DNA from: Blepharisma stoltei ATCC 30299 | Lineage: Eukaryota > Protista > Ciliophora | DNA: 64,000 bases | Reading direction: 5' to 3' | Assembly (NCBI GenBank): GCA_965603825.1 | Contig: CBFDEM010000057.1 | Span: 248,001-312,000 of the forward strand | Shown: positions 1 to 64,000 of the stretch, one piece after another | How positions within the stretch are numbered: position 1 is the first letter of the stretch | Layout of the letters: every line of letters starts with the position of its first letter | The notes under the pieces: generated by a model | What the model saw: only the letters and a program-made list of their open reading frames with translations | Databases searched by the model: none | Told to the model about the DNA's origin: nothing | Position numbers and translations under genes: made by a program

Positions 1-558
1 CATCATCTTATATAGTCTTTGCCGAAGTGATATATTTTCAGTGTCGTTTCTGCCTGATGATGAATGTGTATTTTTGAAAAAATCAATAAAGTCTTTAACT
101 GTCTCGCTAACATTATCTAAAGATAAGGATGAAGCTGTTCTTCTGTGTCCAATTAAGGAAAAGTTTCTTGTGCTTTGTCGAGAGTGAAAATAAGGTTTTG
201 GGATTTCAGACGATAGTTTTATTATATCTTTGCCTGGAGATTTTGGAATTTTTCTTGATTTTTTTTTGGTTTTTAGTTTAGGAGCTGGATAAAAGCTGAT
301 ATTTTGTGAGGTGTTAGGAATTGCAGTACTTTTTGGAGAAGTAAGAGTAGTGGCTGAATCGTTGATGGAGGAAATTTCGTTGAGGTATTTTTTAAGCATG
401 CGGGGAGATAATTTTGGAGAGTTTTTTTTTGAGTGGGAAATTGATGTTTCTATACTGAGAGGAGATAATGGACCACTTGGAGAAATTTCTAAGCTGGGCA
501 TCGAAGCTGCTCGGTTATGTGTATTTTTTGGAGTATTGAACAATTGGCTATATGACAT
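1..558 (-). CDS. 5' part of an uncharacterised Ser/Pro/Lys-rich protein; runs off the window start
   Basis: ATG at 558 after an AT-rich leader. The frame MSYSQLFNTPKNTHNRAASMPSLEISPSG...RQRLYKMM stays open for 186 codons to position 1. Not in the ORF track because it has no stop in the window. Confidence 0.75.
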   Translation of the reverse strand, partial: MSYSQLFNTPKNTHNRAASMPSLEISPSGPLSPLSIETSISHSKKNSPKLSPRMLKKYLNEISSINDSATTLTSPKSTAIPNTSQNISFYPAPKLKTKKKSRKIPKSPGKDIIKLSSEIPKPYFHSRQSTRNFSLIGHRRTASSLSLDNVSETVKDFIDFFKNTHSSSGRNDTENISLRQRLYKMM

Positions 559-1046
559 ATTAAAATAAATATATATTTTGAGATATTAAGAAAATCTTTA
601 TTTAATAGATGAAATAAGTTTGGCGATCATAAACAAACTAAGAACTTATCTTGCTTGGAAAGTCATTTTTTTACATTAATATTTTGTGTAAGTATTGCTA
701 TTATTTACACAAAGGATTAAAAGTAGATAATTTTAATGCTTTCAATCAAAGCTAATGATTTCATATACTTTAAATTTTCAGGCCTTTAAGATTTATATTC
801 TATAAATGCAATTTTATGCTTGGTTGGAGTTTATAATGCTAAAATTGCTTAAATTACTTGTGCCTTCTATGAGGTTATCTCTTAAAAGAATGATTGGAGG
901 TCAAAAGATTCCCTGAAAGGCATACATTTTTTAGATTTTAATTCAAAATATATGTACATGTGCAAAACTATAAATAATACTGCTAATAGCAATAAAATTA
1001 TTAAAATACATATAACAAAATAAATTATAAAGAAAATTTGATATAA

Positions 1047-2495
1047 ATGGGAAGGAACAAAAATCGTCACTCTAAAGACAAAATGTATGTAACAGTAACA
1101 GAGCATCAGCAAGACTGAGGAGGCAAGAAAGCTCATGCTCCAAAATCTAACTTCATTCGTCTACCTTTTTATTGCTGCGCACTTAGTCTAACTCCATTCT
1201 CCAATCCATACTGCACTAAGGAAGGCATCATATTTGATTTAATTCACATTATTCCTTACCTCAAAAAATACAAACGAAATCCAGCAACAGGTGAAACTCT
1301 CCACATGAGAGAATTGATAAAATTGAATTTTTCTCAAAATTCTGAAGGAAAATATCATTGCCCTGTCACTTACAAAGTTTTCAATGAAAATTCTTATATA
1401 GTTGCTATCAAAAAAACTGGAAACGTCTACAGTAATGAAGCTATAGATTCCTTGTGTAGAAAACAAAATAATTGGAAAGATCTATTAACAGATGAAGAAT
1501 TTTCCCCAAATGATATCATTATACTGCAAGATCCATTAAGACCAAAAGATGTTTCATCGCTTTTTCATATGAAGAATCCAAACCCTCCTGAAGCCAATCA
1601 CAAGTCAAAAGAAGTAAAATCTAGCCAAGGAGAAGGACCAAAACATGAGCGGTTTACAACTGGCATGACAGCAGCTTCATTTACGTCTACTTCTTTTGAC
1701 CCACATACAGAAAACGAGCTCAGAGGACTGACAGAAAATGAAATCAGACAAGAATATTATAGAGAGGTCATAAGAAATAAACTTCAAGGGGAAGCTACTT
1801 TAATCACTACTCATGGCCTACTAAAATTCAGGCTTTTTTGTGATCAAACCCCGATGACTTGTGAGAATTTTCTGACTCTTTGTGAAGAAGGCTATTATAA
1901 TGATACTCCATTCCACAGAAGCATCCCAGGATTTGTGCTGCAAGGAGGAGATCCAAGTGGTACAGGCACAGGTGGGAAAAATATTTTTGGAATCCCTTAT
2001 TTTAAAGATGAACTTTTACCAACCCTCCGCCATGCAAAACGAGGAATGCTCAGCATGGCAAACTCAGGCCCAAATACCAATAAATCTCAGTTCTTTGTCA
2101 CATATAGAGCGACCCCACATTTAGACAATAAGCATACAGTTTTTGGAGAACTAATTGATGGGTTTGTAACTCTTGATGTGCTAGAAGGGCTGTCTACAGA
2201 CTCAGAAGATCGATTCAAAGGCACAGAAGTGAAGATTTTGTCAACAGAAACCCCAAAAAACCCTTTCAAAGATATGAAAGCACAAGTTATTGAGATGAAA
2301 ACTAGAAAAAATGAAGACAAAGAAGAAGACTGGCTAGAAATCCCACAGCCTCTTAATGTCCCCAAGCCAAAAAAAGAAGGGGTTGGGAAATATATCGGCA
2401 CAAATAAATCAAGCGCAAACTTGCCTATAGGAATGTTTGCAGAGTATGACAGCAAAAAAGCATCAAGAACCACTTTTGATTTTAATAATTGGTAA
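1047..2495 (+). CDS. PPIL2: RING/U-box-type E3 ligase-cyclophilin PPIL2 (Cyp60-like)
   Basis: True start at 1047: MGRNKNRHSKDKMYVTVTEHQQD-W(TGA 1116)-GGKK...LPFYCCALSL (U-box). Second U-box HCPVTYKVF. Cyclophilin domain FHRSIPGFVLQGGDPSGTGTGG, SMANSGPNTNKSQFF, HLDNKHTVFG. Confidence 0.93.
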
Positions 2496-2496
2496 T

Positions 2497-3357
2497 TTAT
2501 TTTTCAATCCCAACTAAGCTCATCCCTGTGTCTATGTAGTTTACTTGTGTGTAGTCATCACATTTTTTGAAAAACACTGGAGCGCTGTATCTTTGAGCAA
2601 TAAACTCTAGGTCTTGTCTGTAAATCATATGTATGTCTTTCAAAGACATTGAAAATTTGCCTTCTTTTTGGTCTTCGCTATAAATCCCTATTTTTATGCC
2701 TAGAACATTAATAACTTTTCCATCTGAAACATCGAGTCGCATAGGATTCAATGGGTCTGTGAAATCTCTTAAAAAGTTATGTAGAGGGATTTCCAAAGTG
2801 ACAAATTTCTTAGATTTATCAATAATATGAGCCTAATTTGAATATACTGTGTAGCTAGCCACACTAAATGGCTCTCTTAAGACAAGCTTCAATTGATAGG
2901 GCTGCCCATCAGTTTTAATTGTTATCCGCATCCCATTAAAATGCTTGAATTTTGAAACAGCAACAGCTGCATTTATAATTTCAGCATATAAAGATCCATT
3001 GTAGTCTAGCTCCTTCAGGTTTAAGAGTTCTCCTTCAAAAATCACTATATAATTTCTACATTCATTTCCTTTCATTTTCATAAGGGCTCTAGAGCTTGCG
3101 CCCATTCTATAATCAGTATCAATTTCTCAAAAAAATAAATCTGCTTCTTCTTGGAAATCAAATAGAAGAATATTTTTATCTTTTATTGCTCTTTCATATG
3201 CAGGCTCTGACATACTCAAACTATACTTCAATCCTACTTATTTTGTACTTTGGCGAAACTCTCCTGAATAATGATTGAAGATCTTGGAAAATATCTTAGA
3301 AGAAGCCCTGGCCGAAAGACGTAGTCTTGAAAAAGCAGACCTGAAGTTGCGAAGCAT
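2497..3357 (-). CDS. NDUFAF1: Complex I assembly factor CIA30/NDUFAF1-like, with mitochondrial presequence; 2-3 tiny introns
   Basis: Arg/Ser-rich presequence MLRNFRSAFSRLRLSARASSK. After removing the 15-nt introns and reading TGA=W: F-W-EIDTDYRMGASS...FEGEL...FNGMRITIKTDGQPYQL...VTLEIPLHNF, the CIA30 pattern. Confidence 0.75.
2833..2847 (-). other. 15-nt spliceosomal intron (GTATATTCAAATTAG)
   Basis: GT-AG. Removal deletes an in-frame TAG and joins track ORFs 2833..3105 and 2497..2796. Confidence 0.85.
3045..3059 (-). other. Probable 15-nt intron (GTAGAAATTATATAG)
   Basis: Same length and AT-rich GT-AG form as its neighbours. It is frame-preserving and stop-free, so the frame does not force it. 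Confidence 0.55.
3234..3248 (-). other. 15-nt spliceosomal intron (GTACAAAATAAGTAG)
   Basis: GT-AG. Removal deletes the in-frame TAA and keeps the CIA30 frame. Confidence 0.85.
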
Positions 3358-3406
3358 AATTTTTATGAATAATTCCCCTATTAAGCATTTAAAATTGAAC
3401 TTTTTA

Positions 3407-6031
3407 TTATTTTTTACATATATCTGTAATGCAAACAGGAGATTTGGAATATACAGTTCTCCGAAATGATTGACTGTTTGACTCATATGCTCTGTGCTTT
3501 ATTTCAATTTCAGGTGGTGCCAAGGTCAGCTCTGGAGTTTTAACTTGTTGCTTTCTCAACAAATGCATCAGTCCTGTCCCTTGCAAATGCTCAGTTTGGA
3601 TAGGAGATGCATTTCTAATAACGCTCATAGCTGCAAGTCTTCCTGGTTTCCTCAAATTTTCTTTAAAAATGTTCTCTGAAGAATGGCTTCTGCTTGACTG
3701 TTCATCAAAATTAAATTTTACTACATACCCATTAACAACAGTCCCTGGGTTGCTATTTTTCTCAACTTGTGAAGATTTAATAGGCGGCCTTGGAATTCTT
3801 CTTTTAGACAAAAGTGTAACTTGTTCTTTTTTTGGCTTTGTCCTCAAAGAATTTTCTAAAATTTTAATTTTCTCTTTCTTTTTGATTTTCGGCTTTTTTA
3901 CAACAATTTCCACTTCAAATTCTTCAGCAGCGCTTTGTGAGCTCTCAACACTATCACTATCACTGTCCATGCCATCATCACAAATATCTTCAGACAGAAT
4001 TTGGTTCCACAAGTCTTCTTGATCAAAAATTTGTTCTTGAAAAGTCTCGTCGCTTTGAAAATCTGAATCCTCTATAGTTGGGTATTCAATGCTACTAGGT
4101 GCTTGTTTAGCTTCAGGGTTGAAAAACTTCGTTACAATGTGCTTGGAAAAATCTGATTTTTGGGTCTCAATTTCTTTAAGAAATGTCGAGATATAAACCA
4201 AATTTTTTACAAAAATTTTTATGGACACAAAATTTAAGCAGACTTTGGCGAGCTCAACTCCAAGAGATTCATAGTGAAAAGGCTCCATATGGCAGCTTAT
4301 TCTATCGTCTTCAAAGGGCTCAAGAGTTTCTGGGCCATAAAATGAGGCTTCAATTGTGTAGCTGTTAATGATTTTAAACTGCCTAAATACCACAATTCTT
4401 GCTGTGGATTCTTTGCTTTTTTCCATTTTGAATCGAGAGTCATTATAAGAAAAAAACTGGTTCTTCTCCATTAAAATTGGCACCATTCTGGCTAATAAGT
4501 TTTTTCTTTTATCGGAAGATTCATAAGATTTTATAGAGCAGCCATACATGAAAACATTTCGTTTAGTGGAATGGCCATGCAAGTCACAATATAACATAAC
4601 TTCATGAGTTTCTGAAAAACTCTGCAACATTTTTTTGGTGTAAAAAATAGTTGGGTGGAGTATTTTATTTGGATTAAGCCATCTTCTATTTAAATCTACT
4701 CCAAGCAGTGAAGACCGAGTTTTCCCATATCTTACTCCATCAGGATTTAGCATAGGAACTAGCCTAAAGACATAATGGCTTCTTAATATGCTGGCTTCTT
4801 TCGAATCTCCTAGTAAAAAATCAAGAAACCCTTTCATCATATAAGAAGAAACTGTTTCTCCTGAATGAACTCTGCTGGTAATGACGATCCCTTTTTTGTG
4901 TTTATGCTCAGATTTGAGTGGAGTTGATAGCTGAGATGGCTTGTCAACTCTACTTCTCCTTCGTTTTATAAGCCTTCTTGCTTCATCACTAATATCCCAA
5001 CTGTACATTTCTTCTGTGAAAGGTATATAAGATTCTATATTTTCAGTTATTGTTACCATATAGCATGCATTTCCAGCTATTGTTGAGCACAAACTGTCAA
5101 CTCTTGCAATATTTGGGCTACTTTCTTTAACTTTATCCAAATAATTTGTAAGATCTTGATAAGAATAAGGTTGTGAATAGCAAAAATAGACCTTATCTCC
5201 AGGCTTTTCAAACGTATAGCAAAAGGTCAGCGTGTAATATTTTCCATCAGTGTTTTCTGCAGTTTTAGATCCTTCATAAATTTGATGCTGATTTGGGTAA
5301 TAAGCAACATTAAAACCTGCTCTTTTTCATTGATTTCCGTTCAGCTTACTTTTCGTCAAAGGCAGCATACCGTCATTATACAGGGATTCATATTTTCCTA
5401 AGTTAATGATATTAAACTTCACCGTTACAGGCTTCTTGTTCTTCACACTAAAATAGTACCATTGCGAACTAATTCTCTCCGAGTCACTCTCTAATATAAG
5501 ATTATATTCATTTTCTGCGAGCCGAATTGCTTTCCTTAAATTCCCACTTTCAAACTTACTATTAAATCTGAGAAAAGAATCAGCTGGGACTTCGAGTGTG
5601 TAGTCACAATCCCATGTAGGTTCTGGAGTATAATATTTCAAGTTCAAATAAGCTTCTTTATCAAAAAGGGGCGCTGACTTAAGCTCTTTCTTTAACTTTG
5701 AAGTCAGTGGGAGGTGGCCATCGTGAATAAAACCAGTATTTGATTTAAAAGAACTATCTGTTTTTTTGTGGACTATTGGCTCATCTGCAAATCTCGCCTT
5801 TGAATCGTATACTAAAATACCGTCATATTCGCATCTGAAGTGTTTGGTTTTTAATTTATTTAGTCTCTTTTTAGGGTTTTCTTTATAAGAATATACATTT
5901 GGATCAATATCATAACGGATTGTTTCCTTGGGTGAGCCGTAAGACCATAAGCAATCTTCTGTGCTGCTTGAGTCAGAGTTTTTAGAAATATCTTCAGTGT
6001 TCAGGCGTAAGGTAATTGGCATCACTTTCAT
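3407..6031 (-). CDS. Cytosolic carboxypeptidase (CCP/AGBL/Nna1, peptidase M14D; probable tubulin deglutamylase)
   Basis: FNSKFESGNL, QWYYF, NQ-W(TGA 5327)-KRAG, YTLTFCY, YFCYSQPYSY. Zinc and catalytic motifs RVHSGE, MLNPDG, DLNRRW, DLHGHS, YTIEASF. Start taken as the first in-frame ATG (6031). Confidence 0.9.
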
Positions 6032-7040
6032 TATTGTCTTTTTCAATAAATTTAACTATTTATTTCATAACAATTTAAACAGAGAAATTTCAACAAAAAT
6101 ACACTTTGGAGATTTGGGTTTTGAGACAAGTAATTGTTGATTTATTAAAATTAGGTAAAATTAGAAATCATCTTGAGAATTATAAAATTAAAGTAAAAAT
6201 GTCTTATTCGAGAGGCTATGATTGAGTTTGAGAATGATGATATAATCCGACTCCTACTACTGAGGTCAATGAACAAACTGATTTATTGAGTTATATGTAT
6301 TTCATAGCTATATTTCTAAAATTTAATAAAGATTAACAATAAGACAAGACTTTAAAAAAATTGATCAATCCTAATTCTTCATAAATATACGAAATTTAAT
6401 TTAAGAGATAATTTTGATAAATTATAGCACAAAGATTTGACTATTAAACTATGATAATTCTTTTTCAAATAAAAAAGTGATGTTTACACAAAATCTCAAA
6501 TTTTTCATAGGCTCCATTTATTGAAATTAAGCCTATAAAGCAATTTACGTAATTATACTTTTCTAATAATTTTGAAGAGAAAGACATCCATTCCTTTAAT
6601 AGACACATCAAAATCTTCAACAAAAAAGATTTAAATGAAATGCTGTTAATCAAGCAGTCGACGATAGAATAGTTATTTATGTAAATTCAATAAAGCAAAA
6701 CTGAAGTTATAATATCCATCTCAAATTTATTTAATTTAATTTTATTTATATCACCCAAAGTGATTTAAAATTTAGTAAACTTGAATCAGTAAATTAAAGA
6801 GAACGTTCCAGAAAACTTTATTTAGCTTAATTCTAAAAATTTTTATCTATAAACATTCTCTTATTTTTATAAAAATTATTATAAAGCTACAATGTTATCC
6901 TTAAATATTCCTGTGTTTAGCTTTGCTTCTTTCTTCTTCTCTATTCAATTTCCCTTAATAATTCTTTTAAACTCTTGCTCACTCCACTTTTTTTGCCCAA
7001 TCTATCATATTTCTTATTGAAAAACAGCTAGTAATTTTAC

Positions 7041-7877
7041 ATGACAATCGACGAAAAGACCTTTAGCACCCTACACGCATTAAAAATCTCAATTTGGGTT
7101 GGTATTTTTGTAGGTACTATCACCTTCGGATGCGGATGTGATAAAATTATCTCAAGTTATACAGCTTCCATTATACCGCTTATAGCAGCTTTTATCATCC
7201 TCCCTATAACAGTTCACATGCTACTCTACCGTGTTTGTCCGAATATGCGAACACTTTCAAAACAAATCATTATTGCTTCTGTATACAACTTGGCCTGCGC
7301 CGCAATTATTTTTGCATTTCTGGGCTGCTTGCTTCTGGACGAAGCAATTGACATACCATGGGCTGCAGTTTTTGCACCAGTATGGTATGGGATGGCAATC
7401 CTCTTATTATTTATAATTTTTATGTTCCCTGGGCTCATTCAAAGCGGTAACAACAGAGCTGCATTTCTGATGTGCACATGGTGGATTGGCGTCATGGCTT
7501 TGACAATCTTGTGGGTTTGTCACCTGGATCATGGAACCCCTAGCTTGTTTATATACTGCTGGATTCCTGTGCTTTGTTCAGTTTTTACTCATATAATTGC
7601 ATATGCGAGAGAAAGAATAATACTTAGAAGAGCAAACCCTGATTTGCCGTTCAAATCGAGAGAATTATTCTGTGTATTTATATTGATACCTTTCAGCTTT
7701 GTGACTATGATGAAACTTTATGTGCTAACATGGCTGCCGGCGTTGTTCTTAATTATCCCGATTGCGAAGCTTATGGTTATCTGGCTGTTTTTGGAAGAGA
7801 AGGCTCACTGGGGTTGGTGCAAGGGCTGTTGCGAAAGTAGAGAAGGGAAAGAGAAAAAATATGAATCAGTTTCTTAA
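7041..7877 (+). CDS. Multi-pass membrane protein, TMEM185/FAM11 (Frag-X-F)-like, paralogue 1
   Basis: About 8 hydrophobic helices with a repeated W..VF.P.W motif (IPWAAVFAPVW). C-terminal YESV. Confidence 0.7.
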   Translation: MTIDEKTFSTLHALKISIWVGIFVGTITFGCGCDKIISSYTASIIPLIAAFIILPITVHMLLYRVCPNMRTLSKQIIIASVYNLACAAIIFAFLGCLLLDEAIDIPWAAVFAPVWYGMAILLLFIIFMFPGLIQSGNNRAAFLMCTWWIGVMALTILWVCHLDHGTPSLFIYCWIPVLCSVFTHIIAYARERIILRRANPDLPFKSRELFCVFILIPFSFVTMMKLYVLTWLPALFLIIPIAKLMVIWLFLEEKAHWGWCKGCCESREGKEKKYESVS

Positions 7878-8222
7878 TTAAGTAGGTAATATTTTAACAT
7901 AAACAGTTTCTATAATTAACAAGATTTATTTGCAATTTATATATTATATAAACGCAAAACTTCTTAATAGAATAACTGAATCTGTCATGTGTTCAGCTTA
8001 TATTTTCAGCAATTAAGTGAATAATTAATAATTTCTCGATATTCTTCATTTCAAAATTTTAAAAGCTTTTTCCAAATTCAGACAGAAAATTAAGCTTTAA
8101 ACTTAAATAATTATCTTAGTCTATCATTATTAAGTATACTGAGCTATGATTCTTAAGTTTTTAATCTTATGCTTTAGAGGCTAAATATGCAAAAAACGAA
8201 TATAAAAGCTTAAAAATTTAAT

Positions 8223-9035
8223 ATGATAATTGTTCAAGGCACACTTGTTACACTTCAAGCTCTGAAACTCGGAATATGGGTATCCTTACTTGTAGGAGTC
8301 CTCACACTAGGCTGTGCATGTGATGAAATCATCCCAAGCTTTGCAGTCTCTATCATTCCATTTATAATTGCTCTCACAATCGTCCCAATTTTGATTCATG
8401 TCTTCCTGAACTTTTTATCTCAAGGTGCAAACTTATTTGCAAAACCAATCTTACTATTCTGGGCCTATGCTATTTCAGTCTCACTTATCGTATTTACGAT
8501 CCTAGGGAGCTTATCACTTGACGGTGTCCTTAACCTCTCACTCACAATTGTTTTCAGCCCTCTTTGGTTCGCACTTGCCTGTTTCTTTCTATTTTCAGTA
8601 TTTATCGCTGAAGTGCTTGTAGAAAATGACTATAAAAGAGTGTCTGTTTTATTATTTACATGGACAATCGCGCTTTACATTTTTTCATTTATGTGGATGG
8701 GGCATATAACCAACAAGTCCCCAGGGATTTTTGCGTTTGTGCTGACTCCTATTTATGTCGCGAATCTGATTCACATAATCATGTATGTAAACGAGCTTGT
8801 GAACATGAAAAGAACTTTAGGGACAGTAAATATCAATACTCAAGAACTGCTGTGCATTTTGATGCTCCCTTGTTTTGCAGCTCTGCTGATGGTTAAAATC
8901 TACACAGCGCCTTGAATCCCTGCTTTGACACTTGTAGGGCAATTTGCTGCAGTTTTGATATTCTGCTTTTATAAAGATGCACAAAGCATATGGGTCAGAA
9001 ATGATAATAAAAACAGTTACGAGACGATTTCTTAA
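8223..9035 (+). CDS. TMEM185-like membrane protein, paralogue 2
   Basis: Colinear with paralogue 1. TGA 8913 aligns to TGG Trp (LTWLPA vs TAP-W-IPA). Ends NSYETIS-TAA. Confidence 0.7.
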
Positions 9036-9114
9036 TTAAGTAATTTATATATTTTTATAAAGGGTAACTTTAATCTAATCTAAGTCTATATGCGTTTTTC
9101 ACTATAAAAAATTT

Positions 9115-9930
9115 ATGACAATAGATTCGGGGAGTATAAGGACACTTCACGCGCTCAAATTGACGACCTGGGTAGCGCTTTTTGTGGGTAGCATCTTATT
9201 CGGGTGTGCTTGTAGCGGCTGAATACCTAGCTACACAGCTTCTGTCGTCCCGATTGCAATCGCTTTAATATTGTTCCCGATTATAGTTAATGTGGCTGTA
9301 AATAGCCTCGATATGTATGTGAAGAGGATTTCTAAACAGATTCTGCTTTCCTGTGCATATAACCTCTCCCTATCATGACTGATTTTTGCATTTTTGGGCT
9401 GCTTACTTTTAGACGAAGCTATCGACATTCCTTGGGTATTTGTGTTCGCGCCAGCTTGGTATGGGTTTGCAATTATCTTTTTGTTCACGGTTTACATGGC
9501 TCCTGGCATGATTCAGAAAAAATATTATAGAGCGCTATTATTGATATTTGCATACTGGGTTGCATTGCTGGTTTTCAGCATTTTGTGGATATGCAACATA
9601 GAGTACGACAATCCTAATAACTTTCTTTATGCATGGATACCTGTTGCCGCAGTGCTTGTTTTGCATTTTGTTACTTATATGAAAGAAAGGATTCAGTATA
9701 GAAAAACTCATCCCAACGAAGGCTTCCATACGACCGAGTTTTTCTATGCTATTCTTTCATTGCTGCAGCTCACTGTTATGCTGACACTCCAAATGGAAGT
9801 TCTTACCTGGGTTCCTTCTTTTGTCTTAACAGCACCACTGGTAAAAGCAATGGTGATTTGGCTTTACCTCGAAGAAAAATCGTATTGGGGTTGGGGACAG
9901 TCTGGAAATAAAGGAAAAGAGTATAAATAA
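9115..9930 (+). CDS. TMEM185-like membrane protein, paralogue 3
   Basis: MTIDSGSIRTLHALK start matches paralogue 1. Two internal TGA read as Trp. LLLDEAIDIPW is shared. Confidence 0.7.
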
Positions 9931-9969
9931 GATAAATTTGGTATGCATCTAAAATTTTAATCCATAAAT

Positions 9970-12075
9970 ATGAAGTTTTTCTTGAGAAAAGCTGAGAGAA
10001 AAGCTAAAAGACAAGAAAAAAAAGAAAAAAAGAACAAGCATTATAAAAAGATAAGAGAAAATGAGCCTCCTGAAGAAATTGAAGAAGAAAAAATAATTCC
10101 AAAAAAAGCGAAGCCTGAAAAGAAGCCAAAACAGGAACGAAAATTCTCTGATGATGTGAAGTATTTAGACGCAGAAATTGAAGAATTGGAAAGAAAGCTT
10201 GGAGTGAAATCTTCTAAGTCAAAAGAGTCAGATAAAAACTGGAAAAAATTAAAGAACCACCTTGAGTTAGATGGGTTTGGGGCTGATTTTTATGAGTTCT
10301 TAGAAGGAAAAGCTTTTAAAGAAGAAGATGAAGTCTCTGTGGAAGGATTTAAAGAAGGAGATGAAAGCCCAGAAATCAGCTTAGTTTCTCCAGCTGGGAG
10401 TGAAAACTTTGAAGATGAAGAAAACTTGGATTCTGAAGGCGAAATGAATAGCGAAGATATGGAAGAAAATGACTCATATGAAGAAGACAATATGGAAAAT
10501 GAGGAAGAACAAATGGAAGAAGAAGAAGAAGAGGAAATGGAAGAGGAAGAGGAAGAGGAAGAAGAAGAAGAAGAAGAAGACTATGATAGTGATGCCAGTC
10601 AAGAAAACCCAAGAAAGAAGCAAAAAATTAGCGAAGAGCAGAACAACTCCAAATATATTCCTCCAGCATTAAGAGCAGTGGATTCTACAAAAAAGTTCAA
10701 AGGATTATTAAACAGAATTTCTGACCAAAACATCGAGCCCATTACTGCACAAATTTCAGAGCTCTATAAAACTGAAAGCATGAATATCCTAAATGACAAC
10801 TTGTGGGAATTCCTAGAATCTAGCGTTAATAGCTCAAATATGCCTCCTCAGCTTCTAGCAGTATATTCTGCAGAAATTTCTGCTCTTGGCAGACTTATTG
10901 GTAGAGAAATTCCAGCTTTTATTCTAGATAAATTATTCAATTGTTTATCACTAAACTCCAAGAGTTACCTATCAGTTTGGGGCTATCTTTATTATTTTGA
11001 TGTAATAGGCACTCCAATAATAACTGGACTGATTCGCCATTTAACTGAAAATTTGTCTGAAGACACTTTGGACCTTTTAATTTTGCTATTCAACCTAATT
11101 GGGTTCAAGCTGAGAAAGGATGAGCCAGGAGAGCTGAAAAAAATCATTGATGAAATCAGGGAAAAAGGGAAAAACGTAAAAAGCGATGGGAAGAGGATGA
11201 GTTTTATGCTCGAAACTTTGACTAATATAAAAAACAATAAGAAAATGATAAACCAAACTGAAGACAGATTGAAATTCCTTAAAACATGGCTAAAGAAAAC
11301 TGTAGGGAAGAAAGCAAACGCTAAGGATGCAAAAATAACAGCTAGATGGGAGGATTTAGGCAGCTCTAACTGGAGAAGCTTACTGCAGCCAACTTTTGAA
11401 TTCACAAAAAAATCATCATCTATTGACCCTGAGCTCGAGAAACTGGCTCAGTCCCAGCATATGAACACTGACAACCGTCGGCAAATTTTCAGTTTGATTA
11501 TGTCTTCTGAAGACTATATGGATGCTTTCGCTAAAATATCCAAGTTAAAAAAACAAGAAAGAGATATAGTCAGAGTCATTATTACTTGCTGTGGGCAAGA
11601 ACTTGCGTATAATCAATTTTATGCTTTACTAGCTAGTCAATTGTGCATTGATAAGCCTTCATACAAATATTCTTTTCAATATGCCCTATGGGATAACCTA
11701 AAGCAGCTTCACGAATTTTCTGTCAGAAAAATCTCAAATATTGCCAAACTCTATGCCTATATGATCAAAACAGAAAGCATGGGGCTGGGATGTCTAAAGG
11801 CTGTAGACTTCGACAGCCTGAACGACAATTTATCAATGTTTTTAAGGATTTTATTAGAAAACATACTTTTAGCAGACGAAAGCATAATAGCAAAGATCTT
11901 TTACAAGGTTGGGAGTAATGAAAAACTTAAGGCACTAGCTGAGGGGTTGAAAGTATTTCTAAAATTCGCAATTTTAAATCATCCAAGAAAAGGGTTTATA
12001 GAGCAGCTGGGTAATGAAAATATTTTCAAAGAAAAAATCAAGGCTGCAAGAGATTTATTAAAAGGAATCTCATAA
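9970..12075 (+). CDS. NOM1: Nucleolar MIF4G/MA3 protein NOM1/Sgd1
   Basis: Basic then acidic N-terminus, KYIPPALR, MIF4G (GLLNRISDQNI...LRKDEPGELK), MA3 (MNTDNRRQIFSLIMSSEDYMDAF, CCGQELAYNQFY, SFQYALWD). Confidence 0.85.
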   Translation: MKFFLRKAERKAKRQEKKEKKNKHYKKIRENEPPEEIEEEKIIPKKAKPEKKPKQERKFSDDVKYLDAEIEELERKLGVKSSKSKESDKNWKKLKNHLELDGFGADFYEFLEGKAFKEEDEVSVEGFKEGDESPEISLVSPAGSENFEDEENLDSEGEMNSEDMEENDSYEEDNMENEEEQMEEEEEEEMEEEEEEEEEEEEEDYDSDASQENPRKKQKISEEQNNSKYIPPALRAVDSTKKFKGLLNRISDQNIEPITAQISELYKTESMNILNDNLWEFLESSVNSSNMPPQLLAVYSAEISALGRLIGREIPAFILDKLFNCLSLNSKSYLSVWGYLYYFDVIGTPIITGLIRHLTENLSEDTLDLLILLFNLIGFKLRKDEPGELKKIIDEIREKGKNVKSDGKRMSFMLETLTNIKNNKKMINQTEDRLKFLKTWLKKTVGKKANAKDAKITARWEDLGSSNWRSLLQPTFEFTKKSSSIDPELEKLAQSQHMNTDNRRQIFSLIMSSEDYMDAFAKISKLKKQERDIVRVIITCCGQELAYNQFYALLASQLCIDKPSYKYSFQYALWDNLKQLHEFSVRKISNIAKLYAYMIKTESMGLGCLKAVDFDSLNDNLSMFLRILLENILLADESIIAKIFYKVGSNEKLKALAEGLKVFLKFAILNHPRKGFIEQLGNENIFKEKIKAARDLLKGIS
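10500..10580 (+). repeat. GAA/GAG microsatellite encoding poly-Glu in NOM1
   Basis: gaagaagaagaggaa... tract, in frame. Confidence 0.8.
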
Positions 12076-12104
12076 TTAACACAATTTTTTAAAATTTTAA
12101 GATA

Positions 12105-13592
12105 TTAAGAAGCCCTACTACCTCTTTGACACTCTAGATGAGAGCCTTTGCCATTGTAAATATATGGTGTTCCAGTTTGAAATATAGACTGTGAGCAGAT
12201 CTGGCAGAGTGTGCAATCAAAGTGATAGTATATATTTTGATAAATATACACAGATTTTCCAGTTATCAATGGATTTCTACAAATTTCGCAGATATAGCAT
12301 TTATAGCATGTTTTATTGCACTTTTCCCAACATTTTTTGCACACTTTGTGGCCGCATGGAAATGTATTAGTAAATTGCTTGAAATTTATTCCCTTACAAA
12401 TCTCACACATCTCTTGAAGAGGTGCTATTTGAAGGCTTTCCTGAGTGCTTAAACTTGAAACCACGCTGCTTGCTGCAGAGGGGTTTTCTTCGTTTTTATT
12501 TTGTCCTGGTTCCCTAGGAAACTTAAAGTTTTTATCTTTGAATTTGTTAGGAATTTTCATTCCACAAGGACAAGAAATTTGGCTTTTAGTGAGTTGTTTT
12601 TTATCAATTTTGTCCTGTATGCACAATTTGCAATGAACTTTGTGGCATGGATAAAAATATAGCAGACTGCTAGAGTCATGAGAGCAATTCCCAATTCTTT
12701 TAATTCAAGATTTTATTCGTTTAAGACAAGCGATTTTTGGAGCAGGGTTCTGAGAACTTAGCTTTGAAATTTCCTGGTCAAGCTGAAGTTTGTTGGCTTC
12801 AGGCATCCAGCCAACTTGTGAAGTAACGATCTGGGCCAAAATTTCTATTAAAGCAGACTGATCAATTGCAGTCTGCACTGGTGCCACTTCTGGTTTCATA
12901 GGAATAGGCATGGGAGCAGGTAAAGATTGGCTCTGATCCGAATATGTAAAAGGTAAATCATCTAAATTAACTGTTTGACCATAATCATGAAGATTTTCTT
13001 TAAAATGCACCAGTAGTGACCAAGAATTTTGGCTGTTCTGGTCATATAAAATACTAATATTTAGTTCGGGATTTGGGTTCGGTGTTCTTGCTATGAACGG
13101 ATTTGGTGAGTTATATGAATATATGCTGATAGTGAATTTCAATATTTTGGTGAGTGCATTAAAGATGTATTCTTCGTCTTTCAGGACTTCTTTTCCATAT
13201 ATAACTTCATTGGAATATTGAGTTTTAAATTCATTCCTTAGAGTAGTTGAAACGATTATCCGGAAAGCATGGTCAAAGCTTTCTTCAACGGACTCTTTCA
13301 GAAGGTAATTCTTAATGTCAGCTGAGGAAAATGATTCTGTGTATTTCATAAATTCTTTTAGAAATTTGTAGACTTCTTCGTTTATTGATCCTTGGACTCT
13401 GTCCAAGGCTTTATTTAGCTCATTAAGAGTTTTGCCAGCTACGAACGTTCCTTTCAATCTTGATAATTGTAACAAAATCCCGAAATAAACCACTGAATAG
13501 AAGCTTGGCTTTTCAAAGTTCAAATGGATGGAAGATTGGAAGGCTTGAAGGTTTGGCTCTCCTAGATGTACTTCTATGAATCTAGCTTTCAT
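12105..13592 (-). CDS. Otubain-fold (probably inactive) protein with C-terminal RING-like and LIM-like zinc fingers, paralogue 1 (495 aa)
   Basis: TGA 12705=W joins two track ORFs. N-terminal KPSFYSVVYFG / ALTKILKFTISIY / ISILY..NSWSLL resemble otubain motifs. Cys/His clusters CSH..PCHKVHCKLC..CPCG, CEIC..CGHKVCKKC, CEIC..HFDC..CQIC..HLEC. Confidence 0.65.
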
Positions 13593-13893
13593 TTTAGAAA
13601 GAAAAATAAATGCTTATATGTGTAATGAACTAAATTTAAAGCCTAATCATTTTACTATTTAATACATTTAGCATGTGAAGGAATAATTGCAAAGATCTTT
13701 ATAATGCTAAAAATAATGAAAAGCTAAAGAGAGAGCTACAGGGTAATAATTGCTTTTCAATCTGACATTTAAGATGCCTAAAAATTCTTTATAAAATAAC
13801 GAAGAAATATAAACATTTTTAAAGATAAATTAGCGCTTCAATAGACGACCTCAAAGAAATCTTATTTTAGTTTTTTTGATAATATTTAAATAA

Positions 13894-15411
13894 TTAAGAA
13901 ATCCTATTTCCTCGTTGACACTCTAAATGAATGCCTCTGCTGTTATAAACACTTGCCGTTCCTTGCTTGAAAATAGACTGCGAGCAGATTTGGCACATTG
14001 TACATTCAGAGTGATAGTATTTTAATCTGTAAATATACGCAGGCTTCCGACTCAGACTAGACTTGCATATTTCGCAAGTGTTGCATTTGTAGCATATTTG
14101 ATTACAATTTGCCCAGCATATTTGACACGCAGCATGGGAGCATTCAAATGTATTGGTTAGTTGTTTTGGAAAGACGTTCTTACAAATATCACACATAGCC
14201 TGCAAAGAAGGCACTTGGATGCTTTCCTGCGCAACTGGCATATTTCTCATAACACTTGCTGGTCGTTTCCGCCCTTTCTTTTTGTTTCCTGCAGAGTCTT
14301 CACTAAAACTTTGGTTTTTGGTTGGATTTTCACGTTGATTTGCGAAAAAATAAATGCGAGAATTATTTTGTGTTTTTGGTTCTGCTTGATCCTCAGAAAA
14401 TTTGAATATTTTGTCACGAAATTTCGTTGGAACTGCTATTCCACAAGAGCATAAAAAATTATTTTTGGGGATTTTTTCGTTGTCAATTTTTGCTTGCATG
14501 CACAGCCTACAATGAAATTTGAGGCATGAATGGAAATAAAGGAGAGTTTTTTGATCGTGAGGACATTTCTCAACTTTATTGCTTCATTCAATTAGTGGTT
14601 CAAGGTAAGGGATTCTTGACTGAGGGTTTTGAGAATTTAACCTCGAAATTTCCTCATCAAGTTGTACTTTACTGTCTTCAGAAATTCAGCTGACATGAGA
14701 ATTGATAATATTGGTCAAAGCTATTATTAAGTTTGAGTGATCATTTATAGGCTGCTTTGGTGGCACATATGTAAAAGGTAATTCATTCAAATCTACAGAT
14801 TGCCCTATATCAAACAGATTTTCTTTGAAATGCACTAGAAGTGATCAAGAATTTTGACTACTTTGGTTATATAAAATATTAACATTCAGCTGTGGATCTG
14901 ATTTTGAGGTTCTAATTACCTGTGGATTTGGGGAGTCATAAGAGTATATACAGAGAGTTAAGTCAAATGCTTTTGCGAACACCATGAAGATATGATTTTC
15001 ATTCTTTTGTACTTCTTTCCCCGATAAAATATCTTTAGAAAATCGAGCTTTAGATTTGCTATTGAGATTCTTTGATACAAAATCTCTTAGACCATTATCA
15101 AAGTATCTTTCACAAAATTCTCTGAGGGCATAATTCTTGATGTCCAGTGCTGAGTAGTTTTCTGTATATTTCGCGAAGTCTGTTAAAACATTGTTATCAT
15201 TGGTAACTCCTTGAATTTCACCCAATGCATTATATAGCAAATTAAGAGTTTTGCGAGCCATTGGTGTTTCTTTCATTCTTGCCAATTGCAACAAAATCCC
15301 TAAATACACCACTGAATAGAAGCTTGCCTTTTGCATGTCTAATTGGATGGTAGAATGAAATTCTTGTAGATTTGGGTGATTTAATTGTACCTCAATGAAC
15401 TTAGCTTCCAT
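13894..15411 (-). CDS. Otubain-fold/zinc-finger protein, paralogue 2 (505 aa)
   Basis: Colinear with paralogue 1. Three TGA read as Trp; two align to TGG in paralogue 1 (NSW, VGW/VSW). Confidence 0.65.
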
Positions 15412-15528
15412 TTTCAGAAGCAAATAATAAACATTTTTGCATGTTAATACATCAATTTTGTGGTATTTTCAAATTCCCGAATAAATTTTTTAAATATGAA
15501 ATATTTACTATAAAATATTGCGTTTGAA

Positions 15529-16329
15529 ATGGCCGAACTCGGATTTCATGGGCATTCAATCATAGTCAGATTCACTGAGCAGCCTGTATGTGAATCCACA
15601 ACTTGAAACATTGGAGGCTACATAATGAAATTTGTCAAGCTTCAAAGCTATGCTGAATACTGCGTCCAGCCAACAGATTATATTAAAGTCATTGAAGGTG
15701 CTTTAATTGAGCCATTACGGTTATCATTTCCAGGACCATTTACCAAAGCTTCAACTGTAATAGGGGAAGATATCATCAAGGCTGGAGCAATGACTACCCT
15801 TATGATTATATCAAAAACAAACCAGGCTCAAGTATGTATCCAGTCTCCTAATGATTTAGAAGTTTCAGGACCGTATTCAGAACTCCTCAAGTGAAAGGAA
15901 GTAGGCGAGCTGCCTGGAAAAAGGAGCTTTTTAGGGAATCCTTATTATTATATTAGAGGATGGGATTTAAGATCTCATGATAACCGACATATGGGATACA
16001 TTCAAGGATGGCTGTCAGGAAAAGCTATGAATTGTGGAAATTGTGACTATTCAGAAATGGGAGAAAACACTTTTAGGAAGATTTATTTGAATATTATTAA
16101 TGGGACTGGGGAAGGGGCGTTGGTTTGGTATAAAGACGAAGAAGAGCACTCACTTATATTGATGCCTGGTGAAGAGCATGGACCAATATGGGAGTGAGAT
16201 GATGATTTAACAAAAGTTGTTTACCCAATGCATAGGTGACAGTCAGGGGGAGAGCAAGCACTGAATGCAGATGAAGAACGAATGGATTTCAATATAGGAA
16301 TAGAGCTACCTCCTCCAAGAGCAGCTTAA
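15529..16329 (+). CDS. Stand-alone cupin resembling the aldos-2-ulose dehydratase/isomerase (AUDH) cupin domain (266 aa)
   Basis: One frame from ATG 15529 to TAA 16329 with four TGA=W. Motifs WLSGKAMNCG, NGTGEG, L.PGEEHGPIW, YPMHRWQSG. Confidence 0.6.
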
Positions 16330-16479
16330 ATTAAAGTGATTTTCTTATATTTAAGTTAATAATAGCTTTCTTTTGTTCCAAATTATTTTTGATAGTAAAT
16401 TTCTATTTTAAATGAAATAATCTTGTATAATTAATAAGAAATCAGCATTAAAATGCAAAAGCTATTGTGGTTGAAATAA

Positions 16480-17298
16480 ATGGCAAAAGTGATTATTGTT
16501 ACAGGGTCTAATAAAGGTCTTGGAAGAGCAATAATCGAAAAATTGATCACCGAGACCCCTGAATTCACCTCAATAGTAATGACATCTAGAAGTGAAAGCC
16601 TTGGTCAGCAAGCCAAAGAGGAAATCGAGCAGAAATACGGTCCTCAATCAAGACTTGTCTATCATCAGCTTGATGTAACAGACGAGCTCAGCATTAGAAG
16701 ACTAACAGATTTCGTTTACCATACTTATGGGAAAATCTCAGTCTTTATCAACAATGCAGGCATCGCTTTCAAAGGAAATGACTTTGGACCTCATGTGGTA
16801 GGACCCACATTTGCATGCAATTTCTATGGCTTAGTCAATACAACAGAAGCAATTTTACCGCTTATGGCTGATGACGGGCATATAATTAATGTAACATCAA
16901 GAGCCGGAAAGGCACGGTGAATTCCAGATGAAGCCATTCGAAATAGATTTTTAGACCCTAACCTCACACGTGATGGATTGTATCATTTGGCTGGAGATTT
17001 TATACAGAGCGTTAGAGATGGCAACTGGACAGAAAAAGGATGGCCTACTCAGGGTTATGCAATCAGTAAAAACTGCGCAAATGCTTATACAAGAATTTTG
17101 GCAAGGGAATTAAGAGAAAGCGGATCAAGGGTGAGAGTAAATGCTGTGTGTCCTGGAATATTGAGGACTGATATGGCTGGGCCAACAGCTCCTCTGTCTG
17201 CTGAAGAAGGGACTATAACTCCAATTTTGATGGTAAGATATCAAGGAGAAGAATCTGGGAGATTTTGGTATGAAGGAAGCATTCAAGAATGGGACTAA
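16480..17298 (+). CDS. NADPH carbonyl reductase (CBR1-like short-chain dehydrogenase/reductase)
   Basis: TGSNKGLG, HQLDVTD, NNAGIAFK, catalytic YAISK, VCPGILRTDMAG. TGA 16918=W joins two track ORFs. Confidence 0.9.
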
Positions 17299-18508
17299 TT
17301 AAACTTATTATTGGGTGAAGAGTACTTGTTTATTATATATTTGCTAAAAATAATAAAAGCTTCCCTAGCGAATGCTGATTAACGCCAAATTTGAGAAATG
17401 GTTTAACTAATTTGAATCTGCCCATTTATGAAAACGCAAAAAAATGCCTAATAAGTTTATTTGTGTGAGAAAAAGCCTGTTTTAAAACAATAAGTCAAGA
17501 ACATGAATTTCCTATGATTTATCCAAATCAGTTCGATGATTTAAATATAGTCAGAAATTTTATTGTACAAGGAATTATATTGCTATTATCTCAGATGTGC
17601 TTAATATTTTATGAAAATTTAGCTTCACTAAAATGAGATTAGAAAAGAAGATTCATTAAGGAAGAAGCTGGGGTGCTTAATCAAGATCGCTATGCAATTC
17701 ACATTATACAAAAAAATCTAGCCCTAAACATCAGAAATAATTTGCTTATTTTCCTTTCTTGAACTGGCATATAGAAGAATGCAATCTTTTTTTATTTGAG
17801 CAGTCAAGAATAAGAATAAAATAGCTAAAAATGGTTTATTTATGGCAAAGCCAATTATTTGTTAATCATCTCGGGCTGTACTTCTACTTATTTCAGATAA
17901 ATTTATATGAAAAACTATATCTTAATTAAAAAAACATTAATGAGCGGTTTCTTATTTTTGAAAAGAAAATTTTAAACTAAAAATTATGAATTTAAGTTAA
18001 TTTTTGCCTGAACTGCTTATAAATAATTAGGATCAGCTTACATAGCTGTAAAAAAATATAAGAAAAACTTCAAAGGTCATAACATAAAATGATAAAATTT
18101 TTCTAAGTTTTCTAACTCACGGTGGTTGTTTTTTTATTATCATATTTAGATAAAATGGAAGCAAATAATTAAAATTTGTTTTTATTCCTAACACTTTGAG
18201 TGTTTTTGATAGTTTCCTTATGAAAATCCAGCTGATATTTGAAATCTAGACCTAAATTGCTTTGAATAACTTTCTAACAAAAATTGAATTTTTTAGGTTT
18301 TTGATAGCTTTCTTGGAATTAGCATCACAACTATTTGTTTTATTAAACCTCCTTAATAGTTTCTAAAATCCTTGAATTTTTTTGTTTAATTCTTCGCTAA
18401 TATGAGCCCATATGAATTTTTAAAAATTTGTGTTGGAGAAAGTTCCATTTACATTAATTTACCTTGGAAACCGAGGCGAATAATTCTTAAAAAGCTTAAA
18501 GTTATATA

Positions 18509-18874
18509 TTAATGCACGTTGATCTTTAGCTGGCTTAGGGCTTTTCTTGACCTCCTGCAGTTCCATTCGAAGAACTCCCTACCATACCTATGATAGCACA
18601 TATTGCACATCCCTCTTGCATAATGCTTTTTGTTAACATGTGGGCAAGCCGTCACCCGCATTAGTTTTTTATGCTTTTTCTTGTTCTTCTTTAGTAAATC
18701 TGACTTAGATGGCTTCATCGTAGACTTCATGCTGACCAAGGGCTGGAAAAAATTATTGAGGGTAGGAAGTTGTAAAGAAGCTGAAATTTCATCTGTGCAT
18801 CTATCTGGGTCTAATAGTGAAAACATTCCTGTAAAGACGTTGATCTCGTCGTCGTTTAGGTATAATCCTTTCAT
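18509..18874 (-). CDS. Small basic zinc-finger protein (CxH..HYAxGMCxxCY), paralogue 1
   Basis: Lys-rich patch then CPHVNKKHYARGMCNMCYHRYG. Homologous to 20074..20493. Confidence 0.75.
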   Translation of the reverse strand: MKGLYLNDDEINVFTGMFSLLDPDRCTDEISASLQLPTLNNFFQPLVSMKSTMKPSKSDLLKKNKKKHKKLMRVTACPHVNKKHYARGMCNMCYHRYGREFFEWNCRRSRKALSQLKINVH

Positions 18875-19111
18875 TATTTATTATTATTAGCTAATAAATG
18901 AAATGGAGAAATCTTTAGCATATTGCAAAACTATGGAAAAATGGAAAACCGTTCCAAAAGACGATTTAAAAAATTTTAATAAGAATTTAAATCTCTAGGA
19001 ATTATATCCGATTGCTAGGAAAAAATTTTGATTTTTGAGTTCTAATTTTGTAATCATGCGTTTTAAATTGCTTTTTTCCATAAATCCTATGATTAAAAAA
19101 GTCTTAATAGC

Positions 19112-19123
19112 CCGTTATCTATG
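19112..19123 (-). promoter_or_regulatory. Candidate upstream element CATAGATAACGG (copy 1)
   Basis: Exact 12-mer shared with 20677..20688, in the same orientation upstream of the paralogous gene. Contains the Myb-type TAACGG. Confidence 0.4.
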
Positions 19124-20073
19124 CCTAAGTAAGTAGATGCAGTTGCCTGGAATAGTTTCAACAAAGGTAATAATGATAATTTAATTTATTGAGATAAGCA
19201 ATGGCAATTGGATATTTTAGGAAACATTGAAAAACAATAAAGAAATCAATAAATATAAATAATTATAAGACTTCTATTTAATTTATAACTTAAAGATTGC
19301 TATATTGGAATAGTGAAGAAGAAATTTGTTTCGTTGTAATCGAACAAAAATTTAATAGGCGATTAAAATTAATAGCATAGTAGTCCATCTTGAGACTCAT
19401 TAAAAGAATTTTGACAAGTTGGAATTGTAATCAATAATTCATTGAAAAATTTACTTTTATGGAGGAATGAATTCTGTGTTGGGCAAATAATTTTAGATAA
19501 AAACTAAATTCAAAGATTAGTTAGATTTAGATTAAAAACATATAGGAGATAATAAATGTTCACAGATACTTGATAATGATTATAAAATTATTAAATATCT
19601 CTTATCCAGCAAATGCTATAGTTCCTGAAATTTGAAAATTAGGCAACTTTAAAACAGATAAAAGGATAATTGCAGTAAAAGTTTATAATGTTTAGTATTA
19701 AAATGGATTGCCATAAATTATTGCTTATTTGCACTTGCTTTTGAAAATTTGAAATTATGCGTTTTTTATACTAGAAATTTGATCAAGATATAAAAACGAT
19801 CAAAAGAGCCTGCTTTTAAAAATTATATTTACTATTAAACATAAATCTTTATTAATTAAAAATACTTTCTATTTCGAAATTTATAAAAATAAATAATACA
19901 GTACGCAAATCAAGATTAATTTCAGCTGTTTCAATAGTAAATTAAATAATGTTAATATATTGCTCTTCAGAATCAATTTATATGTATAAGTTATTGAAAT
20001 CGTTTTAAGTACTCTTATGGTTTCATTGCTTTTCTTTATTCTGTTTATGCGATTTAAAGTTTCACTATCTAAT

Positions 20074-20493
20074 TTACTTAAGTTGGGATTTAATCTTGGT
20101 GCTTGATTCTGCATGGCATTTATTATAACACAGCTCGCACATTCCTTTAGCGTAAAGCTTTCTTTCTGTGTGCTCGCAGATTCATGCATAAGTGTCTCTT
20201 CCATAGCGGTGGTAGCAAGAGTTGCACATACCTTTTGCATAATGCTTCTTGTTGATATGCTTGCAAGCAGTTATTCTTTGGCTTTTTTTGTGTCGTCGTT
20301 TTTCTTTTAGTACTTTTTTTTCACAGGGCTTGCTTACATCTGTTTTTTCAATAATTCCGCTAATTGCGAAATCTTGAATCGATGGTAACTCTAGACATAA
20401 TGAAACATCTGAGACTGGGGCTTTTGGGTTGATAAGTGAAAACATGTTTGAAAAAATACTGAATTCGTTCGGAGGTGAAGATTTGGGATCCAT
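20074..20493 (-). CDS. Small basic zinc-finger protein with two CxH..YAKGMCxxCY units, paralogue 2
   Basis: CKHINKKHYAKGMCNSCY, then W (TGA 20182, aligned to TGG in paralogue 1), then CEHTERKLYAKGMCELCY. TAA at 20074. Confidence 0.78.
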
Positions 20494-20676
20494 TTCTGGC
20501 TTAATATTATTTCTAAATCTGATTTAACATGGTTATTTCTTAATTTATTTTCTAGTATTTTTGATATTTAGTATATATAGAAGAGGGAGTTTATATGTGC
20601 CTAGTATAAAGTTAAGAAGTTAATTTCTCTAAAATTTCTTCTAGAAATAAAATACAGCTAAAATCGAATTCTCAAA

Positions 20677-20688
20677 CCGTTATCTATG
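20677..20688 (-). promoter_or_regulatory. Candidate upstream element CATAGATAACGG (copy 2)
   Basis: Exact match to 19112..19123 in otherwise non-alignable AT-rich DNA. Confidence 0.4.
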
Positions 20689-21372
20689 TTGGCAGATTTA
20701 CAAATCTGGGCATGGACATTTATTCAACCCTATCATAGACTATTGAAATGAAATGCATTCAGTTCTGCTATCAATTTTTCAAAAGGAAAGTTAATAGCTA
20801 ATTGATCTATTGCTTGCGACCTCTTTGATTTTTAAAGCCCTATGTGTATATTTTAATTTCAGCAAGAATTTCAACTAATGCAATTTCATTTGCACGCCTA
20901 GTTGATTTTATTTTGGCTAATTGAACTATGGTTTAATAATTATTATATTCAATTTGATGACTCCCTATTTTGCGATAATTTGAATTTTCTAAGGCAATTA
21001 AATTAAGTTGGAAAATTTGATGGCAAAATCAGCATTTTAGCCAGTACTTAGGAAAATGAATGTAAATCTACCCCATCGAAAATTATCAAAATTATTTAAT
21101 AATTAATATTTTTAACTTGTTGCTAGCCTGATGACAGTAAGATAATTTAAGCTCAATAATTTTAAGAGAGTTTTGATCCTAAATAAGACATTAAAAGTGC
21201 CTAAATATATATAAACAAAGTTATTGGAATTCGAAATTTTGACCATTATTTTTCACTGCTCTAAAATTAATTATACGAAAAATGATCTAAATATTTAATA
21301 TTTATCTGGCTTTTCAATTCAATAGCTGTTTACTAATATTATTTAATTATTTATTTTATTTCCTAAATTGTC

Positions 21373-23045
21373 TTATTCATAATATATTTGAATAATCCTC
21401 CCATCAAATGAAATTCAATTTTGTTTTTTTAATTCTTTTACATCTTCTATCTCACTGAATTCAATTCAGGCATAGCCAGTTGAATTTCCTAGTTCATCTT
21501 TAACTATATCAATCTGATCAATTTCGCCATACTCCAAAAAGTAATCTTCAATTTCATATTTGCTCAGGCTTAAAGGTAGATTACTTGCCAAAATTGTATA
21601 AGAAAAGCTATTATGTGTCCTCTTAAAATTTAGTGTAGAAATATGGACTTGCTCGTCTTTATAGAATGCTTTGCTCTTATTTAGAGCATTAATTTGCCCT
21701 TCAATATTTTTGAATTTTACAATTGCCATATTTTGATCATCATTACTGTTACATTTTAGTGCTCTTATGCTTTCAACATTTCCGCATATATTTAAAAAAT
21801 CTCTTAAGTCAGAATTGTGTATACCATAAACAAACAATTCTTTTAAAGCACAAATTTCATTTTTTTTCACTTTTTGACCTTCATTTTGTCAAAGTTCTGA
21901 TTTTCTAACGATTTTTGTTGGTAAATAGCATTCTTCTTCGCTACTTGAAGTACAGCTTTCTATTTCTGCAGCTTTAGAACTGAGCTCTTTAACTTTTTTT
22001 TCTAAACTACCAAGCTTCTTTTTCAAGCTTTCAATTTCATCTTGATTATAAAATAGAGATTGTTGAGATTTATTATTAATCTGCACCTTTAGCTCATCAA
22101 TCATTGATAAATACTTTGCCTCGTTGCAAAGAGATTTCTTTTGCTCCAAAGAGTTGGCAGCTATTTGATCTTCTAAAGATTTTTGAGTTTTTTCGATTTC
22201 TTGCTTTAAGTAATTACTTGATATCTTTGATTCATTGGATAAAAGAATTAAATTTTCAAGATTTTCATTGATTTCTTTTCTTAGCTGAATCTCAAAACTC
22301 GTTGATTCTTCTAAATTAAATATTTTATCATTTAATGTATCAATATTAGGGATAAATTTCTGCAGTTTTTCATTAATGATTTTATCAATTTTTTGCGATA
22401 TAATACCTTCAATTATATTTTCAATATTTTTATCATGGCTATATATATATTCAATAACTTTATGGTATCTTGCCTTATCAGAAATCATGAACCTAAACCT
22501 ATCAATTGCTTCATTTGGCTTAAGAAGTAAATTAAACTCTATTGAACTTGAGTTAATTTTAGATATTCTGACAGATTATAAATTACAACTGACTGGCTAT
22601 CTCTTAAATTTGTATATATTCAATAAAAATGGTCTACTTCTTTTGTGTTTCCTAAAAATTCGATCAAGTTATCTATTTGTTTTACTTCATCTGTTATTGA
22701 TTTTAATTCTTTTTCAATATAATCTTCAACTTCTATAAAAGTCATTGAAAGCTTCTCTATTATTTTGGACTGAATTTCATTGAGACTCTGCTTTTCTTCT
22801 CTTAAGAAATTAATGAGTGCTTTTTGAGTTTCAAAATTTACAGCCTCAAATATACTTTCTAGCATATGATTTTGGGGAAATGGTTTGATATGATCTCCAA
22901 TGTGCAGATTGCACATTAATGAACGTTTTTCTTCACACTTACAAAGATATTCTGGAATATTTTTGCAATCTTCTTTGAAACAAGTGACTGTGGAAGATTG
23001 CTGCATTGGCGAATAATCTTCAGAGAGATATTGAAATTCGCTCAT
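21373..23045 (-). CDS. B-box-like Zn module + coiled coil + two RRMs; reading frame interrupted near 22564-22636
   Basis: N-terminal CFKEDC..YLCKC..MCNLH..H. RRM1 ELFVYGI..MAIVKF. RRM2 ILASNLP..TGYA-W-IEF..FDGRIIQI. TAA at 21373. The 5' and 3' parts are in different frames. Confidence 0.65.
22564..22636. mobile_element. Possible retained TA-bounded IES-like insertion (71 bp excised, leaving one TA)
   Basis: TA at both ends (22564-65, 22635-36). Excision gives ...NTKEV-SKINSSS... and one continuous ORF. No 15/16-nt GT-AG intron restores the frame. Confidence 0.35.
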
Positions 23046-23380
23046 TTTTTATAAACTTCTATAAAATAAAAATGAAGATCAATGAAAATTGAAGGATTTA
23101 GAATGCTGAAGCCTCAAAAGTTATTTTTATAAATTTTTGATATCAATAATTAGTCAAATTCACTGTCAAGCTTTATCAGAGACTTTAATGTGATGTGTCT
23201 TTATTTTACAATCCTTTTTTAAGTAAAGCAATATCTTGATTATTGATAAGGTAATTGTAATTTCATCGTATTTGGAATCGTTTTAGGGCAGAATTCTTTA
23301 TTTTTAATTAATTTTAAGGAAAGATGATTAAAAGTGTATACACGATGGTTAATAGCTATCAAATAAAAATTAAAAATAAG

Positions 23381-23671
23381 CTAAGTGTAAAAGACCAATA
23401 CAAATAAGACAACCAAAACCACCATAAGAATCATAATTGTGCATAAAGTCTTGCTATCGTTGGTTTTCATCAATTTCGCAAGTTTTTTCATGACGAAGTT
23501 CATTTTTTCAATATTGTCATCAACTTCACTATCGAGCTTTCTCAGCATGACGTTTTGATCTTGAAGTTCTTGATTTATAGTATTAGCTTGAATGTAAAGT
23601 CTTTTAGCGATTTCAGAAATTTCATCAAGCTGCTCATCTTGCTGGGCAATGAAGCCTAATTGATTTGACAT
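23381..23671 (-). CDS. Minimal Qc-SNARE (syntaxin-6/8/Bet1-like SNARE motif + C-terminal TM)
   Basis: QQDEQLDEIS..L...A..INQELQDQN.ML..LD.EVD heptads and a hydrophobic tail anchor. Confidence 0.85.
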   Translation of the reverse strand: MSNQLGFIAQQDEQLDEISEIAKRLYIQANTINQELQDQNVMLRKLDSEVDDNIEKMNFVMKKLAKLMKTNDSKTLCTIMILMVVLVVLFVLVFYT

Positions 23672-23730
23672 TAAATATTATAAGTTGATCTATTTTTATC
23701 TATTTAAATAAAGCTAAATTTAACATAAAT

Positions 23731-24009
23731 TTAAGTATAAAAAACAACAATAAAGAGAATAATCATACCTGCTAATAGTATCACTGAGGTACAGAATGTC
23801 CGAACAATATTTGATTTTAAAAATTTGAAGGTCTTCTTAAGAATGAACCGAAATTTGTTGTCTTTGTCGTAGATTATGGTATCCAGAGATCTGATTGTTA
23901 TGTTTTGATCTTGATTGGCCGAGTTTGCGATATACAATCTATTTTGAACTTCAGACTCATCATCTGGCTGCTCATCTTGGTGGCCTGCAATTCCTAATTC
24001 TTTTGACAT
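23731..24009 (-). CDS. Degenerate Qc-SNARE paralogue
   Basis: Colinear with 23381..23671 (QDEQ, RLYI, DQN, VFYT end), but with Pro substitution and deletions in the coil. Confidence 0.7.
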   Translation of the reverse strand: MSKELGIAGHQDEQPDDESEVQNRLYIANSANQDQNITIRSLDTIIYDKDNKFRFILKKTFKFLKSNIVRTFCTSVILLAGMIILFIVVFYT

Positions 24010-24132
24010 TAAAATTTATATTTTTAATACATTTTTTCCTGTTATGCAAAAGCATAGATTGATTTCACTTATAAAGACATTAAAATAACTGTAAATTTTT
24101 TAGTTATTGAAAATAAACAAATAAAATTTAAG

Positions 24133-24792
24133 TTAATATATAGGCGAAATATCTTTCAAATTATCTATTCCTTTCTTTCTTATTCGACCGCAAAGTGATT
24201 CTTCTGGACAAGAATGGCTCACTTTGCACTCCCATGGCAAATCAAAAGTTTTCTGATCAGGCAAAGTTCGATTCATACTTTCAAAAGTAATATTTTTAGA
24301 TTCTTCAATAATTATGATTGTATCCCTATTTTCTGGATTATCACCTATAGTTTCAAAATAAGCATAATCATCCCTTTTTCAAAAATATCCACTTTTCCCA
24401 TCAATTTCATTTTCACCCAAAAATTCAAGTTCTCTTAATAATGCATTTGGGTAAATATTCCCACAGCCTTGGCTAGCATTGCAGCATCAACAACAATAAG
24501 AGTCAACAGGGTAAAATATAAAAGTATTGCCACCTGTAGCATATATTCTGCACGGATTATATATGAGATCTTCAAACCCATTTAACTTGCATAAAGGATC
24601 ATATTGGCCATCTTCCAAATCAATTCTGCTGCTTCTTGCAAGAAAATTGAAATAATATGTTCCATTAGTAAATTTCTGATTCTGATTTTCATCTAAAATA
24701 GTGTCTGTTATTGAAGATATAAAATATTGAGGTCATTTTGGTTGTGAAGGAGAGGCTGCTACTAAGTTTATTAGTATCACTGAAATTATCAT
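24133..24792 (-). CDS. Secreted/lysosomal ependymin-related (EPDR/LolA-fold-like) Cys-rich protein (219 aa); absent from the ORF track
   Basis: Signal peptide MIISVILINLVAA, QPK-W-PQYF, GTYYFNF..SRID..DGQYDPLC, YCC-W-CCNASQGCG, FDLPWEC. Three TGA=W; TAA at 24133. Confidence 0.7.
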
Positions 24793-24898
24793 TACTATTT
24801 TTATATGACTAAAATTAAAAGGAATAGGCATTCTAAATAAAGCTTTCTAAATGCATGGAAAGGATAAAAATTTTAGCAAATTGCATAAATAATGATGC

Positions 24899-25123
24899 TT
24901 AATTATTTGTTTCACCTGATTTTGCCATTTCGTTGCTGGCTGAATCTTCCCCAAAAATATATTGATTGTAAAATTCTGGGTTTTTTAGTTTTTCTTTTTG
25001 CATGTATTTTGCAAGTCAAAATGTAAAGAAAAATCCTCCTACTCCTAAAACTGTTAGGATCACTTCAAACCTTGCATTAAATAAATGATTTTTCTTTGTA
25101 AGTGGGGCTTGTGGTCTCTTCAT
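24899..25123 (-). CDS. 74-aa single-pass membrane microprotein; absent from the ORF track
   Basis: MKRPQAPLTKKNHLFNARFE-VILTVLGVGGFFFTF-W-LA-KYMQKEKLKNPEFYNQYIFGED...; ATG follows an A-rich leader; TAA at 24899. Confidence 0.55.
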
Positions 25124-25671
25124 TTTAATTCAATTATTTTAATTATAAAAATCACTAAGATAGATGCCTTAGGAATACCTAAATTTTTAATCTAAGACTA
25201 AAGTGCGACTTAAATCAGCAAGGAAACTTGCTCAAAATGATTTATTTTACTATAGACCTACAAATAGAAATGGCAATGTATGCAATTTTAATATTTTAAA
25301 GTATTTATAATTATAAAATATAATTATATAAAATAATTAAAATTATTAATTGAACTTTTCTATCAAAATGGATTATAAAGATTAAGATGTCAGAAAATAC
25401 CCTATAGCGCAAACTCTGGCAAGTTAACTAGATGCCATATTTGATCTAATCTTCATATCCTATTTAGCTCCTCAGCATTGAAATTTTATTTCTTTTAATA
25501 AAGCGAGGATTATTATCAACAATTGAGGGAAAAGAACCGCTAAAAAGCTAATATCAATTATTAGAGCTACCAATTAAAATGAATTAATTAATTTAGCAAC
25601 GCTTTTTTATTCATTTATCATTCCTAAATTAAACCTTTAATAAGAAATCGACAATATTTTATAAAAATAAT

Positions 25672-25947
25672 ATGGCACTCTTTTATTATAATGGTCAAAG
25701 CGGGCCTCTGGGCGATGTAAGAGACGGTGGTGGATATCCAGTTAGCTCACTTGGGAAGAGTTTTGCAAGATATACCACGTATGCAGGGCAACGTCCTCAA
25801 AGAAATACTCTCTGCCTATATCATGTTTCAATTGGAAGTTTCGATCTCCCTAACTGAGATATTCTATTTGCGGGTAATCTTAATTTCGGAGGAAATGCAA
25901 CTATTGGAAACGTTTCTTTTGGGTTAAATCCTAATCTCCTCGCATAA
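25672..25947 (+). CDS. Orphan 91-aa Gly/Asn-rich microprotein, copy A
   Basis: MALFYYNGQSGPLGDVRDGGGYPVSSLGKSFARYTTYAGQRPQRNTLCLYHVSIGSFDLPN-W-DILFAGNLNFGGNATIGNVSFGLNPNLLA, ending in TAATAA. Frame is preserved between copies (only a 3-nt indel). Confidence 0.8.
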
Positions 25948-26088
25948 TAAAGCGAATAACTAATTAGCTTTTTAGCCATATTGATTCTATAAAATGGGAA
26001 AAATCAAGCAAGCATGTTCTAGTTGTTTTTGGTGGATCATTTAAAAGATTTAAAACACAATTTTAGGTGTTACGCTTAACTAAATTAC

Positions 26089-26330
26089 TTAATCCTGATA
26101 AATATAACTGTTTAAGGTTTTGGCCCTTTCAGCTAATGCATAAGGTGAGACATTTTTTTAATTCTTCAGCTGATGAGTCCCTAGGTAGCCAATCAAGCTC
26201 TGATATAAGTATCCAGAATTTTTAATTGTCCTTGTTAGATTTTGATTATAATTCACATAAGTGATTCCAAACCTGATGCTCTATCCATCAGTCCATTCGA
26301 AATTATCTAGCAGTGACCATAAGAAGTATC
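26089..26330 (-). pseudogene. GH1 beta-glucosidase 3' fragment
   Basis: Copy of the last ~80 codons of 27032..28612 (YFLWSLLDNFEWTDG...YIYQD), with no 5' part and a 1-bp deletion near 26170 (cagctgatg vs cagcatgatg). Confidence 0.85.
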
Positions 26331-26391
26331 ATAATGATATAATGGTGACGTCGTGATAATTTCTCATTTAATCTCATCTTCAAGCCTGCTC

Positions 26392-27273
26392 ATCTTCTAT
26401 CCTATTTAGCTGCTTAGCATTGAATTTTATTTCTTTTAATAAACCGAGGCTTATTCTCAACTTTGAGGGCAAAGAACTGCTAAAAAAACTGATATCAATT
26501 ATTAGAGTTACCAATTAAAATGAGTTAATTAATTTAGCAACGCTTTTTTACTCATTTATTATTCCCAAATTATACCTTTAATAAGAAATCGACAATGTTT
26601 TATAAAAATAATATGGCACTCTTTTATTATAATGGTCAAAGCGGGCCTCTGGGCGATGTAAGAGACGGTGGTGGATATCCAGTTAGCTCACTTGGGAAGA
26701 GTTTTGCAAGATATACTACATATGAAGGGCATCGTCCTCAAAGAAATACTCTCTGCCTGGTTAGTGCTTCAACTGGAGGAGTGTGTCTCCCTAACTGAGA
26801 TGTTCTAGTTGGGGGTAATGTTACTTTCGGTGGAAATGTTTCTCTGTTAAACCTTACTATAGGGGGGTTTAATCCCAATCTTCTCGCATAATAAGCGAAT
26901 AACTAATTAGCTTTTTAGCCATATTGATTCTATAAAATGTGAAAAATCAAGCAAGCATGCTCTGTTATATTTGGGTGGATCATTTAAAAGATTTAAAACA
27001 CAATTTTAGGTATTAAGCTTAACTAAATTACTTAATCCTGATAAATATAACTGTTTAAGGTTTTGGCCCTTTCAGCTAATGCATAAGGTGAGACATTTTT
27101 TAATTCTTCAGCATGATGAGTCCCTAGGTATCCAATCAAGCTCTGATATAAGTATCCAGAATTTTTAATCGTCCTTGTTAGATTTTGATTATAATTCACA
27201 TAAGTGATACCAAACCTGACGCTGTATCCATCAGTCCATTCGAAATTATCTAGCAGTGACCATAAGAAGTATC
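26392..27273 (+). repeat. Tandem segmental duplication, copy B
   Basis: Counterpart of 25449..26330; its GH1 part belongs to the intact gene. Confidence 0.9.
26613..26891 (+). CDS. Orphan 92-aa Gly/Asn-rich microprotein, copy B
   Basis: MALFYYNGQ...RYTTYEGHRPQRNTLCLVSASTGGVCLPN-W-DVLVGGNVTFGGNVSLLNLTIGGFNPNLLA, ending in TAATAA. Confidence 0.8.
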
Positions 27274-28612
27274 CTCTGACCTTGACCTTATCGTTAACAA
27301 TTGCATCAACCATATTCATAACGTGATTATAAACATAATCCATTCTAAACGTATCGTTCAATGCTTGTGCTTCCGGCATATCATTTTCTCCTGGGCAGCT
27401 TACTCCATTTTCGAAGATGTAAATATCTGGATCGTTATATCTGACTTTAATCCAGTTCAAAAGAGCTCTAAGCCCTGGAGGATACACATTTAGCCATGAA
27501 GATTGCGCAAAAGGCCCGATTAGGTGTCCTGTTTTATTGTATGGGCTTCCAGTATATCTCCCATCATTCCCATAGTTGTCGCCAGGTGTTCCTGTCCAAT
27601 GGACATATCCACTTGCGTAGTAATTCAATCCTAAAAAGTCATAAGAACCTTTCAGCATATTTGATTGTTCAGTCGTGAATGTAGGAAGTCTATTTCCTGT
27701 AATGAGCTCACTCATTTCTGTAGGGTATCTTCCAAATGCCTGAGGATCAGCAAACCAGCCATACTGGAATGCTAGTGAATATTGAACTGCCTTATAGTCA
27801 TCCTCATCAGATGTATCCCATGGCAAATTGTAGCCACTGTTGATAGTCATCCCGATTTTGCCTTTTTGGGTTTTTTGGTATTTATTTCTGTAAGTTTGAA
27901 CTGCAAGACCGTGAGCTAGCAATGCGTTGTGAGCTGCTATGTAAGGCTCAGTTGAAGAGTTGCCACCTCCACCTACTTGTTGACACCAGTCACCCCAGCT
28001 TGGAGAACATCTTCCTGGGGCGTGAGTCCCAACTCCGTATCCAATCCATGTGAAAGTTTGGATTTCGTTCATGGTAAGCCAATATTTGACCTTGTTTCCA
28101 AAGGTGCTAAAACAGAAATCTGCATAAGCATTGAATTTATTTGCGACATCTGGATCGAGCCAAGTACTTTGAGCTGTTAAATTATTGAAGGTTTGTGGCA
28201 AATCCCAGTGATAAAGAGTGACATAAGGCTGAATCCCAGCTGCAAGCAATGCATCTAGGAGGGTGTTGTAAAATTGGACTCCAGCTTGGTTTACATTACT
28301 GGTAAGCCCATTTGGAAGGAGGCGAGTCCAGGAAAGAGAAACTCTAAAGTTTTTCACACCAAGCTGCTGAAGTAATTTGATATCTGAAGGATATCTGTCA
28401 TAGAAATCATCTGCAATCTGCGCAGTCTCATTGTCATAAATTCTACCTGGGAAATTTTGAAAGTAATCCCAGATTGATGGCCCACGCCCAGAGACATTTC
28501 ACGCTCCTTCGACTTGAAAAGCAGCTGTAGCTGTTCCCCATGCAAAGTCTGAAGGAAGAACAGCAGCGCATGATAGACCAATAAACAGCAAGTAAACAAT
28601 CAGCTTGCCCAT
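27032..28612 (-). CDS. Secreted glycoside hydrolase family 1 beta-glucosidase (GH1-a)
   Basis: Signal peptide, FAWGTATAAFQVEGA-W(TGA 28499), TLYHWDLP, acid/base TMNEI, nucleophile IFENG, WSLLDNFEW. Confidence 0.95.
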
Positions 28613-28878
28613 TTTTATACCAAATCTTATTTACTTAGTCTTTAAAGGACTATTTCTAGCCCCATGCATCGAATATTCAACAAATAACTAAAATCTAACT
28701 ATAAGTTTATGATTTAATTGCGTTTAAAATTAATTCTCTTCATTTTCTTATAAGATTAAAATTTATAAATATAAGCTCGGCAGTTAACTCGATAAAGTGC
28801 CAAATCATTTCATCTAAAAAGATTTCATTAATTAAAGCAAGAAAAACATTAACGCCTCCAGTAATTAAAATATTTTAT

Positions 28879-30453
28879 TTATGATAAAGATAGCTGCTCA
28901 AGCTTTTTCATCTCAATAAGTGAGTATGGAGAAACATTTTTTAATTCTTCTGTATGATGAGTTCCTAAATATCCAATCAAGCTTTGATATAGATATGCTG
29001 AGTTTTTAATAGCCCTTGTAAGATTTTGATTATAATTCACATAAGTGATTCCAAACCTTATGCTAAACCCTTGAGTCCATTCGAAGTTATCTAGCAGTGA
29101 CCATAAGAAATATCCTTTAACTCTTACCTTATCATTGACTACTGCGTCCACCATATTCAATACATGATTATAAATATAGTTCATTCGAAAAGTATCGTTC
29201 AATGCTTGTGCTTCTGGCATGTCGTTTTCTCCTGGAACACTGACACCATTCTCGAAAATGTATATATCAGGATCATTGTATCTGGCTTTAATCCAGTTCA
29301 AAAGCATTCTAAGGCCAGGAGGATATACATTAAGCCAAGTAGACTCAGCAAAAGGACCAATTAGATGCCCTGTTTTATTGTATGGGCTTCCAGTATATCT
29401 CCCATCATTTTGATAATTGTCACCAGGAATGCCTGTCCAATGGACATATCCGCTCGCATAGTAATTTAAGCCCAAAAAGTCATAAGAGCCTTTTAGAAGA
29501 GCTGATTGTTCTGGTGTAAAAGTAGGAAGTCTATTACCTGTAATGAGCTCACTCATTTCTGTAGGATATCTTCCAAATACTTGAGGGTCTGCAAACCACC
29601 CATACTGGAAAGCTATCGAATATTGAACTGCCTTATAATCATCCTCATCTGATGAGTCCCATGGTAAATTGAAGCCACTATTAATTGTCATCCCAATTTT
29701 ACCTTTTTGAGTTTTTTGATAATTTTTTCTGTAAGTTTGGACTGCAGCGGCATGGGCCAATAAAGCGTTGTGGGCAACAAGATAAGGCTCTGTAGAAGAA
29801 TTTCCTCCTCCTCCAACTTGCTGGCACCAGTCTCCAAAGCTTGGACTGCATCTTCCAGGAGCTGCAGATCCGACCCCATATCCACCCCAAGCAATACTTT
29901 CAATTTCATTCAGCGTTAGCCAGTACTTAACCTTATTTCCAAAAGTCTTAAAGCAAAAGTCTGCATATGCATTGAATTTATTCACGATATCCGGATCAAG
30001 CCATGTACTTTGAGCTGTCAAATTGTTGAAGGCTTGTGGTAAATCCCAGTGATAAAGAGTGACATATGGCTGAATCCCAGCTAAAAGTAGCGCATCAATA
30101 AGATTGTTATAAAATTGCACACCTGCTTGATTTACATTACTCACAAGTCCATTTGGGAGTAAGCGTGTCCAGGAAAACGAAAGCCTGAAGTTTTTGATTC
30201 CAAGCTGTTGAAGAATTTTTATATCTGAGGGATATCTATCATAAAAATCGTCAGCAACATGAGCAGTCTCGTTATTATAAATTCTATTAGGGAAATCTTG
30301 AAAGAAATCCCAAATGCATGGTCCACGTCCTGAAACATTTCATGCTCCTTCAACTTGAAAAGCTGCAGTAGCTGCACCCCAAGCAAAGTCTGAAGGTAGA
30401 ACTGAAGCACATGAAAAGCCTATAAATAGTAAGAAAGCAAAGAACTTACTCAT
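28879..30453 (-). CDS. Secreted GH1 beta-glucosidase (GH1-b)
   Basis: ATG 30453 MSKFFAFLLFIGFSCA; EGA-W(TGA); TLNEI; IFENG; WSLLDNFEW. Confidence 0.95.
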
Positions 30454-30485
30454 ATTTACTTGCCAGAGCAGATATTAAATTTAAA

Positions 30486-32060
30486 TTATGGAGATAAAAA
30501 TTTAGGAGATATTATTGGTTTTTCAGTAATTGCATTTATCGAGGCATTTTGAGCTTCCTCAAAACTATGAGTTCCTAAGTAACCAATTAAACTCTGATAC
30601 AAATACCCTGAATTTTTAATTGCTCTAGTCAAGTTTTGGCTATAATTCACATATGTGATTCCAAATCTCGTATTGAACCCATCCGCCCATTCAAAGTTAT
30701 CTATAAGTGACCACAAGAAATATCCCTTTACCCTAACTCCATCATTTACAATAGCATCAACCATATTCATGATATGGTTATATATATAATCTATCCGAAA
30801 CGTGTCATTCAAAGCTTCTTCTTCAGACATTTGACTTTCTCCAGGATCGCTAACTCCATTCTCCATCACATAAATTTCATGATCCCCATATCTATTTTTG
30901 ATTCAATTCAAAATTCCTCTAATTCCTTGAGGGTAAACATTAAGCCATGAAGATTGTGCTGTCGGTCCAATTAAATGCCCAGTTTTATTATAAGGGCTGA
31001 CATTATATCTCCCATCATTTCAATAATTGTCTCCAATCTCTCCTGTTCATTGAGCATAATCTGTAGTATAGTAATTCAGCCCTAAATAGTCAAAAGAGCC
31101 TTTCAATAAAGCACTTTGTTCAGGAGTGAATTCTGGGAGTCGGTTTCCTGTAATCAGCTCAGTCATTTCTTCAGGATACCTTCCAAATACAACTGGATCT
31201 CCTATCCAGCCATATGAAAAAGCGATTGCAGTTTGTGCTGCTTTATAATCATCAGGATTTGAAGAGTCCCATGGCAAATGAAAGCGAGTATTAATGGTTA
31301 AGCCGATTTTCCCTTTTTGCAAGGCTTGATATTTTTGGCGATAAGTCTGTACAGCAAGACCATGAGCTAATAAGGCATGATGAGCTACAATATAAGGCTC
31401 AGTCGAAGTGTTTCCTCCCCCTCCTACTTGCTCACACCATGAGCCTACACTTGGACTGCATCTTCCTGGCGCAGCAATTCCCCAGCCATACCCTTGCCAT
31501 GCGAAACTCATAATTTCGTTCATCGTCACCCAATGCTTTACTTTAGCTCCAAAAGTACTGAAACAAAAATCAGCATAAGCATTAAATTTATTCGGCATAT
31601 CAGGATCAAGCCATGTGCTTTGAGCTGTCAAATTATTGAATACTTGTGGGAGATCCCAATGATAAAGAGTTACATAAGGCTCAATTTTGGCAGCGAGTAA
31701 TGCATCAAAGAGATCGTTATAAAACTGGATCCCAGCAGAATTTGGGTTTTCGGGAGTCCCAGCTGGAAGCACACGAGTCCAAGAAATGGAGAGCCTTAGG
31801 TTGTGTATGCCTAATTGCTGAAGGATTTTTATATCTTCGGGGTATCTGTCGTAAAAATCATCAGCAATGTGAGCTGTCTCATTGTCGTAAATTCGGCCTG
31901 GAAAATCTTGGAAATAATCCCAAATACTTACCCCACGTCCTGATATGTTCCAAGCGCCTTCTACTTGAAATGCTGCAATTGCAGTACCCCATGCAAAATC
32001 TGGGGGAAGAACTGAGGCAAATGTCAGGCCTAATAGCACGAGTTGAAAAAATGTTCCCAT
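30486..32060 (-). CDS. Secreted GH1 beta-glucosidase (GH1-c)
   Basis: Track ORFs 31047..32060 and 30486..30869 join through TGA=W codons. TMNEI; VMENG; WSLIDNFEW. Confidence 0.95.
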
Positions 32061-32344
32061 ATTATAAATGATACAATAAATAATACAAAAAAGAGTTACT
32101 TCTTACTAGCCACGTAGACAAGAGTATACTTACAGTTGTTTATTAAAAAATTGGATTAAAGATACATATTAATTTATAGTTAAAACGCTTTTTCCCATTT
32201 AATTATTGATATAAGTCAAATTAATTCTTACTTCTCTAAATAGATTTCATTGTTTTTTATTTTAAAAAGAATAAAGGTTAAATAAGATTAATTTTAAATA
32301 TTAATTTAAGAACCTTTACAATAGTTTTACGATACGATTATTAC

Positions 32345-33922
32345 TTAATCCTCTAGAAGATTATGCAATTGTTTGCCTCTTTCAGCAAGTGAATAAGGAG
32401 ACAGCTTTTTAACTTCTTCAACATGATGGGTTCCTAAATAGCCAATTAAGCTCTGATAAAGATACCCTGAGTTCTTAACAGTTCTTGTCAGGTTATTGTT
32501 GTAATCCACATAAGTGAGCCCGAATCTGACATTATAGCCATCAGTCCACTCAAAGTTGTCTAATAATGACCATACGAAGTATCCTTTAACCCTAACTCCA
32601 TCATTTACAACTGCATCTACCATATTCATAATATGGTTATATAAATAATCCATACGGAAAGTGTCGTTCAAGGCTTGAGCTTCAGGGACAGTATTTTCTC
32701 CAGGGCAGCTTACTCCGTTCTCAAGAACATAGATGTCAGGATTGTTGTATCTATTTTTAACCCAGTTCAAAAGGCCTCTAAATCCAGGGGCATATACATT
32801 TAGCCAGCCTGAATCTGCATATGGGCCGATAAGATGTCCAGTTGAATTGTAAGGACTTTGGCTACATCTGCAATCATTTCCGAAGTTATCACCAGGCACT
32901 CCTGTATAGTGAGCATATTGACTGTAGTAATAATTGACTCCTAAGAAATCATAAGACCCTTTCAACATCATTGATTGTTCTGTCGTGAATGTAGGAAGTC
33001 TATTTCCTGTAATGAGTGAGCTCATTTCTTCTGGATATCTTCCAAAGACTTGAGGATCAGCAAACCACCCATATTGGAAAGCGACAGAAACATCTGCTGA
33101 TTTGTAGTCTTCTGGTTCTGATGTATTAGAAGGATAGTAAAATGCACTACTGATGGTCATCCCGATTTTGCCTTTTTGGGTTGGTTGGTAATATTTTCTG
33201 TAAGTCTGAACTGCAAGGCCGTGAGCTAGCAATGCGTTGTGAGCTGCTAGGTAAGGCTCAGTTGAAGAATTGCCACCTCCACCTACTTGTTGGCACCAGT
33301 CACCCCAATTTGGAGAGCATCTTCCTGGGGCGTGGGTTCCGACGCCATATCCAATCCATGTGAAAGTTTGGATTTCGTTCATGGTGATCCAGTATTTAAC
33401 CTTGTTTCCAAAAGTCTTGAAGCAAAAGTCTGCATAAGCATTGAATTTATTTGCGACATCTGGGTCTAGCCATGTGCTTTGGGCTGTAAAGTTATTGAAG
33501 GTTTGAGGTAAATCCCAATGGAAAAGAGTTACAAAAGGCTGAATTCCAGCTGCAAGCAATGCATCGAACAGATTATTGTAAAATTGAACACCAGCTTGGT
33601 TTACGTTGGTTACCAGTCCATTTGGAAGCAGACGAGTCCAGGAAAGAGAAACTCTGAAGTTTTTGATTCCTAATTGTTGGAGGATTTTAATGTCTGATGG
33701 GTATCTGTCATAGAAATCGTCTGCAACATGGCCAGTCTCGTTGTTGTAAATACGGCCTGGGAAATTTTGGAAATAATCCCAGATACATTGCCCACGTCCT
33801 GAAACGTTTCAAGCGCCTTCAACTTGAAAAGCAGCTGTGGCTGTGCCCCATGCAAAATCTCTTGGCAGGACAGCTCCATAGGCGATGCCAAGGAATAAAA
33901 TGAGAAAGTATTCTTTCACCAT
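32345..33922 (-). CDS. Secreted GH1 beta-glucosidase (GH1-d)
   Basis: ATG 33922 MVKEYFLILFLGIAYG; EGA-W(TGA); TMNEI; VLENG. Confidence 0.95.
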
Positions 33923-34537
33923 ATTATTTATCTCTGATGATGCTGTAGTGATGGATTTTTATTTAAATTTAAGGGCCAATTATAATTGTTTAAGGACCTT
34001 CAATCATTTTAAAAATTATTGATGCAAAGATATGAAAAATTAAAAATAATTATATAAAATCGTATACCTGGAATTTTATCTCGGAACAGATGTTGGTGAT
34101 GGTTAATAGGATAAAGTGATTGTTAAGCTAAATCAGGGAGCTTTATTTCTAATTCTTATAAGAATTTTATTTTTATTGTAGAGTTTTTGATGAGCATATA
34201 GAGAAAGTGCTGCTATTTTAATTAAGGACATTAATGGAATAAGTAGGTCTTAAATTGCACAGAAGTAGGACAGAAATGTCTACTTTTTAAATAATAGTTC
34301 TTTCAATATGATATTTTTATGATTAAATGAATCTTTATATTCAATTTAAAATAAAAACTAAAGAAATTTTTGATATTTACTAGTTTTTTTTATGCCTTTT
34401 ATCAAAATGATTTGAAATAATAAGCTAGCAAAAAAAGTTAGGCGCAAGTAATTTACATATATCGAAGCATGGGAGAATTTTACAAAATGTTATACCAAAA
34501 TTTAATAATTATTGTAATTTTAATCCAAAGATTAATA

Positions 34538-36100
34538 TTATTTACTCCTAGCTTTACCAATGTCAACAAGATTTGCTGGTAATATCTGCTTAACCTCTTC
34601 TAAAGAACTTGAGCCTAGTTTTTCAAGCAGAGCTTTGTACATATATCCAGAATTTTTTACTGTTCTTGTTAAATTTCCTGCATAATCTACATAAGTAATC
34701 CCAAACTTCCCATCAAAACCATCAGCCCACTCAAAGTTATCTATAAGTGACCACAAGAAATATCCTTTAACTTTAATCTTATCCAAGACAATGGCATCAA
34801 TCATGCTCATGATATATTCATGTACATAGTTTACTCTGCATGCATCATTTAGACCTGTCTCGATTGAAGCGTTATGCTCTCCCCAACAACTGATCCCATT
34901 TTCAAGTATATAAATATCAGGATCATTATATCTTTTTTTTATCCAGTTCAAATGATCTCTAAATCCAGGCGCATACGCATTGACCCACCAAGAGTTTGTG
35001 AATGGGCCTATTAAATTTCCTGTTTTATTAAAAGCACTGGTTTTAATTCTTGGATCGCTAATATAATTAATCCCTGGAATTCCAGTGTGTTGTGCATACT
35101 GGGTTGTATAATAATTAAATCCTAAAAAGTCATAAGAGCCTTTTAGCATTTCACTTTCGCTTTCAGTGAAATTCGGGAGTCTGTTACCAGTAATTATAGA
35201 TGACATTTCCTCAGGATATCTTCCGAAGGCTATTGGATCAGTTAGCCAGCCAAATTGAAAAGCTACTGCTCTGTGAGCTGCGTTAATATCATCTATATTT
35301 TGGTTATCATAAGGCAGAGCAAATGTGCTACTAGATGCCATTCCAATTTTTCCTCCTTGAAGCTTTTGATATTTTTCCCTATATGTTTTAACAGCGTAAC
35401 CATGAGCCAAAAAAGCATGATGAGCTACTATATAAGGCTCAGTGCTTGAATTTCCGCCTCCTCCTATTTCCTTACACCATGAACCAAAATTTGGGCTGCA
35501 TCTCCCTGGAGCATGAAGCCCAGTTCCATAGCCTACCCAAGCCATGACCTTGATTTCGTTAAAAGTGATCCAAAATTTCACCTGATCTCCAAAATTTTTA
35601 AAGCAAAAATCTGCATAATCATTGAATTTAAATACAATGTCCTTGTTAAGCCAAGTGCTTTTGTCAGTAAAATTATTAAAAGTCTGAGGTAAATCCCAAT
35701 GATAAAGAGTAACATATGGAGTAATCCCTGCATTTAGTAAAGCACCAAATAAATTCCGATAGAACTTCACGCCTTCTGGATTTGGAGAGTCGATTAATCC
35801 TGTAGGAAGAATTCGTGGCCAAGAAATAGAAAGCCTCAAATGTTTGATTCCTAGCTTTTTCATTAGCTCAATATCCTCTGGATATCTGTGATAAAAATCA
35901 GCTGCCACTTTTGCATTATAGTTATTTCTGATGCGTCCAGGGAACTCCTGGAAGTAATCCCACATACTCATACCTTTTCCAGACTCATTCCATGCACCTT
36001 CAACTTGAAAAGCAGCAATTCCTGTACCCCATGCGAAATCTTCAGGAAATTGAGTTGCGAAAGTAGCAAGAATCAAAATTGGGGAAAGAAAAATTATCAT
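34538..36100 (-). CDS. Secreted GH1 beta-glucosidase (GH1-e, most divergent)
   Basis: Uninterrupted 520-aa ORF; signal peptide; TFNEI; ILENG. Confidence 0.95.
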   Translation of the reverse strand: MIIFLSPILILATFATQFPEDFAWGTGIAAFQVEGAWNESGKGMSMWDYFQEFPGRIRNNYNAKVAADFYHRYPEDIELMKKLGIKHLRLSISWPRILPTGLIDSPNPEGVKFYRNLFGALLNAGITPYVTLYHWDLPQTFNNFTDKSTWLNKDIVFKFNDYADFCFKNFGDQVKFWITFNEIKVMAWVGYGTGLHAPGRCSPNFGSWCKEIGGGGNSSTEPYIVAHHAFLAHGYAVKTYREKYQKLQGGKIGMASSSTFALPYDNQNIDDINAAHRAVAFQFGWLTDPIAFGRYPEEMSSIITGNRLPNFTESESEMLKGSYDFLGFNYYTTQYAQHTGIPGINYISDPRIKTSAFNKTGNLIGPFTNSWWVNAYAPGFRDHLNWIKKRYNDPDIYILENGISCWGEHNASIETGLNDACRVNYVHEYIMSMIDAIVLDKIKVKGYFLWSLIDNFEWADGFDGKFGITYVDYAGNLTRTVKNSGYMYKALLEKLGSSSLEEVKQILPANLVDIGKARSK

Positions 36101-36398
36101 TATAATTAATGCAATCTACTGGTTGGAAAATTCTTTTTAAATTAAATAGAATTTATGGATAATGAATAATAAGATTATTATAGACAAAAAATACGATTTT
36201 CATGTGGATTTTTAAGAATTAATTTCATGAAGCAAATTAAGTTCTTCATTAAAAAATGGCTGATAATGGAACTTAAACTATGCATTAGTTCATCTTTGTG
36301 CCTTATAGATTACTTTTGTTTTCTTAAATGTTAGTTTCTGTTTTGCATTTTATTATTTTGAAATATCATCATTATGCAAAAGTGCCTTTAGATTTATA

Positions 36399-38853
36399 AT
36401 GGCTACTCCCTATGTTTCAACCTACCCAATAAAAGCAAAATCAATCTCCTGCTCTTCAAATCACATTATTGCCTGCACAGATTCTTCACTGAAAATATAT
36501 TCTTATCCTTCGTTTAACTTCTGCCAGTCAATTGATGTAAACTCTACTCAGAATTTCCCTTATCCTTCACAAATTCTTCTTACTCAAGGACAAATTTTGA
36601 CTCTTTCTCCTAAGTTTCAAGTCTGAACTTATCCTGAAGGAATCTTATTGTAAAATTTATTTAAGGTTTACCTATGAAGCTTCAAATCCTAAGCATTTTT
36701 CAGTAGATCGCCATGATGTTGCATTACTCTTAAAATCAAAGATAGTTCTTTTATCTCTTATTGACTTATCAACAGTAATGGAAATCGAAATAAAAGTTGA
36801 ACCTAACAAAATTCTGCTTATATCCGGACGATGAATTTTACTTCAAGAAAAATATTGACTCCGAATAATCAATTTTGAAGGAAAAGAAATCCATAGTTTC
36901 AATCTGAAAAATCCTGGCCTTCTTGGATTTATGAATTGATTACAGCCAGCACCTGACGCAATTCACATAGGCCAATACGGTTTAATTTGCATAACAACTG
37001 ACGAAAAAACATTTTTTGTGGATTATGATTTAAAAAGGTATCCAAGATATCAAGAAATCAATCATGAGTTCATGCCCTTATACGTCGCATTTTTGCATCC
37101 CTGCTATATTTTGGCATTCGCTAAATCCTACCTGAACATATATTTAATTCATTCTGGTGAATGCATTTATAAGATGCCAAACATTTGTTACAGTGAAATT
37201 ACAGCATTTACATATGACACTCTCTTAATGAGCAATTCAGACTCTTTAATGTGTTTCAGTTCTCCTTCTTTAGATACTATAATCTCTACCTATTTAGGTG
37301 AGAAAAGATTTGACGTCGCCCTCGAGATTTGTGCTGATACATGCTCAAACTTGGAGTCAAGGGTTTATTTTGAGTATGGAGTCCATATGTTTTTTCAAGA
37401 CAGAGATTATCAAAGAGCTGCACATTATATGAGAAAAAGCGAAGAATATTGAGGGGTCTGCTCTTTGATGAGCAAAATCGTAAAACTCCCACCAATTGTG
37501 AAAGATAAATGCAAAGTCAATCTAGAAAATGCAGTTGAGAGAATAAAAAATTATTCGCTTTTAAGGTCTCATTTTAATTATATAGCGCAGTTTGAGCCTT
37601 TGACTTATGACAAGACATTGAAAAACAAAATTATAAAAAATTTCATACCTTTTTTCCATATGATAAGAAAAAACGATGATCAGTGTTTGAGGAACTTTGC
37701 TGAGTCTTGGATTTTTTCTGCAGTTTTACAGATCCCTAAGCAGACTGCAGAACTTTTACCAATAGTTAGAGACCCCTCAAATACGCTGCCACTTTACTAT
37801 TGTGAAGGGGTGTTAAAGAAATCTGGCCAGTATGATTTAATGCTTGAGCTATTCTTATCTCGAAAAATATATAGGCCAGGACTAGAAGTGTTGTTTAAAA
37901 AATATGAGGAAGAAAAGACAATTTACTGATTGATCAAGACAAGGGACTATTTGTCAAGGATGCAGTCCAATGAAGAAGTCTTTTTGGAGTACACAATTAA
38001 GCTATTTTGCGAAAGCAAATCTTTGGCTGAAGAGCTATTTTTGACATGTCCAGCAATAATTCCAAAATTGGATATTTTAGGAAAACTCTTGCCTATGATG
38101 ATGAAATATTCAGGCCCAAGACTTGTGATTGGGTTTTTATCTGTTTTGGAGAACGGCCCGCCTGAGTATTATAACTATTTGGCAAAAATTTATATAGAAG
38201 AAACTTTAGATGGAGAGGTAAATCCAAAGGAATTAGTAGAATTTTTGAATAGAAAGCCGACAAGATATGACCCAGAAACAGTTTTAACGTATTTTCCTAA
38301 AGGATATCTCCAGAGAGAGCGATGTTTATTGCTGGACCTAATTGGAAGATATGAAGAAATTATTCATTACTATATTTATGAAGAAAAATCGCTTATAAAT
38401 GCAAAACTGTATGTACTCTATAAGCGAAATACTGAAGTTTCAAGCATTTTTATTAGCAAACTTTGCAAATCTCCCTCGAATCAAGACCACATTAAATTTT
38501 TAGTCGATTTTCTTAATGAAGCAAACCCTGAGATTATTGACCATCACATAGCTTTAAGCCTTCTCCCAAAAAATCTCCCCATGGACTCAATTATAAAATA
38601 CCTTTACAACGCTTTTCACAGCCTCGAAGAGCGAAAAGTAAAAATCAAGCTCAAACGTCGACTTCAAGAAACTCACTTCCTCGACCTTATTTTAGATTAC
38701 TACAAGCACGCTCATGAAAACGTAGAAATCACTGAAGACACACGATGTGACATCTGCAAAAAGAAAATAAAAACAAAAGACTTCATTGTCACCTATAAAG
38801 GAGAAATCCAGCATGAAGACTGCTACGAGCAGAAGAAGATTAATACTAATTAA
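36399..38853 (+). CDS. Vps39/Vam6/TGFBRAP1-like tethering-complex subunit (beta-propeller, helical repeats, C-terminal zinc finger); one intron
   Basis: Continuous after removing the 16-nt intron and reading TGA=W. YLGEKRFDVALEIC, YFEYG..F...DYQRA, YDPETVLTYFP..YLQRERCLLL..IGRYEE, ITEDTRCDICKKKI...HEDC. Confidence 0.75.
36650..36665 (+). other. 16-nt intron (GTAAAATTTATTTAAG)
   Basis: GT-AG. Removal deletes a TAA and shifts into the downstream Vps39-like frame. Confidence 0.85.
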
Positions 38854-38854
38854 G

Positions 38855-39385
38855 CTATAAGAAATGTTTATCTGTTTTAATTGTGACTAAAAGTGCCAAA
38901 ATAATCATCAAAGATGAGACCGTGACAGAAATAATCGATAAAGGCTCGTTCCACAGGTTCATTCTGCTGTTATTGATACATTGGATTACCAGCTCAGGAA
39001 AAGATTCCAGCGTGACGTGGAGGAGCATGCTAACCCTATACAAAGCTTTGTTTTTAGAAATAGGGATCTCTAATGCAGTTTTGAAAATAAAATGAATGCA
39101 CAAGGTCATAGTTTCTTTGAAATCTTTTATCACTTGTTCTTGCACATAAACTTGACTGCGGAATATCCTGACTTTTAAAGTTGTGTCAAATATAAACCCA
39201 AAAATCATAAAAATAAAAATTCCGCCAGTAGCTGCAAATGCACTGGCAATTGCGATGTTGTGTATAATATTGTTCAGGAACGGCTTGCTCCACAGATAGC
39301 AATAATCAGTAGCGAAATCTAATAAATTGAGGTAGAAAATAATACTTGCCATCCTCCTCGTAGTTATCTTGCGCCAAAGACCCAT
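38855..39385 (-). CDS. Small multi-pass membrane protein with XK-related-like motifs
   Basis: LLDFATDYCY and LESFPELVIQ (cf. the E..PQL.LQ motif of the XK family); 4 hydrophobic segments. Confidence 0.55.
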   Translation of the reverse strand: MGLWRKITTRRMASIIFYLNLLDFATDYCYLWSKPFLNNIIHNIAIASAFAATGGIFIFMIFGFIFDTTLKVRIFRSQVYVQEQVIKDFKETMTLCIHFIFKTALEIPISKNKALYRVSMLLHVTLESFPELVIQCINNSRMNLWNEPLSIISVTVSSLMIILALLVTIKTDKHFL

Positions 39386-39409
39386 TTAATAAATTGTTCT
39401 AATTCTAAA

Positions 39410-40831
39410 ATGGAGTATAAACTTGAAAATCGATCTCTGTCATCTTCAACAATTAAAAAGAAGCCAAAAACGCCTAAAGACATAACACAGCTCACTCGGA
39501 GCACTGAATCACGTAGAAAGTTACTCCGAAACGTATCTATGCCGACAGTTATTAACTTAAAAGCGAAAAGTTTCAAAAAAAAATCCCCGAATAACATCTC
39601 CCATGAAAACATTCCTTTTACAGTTAAGCCTAAATCCCGAGACAACTCCCATTTACTAAACAGCTCTAAAAAAGACTTGATTCAGTTCATTCGGGCTCAG
39701 CATTTTCCGCTTCCAAACGCAGGAAACTTCACTTTGCGGATAATTGAAAAGCCCAAACTATTGATTAAAAACGATAAGAAAACCCCGCGTTTGGAAGAAA
39801 ACAAGCCCAATACGTCACGCGGAAGACTTTCAATTAGGGCTCGGCCGAACTCAAAAGAGAAGGCTAATTTCGTTTTGACGCAGTCATTGATATCTCCGAC
39901 CTTTAAAGAAATTAAAAAAGCTATAAGGAAATATGCATCCAAGACAAAAACTGGAAATATTGGTGGAGTCCCGAAAAAAGAAAACCAGGATGCATGGTTG
40001 GTTCGCTCAGATTTTGCTAATACACACAATCAGTTTCTATTATCTGTCATGGACGGGCATGGGATTTTTGGGCATAAGGTGTCCGCTTTTGTAAAAAAGA
40101 CTTTGCCTTTGAGGATTGAAGGATTCATTCCTTCTGAAGGTAATTGATATTTAGTCACTACAAAAAACGTGCTGACATCTGAAGATATCAGCAAAATTAA
40201 GCATGCAATGGCAGAAGGGTATTTGAAAGTCTCTGAAGATTTAGTTAATAAAAAGCAGATAGACATCACTTATTCAGGAAGCACTGCAGTGTCTGTCTTA
40301 ATTAGAGGTGACTTATGCATATGTGCAAATGTAGGAGACTCAAGGGCAGTCATTGGAAGATTTGATGGGATAAAATGAAGCGCAATGCCGTTATCAAGAG
40401 ATCATAAGCCAAATGACCCACTAGAGCAGTTGAGGATTGTGAAATGCGGAGGAAGAGTTGAACCTTATGTAGAAGAAAGCGGCCGTTTTGTAGGGCCACA
40501 TAGAGTTTGAATGAAAAATGAGCAAGTTCCAGGACTTGCTATGAGCAGAGCGCTAGGAGATTTTGTAGCTTCACAAGTAGGGGTTATTGCGGAGCCAGAA
40601 ATAATCGAGCATAGGCTGACAGAAGCTGATAAATTTATTATTATTGCTTCGGATGGAATTTGGGAATTTTTAAGTAGCCAAGACTGTGTAAATATCGTGG
40701 CTAGCTATTTCCAGCTTGACGATGCAGAAGGTGCATGTGCGAGGCTTACTGAAGAATCTGAAATTGCATGAAAAAAGCATGATGATGTGACTGACGACAT
40801 CACAGTCATCGTTGCTTTCCTAAACACATAA
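39410..40831 (+). CDS. Protein phosphatase 2C (PPM family) with basic N-terminal extension
   Basis: KENQD, VMDGHG, SGSTAV, ANVGDSRAV, LSRDHKP, HRV-W, GLAMSRALGD, IASDGIWEF, A-W-KK..TDDITVIV; TAA at 40831. Confidence 0.95.
40140..40154 (+). other. Probable 15-nt intron (GTAATTGATATTTAG)
   Basis: Typical size and composition. Frame-preserving and contains only a TGA, so it is not forced. Confidence 0.65.
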
Positions 40832-40942
40832 GTTGAGATTGAGATGCTCAATATCTATTTGAAATGTATAAAATAAATTAAAATAGCCCTAGAGTTAATA
40901 CTAAGAATGAGATTACTCATTAAGTGAATTTAGGCTGATATC

Positions 40943-41200
40943 ACTGGATAGAAGCTCTCATCTGAATTTCACATACGCCAAGACCATCTTTAATGCTAAA
41001 TCTGCAATATCCAGATTCTCTCCAACTATCGCCCCATGAATTCTAAACTATATAATATGGAGGAGCAGCGTAATTATTATAGCCAACTGCAAGAACGCCA
41101 AGATTAAGTCTCGTTGAGCACAACTTGGTGATTAACCCGCTTTTATAGAACTGCCAAGCAAATAAGTTCTCATCAACTGCTACTGAAACTGGAGTTATTT
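40943..41200 (-). pseudogene. Papain/cathepsin-L-like cysteine protease pseudogene fragment
   Basis: PVSVAVDENLFAWQFYKSGLITKLCSTRLNLGVLAVGY...YYIV*NSWGDSWRESGY...GVCEIQMRAS. The catalytic His is Leu, there is an in-frame TAG at 41043, a frameshift at ASYP, and no 5' half. Confidence 0.85.
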
Positions 41201-41523
41201 CTGTTTTTTACTTTATAGTTAAATATTTAGACTTAATTTTCTAACAGATATAATTTGGCATTCAATCTCGTCATAAGGTCAATAGCTGCATAATCACTTA
41301 GAATTTAAACAATGCTCAAGATTATATTTAATTAAAAAAGAATGATCACTTAAAATTATATGACAATCCATTAAAAAAAAATAATAATAATATATTCAAA
41401 TTAACAATCAAAATTTTTTTAAAGATTAGGAAAATATATTGCTCCCTTTACCATTATTTTAATCTGAGTTTCAAAAGTGTTTGACATATAGGATAATGGC
41501 AGCAATATATACAGCATAACACA

Positions 41524-43503
41524 TTAGATAATAGCACACTTTTTTTTATGTTCTGATTTTTGTTTTTCTTCATAAATTTGTAAAAGCTCACAGATCTTTA
41601 TCCTATTATTCATTTCAGCAAGCATTAAAGCAGTACTTCCATTATTATTTGTTATAGAAGTAGATACCCCTCAATCAATTAGCTGCATTACGGCTTTTTC
41701 GTGTCCATTAGCTGAAGCTGAGTGTAGAGCTGTGTATCCACGAAAATCCTGGACGTTAATTTGCGCTCCATTTTTATAAAAAAATTCCATCATTTCTACG
41801 TCTCCATATTCAGCAGCACTTATAAACAGGGGAGTTTCATGCTCACAAACACTATTTAGGTCAAATCCTTGCTCCAAAAGATATTCTAACATTTTTTTGC
41901 AGCCTTTATTATGATTATAAGCTAAACACACTATACTTTTATAAAGGCAGCAAAAATTTGTAGATTTATTTTGTACTACTAGCTCTTTTTCTTTTTCTTT
42001 TATTCCCCAAAGAATCAAATTTTGTAATAGGCTGGACGCTCCTTTTAGATTATTGTTGCTTAAATAATATCTAAGCCCGTCGTAAACTCAATCAAATGGA
42101 AATTCGTCCAAACTAAAATTGCCTGAAGTAAAAGCATAATCAAGGATTTTCGGATGGAAAATAAGGGGATTCAAATGTTCGGACTTATAGGAGCCTTTGC
42201 ACTTCCAAAACGCAAATTTTTTGTGAATTAAATAAGAAAACAGTTTAATATCTTCATTTTCAATAGCTATGCAATAAGGAGTGCATTCAGCGAAATTGTC
42301 AAAAAAATCTATCTTATGAACGCCATCATCAACTAAAATATCTAATATTGAAAAATCTTGGGTTTCACATGTCACTTTTGCTGCTCATGTTATAGCTACA
42401 AGTCAATAATTGTATGAATAAACATTCATTATGTCGGAATTATTCCTAAAATAGTATCCTGTATATCAAATATTGCAACCAGACTTCATCAGAAGTCTCA
42501 CCAACCGTATCATATTTTTGGCAATGACCGCACAAAAGAATTCATGGGATAAGTTTGCTCCGCTCTTTATAATTATTCTGATTATTTTCTCCAGCAACTC
42601 CACATCTATACTTAACTCAGTAAGCCGAATCAACGGATTTGCTCATTCTTGGTTTACCTCAAATTTAAATTCATATAAATTTACATCTCCACCATATTTT
42701 AGTCACTCCTCGAGCTTGCTTGTGTTTGCTTCCTCAATGACATCTCTTAAGATTTCGCCAAGATTCTGAGTAACTACTCTTATACCTTTATTTCTTATCA
42801 CATCTACAACGCTATTTTGCTCTTCAAGTGATATAAACAAAGTCTTCAGGTTTGATGATAAAATGCAATTAAGGGCTTCTGAATCTTTTTCAATATCTTT
42901 AAGATATGGGGAATTGCTTAAATCTAAGAATTCTAACCTTTTATATCCTGAAATTATCAAGGCTACATCTTTTGCTGTTGCAGCGGTATTACCAGCGTAC
43001 AATCTTTTTAGATTAGGGAAAAGCTCTAAAATGGTTTTATAATTGCTACACACCATGAATTTATAAGTATCTTTGTCATAATACCCACGCTTTAAATTTG
43101 TGATCCTCAATTCTTCAACGTTATAGAATGAATTTTCATTTCCATATTTCTTCTTCTTGCTGCAGATTATATCGACTCACAATGCAAAGTCCGAAACATT
43201 GCAGCTAGATAAGTTCAGGATTTTGGGCTGTGAAACATTTATGACTTCAATAAAACTTTTTGAAGGAAACAAGCAAGAGCCTTGAAAATTTAGCTCGTAT
43301 AGTCTCCATTGTGATAAAAATTTCATCCTGCATTTCCAAAATTTTTTTGTACCCATTTTGTGGCCTTTTAATGTTCCAAGGTGCAAAGAGTTCTTCATGG
43401 CCCGATACCATTCTTTGCAGACTAAGGATAATAGATAGGCTTCGTTTATAGGACCTACTGAAGTTAGAATCTCACAAAGCAAATAGTAAGGAATTCTCTT
43501 CAT
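41524..43503 (-). CDS. F-box + LRR + ankyrin-repeat protein ending in a CaaX box (659 aa)
   Basis: Four track ORFs join through TGA=W. F-box-like IPYYLLCEIL..LSLVCKEWY; LRR LKRLYAG/LEFLDLSNS; ankyrins GYTALHSASANGH and GSTALMLA; ends HKKKCAII-TAA. Confidence 0.75.
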
Positions 43504-43619
43504 ATTCAAATAATAATTACAAAAATTGTAGGTTATACAATTTAAAATTTAAAGATTTAAGCTTTATTTAAATTATTTATAAATTCATATATTTATTTAT
43601 ATTATTTCCATTAAAACTA

Positions 43620-46600
43620 TTAGAAGATTAAGCAAGCACATGAGCCTCTTTTTACAGTTTGCACTTTGACAGCTGGCGTATTATCTGCTTGATTCACAAT
43701 GATAACTTCACCACCACTCCTTTTGGCAAGTTCAGCTTTCAAGGCCCTTATTTCTTCTTCTTTCCTCATCAATTCTTCTTGTAATGCTGAAGACTTTCCT
43801 GGGCTGCTTGCCATTTTTGAAAATCCTTGAGGACTTTTAGGATCAAAAAGCTCAGCACCAAGCTCTTCTTCAATATCTAAATTTGCCATTCCTGGGTTCA
43901 AATTTATCCCTGTCTTAACAATAGCTTTATTCACATTGGCTTTAAGCTTATTTAGCTCTCTTTGCTTCATTTCTTGTGTGATATCTCCATAAACAGCTAT
44001 AGCTAGTGCATGATTTAGGAACTTTTCAGCAATTTCTGTAGTCAGATCAATATTGTGAGTTTTCAAATAATTAAAATGTGGATTTGTGGTAGTCTCCATG
44101 CATTTTTCAGTTGAAAACTCTTCTTCAGAGACCATATCAAGCCGATATTTGCAGAAAATTCCTGTACTAAAAGCATCTGGGACATCTACAGCTTCGCTAA
44201 TACTAACTGCTAGATTAAGCTGCTTCCCTGCAAGTTCTTTGAGATTGTCAAAATCACTAGGAGAAGCTCCTTCAAGCCCAGGCTCTACTGCTACCCTTAA
44301 TGAACCTCTTCTTGATCCTCTGTCATCAATAATAGGAATGAAGTCTTCATCGAGGCTCAATAGGTGATAAATCACGTCCAAGTACACATAAGCATAGCCA
44401 ATCAATCTATAAGTGTCTCCCAAACTGTCAAGTTTATCAGAAAATGGGTCATAGCCAATGTCGATTTCAGAAGGGTCTGCGCCTAAAGAGAGCTGATTGC
44501 AAATTTCCTGCATATCCACAAGCCTAGCCTCCAGCTTCTCTAGTGGCCATTTTATTTGGAAATCGTCTGAAAGGCCTGGGTAGGTAACTCTTATCCTTAC
44601 CTTAGTACTTGTAAGGCCAGTTCCAACACCTGTGCGGCCTGGATCAGCCTCTCTATATAGTTCAGGCTGGAATAGAGCATTTTTTCCTAGTACAACTGCA
44701 CGCTCATTAGCTTCATTTATTTGCTGAATCGCATTTGTCAGCATTTTTTTAAGCCTTTCAAGAGCGTTTCTTTCTTCTTCATGCTGCTTCATTTTGATTT
44801 CTTTTTCCCTGATTTCTTCTTCCATAGCTCTCTGTCTTGCTTTCAGCTCTGCTTCTTTATCAGCCAAAGCTTTTTGTGTAGCTGAGTCTTCGTTTTTCTT
44901 GGATTTTATTAATTTTTCAAGCTGCATTCTTTCTTCATCCATTTTTTTCCTAGCTTCTTCCCACTCTGCTTCAAGCTTTTTCCTCATTTCTTCTTCTTTA
45001 GCCTTAATTTCTTCATCTTGATGCCCAAGGAGCACTTTAACCTGCTCTTCATTTGCTTCATTGACAGCTTTTTCCCAGTCAAAAGGAGCCCCACCTAGTT
45101 CTTCAGGGTCAATAAATAGAAAATAGTTGTGATTTCCAAAGCGAATTCTGTCTTGATGATTCAGCACAGTTTCTTCTGTTAATATTTTCCCATTTAACAT
45201 AGTTTTCAAATTGGGGTCTTGAGATGGGATTATTTTGTATTCATCATTTTCATATATAACGACACAGTGATCAATTCCCACTCCTAGCCCTTCTATAATG
45301 ATACCAGGCGGCGAACTTGGGTTCTTCTTACCAATCACATTTCTTCCAGGCTTAAATTGATGTTTGATATAGCCTGATAATAAAGGGTCTTCGTTTAAAT
45401 TCGATAAATGGGGCTTTGTTATTTTTTCAGGCTCTTGCTGCACAGGTGCAACTATATGTGGCTTGCTCCCATGATCCCTCAGCCTATCTTGCCATGTTTT
45501 TTCAGCTTCTTCTTTAGCTTTCCTCAGTTCTTCTATTTGCTTCTCATACTCTTTTTTTGTTTCTTCATCCATTCTTATCACTTCTGCTCCAGGTGAGGCC
45601 TGTACATACTTTCCTTCAATCATAGCTTTAAGCCTTTCATTTTCTTCTTTAAGTTCCCTAATAAGCTTTTCTTGTGGAGTTTCATTGATAACAGCAGCAT
45701 TTTTAATTGACTTGACAGCATCCGCATATCTGAGAGTGCTCATAGTTTCATCATAATTAAACGTGGCAGGCGAAATAGCAGCGATCATAGTAGTCATGCT
45801 ATTCCCACCGAGCGCGTTTTGAAGGATTCTGGTCAGTTTGGATTCTCTGTAAGGGATGACTTCTCCTTTGCCTAGCTGCCCAGATGAACGCTTCGCTAGA
45901 GATGTGATGACTTTTCCAAGTGTTGATAAAGATTTATTGATATTGCTACCTTCTTGGAGACGATCTCCAGTTGCACCAGTTTTTGAAGCTCTTTCTGAGC
46001 CTGCAAGATCAACAAGGTTGATGTTGCTTTGTTTGCGATTTAAAGGTTTCCCGGTTTCTTCATCATAAAAGATTTGGGTAAAAGAAATAGTGAGGACTGT
46101 ATGGGCACGAGAGCTAGTTGCATTCATTTGAGTAGCAGCAACTGTACGACTCTTATTGCCTTTATCTAAAACTGCTGAGATTTCTTCATAAGATGTACAG
46201 ACTTCCTCTGTCTGATCTTCAACAAAAACGCCTCTTTTAGGGTCTTCTCTAATTTTCAGCCCTCCTTTTACTCTGTTTTGTGGAGGCTGCAACAGATCTT
46301 GGACTTGTTCATTATAAATTTCAAGCATACTTGCAGCGACCTTGCATTCGATATATGGTGAAGCTCGGTCATTTATTCTTCTGAAAATTTCTTCACAGGC
46401 AATTGGGATGATTCCTTTGTTATTCCCATATCCTACCATCGAGTAGGATTTTCCTGAACCTGTCTGCCCATATGCAAATAAGCAGCAATGGTAACCTTCC
46501 CATGCGTTATCAAGAACGCCAATCCCAATATCATTGAAAACCATTTGCTGATCTGCATACCTAGACCCTGGGCCATCTTTGGTGAGAACTCCAGTTTCGG

Positions 46601-46790
46601 GGTCTTCTCTGGATCCATCATGAGACCAATAGCTATAGTCAAAAAAGAATTCTCTGCTTGTGCCTTGCTCTCTATTCCAAACTTTGGTCATGTTGCCTTT
46701 CATGTCAACACAAAGTTCAGCGCCTTCTTCACGCTCACGGTTATTGAAAGGTCGGACTCTGACTGCAACTTTTACAGCGGAAGCTGCCAT
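43620..46790 (-). CDS. Kinesin-3 family motor (KIF28/KLP-6-like: motor, FHA, coiled coil, C2-like tail), C-terminal CaaX
   Basis: VAVRVRP, FFDYSYWSHDG, GQTGSGKS, SSRAH, LVDLAGSE, PHLSNLNEDPLLSG (FHA), ends GSCACLIF. Confidence 0.93.
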   Translation of the reverse strand: MAASAVKVAVRVRPFNNREREEGAELCVDMKGNMTKVWNREQGTSREFFFDYSYWSHDGSREDPETGVLTKDGPGSRYADQQMVFNDIGIGVLDNAWEGYHCCLFAYGQTGSGKSYSMVGYGNNKGIIPIACEEIFRRINDRASPYIECKVAASMLEIYNEQVQDLLQPPQNRVKGGLKIREDPKRGVFVEDQTEEVCTSYEEISAVLDKGNKSRTVAATQMNATSSRAHTVLTISFTQIFYDEETGKPLNRKQSNINLVDLAGSERASKTGATGDRLQEGSNINKSLSTLGKVITSLAKRSSGQLGKGEVIPYRESKLTRILQNALGGNSMTTMIAAISPATFNYDETMSTLRYADAVKSIKNAAVINETPQEKLIRELKEENERLKAMIEGKYVQASPGAEVIRMDEETKKEYEKQIEELRKAKEEAEKTWQDRLRDHGSKPHIVAPVQQEPEKITKPHLSNLNEDPLLSGYIKHQFKPGRNVIGKKNPSSPPGIIIEGLGVGIDHCVVIYENDEYKIIPSQDPNLKTMLNGKILTEETVLNHQDRIRFGNHNYFLFIDPEELGGAPFDWEKAVNEANEEQVKVLLGHQDEEIKAKEEEMRKKLEAEWEEARKKMDEERMQLEKLIKSKKNEDSATQKALADKEAELKARQRAMEEEIREKEIKMKQHEEERNALERLKKMLTNAIQQINEANERAVVLGKNALFQPELYREADPGRTGVGTGLTSTKVRIRVTYPGLSDDFQIKWPLEKLEARLVDMQEICNQLSLGADPSEIDIGYDPFSDKLDSLGDTYRLIGYAYVYLDVIYHLLSLDEDFIPIIDDRGSRRGSLRVAVEPGLEGASPSDFDNLKELAGKQLNLAVSISEAVDVPDAFSTGIFCKYRLDMVSEEEFSTEKCMETTTNPHFNYLKTHNIDLTTEIAEKFLNHALAIAVYGDITQEMKQRELNKLKANVNKAIVKTGINLNPGMANLDIEEELGAELFDPKSPQGFSKMASSPGKSSALQEELMRKEEEIRALKAELAKRSGGEVIIVNQADNTPAVKVQTVKRGSCACLIF

Positions 46791-46894
46791 GTTTTAAAGT
46801 ATAGAGGAATTGAGTTATTTTGAACTAAAAGGTTTCACTTTTGGTATCTTTATTTTTAGGAGTCATATATTGTAATTAAATTACCTCTAAAATA

Positions 46895-47698
46895 ATGGAG
46901 AGAGTAAATTCAGTTGACTGTGAAACAAAGCTGGAGCTGGCCCAAGCAGCTAATGAATGCCCTTTAAATAGTCAAGAAATCCCTCCTGTAAGCGATGCTG
47001 AACATTCAGTGAAGCACTGCTATTGCCACCACTGCACTTGTGGATTCCATCAATGTCCAGCTGATCTTATCAGCAAAAGACCATCAGCAAGAGATGCTTG
47101 GATTTCTCGGTATCGAAAAGAATTCACCAAGCCAAAATCTCCATCATCAATAAGCCCAGGAAGCTGAAAGAAAATAGCAAAAAGCTATGTGCCTAAGTTT
47201 GACGGTCTAACTACACAAAAGGCTGATTATATTAATTACGGTAGTTATGAACCTGCAAAAACTGAAAGGATTATCAGAGAGCCTCAGAATTTAAAGACCT
47301 TATCAATGTCTTCTTATAAGAGTGAATACATTGATTGAAAAAGCGGAGACCCTGTTCATGTAAAAGTATCTCCACTTCCTTATCGAGGAGACATGGTAAA
47401 GTGAAATCACAATTCAGTTTACCGTGAAAATTATAGGCTAAACTCAGGCCATATAAAAAATATAATAGCTCGCTCAACAACCCCTCCTCCTTTCCCATCA
47501 ATCTTTAAAGAAGAGCCTCAGTCAATTCAAAAGACGAGCTACACGAATAGATCATCACAGTCTTCCATCTTAAACAAGATTATAGAGAGACCCAAAGAAA
47601 GAACCAGCACAACCCCAACCCCTGGCAATCACTTTTCTACTATTTACAGATCTTCATACAAAGAAAGCAAATTTTTGCCTTTAACTCGTCTTAGATAA
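46895..47698 (+). CDS. SAXO/STOP-like microtubule inner protein (267 aa)
   Basis: N-terminal CYCHHCTCGFHQCP and repeated Mn-like motifs SRYRKEF, TTQKADY, SSYKSEY, SVYRENY, TIYRSSY. Three TGA=W; TAA at 47698. Confidence 0.7.
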
Positions 47699-47719
47699 AT
47701 TGTAATACAATAATATAAA

Positions 47720-48194
47720 ATGGATTACGAAGCTCTCAAGGCACATCAAGTAGCTCCACCGAAGCAGGACTTTATGATAAGGATTCTTAGCTTTATTTGT
47801 GGATTTGGAATGCTAGGGCTATGCGCTTATAACTTTTGGTTTTTCAAGGTTCGGGTCCCTATTGATATTTTTCTACCAGTTTATTACGGGTATCTGATAA
47901 TTTAGATTATTTGGACTTATGATGATGGCTGCTGAAATCAGGTCTAAGTGCATAGAAACTTATGCAAGATTTTTATGTGAAACTTTTGGGAAAGGAATGT
48001 TCTTTGTATTGTAAGGAATGATATAGAGCGCTGGGACGTTGTGTATAAGGTCAACTTTCATGTAAATTATATGCAGAGGGCAATACGGAATGGCAGCATT
48101 ATGCATAGGTATTGGGATCTTTATTTTGTGCTGTAGGCCAGTAAAGCAAAATACAACGGCATCTGATCCCCCTGAATCACAATTTCTTGCTTAA
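47720..48194 (+). CDS. COPI-associated/Tvp15-like small membrane protein (141 aa), three introns
   Basis: Spliced product: ...PVYYGLFGLMMMAAE...ARFLCETFGKGMFFVFAGTLC...GIGIFILCC...; TAA at 48194. Confidence 0.75.
47890..47905 (+). other. 16-nt intron (GTATCTGATAATTTAG)
   Basis: GT-AG. Removes a TAG and restores YYGLFG. Confidence 0.85.
48011..48028 (+). other. 18-nt intron (GTAAGGAATGATATAGAG); competing AG at +16
   Basis: An in-frame TAA requires splicing. Only a length divisible by 3 gives the FAGTLC continuation. Confidence 0.55.
48062..48076 (+). other. 15-nt intron (GTAAATTATATGCAG)
   Basis: GT-AG. Removes an in-frame TAA. Confidence 0.85.
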
Positions 48195-48837
48195 AATTAG
48201 ATAACTTTAATAGACTAATATCTAGAAATCGGATAGATCCTTTTTATTTTTGAAAACTAAGAGCAATTCTATATAAGAAAAAGGGAACTGACATTTAGCA
48301 TTAAAATTACAATTTTTCTCATATCGGACGTTAGCATTGCATATTTTTACTATCTTTATTTAATTAAAAATATTTTGCCACTTTTTTTGTTTTACCGATG
48401 AAGAAATATATATGGCATTTTTCCATAACTTAATAAAATGACATTGAAAATCGCAAATTTATAATTTTCAGATAGAAAATAAATTTTTATACCAAACTAA
48501 AGGCTGAATAATAGCGTAATTTCGCTTAAAATTCGAAATGAATTATTATATAAAAAATGATCAAAATTCAGCAAAATCAATGCTTATATAGATACAAATG
48601 AATTCTAGCATTGAGCTCAACATCTATACTATATACCAAAGCCAAGAAAAAAATTGTAATATTTCATTATAATTTAAAAAAATTTTGAATTACTGCTTAT
48701 TGAAGGAGGTTTCAAAATGGTAATAAAAATTTTTATCTTTCCATACAAAAACTAAATTCTGAGATCATATAATTTTCATAATTAATTAAAAAATCATTCA
48801 GAATTCTCCATGTTTATCCATTATATAATAAAAATAA

Positions 48838-49584
48838 ATGTCCAGCATACAATCAAAATCAGCAAAAGTATCAAGTTTAAATTCCACCCCAAGTCATAAG
48901 ATCATTCCTACAGCTGATGATTTAATTCTATCTATTTCATCAGCTATTTGCTCAACGATCAGGGAATCCAACTCAAAGTTGAAAGAAAATCCCTTTTTCA
49001 CTGACTTACAGTTCAGTGAATATTTTTTTAACTTCGAAAATTACAAAGATTTTAGCAAACAAAAGAACGAAACAAGGCTAGAAAAGGTATTTAGCCTTTT
49101 TCAAAGCCTACATAAAGCTTTAAAGATTAGCCATGAGTGTTTCATATTGATCATGATATACATAAAAAAATTTTTGTCATATACCGAGATTCCACTGCTA
49201 AATGACAATTGGGAAAATATTGCTTTGATGTCGACACTAATATCTCAAAGAGTGTCGGACAACAACTTCATGTGCGCATCGATATTCGTAGAGTATTTTC
49301 CTCAACTTTCCTTGAGAGAAATTGAATTTATGGAAATAGAATTCCTAAATAGAATTGACTACAATTATAAGATTGAAAAAAAAGAGTACTTGGAAATGAT
49401 AACGTTCCTTCAAGATGCTTATAAATCATACATGACTTTTTCATGGGAAATTGACGTTGAAAAAGTTGATGACATCTTAAAAAGATCGCAGTGACTTTCT
49501 ATACCTGAAGAAGATAGCAACTCGAACTTTATTTGCAAATCAGATGCAATGTCATTTATCGACTTAGAAGAAATGGAGTTATAA
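48838..49584 (+). CDS. Divergent cyclin (cyclin-Y/PHO80-like cyclin box)
   Basis: ISHECFILIMIYIKK, NWENIALMSTLISQRVSDN, IEFMEIEFLNRIDYNYKI..EY. TGA 49492 read through to TAA 49584. Confidence 0.75.
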
Positions 49585-50298
49585 GATACACTATGGGATA
49601 AATTATACATTAATACAGTACTTTTTCTATAAATATGCATTTTCTTTTCATCTTAATTTCAAAAATTCCTTAATCAGAATAATATAAAAAATCAAAATGA
49701 AATGAAATGTTCATTAGGATATTGATAATTCTTAATAATTGTCAATTTTTAAAATGCCAATGACTTGATTTACCTTAGATTACAATTTAAAATATTTTTG
49801 GCTGATCACTAAATTTTAGATTTTTATACGGTATTAATATTTGTGTTTTTAAATATCTACATAGATTTTTGCGGCCTTTGACCTCATAAATGTAATAATT
49901 TGCATAATCTGCCAATATGCCTGCTATCCTCCATAGAATGAAATACAATTTTACTTGTTCTGGCAGCAAAGTTCAAATTTGATACAAATTAAATATCAAA
50001 ATTCAAAAATCCATTTAAAAACTTATATTATTGTCTGAATACCTGGCTTATACCCTACAATGTTGGCTACACTTAAAGTTCATTTCATTCTCTGTAAATA
50101 GTGTTATCTTAAACTAAAATTTAAATTAAAATAAATCTGATATCAAAATTAACTGAGACTTTAAAATTATCATTGATTCCCACACCTCTAATTTAAATTG
50201 AATTAAACAATCTCGAATTTATCTTTGACTTCAATTTTTGTGATAGTTTTCCTTTTATTTCTGTATGTGAAACTGTTCTCCTGACCACGGATAATAAA

Positions 50299-53200
50299 AT
50301 GGACTTATCCTTAAAAATTTTTTTCATCACAAACCTCTACTTAGTTTCCTGTCTTGACCCATCAACTGTTGCTATGGCAATTAACTTCGGTACAAGCAAT
50401 TCATATACATCAACTTTTGGGTTTGTTTATTCTCCAGACACCTCTATTACTTCGACAGCTCAATATGCTGAAACAACAGCAAAATCTATAGGAAGAACAC
50501 AAAATCCAACTATATATCAAACTGCCACGTCAAGTACTGAAGGCCCATCCTGAGGAGTTCAATTTACCATTTCAAATGATGGGACTTACGTTTTGATTCT
50601 TCAATTCGCAGAAATAATTTATACAGAATCGAATAAAAGAGTATTTTCAGTAGGATTAGGAACAAATTACATTGCAAAAGCAGACTTAGATTTATATTTA
50701 GAAGCAGGAGCTTTTAATGCTTATGATATGTTTATCCAATTTGACGTCATTGGTGGAGCTGCATATATAAATGGCAGCCCTATAATGGATCCTTACGAAA
50801 GTTTCACGATTTACTTTGTTAACTCAGGTATAGGAAATCCATCAATTTCAGCATTCATTTTGATCAAGGGAGATTGCACTGTTGCTGATAATTGCAATAT
50901 GTGCTATGACAAAAATTGCGCTGATTGTGATAAATCTACAGCTACGTGTAAAGCCTGCATTTCAAACATGACGCTTATCAATGGAAAATGCCAGTGCCCA
51001 TCAAATAAATATTATAATTCTGTATCCAAATCATGCGAAATTTGTGATAATTTATGCGAATATTGTGAAGGCTCAACAAAATTTTTATGTGACTCTTGCA
51101 ATCCGCTATACTACCGAGTTTCCAACATGTGTTTAAGGAACTGCCCATACGGATTTTCAAAGGGATGCTATGAATCTACTTCTATTTCAATAAATACACA
51201 TTTTGATGGAGATTTTATAGGAACTTATAATGGGATATTTCGGACAGGATCAAGCGAAAATAGCTATTACTTTTTCAATTCCCCAGAAGCCACAGACCCA
51301 ATTCCGGCCAAAAATAGAGGGCTTTATTTTTCTGGAGAAAGCTATTTAGAATCATATTTCGACATTTATTTTTCATTTAATTTTTCTGTGGGATTTTGGG
51401 TATGACTAGCACCTATTTCAAAATCCGTAGTCTTTATGAAGCATGGCAAAGATAATAAACTCAGAATTTTGAGAAATGGAATGATAGTAATATATTTAGA
51501 AAATGAATTAGAGCAAACCACTTTTGTTTCACTGAGTAATACGAACCCAAAAAATGAAGAATGGGTTTATCTTTCTTATACAGTTTCTTATTCATCTAAA
51601 GCAACTACTATCAGCTCATATTTAAATAATGCTGTCAAATTAAGTGCATCAAAAGATGGATATATTTATAGGGATGCTTCTACAGACAACACAATTATCT
51701 TAGGTAAATCTGTTAGTTCAAACCTTGACGGCTTCATTTATGCCTTCTATCTTTGGAACACTGCAGTGAATGATTTCAGTGAGGTTTATTCGAACGACTT
51801 GTGCGGAAATGGAAAAATAGCGAACTGTCTTTGGTCCTGCAATTTGGGAGAGTGAATAGATAATGGTGTTAAAGCTTCTTGTGACACTTCATGCTCTAAT
51901 GGATGCACAAGGAAGGAGTCTTGCAGTATTTGTTATGATCCTTTGTGCAAGGTTTGCAGAAGCTTTGGTGAAGATTCGTGTGATGAATGCATAACAAATG
52001 CTTCAGGCTCTCCATGCAGTTGCGATTATAGTTATACAGTTTCTGAGACTGGCTTTGAATGCGTCAGCTGCTCATATGGCTGCGCATCATGTGCTAGCGT
52101 TAATCCTTATGACTGCTTTTCATGCATATCTGGGTATTTTCTATTTGAAACTTGGTGTCTAATTGATAACCCTTATAATTATACACAAAATTCATGTATT
52201 GTAAGCTACGAGTTTACTAAAATTTCAAATGTCCAATATGATTCTGTGAATTCTTATCCAATCTATATGGGAAATTCTGATTCTTTCTATCCTGACTACG
52301 ATTCAAAAGATCCTTGGATTTTACCCTATCGAGGTTTGTATTTTGGTGGTTACTCAGTAGCGTCGCTTCCTCAAAAAAATGATACCTCAAATGGGATTTT
52401 GCTTGGTTTGAACCACACAATAGATATATGATTGATGATTTCTCAGGATAACTATGATGGGGTTGCATTTTCTGTTTACACAGATTACTCTTATCTGATA
52501 ATGATTAGTGCAGTGCAGAGTGACCCATCTTCTTATAAATATGAAATTTACTATAATTTAACAAATATTGATGGGCAATCAACGAGTTTGTTTTTCTTGC
52601 CGAGTCAATTATACTCTTTCAATACCTGGCAAAGAGTTATCTTGTCATATTTTTATGAGTCAGGCTCAAATGTAAAATTATTTGTAAATGACCAAATGGT
52701 CGAATCTCAAATATATGCAGACTATTTTTATAATGAGAATTATAATTATAAAGTTGATTTAGGGAATTGAGATTTTAAAAGGAAATTTGTTGGATATGTG
52801 TATTCTTTAAAAATATATAATTATGCATTTGAATCTGTCAAGCCATGGTCGACTTCATCATGCGGATACCCATACTGTACTGAGAACAATGAAGCCTTAA
52901 TAAACTGCAAACCTTTGGAATTTTATGATATTTCTTCAAAATCTTGTAGTTATTGTAGCAGCTACTGCTTATTTGGATGTGCAAGAGGAAGTGATATTTG
53001 CAATCTTCATCAAAATCCGCTTTGTCAATCTTATGAAAATTTGAAATTCAATATCTGTGAAACATGCAAATCAAATGCGAATAACATCCCCCCTTGTAAT
53101 TGTGCTAAAAATTTGATATACGATACTGTATCAGAAACTTGCAAGTGCAGCGATGGCTCTCAGCCGGTTAATGATCAATGCTCTTCTTGCATTAGATATC

Positions 53201-56200
53201 TTCAGTCTCATGAAATAAATGGATATTTTACGTCAACATTTCTAAGATTAATTTTTGAGTTTTCAATCGCTGTTGATATATCTGGATTGAAATGTTCAAA
53301 TATTTTTCCTATAACTATATTAGCTAAATTTGGATTAGACTATTCCTGCAGTCTTGGCTCTGATAAAATTACTGTTGAGCTTGGAAAGGATTTTGCTATA
53401 AGAGACGAATCAGTATCTCTTATAAAGGGTTCGCTAAAAAGTGGAAACGAATGCGGATACACTGCAAATGATATAAGTGTATCACTGCAGTATTCTGCTT
53501 CTCCTCCATTTCCTCTTTCTATAATAGATGCTCCTAATACAGTATTATACAACTGCCAAGATTTGTTAATTTCAGGCCAAAAGTCAACAGGAAATCTTAA
53601 CTCTGCATTCGAATACAAATGAACACTCTCATCAAATCCGCCTTTGCAAACCCTATTACAGTTCAATACTGACTTTCAAACGCAAATTTCTTATTTTTTT
53701 ATTCCGAGAAGTGATTTATCAACAGCAAACATCACAGTGACTCTCACAGTAAGAAATATTTTGGGTAGTGTAGGCAAAAATTCAATTGTCATTCAATCAA
53801 TTCCAAATGGAATCTCAGTAAATTTTGACAGAACAGTCAGCTATGAAATAATGGCTACCCAAGCAAAATACTTTGCAGCTGGATCTATTTCATCATGTGA
53901 TGAAATTAGCAGGCTTTCTTTAGAATGAAAACTCATCTATGCAGTTGGTAATCTAACAACTATAAATGAGAATTCTATATGGGAAAGCCAAAAATGGCCA
54001 TCAAGCTTGTACATCCCTTCAAAAAGCATCCCATCATACACAAATGCTACATTTGCACTGCAAGCAACTAGCCTAACTTCAAACGTCAAAGGAGTTGGAA
54101 CTCTTGAGATTTCTGTATTTCCAGCATCTCCCATCATTCAGTTTTCTCGTATAGATGGAAACGCAGATATTACCAAATCATTTTCTATTGATGCAAGCTC
54201 AAGCTACGATCCTAACGAAAATAAGGCTCTTTCCTTTAGCTGAAGGTGCACTCAAAAAGATTCAGTTAATTGCTCATCATTAATTTCGAATTCCTATTCG
54301 TCAATTTTAAATATTCCTCCAAATTCTTTAGAAGACGGAGCTGATTATGATTTTTCACTATTAGCTGTAGCTGATTTTTCAAATGGGAGGCAAGGGAAAT
54401 ACTCGGTGAAAGCTGAAAAATCTATCAAAATAAGCACTGTTAATTATTATGTGCCTAATTTTAACGTCATTAATGCAATCTCTAATGATCAGTCTAGCAT
54501 TATATCTGGAAATGAAAGATTGCCACTAGCGGCTTCAATCCAAAATGAACAAAATAAGCAGTTCTTTTATCAATGAAGCTTAAAAGGAGGGGAAGCTCTT
54601 GAATTCACAACTCCTCTTGATCAATACGCTATAGCGATTTCACAGGATTCTTTAAACACTGGGATTACCTATACTCTAAATTTAGCCATTTTCGATGGCA
54701 GCCACTACTCTTCATTCTTTTACTCATTCTATACCAATTCTCCCCCACATTCAGGAACTCTAATTGTCAACCCAGGTGAGGGCGTCGAAACAGAAACCAT
54801 TTTTAAAATGGATGCTTTAGGTTGAATTGATGAAGAAAATGATTACCCATTTACCTACTCATTTGGCTATTTAACTGATAATAATTATGTTTTTATAAAC
54901 ATAAAAAACCAAAGCTCTACATATTTCACAACTTTTCCCTGTCTAAGTAGGAGCACTTTGTCTGTTTTTGTAGATGTTTATGACAGTTTAGAAGCATTTT
55001 CAAGAAAAATTGTGAATATAAAGATATCAAAAAATAAAAATCTGGATCAAAATGAGCTATACATAAGTTCCCAAAATTATATTTATTCAATAACTTCTAA
55101 CCCTCAAACGTATCCAGGAACAATTGGAGACTTGTGCAGCTCTATACTTAATCGAGATTATTATTTAAACGGGGAATTCAAAAATCCTTCTGATGATGAC
55201 AAGGTATTTTTTGATGAAGTTACCAACTCAACTCTTTATTGGACAAAAAGTTTAATTGAAAAAGGTGACTTGGATAGTCAAGCAGTTTCGAATTTTGCAA
55301 ATTTATTAACAATGATTACTTTGAATCCATATTTAGCAAGCAGTGATGTTGAAGAGAAAGTCTGTGAGATGATAAATACTATAACAGAAAACATCCCAGA
55401 AACCCAAATATTGCTAAATGAACAAATCGATGGCTATTTTACAGCTATTGACCAATCTTACCAGTATAATGCTACTAGCCTAGTTAATAAGACAAATGAT
55501 CTTAGTATTGGAGTTGACGCCATGAACAGTGTTAGTAAACTTATCCTTTCACAAATGGTTATTAATGAAAACCAATTTATCATAACTGATAATTTGGATA
55601 CTACTCTCACAGTAATGGAAAGCAAAGACCTAAATGATTTTCAGTTATATTCGAATTCGAAAACAGCCTCAGTAGTCTTGCCTTCTGATTTTTCTTCAAT
55701 ATTAGAGAGTTATACACTAAAAACTGAAGTTGGAATTTCAATGACCCTCCTAAAATCCCCAAGCAATGCAGACAGTTTATCATCTTCTGTAGTTGATTTC
55801 TCAATCTATGAGCGCCAGTCAAATAAAAAAATTGAAATAAATATGACTTCTTCATATGTCTTAATAGAAATTCCTGTCTGGAACTTGAAATCATCAAAAT
55901 TCGTCCCTGAGTGCGCTTATTTAAACACTAAAAATAATACCTGAAGTACTCTAGGATGTAAAAAATGGCAAATAAAGCCAACTAGCATTATATGTAACTG
56001 TACCCATTTCACTACTTTTGCAGCTATAGACTCTGCAGCCTCAACATTGGTAAACTCAAACATTGGTGACACTATAAATGTATCTGCGTGAACTAGTTTA
56101 AATGAGTCAAATGCTATTGGCTTATATTTTGGAATAATCACTTTTATAGTTTATATAATTTTGGCTATCATTACTTATAAAAAAGATAAAAGAGAAGAGA

Positions 56201-57426
56201 AATTGGAAGAAGAGGCGAGGAAAAAGATGAAAGGAATACCTAAAAAAGTAGAAAAAATTATCAGCGAATTCAATGATTTATCAGAAATTGAGAATAAGCC
56301 TGAAAAAATGATGGAAAATGCTCATTTAGAAACAAATAAGAAGTCTTTCATTTGCTTCTGTAAGAAGAAAAAGAAACTTGAAGATTGCAATGCTGACTCT
56401 AGAGCTAAGGGATCAAAAAAATCATGTTGGCCATTCTGTAAAAAGAGAAACCAAGCTAAAAGAAACCAGGATAGTGAAATTATGAAATCTTATCAGGAAG
56501 TAATAAAGCTTTCAGAAAAAGCTAGCTTTTGGAAATGCTGTAAAAAAACACAAAAAAATAAAAATAATATAGATCAAAGTGAGGCATATTGCAGCCCTGA
56601 CGAAGTCTATGTTTATAGTTTTACTGACGGAACAAATTCTGAGAGCACTGAAACTGAAGAAACTAAAGAAACTAAAATGGGAAAGTGGTTGGGCATCATC
56701 TCAGAAAAGCATGAGCTCTTTAATATTCTTTTCACAAAAGTTCCTCAGCACCCAAGTCTTTGCAGAATAACTCTATATTTTTTAGTTTTGATAGGTCAGA
56801 TGTTTTTTATTGGTATGTTCTACGAAACAACTTCCACATCAACTGAAACAGTCATAACAAACTCAACAAATTCCACATCTTCTGACTACAGCTCAGAAGG
56901 CTTTTCAATCGATTACAGCTGGCATGACTTTTGGATTATGGTTTGATCCTCTTTATTGATGATAATCGTAACTTCAACTCTCAGCAAACTCTTTACTGAG
57001 CAAGAGATCACTGATCAAATGACAGGACTGCAATATATAAAAATTAAGAGGCAAAACAAAATAAAAAGATGGATAGGATTATTTTTAGCGTGGGGTATTA
57101 TGTTCTATTTCTTGTGAAGTATTGCTTTATATTCTATTCAGTTTGATGAGGATATTAGTAGAGTTTGGGTTCTTAATACAGGTATAGGCTATACGGTTAA
57201 TATTTTGTTTACGTCTGTGATTAAGATAGCAATTACTGCATATATAACTATGAAATTATTAGATCTTATTGAAAAATATAAAAAGAAAAAAACTAAGGAA
57301 AACAATGAAGCTGAGATTCATATAACAGATTTCCAGCAGCCTACAACTGAAACTAGAACTTCTACTGAAAAAAATTAACTAGACCTGAGCGATAAATCAT
57401 ACTCAATTTTAAATAAAAAAGATTAA
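50299..57426 (+). CDS. Giant cell-surface receptor: signal peptide - malectin - furin-like Cys repeats / two LamG(ConA)-like domains - REJ - GPS/GAIN - multi-TM (polycystin-1-like), 2375 aa
   Basis: One frame with TGA=W from ATG 50299 to TAA 57426. Malectin AINFG, LILQFAEI..KRVFSV..DLDLY..AG. REJ IDASSSYDP..SFS-W-RC and NSPPHSG..NPGEG..G-W-IDE.DYP. GPS CAYLN...T-W-STLGC...CNCTHFTTFA. TM helices follow. Confidence 0.85.
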
Positions 57427-58377
57427 AAAATTATTAAACTTTATAGATGCATTAAAACTATACAATTGCATAAATTTCTCTTTTTAAATCAAATAAAAAT
57501 GAGGTATATATTAATCAAGCAATAAAAAACTATAAATTATTATAATTTAATCCTCTAATAATATTTGAAAGCTATTTAAATACAAAAATAAAGAATTATT
57601 GTGCCTAGTTTTCATTAGGCAATTCATTTAGCATTACAGCGAGTCTTCCGACCAGCTCTTTCTTAAATTTTGTTATTTTGAAAAATTGATAGACGAGTAT
57701 ATTTAAACGTTTATATCCTCACAAAGTTCTGATTCTTGATGCTTTACTTTATAGAGATTAAAGCTCCTAAAAAACTAAAATTATGCTTTATAGCGTCTGT
57801 ATTCCAAGATTACTCACAAAAATACCATGAAAGTTGCTATAACCTCTCTATGCCTAGAGAATGAAATTTCTCTAATTCAACAGTCCTTGAAGCAAAATAC
57901 TTTCCTTATTTCCTCCCCAACTATACTTAAAAATTTGCATTCTCTCGCTTTAAGGCTGGCTTATTAATTGTCTAGCTCATCTAAATTTGAGCTTCCATCT
58001 AACAACTTCTAAGAGAATAGCTTTTTATTAAAGAGCCTGCCAAGTGAGTTCTTTTATTAGAAGAGTGTTCAATAGAAGCCAAAGTATACACCCTTTACCT
58101 TATGAGAGAGTTTTAATCATTCAGTCAATAAAAAGCTAGATAAATACTTCACTTAGTTCAATGACAAAGTATTAATTTTGCTTATAGCTGGCTTTTTAAA
58201 TTGCCTGGCTTGATAGGTAAAATAAATTAAAAATTATAAGAATAGAAATTACTTAAAGAAGAAATTATCTTTAAGTTTAGAAGTCAAATAGCCCTAAATT
58301 TCTTTTTATCTATATTTCAAAAGACAATCTTCGCTTTAATTTGAATCGCAAAGACCTTTTTTACTCATGGCTAATAA

Positions 58378-61300
58378 ATGGTCTCATATCTAAAAATCTT
58401 TCTCGTTGCAAACCTTTGTTTAGTGCATTGCTTTGACTCATCTAAAGTTTCTTTAGCAATAAATTGCGGCTCAGTAAATACTTACTGATCAACTCTTGGA
58501 TTTCTTTATTATCCATGAACATACTATACATTTGACGGTAGCTATGTTGAGGAGACAACAAATACAATTGGAAGAACTGAAAATCCAATGGTTTATAAAT
58601 TCTCGCGGTCAAGTTCCAGGACCCCTTCTTGGGCATATCTATTTCCCATACCGGAAGATGGACATTATGTGCTAATTCTTCAATTTGCAGAAATAACTTA
58701 CACAGCACCATATAAAAGAGTCTTTACAATAATGTTAGGAGATACTTATACCTTAGTATCAGATTTTGATATTTTTGTAAAAGCCGGACCTAACAATGCG
58801 TATGATATTTTTGTCGAATTTTTGGTTGTTGATGGAGCTTCCTATGTAGATGGTAACCTTGCGTCAGATAGCAACAATTATTTTATAATTAATTTCATAA
58901 ACTCAGGTATAGGAGATCCAACAATTTCAGGAATAGTTTTGGTCAAGGGGTATTGCTCAAGCGAGGTTGACAACTGTAACATGTGCTATGATGACAGCTG
59001 CTATGACTGCGATGAAACTACGATTACGTGCAATGCTTGCAACAGTAATATGACTCCTGTCAATGGAATTTGCCAATGTAACTCTCAAGCTTATTATAAA
59101 GACTCGAAATCGCATTCCTGCTTTATTTGCGATTATTTATGTGAAGTTTGTGAAGGCTCAGGTAAATTTTTATGCAATTCTTGCTATTCTCCTAACTATC
59201 TCGTCTCACAAATATGCTTGAAAAGCTGCCCTTATGGATTTTCAACAGGATGCTCTGAAGTAACTTCGATTTTAATAAATTCTCGCTTTAATTCAGACTT
59301 CACAGGGGTTTATGATGGATTTTTTCGATCTGGAACATTTGGAAACTCTTATTACTTTTTCAACTCGCCAGATGCAGATGATCCAATCCCTGCTTTCAAC
59401 AGAGGACTTTATTTTCGTGGATTATCAACATTCTTAGAGACTACTTTTGATGTCTATTTTTCAATTAATTTTTCTCTTGCATTTTGGATATGAATACCTG
59501 AAGATTCATCAGCGAGTGAAGGCATCATGAAGCATGGCAAAGATTCTAAACTGAGTATTTATTCAAATGGAAATATATATTTTTTTCTAGAAAATGAAGA
59601 AGGGTACTTAGATTATATTTATACAGATCCAATGTCTGTGAATTATGGAACATGAATTTATTTCTCTTATACAATTTTTTATTCATCAGGAGCAACTAAT
59701 GTGAAATCATTTATGAATAATGCTCCTATGGCTACTAATGTGAAGGATGGATATATTTATAGGGGTGATTTTGAAGGCAATACAATTGTCTTAGGCTTGG
59801 ATAGAAGCAGCAACCACTTCAGAGGTTTTATTTATGCATTTCAATTCTGGAACTGTGCAGTATCTGACTTTAGTGCGTATTATTTGGACGATTTGTGTGG
59901 AACTGGAAATATTGCAAGCTGTCTCTGGTCTTGTGCTCTTGAAGAGTGAATGGACAACAGTGTTCCCACTTTTTGTGATGCATCATGCAATTACGGATGC
60001 GTAAGGAATGGATCCTGTAACATTTGCTTTGATCCCTTATGCAAAACTTGTCATGGATTTAATGCTGATTCATGCGATCAGTGCGTGGCAAATGCTTCAG
60101 GTTCTTCATGCAGCTGTAATTCGCCTTATATAGTTTCTAATTCTGGCTTTGAATGTGTTAGCTGCTCATCTGGCTGTGAATCATGCACAGGTGAAAATCC
60201 TTACGATTGTATATCTTGCAATCCCGGGTATTATCAATTAAAGACTTGGTGTATTACTGATGATTCTAATTATCATACTCCAAACTCATGCATTGCAAGC
60301 TATGAGTTCACTAAAATTTCAAACATTCAGTACGACTCTGTTAATAGTTACCCAATTTATATGGGAAGTGATGACTTATACTATAATGATTATGATGCAA
60401 ACGATCCTTGGGTTTTACCTTACAGAGGCTTATATTTTAATGGCAATTCAATTGCATTGCTTCCTCAAAAGAATGAGACCTCAAAAGGAATTCCGCTTTG
60501 ATTAAACCACACAATTGATATATGAGTAATGGCTATGCCTAGCTATAGTGCCGGTGCGATATATTCCCTTTACACTGATGACTCTTATTTGATAATAATT
60601 ACCGCACCCCCTTTCTCTTCACCCTCCTCTCATAAGTACGAGGTATGATATAACCTAACAAATTTTGATGGGCAATCTTCCGGCTTAATTGAAACGCAAA
60701 GTGCAATCTATTTGTTTAATACCTGACAGAGAGTGGTTGTTTCTTATTCTTATCAGTCAGAATCAAATTTGAAGTTATTTGTAAACGATCAAATGGTTGA
60801 TTCTAAAACAGAAAGCAATTATTTTTATTATGAGCACAACTTCAAGGCTTATTTGGGAAAAGAAGTAATGAGCGGGGGATTTGTTGGATATATATATTCT
60901 TTAAAATTATACAATTATGCAATGCAATCAGTCACTTCATGATCCTCCACATCATGCGGATACCCCTTCTGCACTGAGAGCAATATCGCTTTAATAAACT
61001 GCAAACCTTTGGAATTTTATGACATTTCTACAAAATCTTGTAATTATTGCAGCAGTTACTGCTTGCATGGATGTGCAAGAGGTGGGGATATTTGCAACTT
61101 GCATCAAAATCCACTTTGTGAATCATATGAAAATTTGAAATTCGAAGTCTGCGGCACATGCAAAGCAAATGCTAATAATATCCCGCCTTGCACTTGTGCT
61201 GATAATTTGATATATGACACTGCATCAGAAACCTGCAAGTGCAGTGATGGCTATCAGCCAGTTAACAACCAATGCTCTTCTTGCATTAGATACCTTCAGC

Positions 61301-64000
61301 CTAGCGAAATAAAAGGCTATTTTACGCTAACTTTTCTTAAAATAATTTTTGAGTTTTCAATCGCTGTTGATATATCTGGATTGAAATGCTCAAATATTTT
61401 TCCTACAACTATATTAGATAAATTTGGATTAGACTATTCCTGCAGTCTAGACTCTGATAAAATCACTGTTGAGCTTGGAAAGGATTTTGCTATAAGAGAC
61501 GAATCAGTATCTCTTATAAAGGGTTCGCTAAAATGTGGTAATGAATGCGGATATACTGCAAATAATATAAATATAGCCCTACAGTACTCTAGTGCTCCTC
61601 CATTTCCTCTTTCTATAATAGATGCTCCTAATACAGTATTATACAATTGCCAGGATTTGTTAATTTCAGGCCAAAAATCAACTGGAAACCTTAACTCTGC
61701 ACTTGAGTACAAATGAATACTCTCATCAGACCCACCTTTGCAAGCCCTAATACAGTTCAATACCGATTTTCAAACGCAAATTTCTTATTTCTCTATTCCG
61801 AGAAGTGATTTATCAACAGCAAACATCACAGTGACTCTCATGGTTAGAAATATTTTGGGCAGTGTAGGCACAAATTCAATTGTCATTCAATCAATTCCAA
61901 ATGGAATCTCAGTAAATTTTGACAGAGCTATAAGCAATCAACAATTGGTGACTAAGTCAAATTTCTATGCAGCTGGGTCAATTGCATCGTGTGATGATAT
62001 TAGCGAGCTTCATCTAAGTTGGAAACTCGAAAGCGCAGATGGCAATTTAACAGCTGTGGATGAGGAATCTATTTGGGAAAATCAAAAATGGCCATCAAGT
62101 TTGTATATCCCTGCAAAAAGTATCCCACCATACACTAATGTTACATTTGTTTTACAAGCTGCCAATTTAGTTTCAAATATCAAGGGAGTTGGACTAATCG
62201 AAATCTCAGTTTTTCCTTCTTCTCCAGTCATTCAATTTTCTCGAACAGATGGAGATGCTGAGGCTGACAAACCATTTTCTATTGATGCAAGTTCGAGTTA
62301 TGATCCTAACGAAAATAAGCCTCTTTCCTTTGTCTGAAACTGCATAAAAAGCAACTCAATTGATTGCTCATCATTAATTTCAGATCCCTATTCACCTATC
62401 TTAAGGCTACCTTCGAATTCTTTAGAAACTGGGACTGAATATGCATTTTCAGTAGCAGCTATAGCTGATTTTTCAAATGGAAGACAAGGAAAATATTCAA
62501 TGCAAACTGAAAAAACTATAAAAATAAGTGCTGTTAGTTATCATGTGCCTGATTTAAATATTATCAATGCAATCCCTGGAAGCCAATCAAACACTATGTC
62601 AGGGGATAAAAAGCTTTCATTAGCAGTTTCAGTAGAAAGTGATCCCAATAAGCAACTTTCTTATCAATGAAGCTTAGTAAGTGGAGGAAATCTTAAATTC
62701 ACAACTCCGCTTGATCAATATGCAATTGCGATCTCACAAGATTCTTTAAATGCAGGAATTACCTACACTCTAAATTTAGCTATTTTTGACGGAAGCCACT
62801 ATTCTTCATTTTTTTACTCTTTTTATGCCAATTCTCCTCCAAGCTTAGGAAGCCTTGATACAGTTCCAGACGAAGGTATAGAATTAGATACCATTTTCAA
62901 AATGGAGGCTTTAGGGTGAATTGATGAAGAAAATGATTACCCATTCGACTACTCATTTGGATATTTAACTGATAATAATAGTGTCTTTCTGAATATAAAA
63001 AATCAAAGCTCGACGCATTTTACCGCTTTTCCCTATCTAAGCAGAAGCACTTTGTCCATTTTTGTAGATGTTTATGACAGCTTAGGAGCCTTATCAAGAA
63101 AAATTGAAAAAATAAAAGTATCGAAAAATAAAAATCTGGACAAAAATGAACTGTATTTAAGTTCCCAAAATTATGTTTATTCAATAACTTCCAATCCACA
63201 AACATATCCTGCAACAATTGGCGATTTGTGTAGCTCTATCCTTAATAGAGACTATTATACAGACAGTGAATTCAAATATCCTTCTGATGATGACAAGGTT
63301 TTCCTACAAGAAGTTGTCAACTCAACTCTTTACTGAACTAAAAGTTTAATTGAAAAGGGCAACTTAGACAGTCAATCAATTTCAACCTTCGCAGACTTAT
63401 TAAGAATGGTGACATTTAACCCTTATTTAGTGGATCATGACGTTGAAACTAAAGTACTTGAAATGATAAATTCTATAGCTGATAATATTCCAGAATCACA
63501 AACTCTGACAAATGAACAAACTGATGACTATTTTATAGCAATTGATCAATCTTACCAGTATAATGCATCAAGTCTTGTTAATAAGACTGATAGCCTTGAA
63601 AAAGGAGTTGACACAATAAATAACCTGAATAAGCTTATACTTTCACAAATGGTTATTAATGAAAAAATTTTTATCACAACTGATAATATAGAAGCTACCT
63701 TGACAGTAATGGAAAGCAAAGACCTTGATGACTTTCAATTATATTCGAGCTCCAAAAGTGCTTCAGTAGCCTTACCATCAAATTTTTCATCTATACTAGC
63801 GAGCTCTACATCAGAAAGTGAAGTTGGTATTGCTATGACCCTTCTGAAAGCTCCAAAGAATCCTGACAGCTTATCATCGTCTGTTGTCGATTTCTCAATC
63901 TATGACCGGCAAAGTAATCAAAAAATTGAATTGAATATGACATTTTCTTATATCCTAATAGAAATTCCTGTCTGAAATCTTAAATCATCAGCATTTGTTC
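58378..64000 (+). CDS. Second malectin-LamG-REJ receptor paralogue (truncated by the window end just before the GPS)
   Basis: ATG 58378 MVSYLKIFLVANLCLVHC, colinear with 50299..57426 throughout; frame open with TGA=W to the end of the window. Confidence 0.85.

Follow-up and report, generated by a model that had tools for sequence, protein, structure and literature searches.

The DNA analysed here, called the window, is a stretch of 64,000 nt (positions 248001-312000 of contig 57) in a Blepharisma stoltei genome of 41.46 Mb and 64 contigs, all of which was searched. The window is DNA of the macronuclear genome and uses TGA as a Trp codon. For this genome, reassignment of UGA to Trp, tiny introns and 25,711 genes have been described (PMC9942806). 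Once TGA is read as Trp, the ORFs of the window grow from a total of ~11,000 to ~18,800 aa, which about doubles the coding density, and a kinesin and five GH1 glycosidases of full length are then found among the long ORFs.

Two small genes, A and B, lie in the two copies of a direct tandem repeat of ~0.9 kb (Table 1), with a start-to-start spacing of 941-944 nt and a mean column identity of 93% in pairwise alignment. A preliminary description of this DNA had proposed a recent tandem duplication of this size that carries two genes of ~91 aa; the repeats, the alignment and the database models confirm the duplication and the genes. The homology ends on the right at 26330/27280, inside GH1 coding sequence, and the duplication took along ~250 nt from the 3' end of the adjacent GH1 gene. 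The resulting 3' fragment has an internal stop and a frame shift, and is 73-83% identical to the four GH1 genes other than GH1-1. The pair would have originated by unequal tandem duplication of ~0.9 kb, taking the GH1 3' end along.

The gene pair is flanked on its left by two tandem small tail-anchored SNARE-like genes and one gene without assignment, and on its right by an array of five GH1 genes that extends to 36100. The first of these is GH1-1, whose 3' end falls within duplication copy 2. The five intact GH1 genes duplicated long ago (dS >1.2, dN/dS 0.06-0.16). No enzyme other than GH1 is found within ~10 kb of the pair, in keeping with the earlier remark that no modifying enzyme is visible nearby.

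Table 1. Features of the duplicated locus, in window positions
Feature	Position	Strand	Basis and remarks
Duplication copy 1: upstream DNA, gene A, 3' flank, truncated GH1 3' end	25437..26330		Repeat families D1, D2, D4, D5, D7; pairwise alignment
Duplication copy 2: upstream DNA, gene B, 3' flank, 3' end of intact GH1 gene	26364..27280		Repeats and pairwise alignment
Gene A, 91 codons + TAA, 91 aa, database protein P0002	25672..25947	+	TGA at 25855-25857 read as Trp
Gene B, 92 codons + TAA, 92 aa from the ATG at 26613	26613..26891	+	TGA at 26796-26798 read as Trp
Identical tract, 119 nt (last 15 nt of 5' leader and codons 1-34), candidate recent gene-conversion tract	25657..25775 (counterpart 26598-26716)	+	Difference positions
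Divergence island, codons 35-91	25776..25938 in A (counterpart 26717-26882 in B)	+	37 substitutions and one 3-nt indel
GH1 beta-glucosidase 3' fragment, pseudogene piece	26080..26330	-	98.0% identical to the GH1-1 3' end
GH1-1, intact GH1 beta-glucosidase	27032..28612	-	Pfam PF00232, E=4.5e-117; ORF under TGA=Trp

The gene pair and its paralogue

Each gene of the pair has a single in-frame TGA, which sits within the motif LPNWD. The database model for gene B (P0003, 98 aa) starts at an upstream ATG (26595-26597) that exists in copy B only, made by an A>G difference at 26597. When the whole genome is searched in six frames, one and only one further family member appears, which makes three genes in the 41-Mb genome. 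This paralogue, C (contig 33, L003:1501-1788, 95 aa), is represented in the database by a model of 100 aa (P0001) and is entered in NCBI and UniRef as 'unnamed protein product [Blepharisma stoltei]'. It is 53% identical to A and B over the first 60 residues (E=1.9e-14), and has TGG at the codon position where A and B have TGA. Its neighbours are unrelated genes, with no GH1 close by. The suspicion that the gene track had truncated A and B at the TGA proved right, the codon being Trp and the genes ~91 aa long. Judged from their sequences, A and B are real coding genes and not chance ORFs, given the paralogue conservation, the TGG/TGA match and the database models. An antisense ORF of 109 aa (25686-26015) was rejected, since in copy B it is put out of frame by a 1-nt indel.

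At the sequence level, the N-terminal half of the family shows long-term purifying selection; in the A-C and B-C comparisons its dN is 0.37-0.39 and its dS is saturated (>1.5). The C-terminal half is looser in comparison with paralogue C (dN 0.70-0.84), with LP.WD, GG, N, G, P and L retained. The three proteins have no hydrophobic segment, 1-3 Cys, a pI of ~8-9 and a Gly+Asn+Ser+Thr content of 36-40%. The maximum KD(8) is 0.47 in both A and B, and neither a signal peptide nor a membrane segment is found in them, in agreement with the preliminary description. A and B may be pictured as functional members of a three-gene family of small soluble Gly/Asn/Ser-rich proteins (91-95 aa) confined to Blepharisma. 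The conserved N-terminal ~49 residues would be its functional core, and the tail a substitution-tolerant, beta-prone extension that may mediate self-association.

Uneven divergence between the two copies

Codons 1-34 carry no difference between A and B (0/102 nt), and residues 1-37 are identical. From residue 38 onwards, amino-acid replacements affect 22 codons, 6 codons differ only synonymously and one codon indel is present; the counts given earlier for both parts of the gene are all reproduced. Over codons 35-91 the copies differ at 37/171 positions and by a 3-nt indel (22-23%; 77% identity by BLAST), and over codons 50-91 at 32/126 (25%). After the stop codon, where near-identity over ~45 nt had been claimed, a single 1-nt indel is followed by 48 identical nt. 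The remaining ~390 nt downstream, the 98%-identical GH1 fragment included, show ~12 events (~3%), and the upstream non-coding DNA differs at 17/214 to 20/200 positions (8-10%).

Divergence thus differs between the upstream and downstream flanks themselves (20/200 vs ~12/390, p=8e-4), and an identical tract of 119-120 nt is improbable at the flank rate (P=6e-5). An Rfam scan of 24800-27400 found nothing relevant, so the identical tract is not accounted for by known RNA. At the replacement sites of the island the copies differ in 26/94 cases, compared with 27/345 in the intergenic flanks (p=2.6e-6) and 20/200 in the most diverged flank, upstream (p=2e-4). The claim that the C-terminal coding half has diverged more than the non-coding flanks stands by this measure, but the term 'hypervariable' overstates it: 14/22 replacements have a BLOSUM62 score of at least 0, against 46% expected for random single-step replacements (p=0.07). 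Silent differences in the island are few (6-9), and at 9/43 sites they exceed those downstream (12/390, p=5e-5) and in the 5' CDS (0/23, p=0.02) and are compatible with the upstream region (p=0.066).

The differences of the island are spread over codon positions 1:2:3 as 14:10:13. All 12 types of substitution occur, with 12 transitions and 25 transversions, and the spectrum is neither adenine-specific nor otherwise unusual. A diversity-generating retroelement target was accordingly rejected, the differences not being confined to template-copy adenines. Silent differences are present even in the anchors whose protein sequence is unchanged (RPQRNTLCL, FGGN, NPNLLA), and the island positions common to paralogue C (P.RNTLCL, LP.WD, GG,.P..L) have undergone silent changes only. 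The earlier picture of fixed anchors in a kept frame is borne out in this respect, the family-conserved tail positions being retained in both A and B.

Possible roles of gene conversion, selection and decay

The reading that we consider most likely, at somewhat better than an even chance, is that A and B are an older duplicate pair, of greater age than most of the flanking DNA implies, with patchy gene conversion and a substitution-tolerant tail. The presence of three or four 'ages' within 900 bp suggests repeated patchy gene conversion and not a single clock. The raised silent divergence points to an older coalescence of the island, since selection at the protein level does not raise it. From these patterns we infer that gene conversion probably caused the mosaic, as read from one genome. 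After the duplication, patches of sequence would have passed between the copies through gene conversion. The most recent homogenisation would be that of the 5' leader with the first 34 codons (0% divergence); that of the 3' flank with the GH1 fragment would be somewhat earlier (~3%), the upstream region standing at 8-10%. The 171-nt stretch of the last 57 codons would have escaped homogenisation and kept the oldest divergence (dS ~0.22). Within it, positions between the conserved tail sites would have changed freely, mostly to similar residues, with an overall dN/dS of ~1. A third source for either version of the island was not found in the macronuclear genome, so that, as far as this genome is concerned, an ectopic-donor model has no visible donor.

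Some features of the island count against conversion. Three separate tracts would each have to end before reaching the same 171 nt, and the island edge lies within a few bases of the stop codon, a coincidence that selection for unlike tails would explain more easily. At replacement sites the island is more diverged than the upstream DNA, the most diverged of the flanks. Given this excess, adaptive or relaxed acceleration may have contributed to some extent between the anchors.

Diversifying or positive selection on the C-terminal tail after a recent duplication, leading to differing recognition or self-assembly specificities, is possible but clearly less probable than patchy conversion. It would account for a replacement divergence 3-10x that of the flanks, for the kept frame with its in-frame 3-nt indel, for the retention of family-conserved positions and for an NG86 ratio of 1.59 over codons 50-end (dN 0.344, dS 0.217). 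This ratio, however, does not differ from 1 (binomial p=0.54), nor does that over codons 35-end (dN 0.259, dS 0.244, ratio 1.06; binomial p=1.0). Pairwise ML estimates of dN/dS run from 0.58 to 1.60 by codon-frequency model, with LRT p of at least 0.21 throughout; 2/6 free-omega ML fits stayed at their starting values (small negative LRT), and weight is placed on the range of estimates and on NG86. Silent divergence is raised to the same extent as replacement divergence, contrary to what selection acting on the protein would predict, and the replacements are mostly conservative. The open frame is uninformative because the chance of its staying open after 37 random substitutions is P=0.52. When the changes are polarised with paralogue C, unique replacements number 7 in A and 1-2 in B, which would favour selection, but the asymmetry is not significant (p=0.07-0.18). 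There are two young copies only, with no partner or receptor gene close by. The diversifying pattern proposed in the preliminary description is not supported by these dN/dS values, and two copies with one old paralogue do not form the repertoire of a 'system'. An old duplication with conversion of the 5' part and flanks, which the same description had named as the explanation contrary to its own, is now the better fit. A more elaborate form of selection, in which the tail is a short self-templating beta segment (a solenoid rung or amyloid-like) that sets co-assembly, and in which selection rejects homogenising conversions, would make the pair a minimal two-allele specificity module with a new ciliate-only fold; we regard it as unlikely.

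Decay of one copy is quite unlikely as well. Here A, the most likely candidate, would be drifting unconstrained to a pseudogene while its 5' half was preserved by conversion from B. A dN/dS of ~1 with differences flat over codon positions, the excess in A of changes polarised with paralogue C and the dead GH1 fragment adjoining A are all compatible with drift, but A retains an open frame, an in-frame indel and all family-conserved tail positions. Moreover, A differs at 7/26 sites where B and C agree and at 15/31 elsewhere, a trend towards constraint (p=0.11), and drift alone cannot lift the island above neutral flank divergence. The pattern is most likely an ordinary evolutionary one in a lineage-restricted protein. 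A conserved head with a variable tail in young duplicates can mimic a diversity system, and the silent sites here suggest that most of the contrast is due to homogenisation having acted unevenly on the copies. What is left over is a genuine three-member, Blepharisma-restricted family with a conserved N-terminal half, a modest target for catalogues of ciliate-specific small proteins.

Tail motif, relatives and known systems

In the tails of A and B, two to three units of the type G-G-N-x-[ST]-hydrophobic can be recognised. A periodicity of 5-6 residues had been claimed for them, but it does not reach significance in class autocorrelation at lag 5-6 (best p 0.075 for A and 0.18 for B). Paralogue C lacks it (lag-6 p=0.68), so the Gly/Asn 'ladder' is a feature of the young pair and not of the family. 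A scan of 24800-27400 detects no tandem repeat, so the tail pattern is not a DNA-level repeat either. The units recall the hexapeptide left-handed beta-helix (PF00132) and the HET-s/PP/BASS motifs. Unlike a hexapeptide beta-helix, however, the tail is too short to form a helix alone, has no Pfam match at E<=10 and lacks significant periodicity. No motif of HET-s/PP/BASS type shared with an NLR-type or effector gene next door is found among the neighbours, and none of the three family members is accompanied by an NLR-like gene, an enzyme partner or a transporter. A literature search on amyloid signalling in ciliates returned nothing relevant. The beta-solenoid or amyloid reading offered earlier is not sustained by the Pfam search, by structure prediction (pLDDT 36 and 41) or by the neighbourhood, which holds no NLR-like partner.

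Conopeptide and other venom-type precursors have a conserved signal/pro region and UTRs around a hypervariable mature region. The B. stoltei pair is alike in that its fast-changing coding segment lies between a conserved 5' part and a conserved 3' UTR, and its invariant N-terminus, variable middle and conserved C-terminal NPNLLA have the layout of leader, core and follower on which the idea of a processed-peptide precursor (RiPP-like or toxin-like) had been based. Beyond this layout the likeness ends. The pair is cytosolic, has no signal peptide or hydrophobic segment and, with 1-3 Cys only, no Cys framework; its dN/dS is not >1, and it belongs to no large family. No modifying enzyme, protease or transporter is found nearby, where the neighbours are GH1 and SNARE-like genes. 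Paralogue C keeps the 'leader' at ~53% identity as a protein domain, and no family match is found. A peptide precursor is therefore hardly credible.

Relatives were sought well beyond the genome. Word-indexed searches of 5.8 billion proteins with paralogue C, the head of A and a three-sequence profile with tails return only the three B. stoltei proteins, each of which is a singleton cluster. Degenerate-pattern scans of metagenomes, prokaryote genomes and viral contigs are blank, and an exhaustive HMMER search of 1.84 billion representatives with an N-terminal 61-position profile gives no credible relative. The top three matches of the exhaustive search (P0004, P0005 and P0010) were rejected as perfect-repeat or wrong-frame artefacts. 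Pfam gives nothing at E<=10 for whole proteins, N-terminal pieces or tails, the PDB profile search yields a single chance match (Cas10, E=0.69), and the ESM Atlas has no usable match. AlphaFold2 models from the three-sequence alignment are unusable, with a pLDDT of 36.1 for A and 40.9 for paralogue C. The orphan status claimed earlier agrees with this outcome, all three members being in B. stoltei with no relative in the databases searched; the family appears lineage-restricted in searches that are blind to unannotated small genes of other heterotrichs.

The only matches of the exhaustive search that are not repeat artefacts are three Reg_prop proteins (E=8e-5 to 9e-4, summed over 6-8 stretches). 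Family residues ~19-59 share the pattern GGG..GKSF..YTT..G...N.[VL] with single blades of these three proteins, which are Reg_prop (PF07494)/Y_Y_Y sensor propellers of Bacteroidota, and hhalign gives a probability of 74% (P=2.7e-5, 31 columns). On this evidence one or two blades of a bacterial sensor beta-propeller, perhaps acquired through horizontal transfer, might have given rise to the family, which would work as a small oligomerising propeller fragment. The matches were, however, chosen post hoc among 1.8 billion proteins, and their summed scores are inflated by repeats. With a blade HMM the three family proteins reach 6-9 bits only, the family profile matches none of the solved Reg_prop chains at E<=10, and the B. 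stoltei genome has no Reg_prop; Pfam is blank, and AlphaFold2 finds no fold. Unlike the bacterial propellers, the family is eukaryotic, spans at most two blade lengths and is without sensor or kinase modules. Such an origin is very unlikely, and we treat the similarity, weak and post hoc as it is, as a weak lead and not as a result.

The gene pair also resembles young tandem duplicates under concerted evolution. The escape of a divergence island from gene conversion is a general phenomenon in multigene families. The present case differs from these in having two copies only and an island of 171 nt, and in that conversion is read from one genome. As in such duplicates, near-identical stretches adjoin one that has diverged sharply, neighbouring segments differ significantly in their divergence, and in the island divergence is raised at silent and replacement sites alike. 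The gene pair would thereby illustrate, cleanly and on a small scale, how gene conversion can leave a mosaic in the macronuclear genome of a ciliate.

Start region and antisense frame of the small genes

Directly 5' of the start Met, all three family genes (gene A, its tandem duplicate B and paralogue C on contig 33) encode F-Y-K. Copy B and paralogue C also have an in-frame ATG 5' of the start Met, where copy A has ATA. Either the true start would differ among the copies, or TTTTATAAAA would be a conserved leader or promoter motif. The antisense frame open across gene A is probably a by-product of Gly/Asn codon composition, because its counterpart in copy B is frame-shifted.

Features in and around the small-gene family and elsewhere in the window
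Feature	Position	Strand	Remark
Pre-start codons, copy A	25654-25671		
Pre-start codons, copy B	26595-26612		
Pre-start codons, paralogue C	L003:1486-1500		
Antisense ORF	25686-26015	minus	109 aa; no stop across gene A when TGA is read as Trp
GH1 beta-glucosidase array	27032-36100	minus	five full-length genes, 520-526 aa under TGA=Trp
Tandem small genes	23381-23671; 23731-24009	minus	96 and 92 aa; membrane anchor at each C-terminus
Additional tandem paralogue sets	7041-9930; 12105-15411; 50299-64000	plus; minus; plus	three sets

Repetitive matches to the N-terminal profile

The best-ranked foreign matches in the exhaustive HMMER search (P0004, P0005 and P0010) were rejected as relatives: they are translations either of perfect repeats or, apparently, in the wrong frame. 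Repetition inflates their summed scores, a warning for the interpretation of E-values against repeat proteins.

Tandem paralogues in the window

Tandem duplicates occur frequently in this region. The GH1 beta-glucosidases have hydrophobic N-termini; the array duplicates are old (dS >1.2) and the genes are under strong purifying selection (dN/dS 0.06-0.16). The tandem small genes look like duplicated tail-anchored SNARE-like proteins, the first having sub-threshold matches to SNARE and Use1 (E about 1e-5). The additional sets comprise one of three ~270-aa genes with similar N-termini, another of two ~500-aa genes, and a further one of two genes of very large size, the first encoding 2359 aa and the second over 1874 aa.
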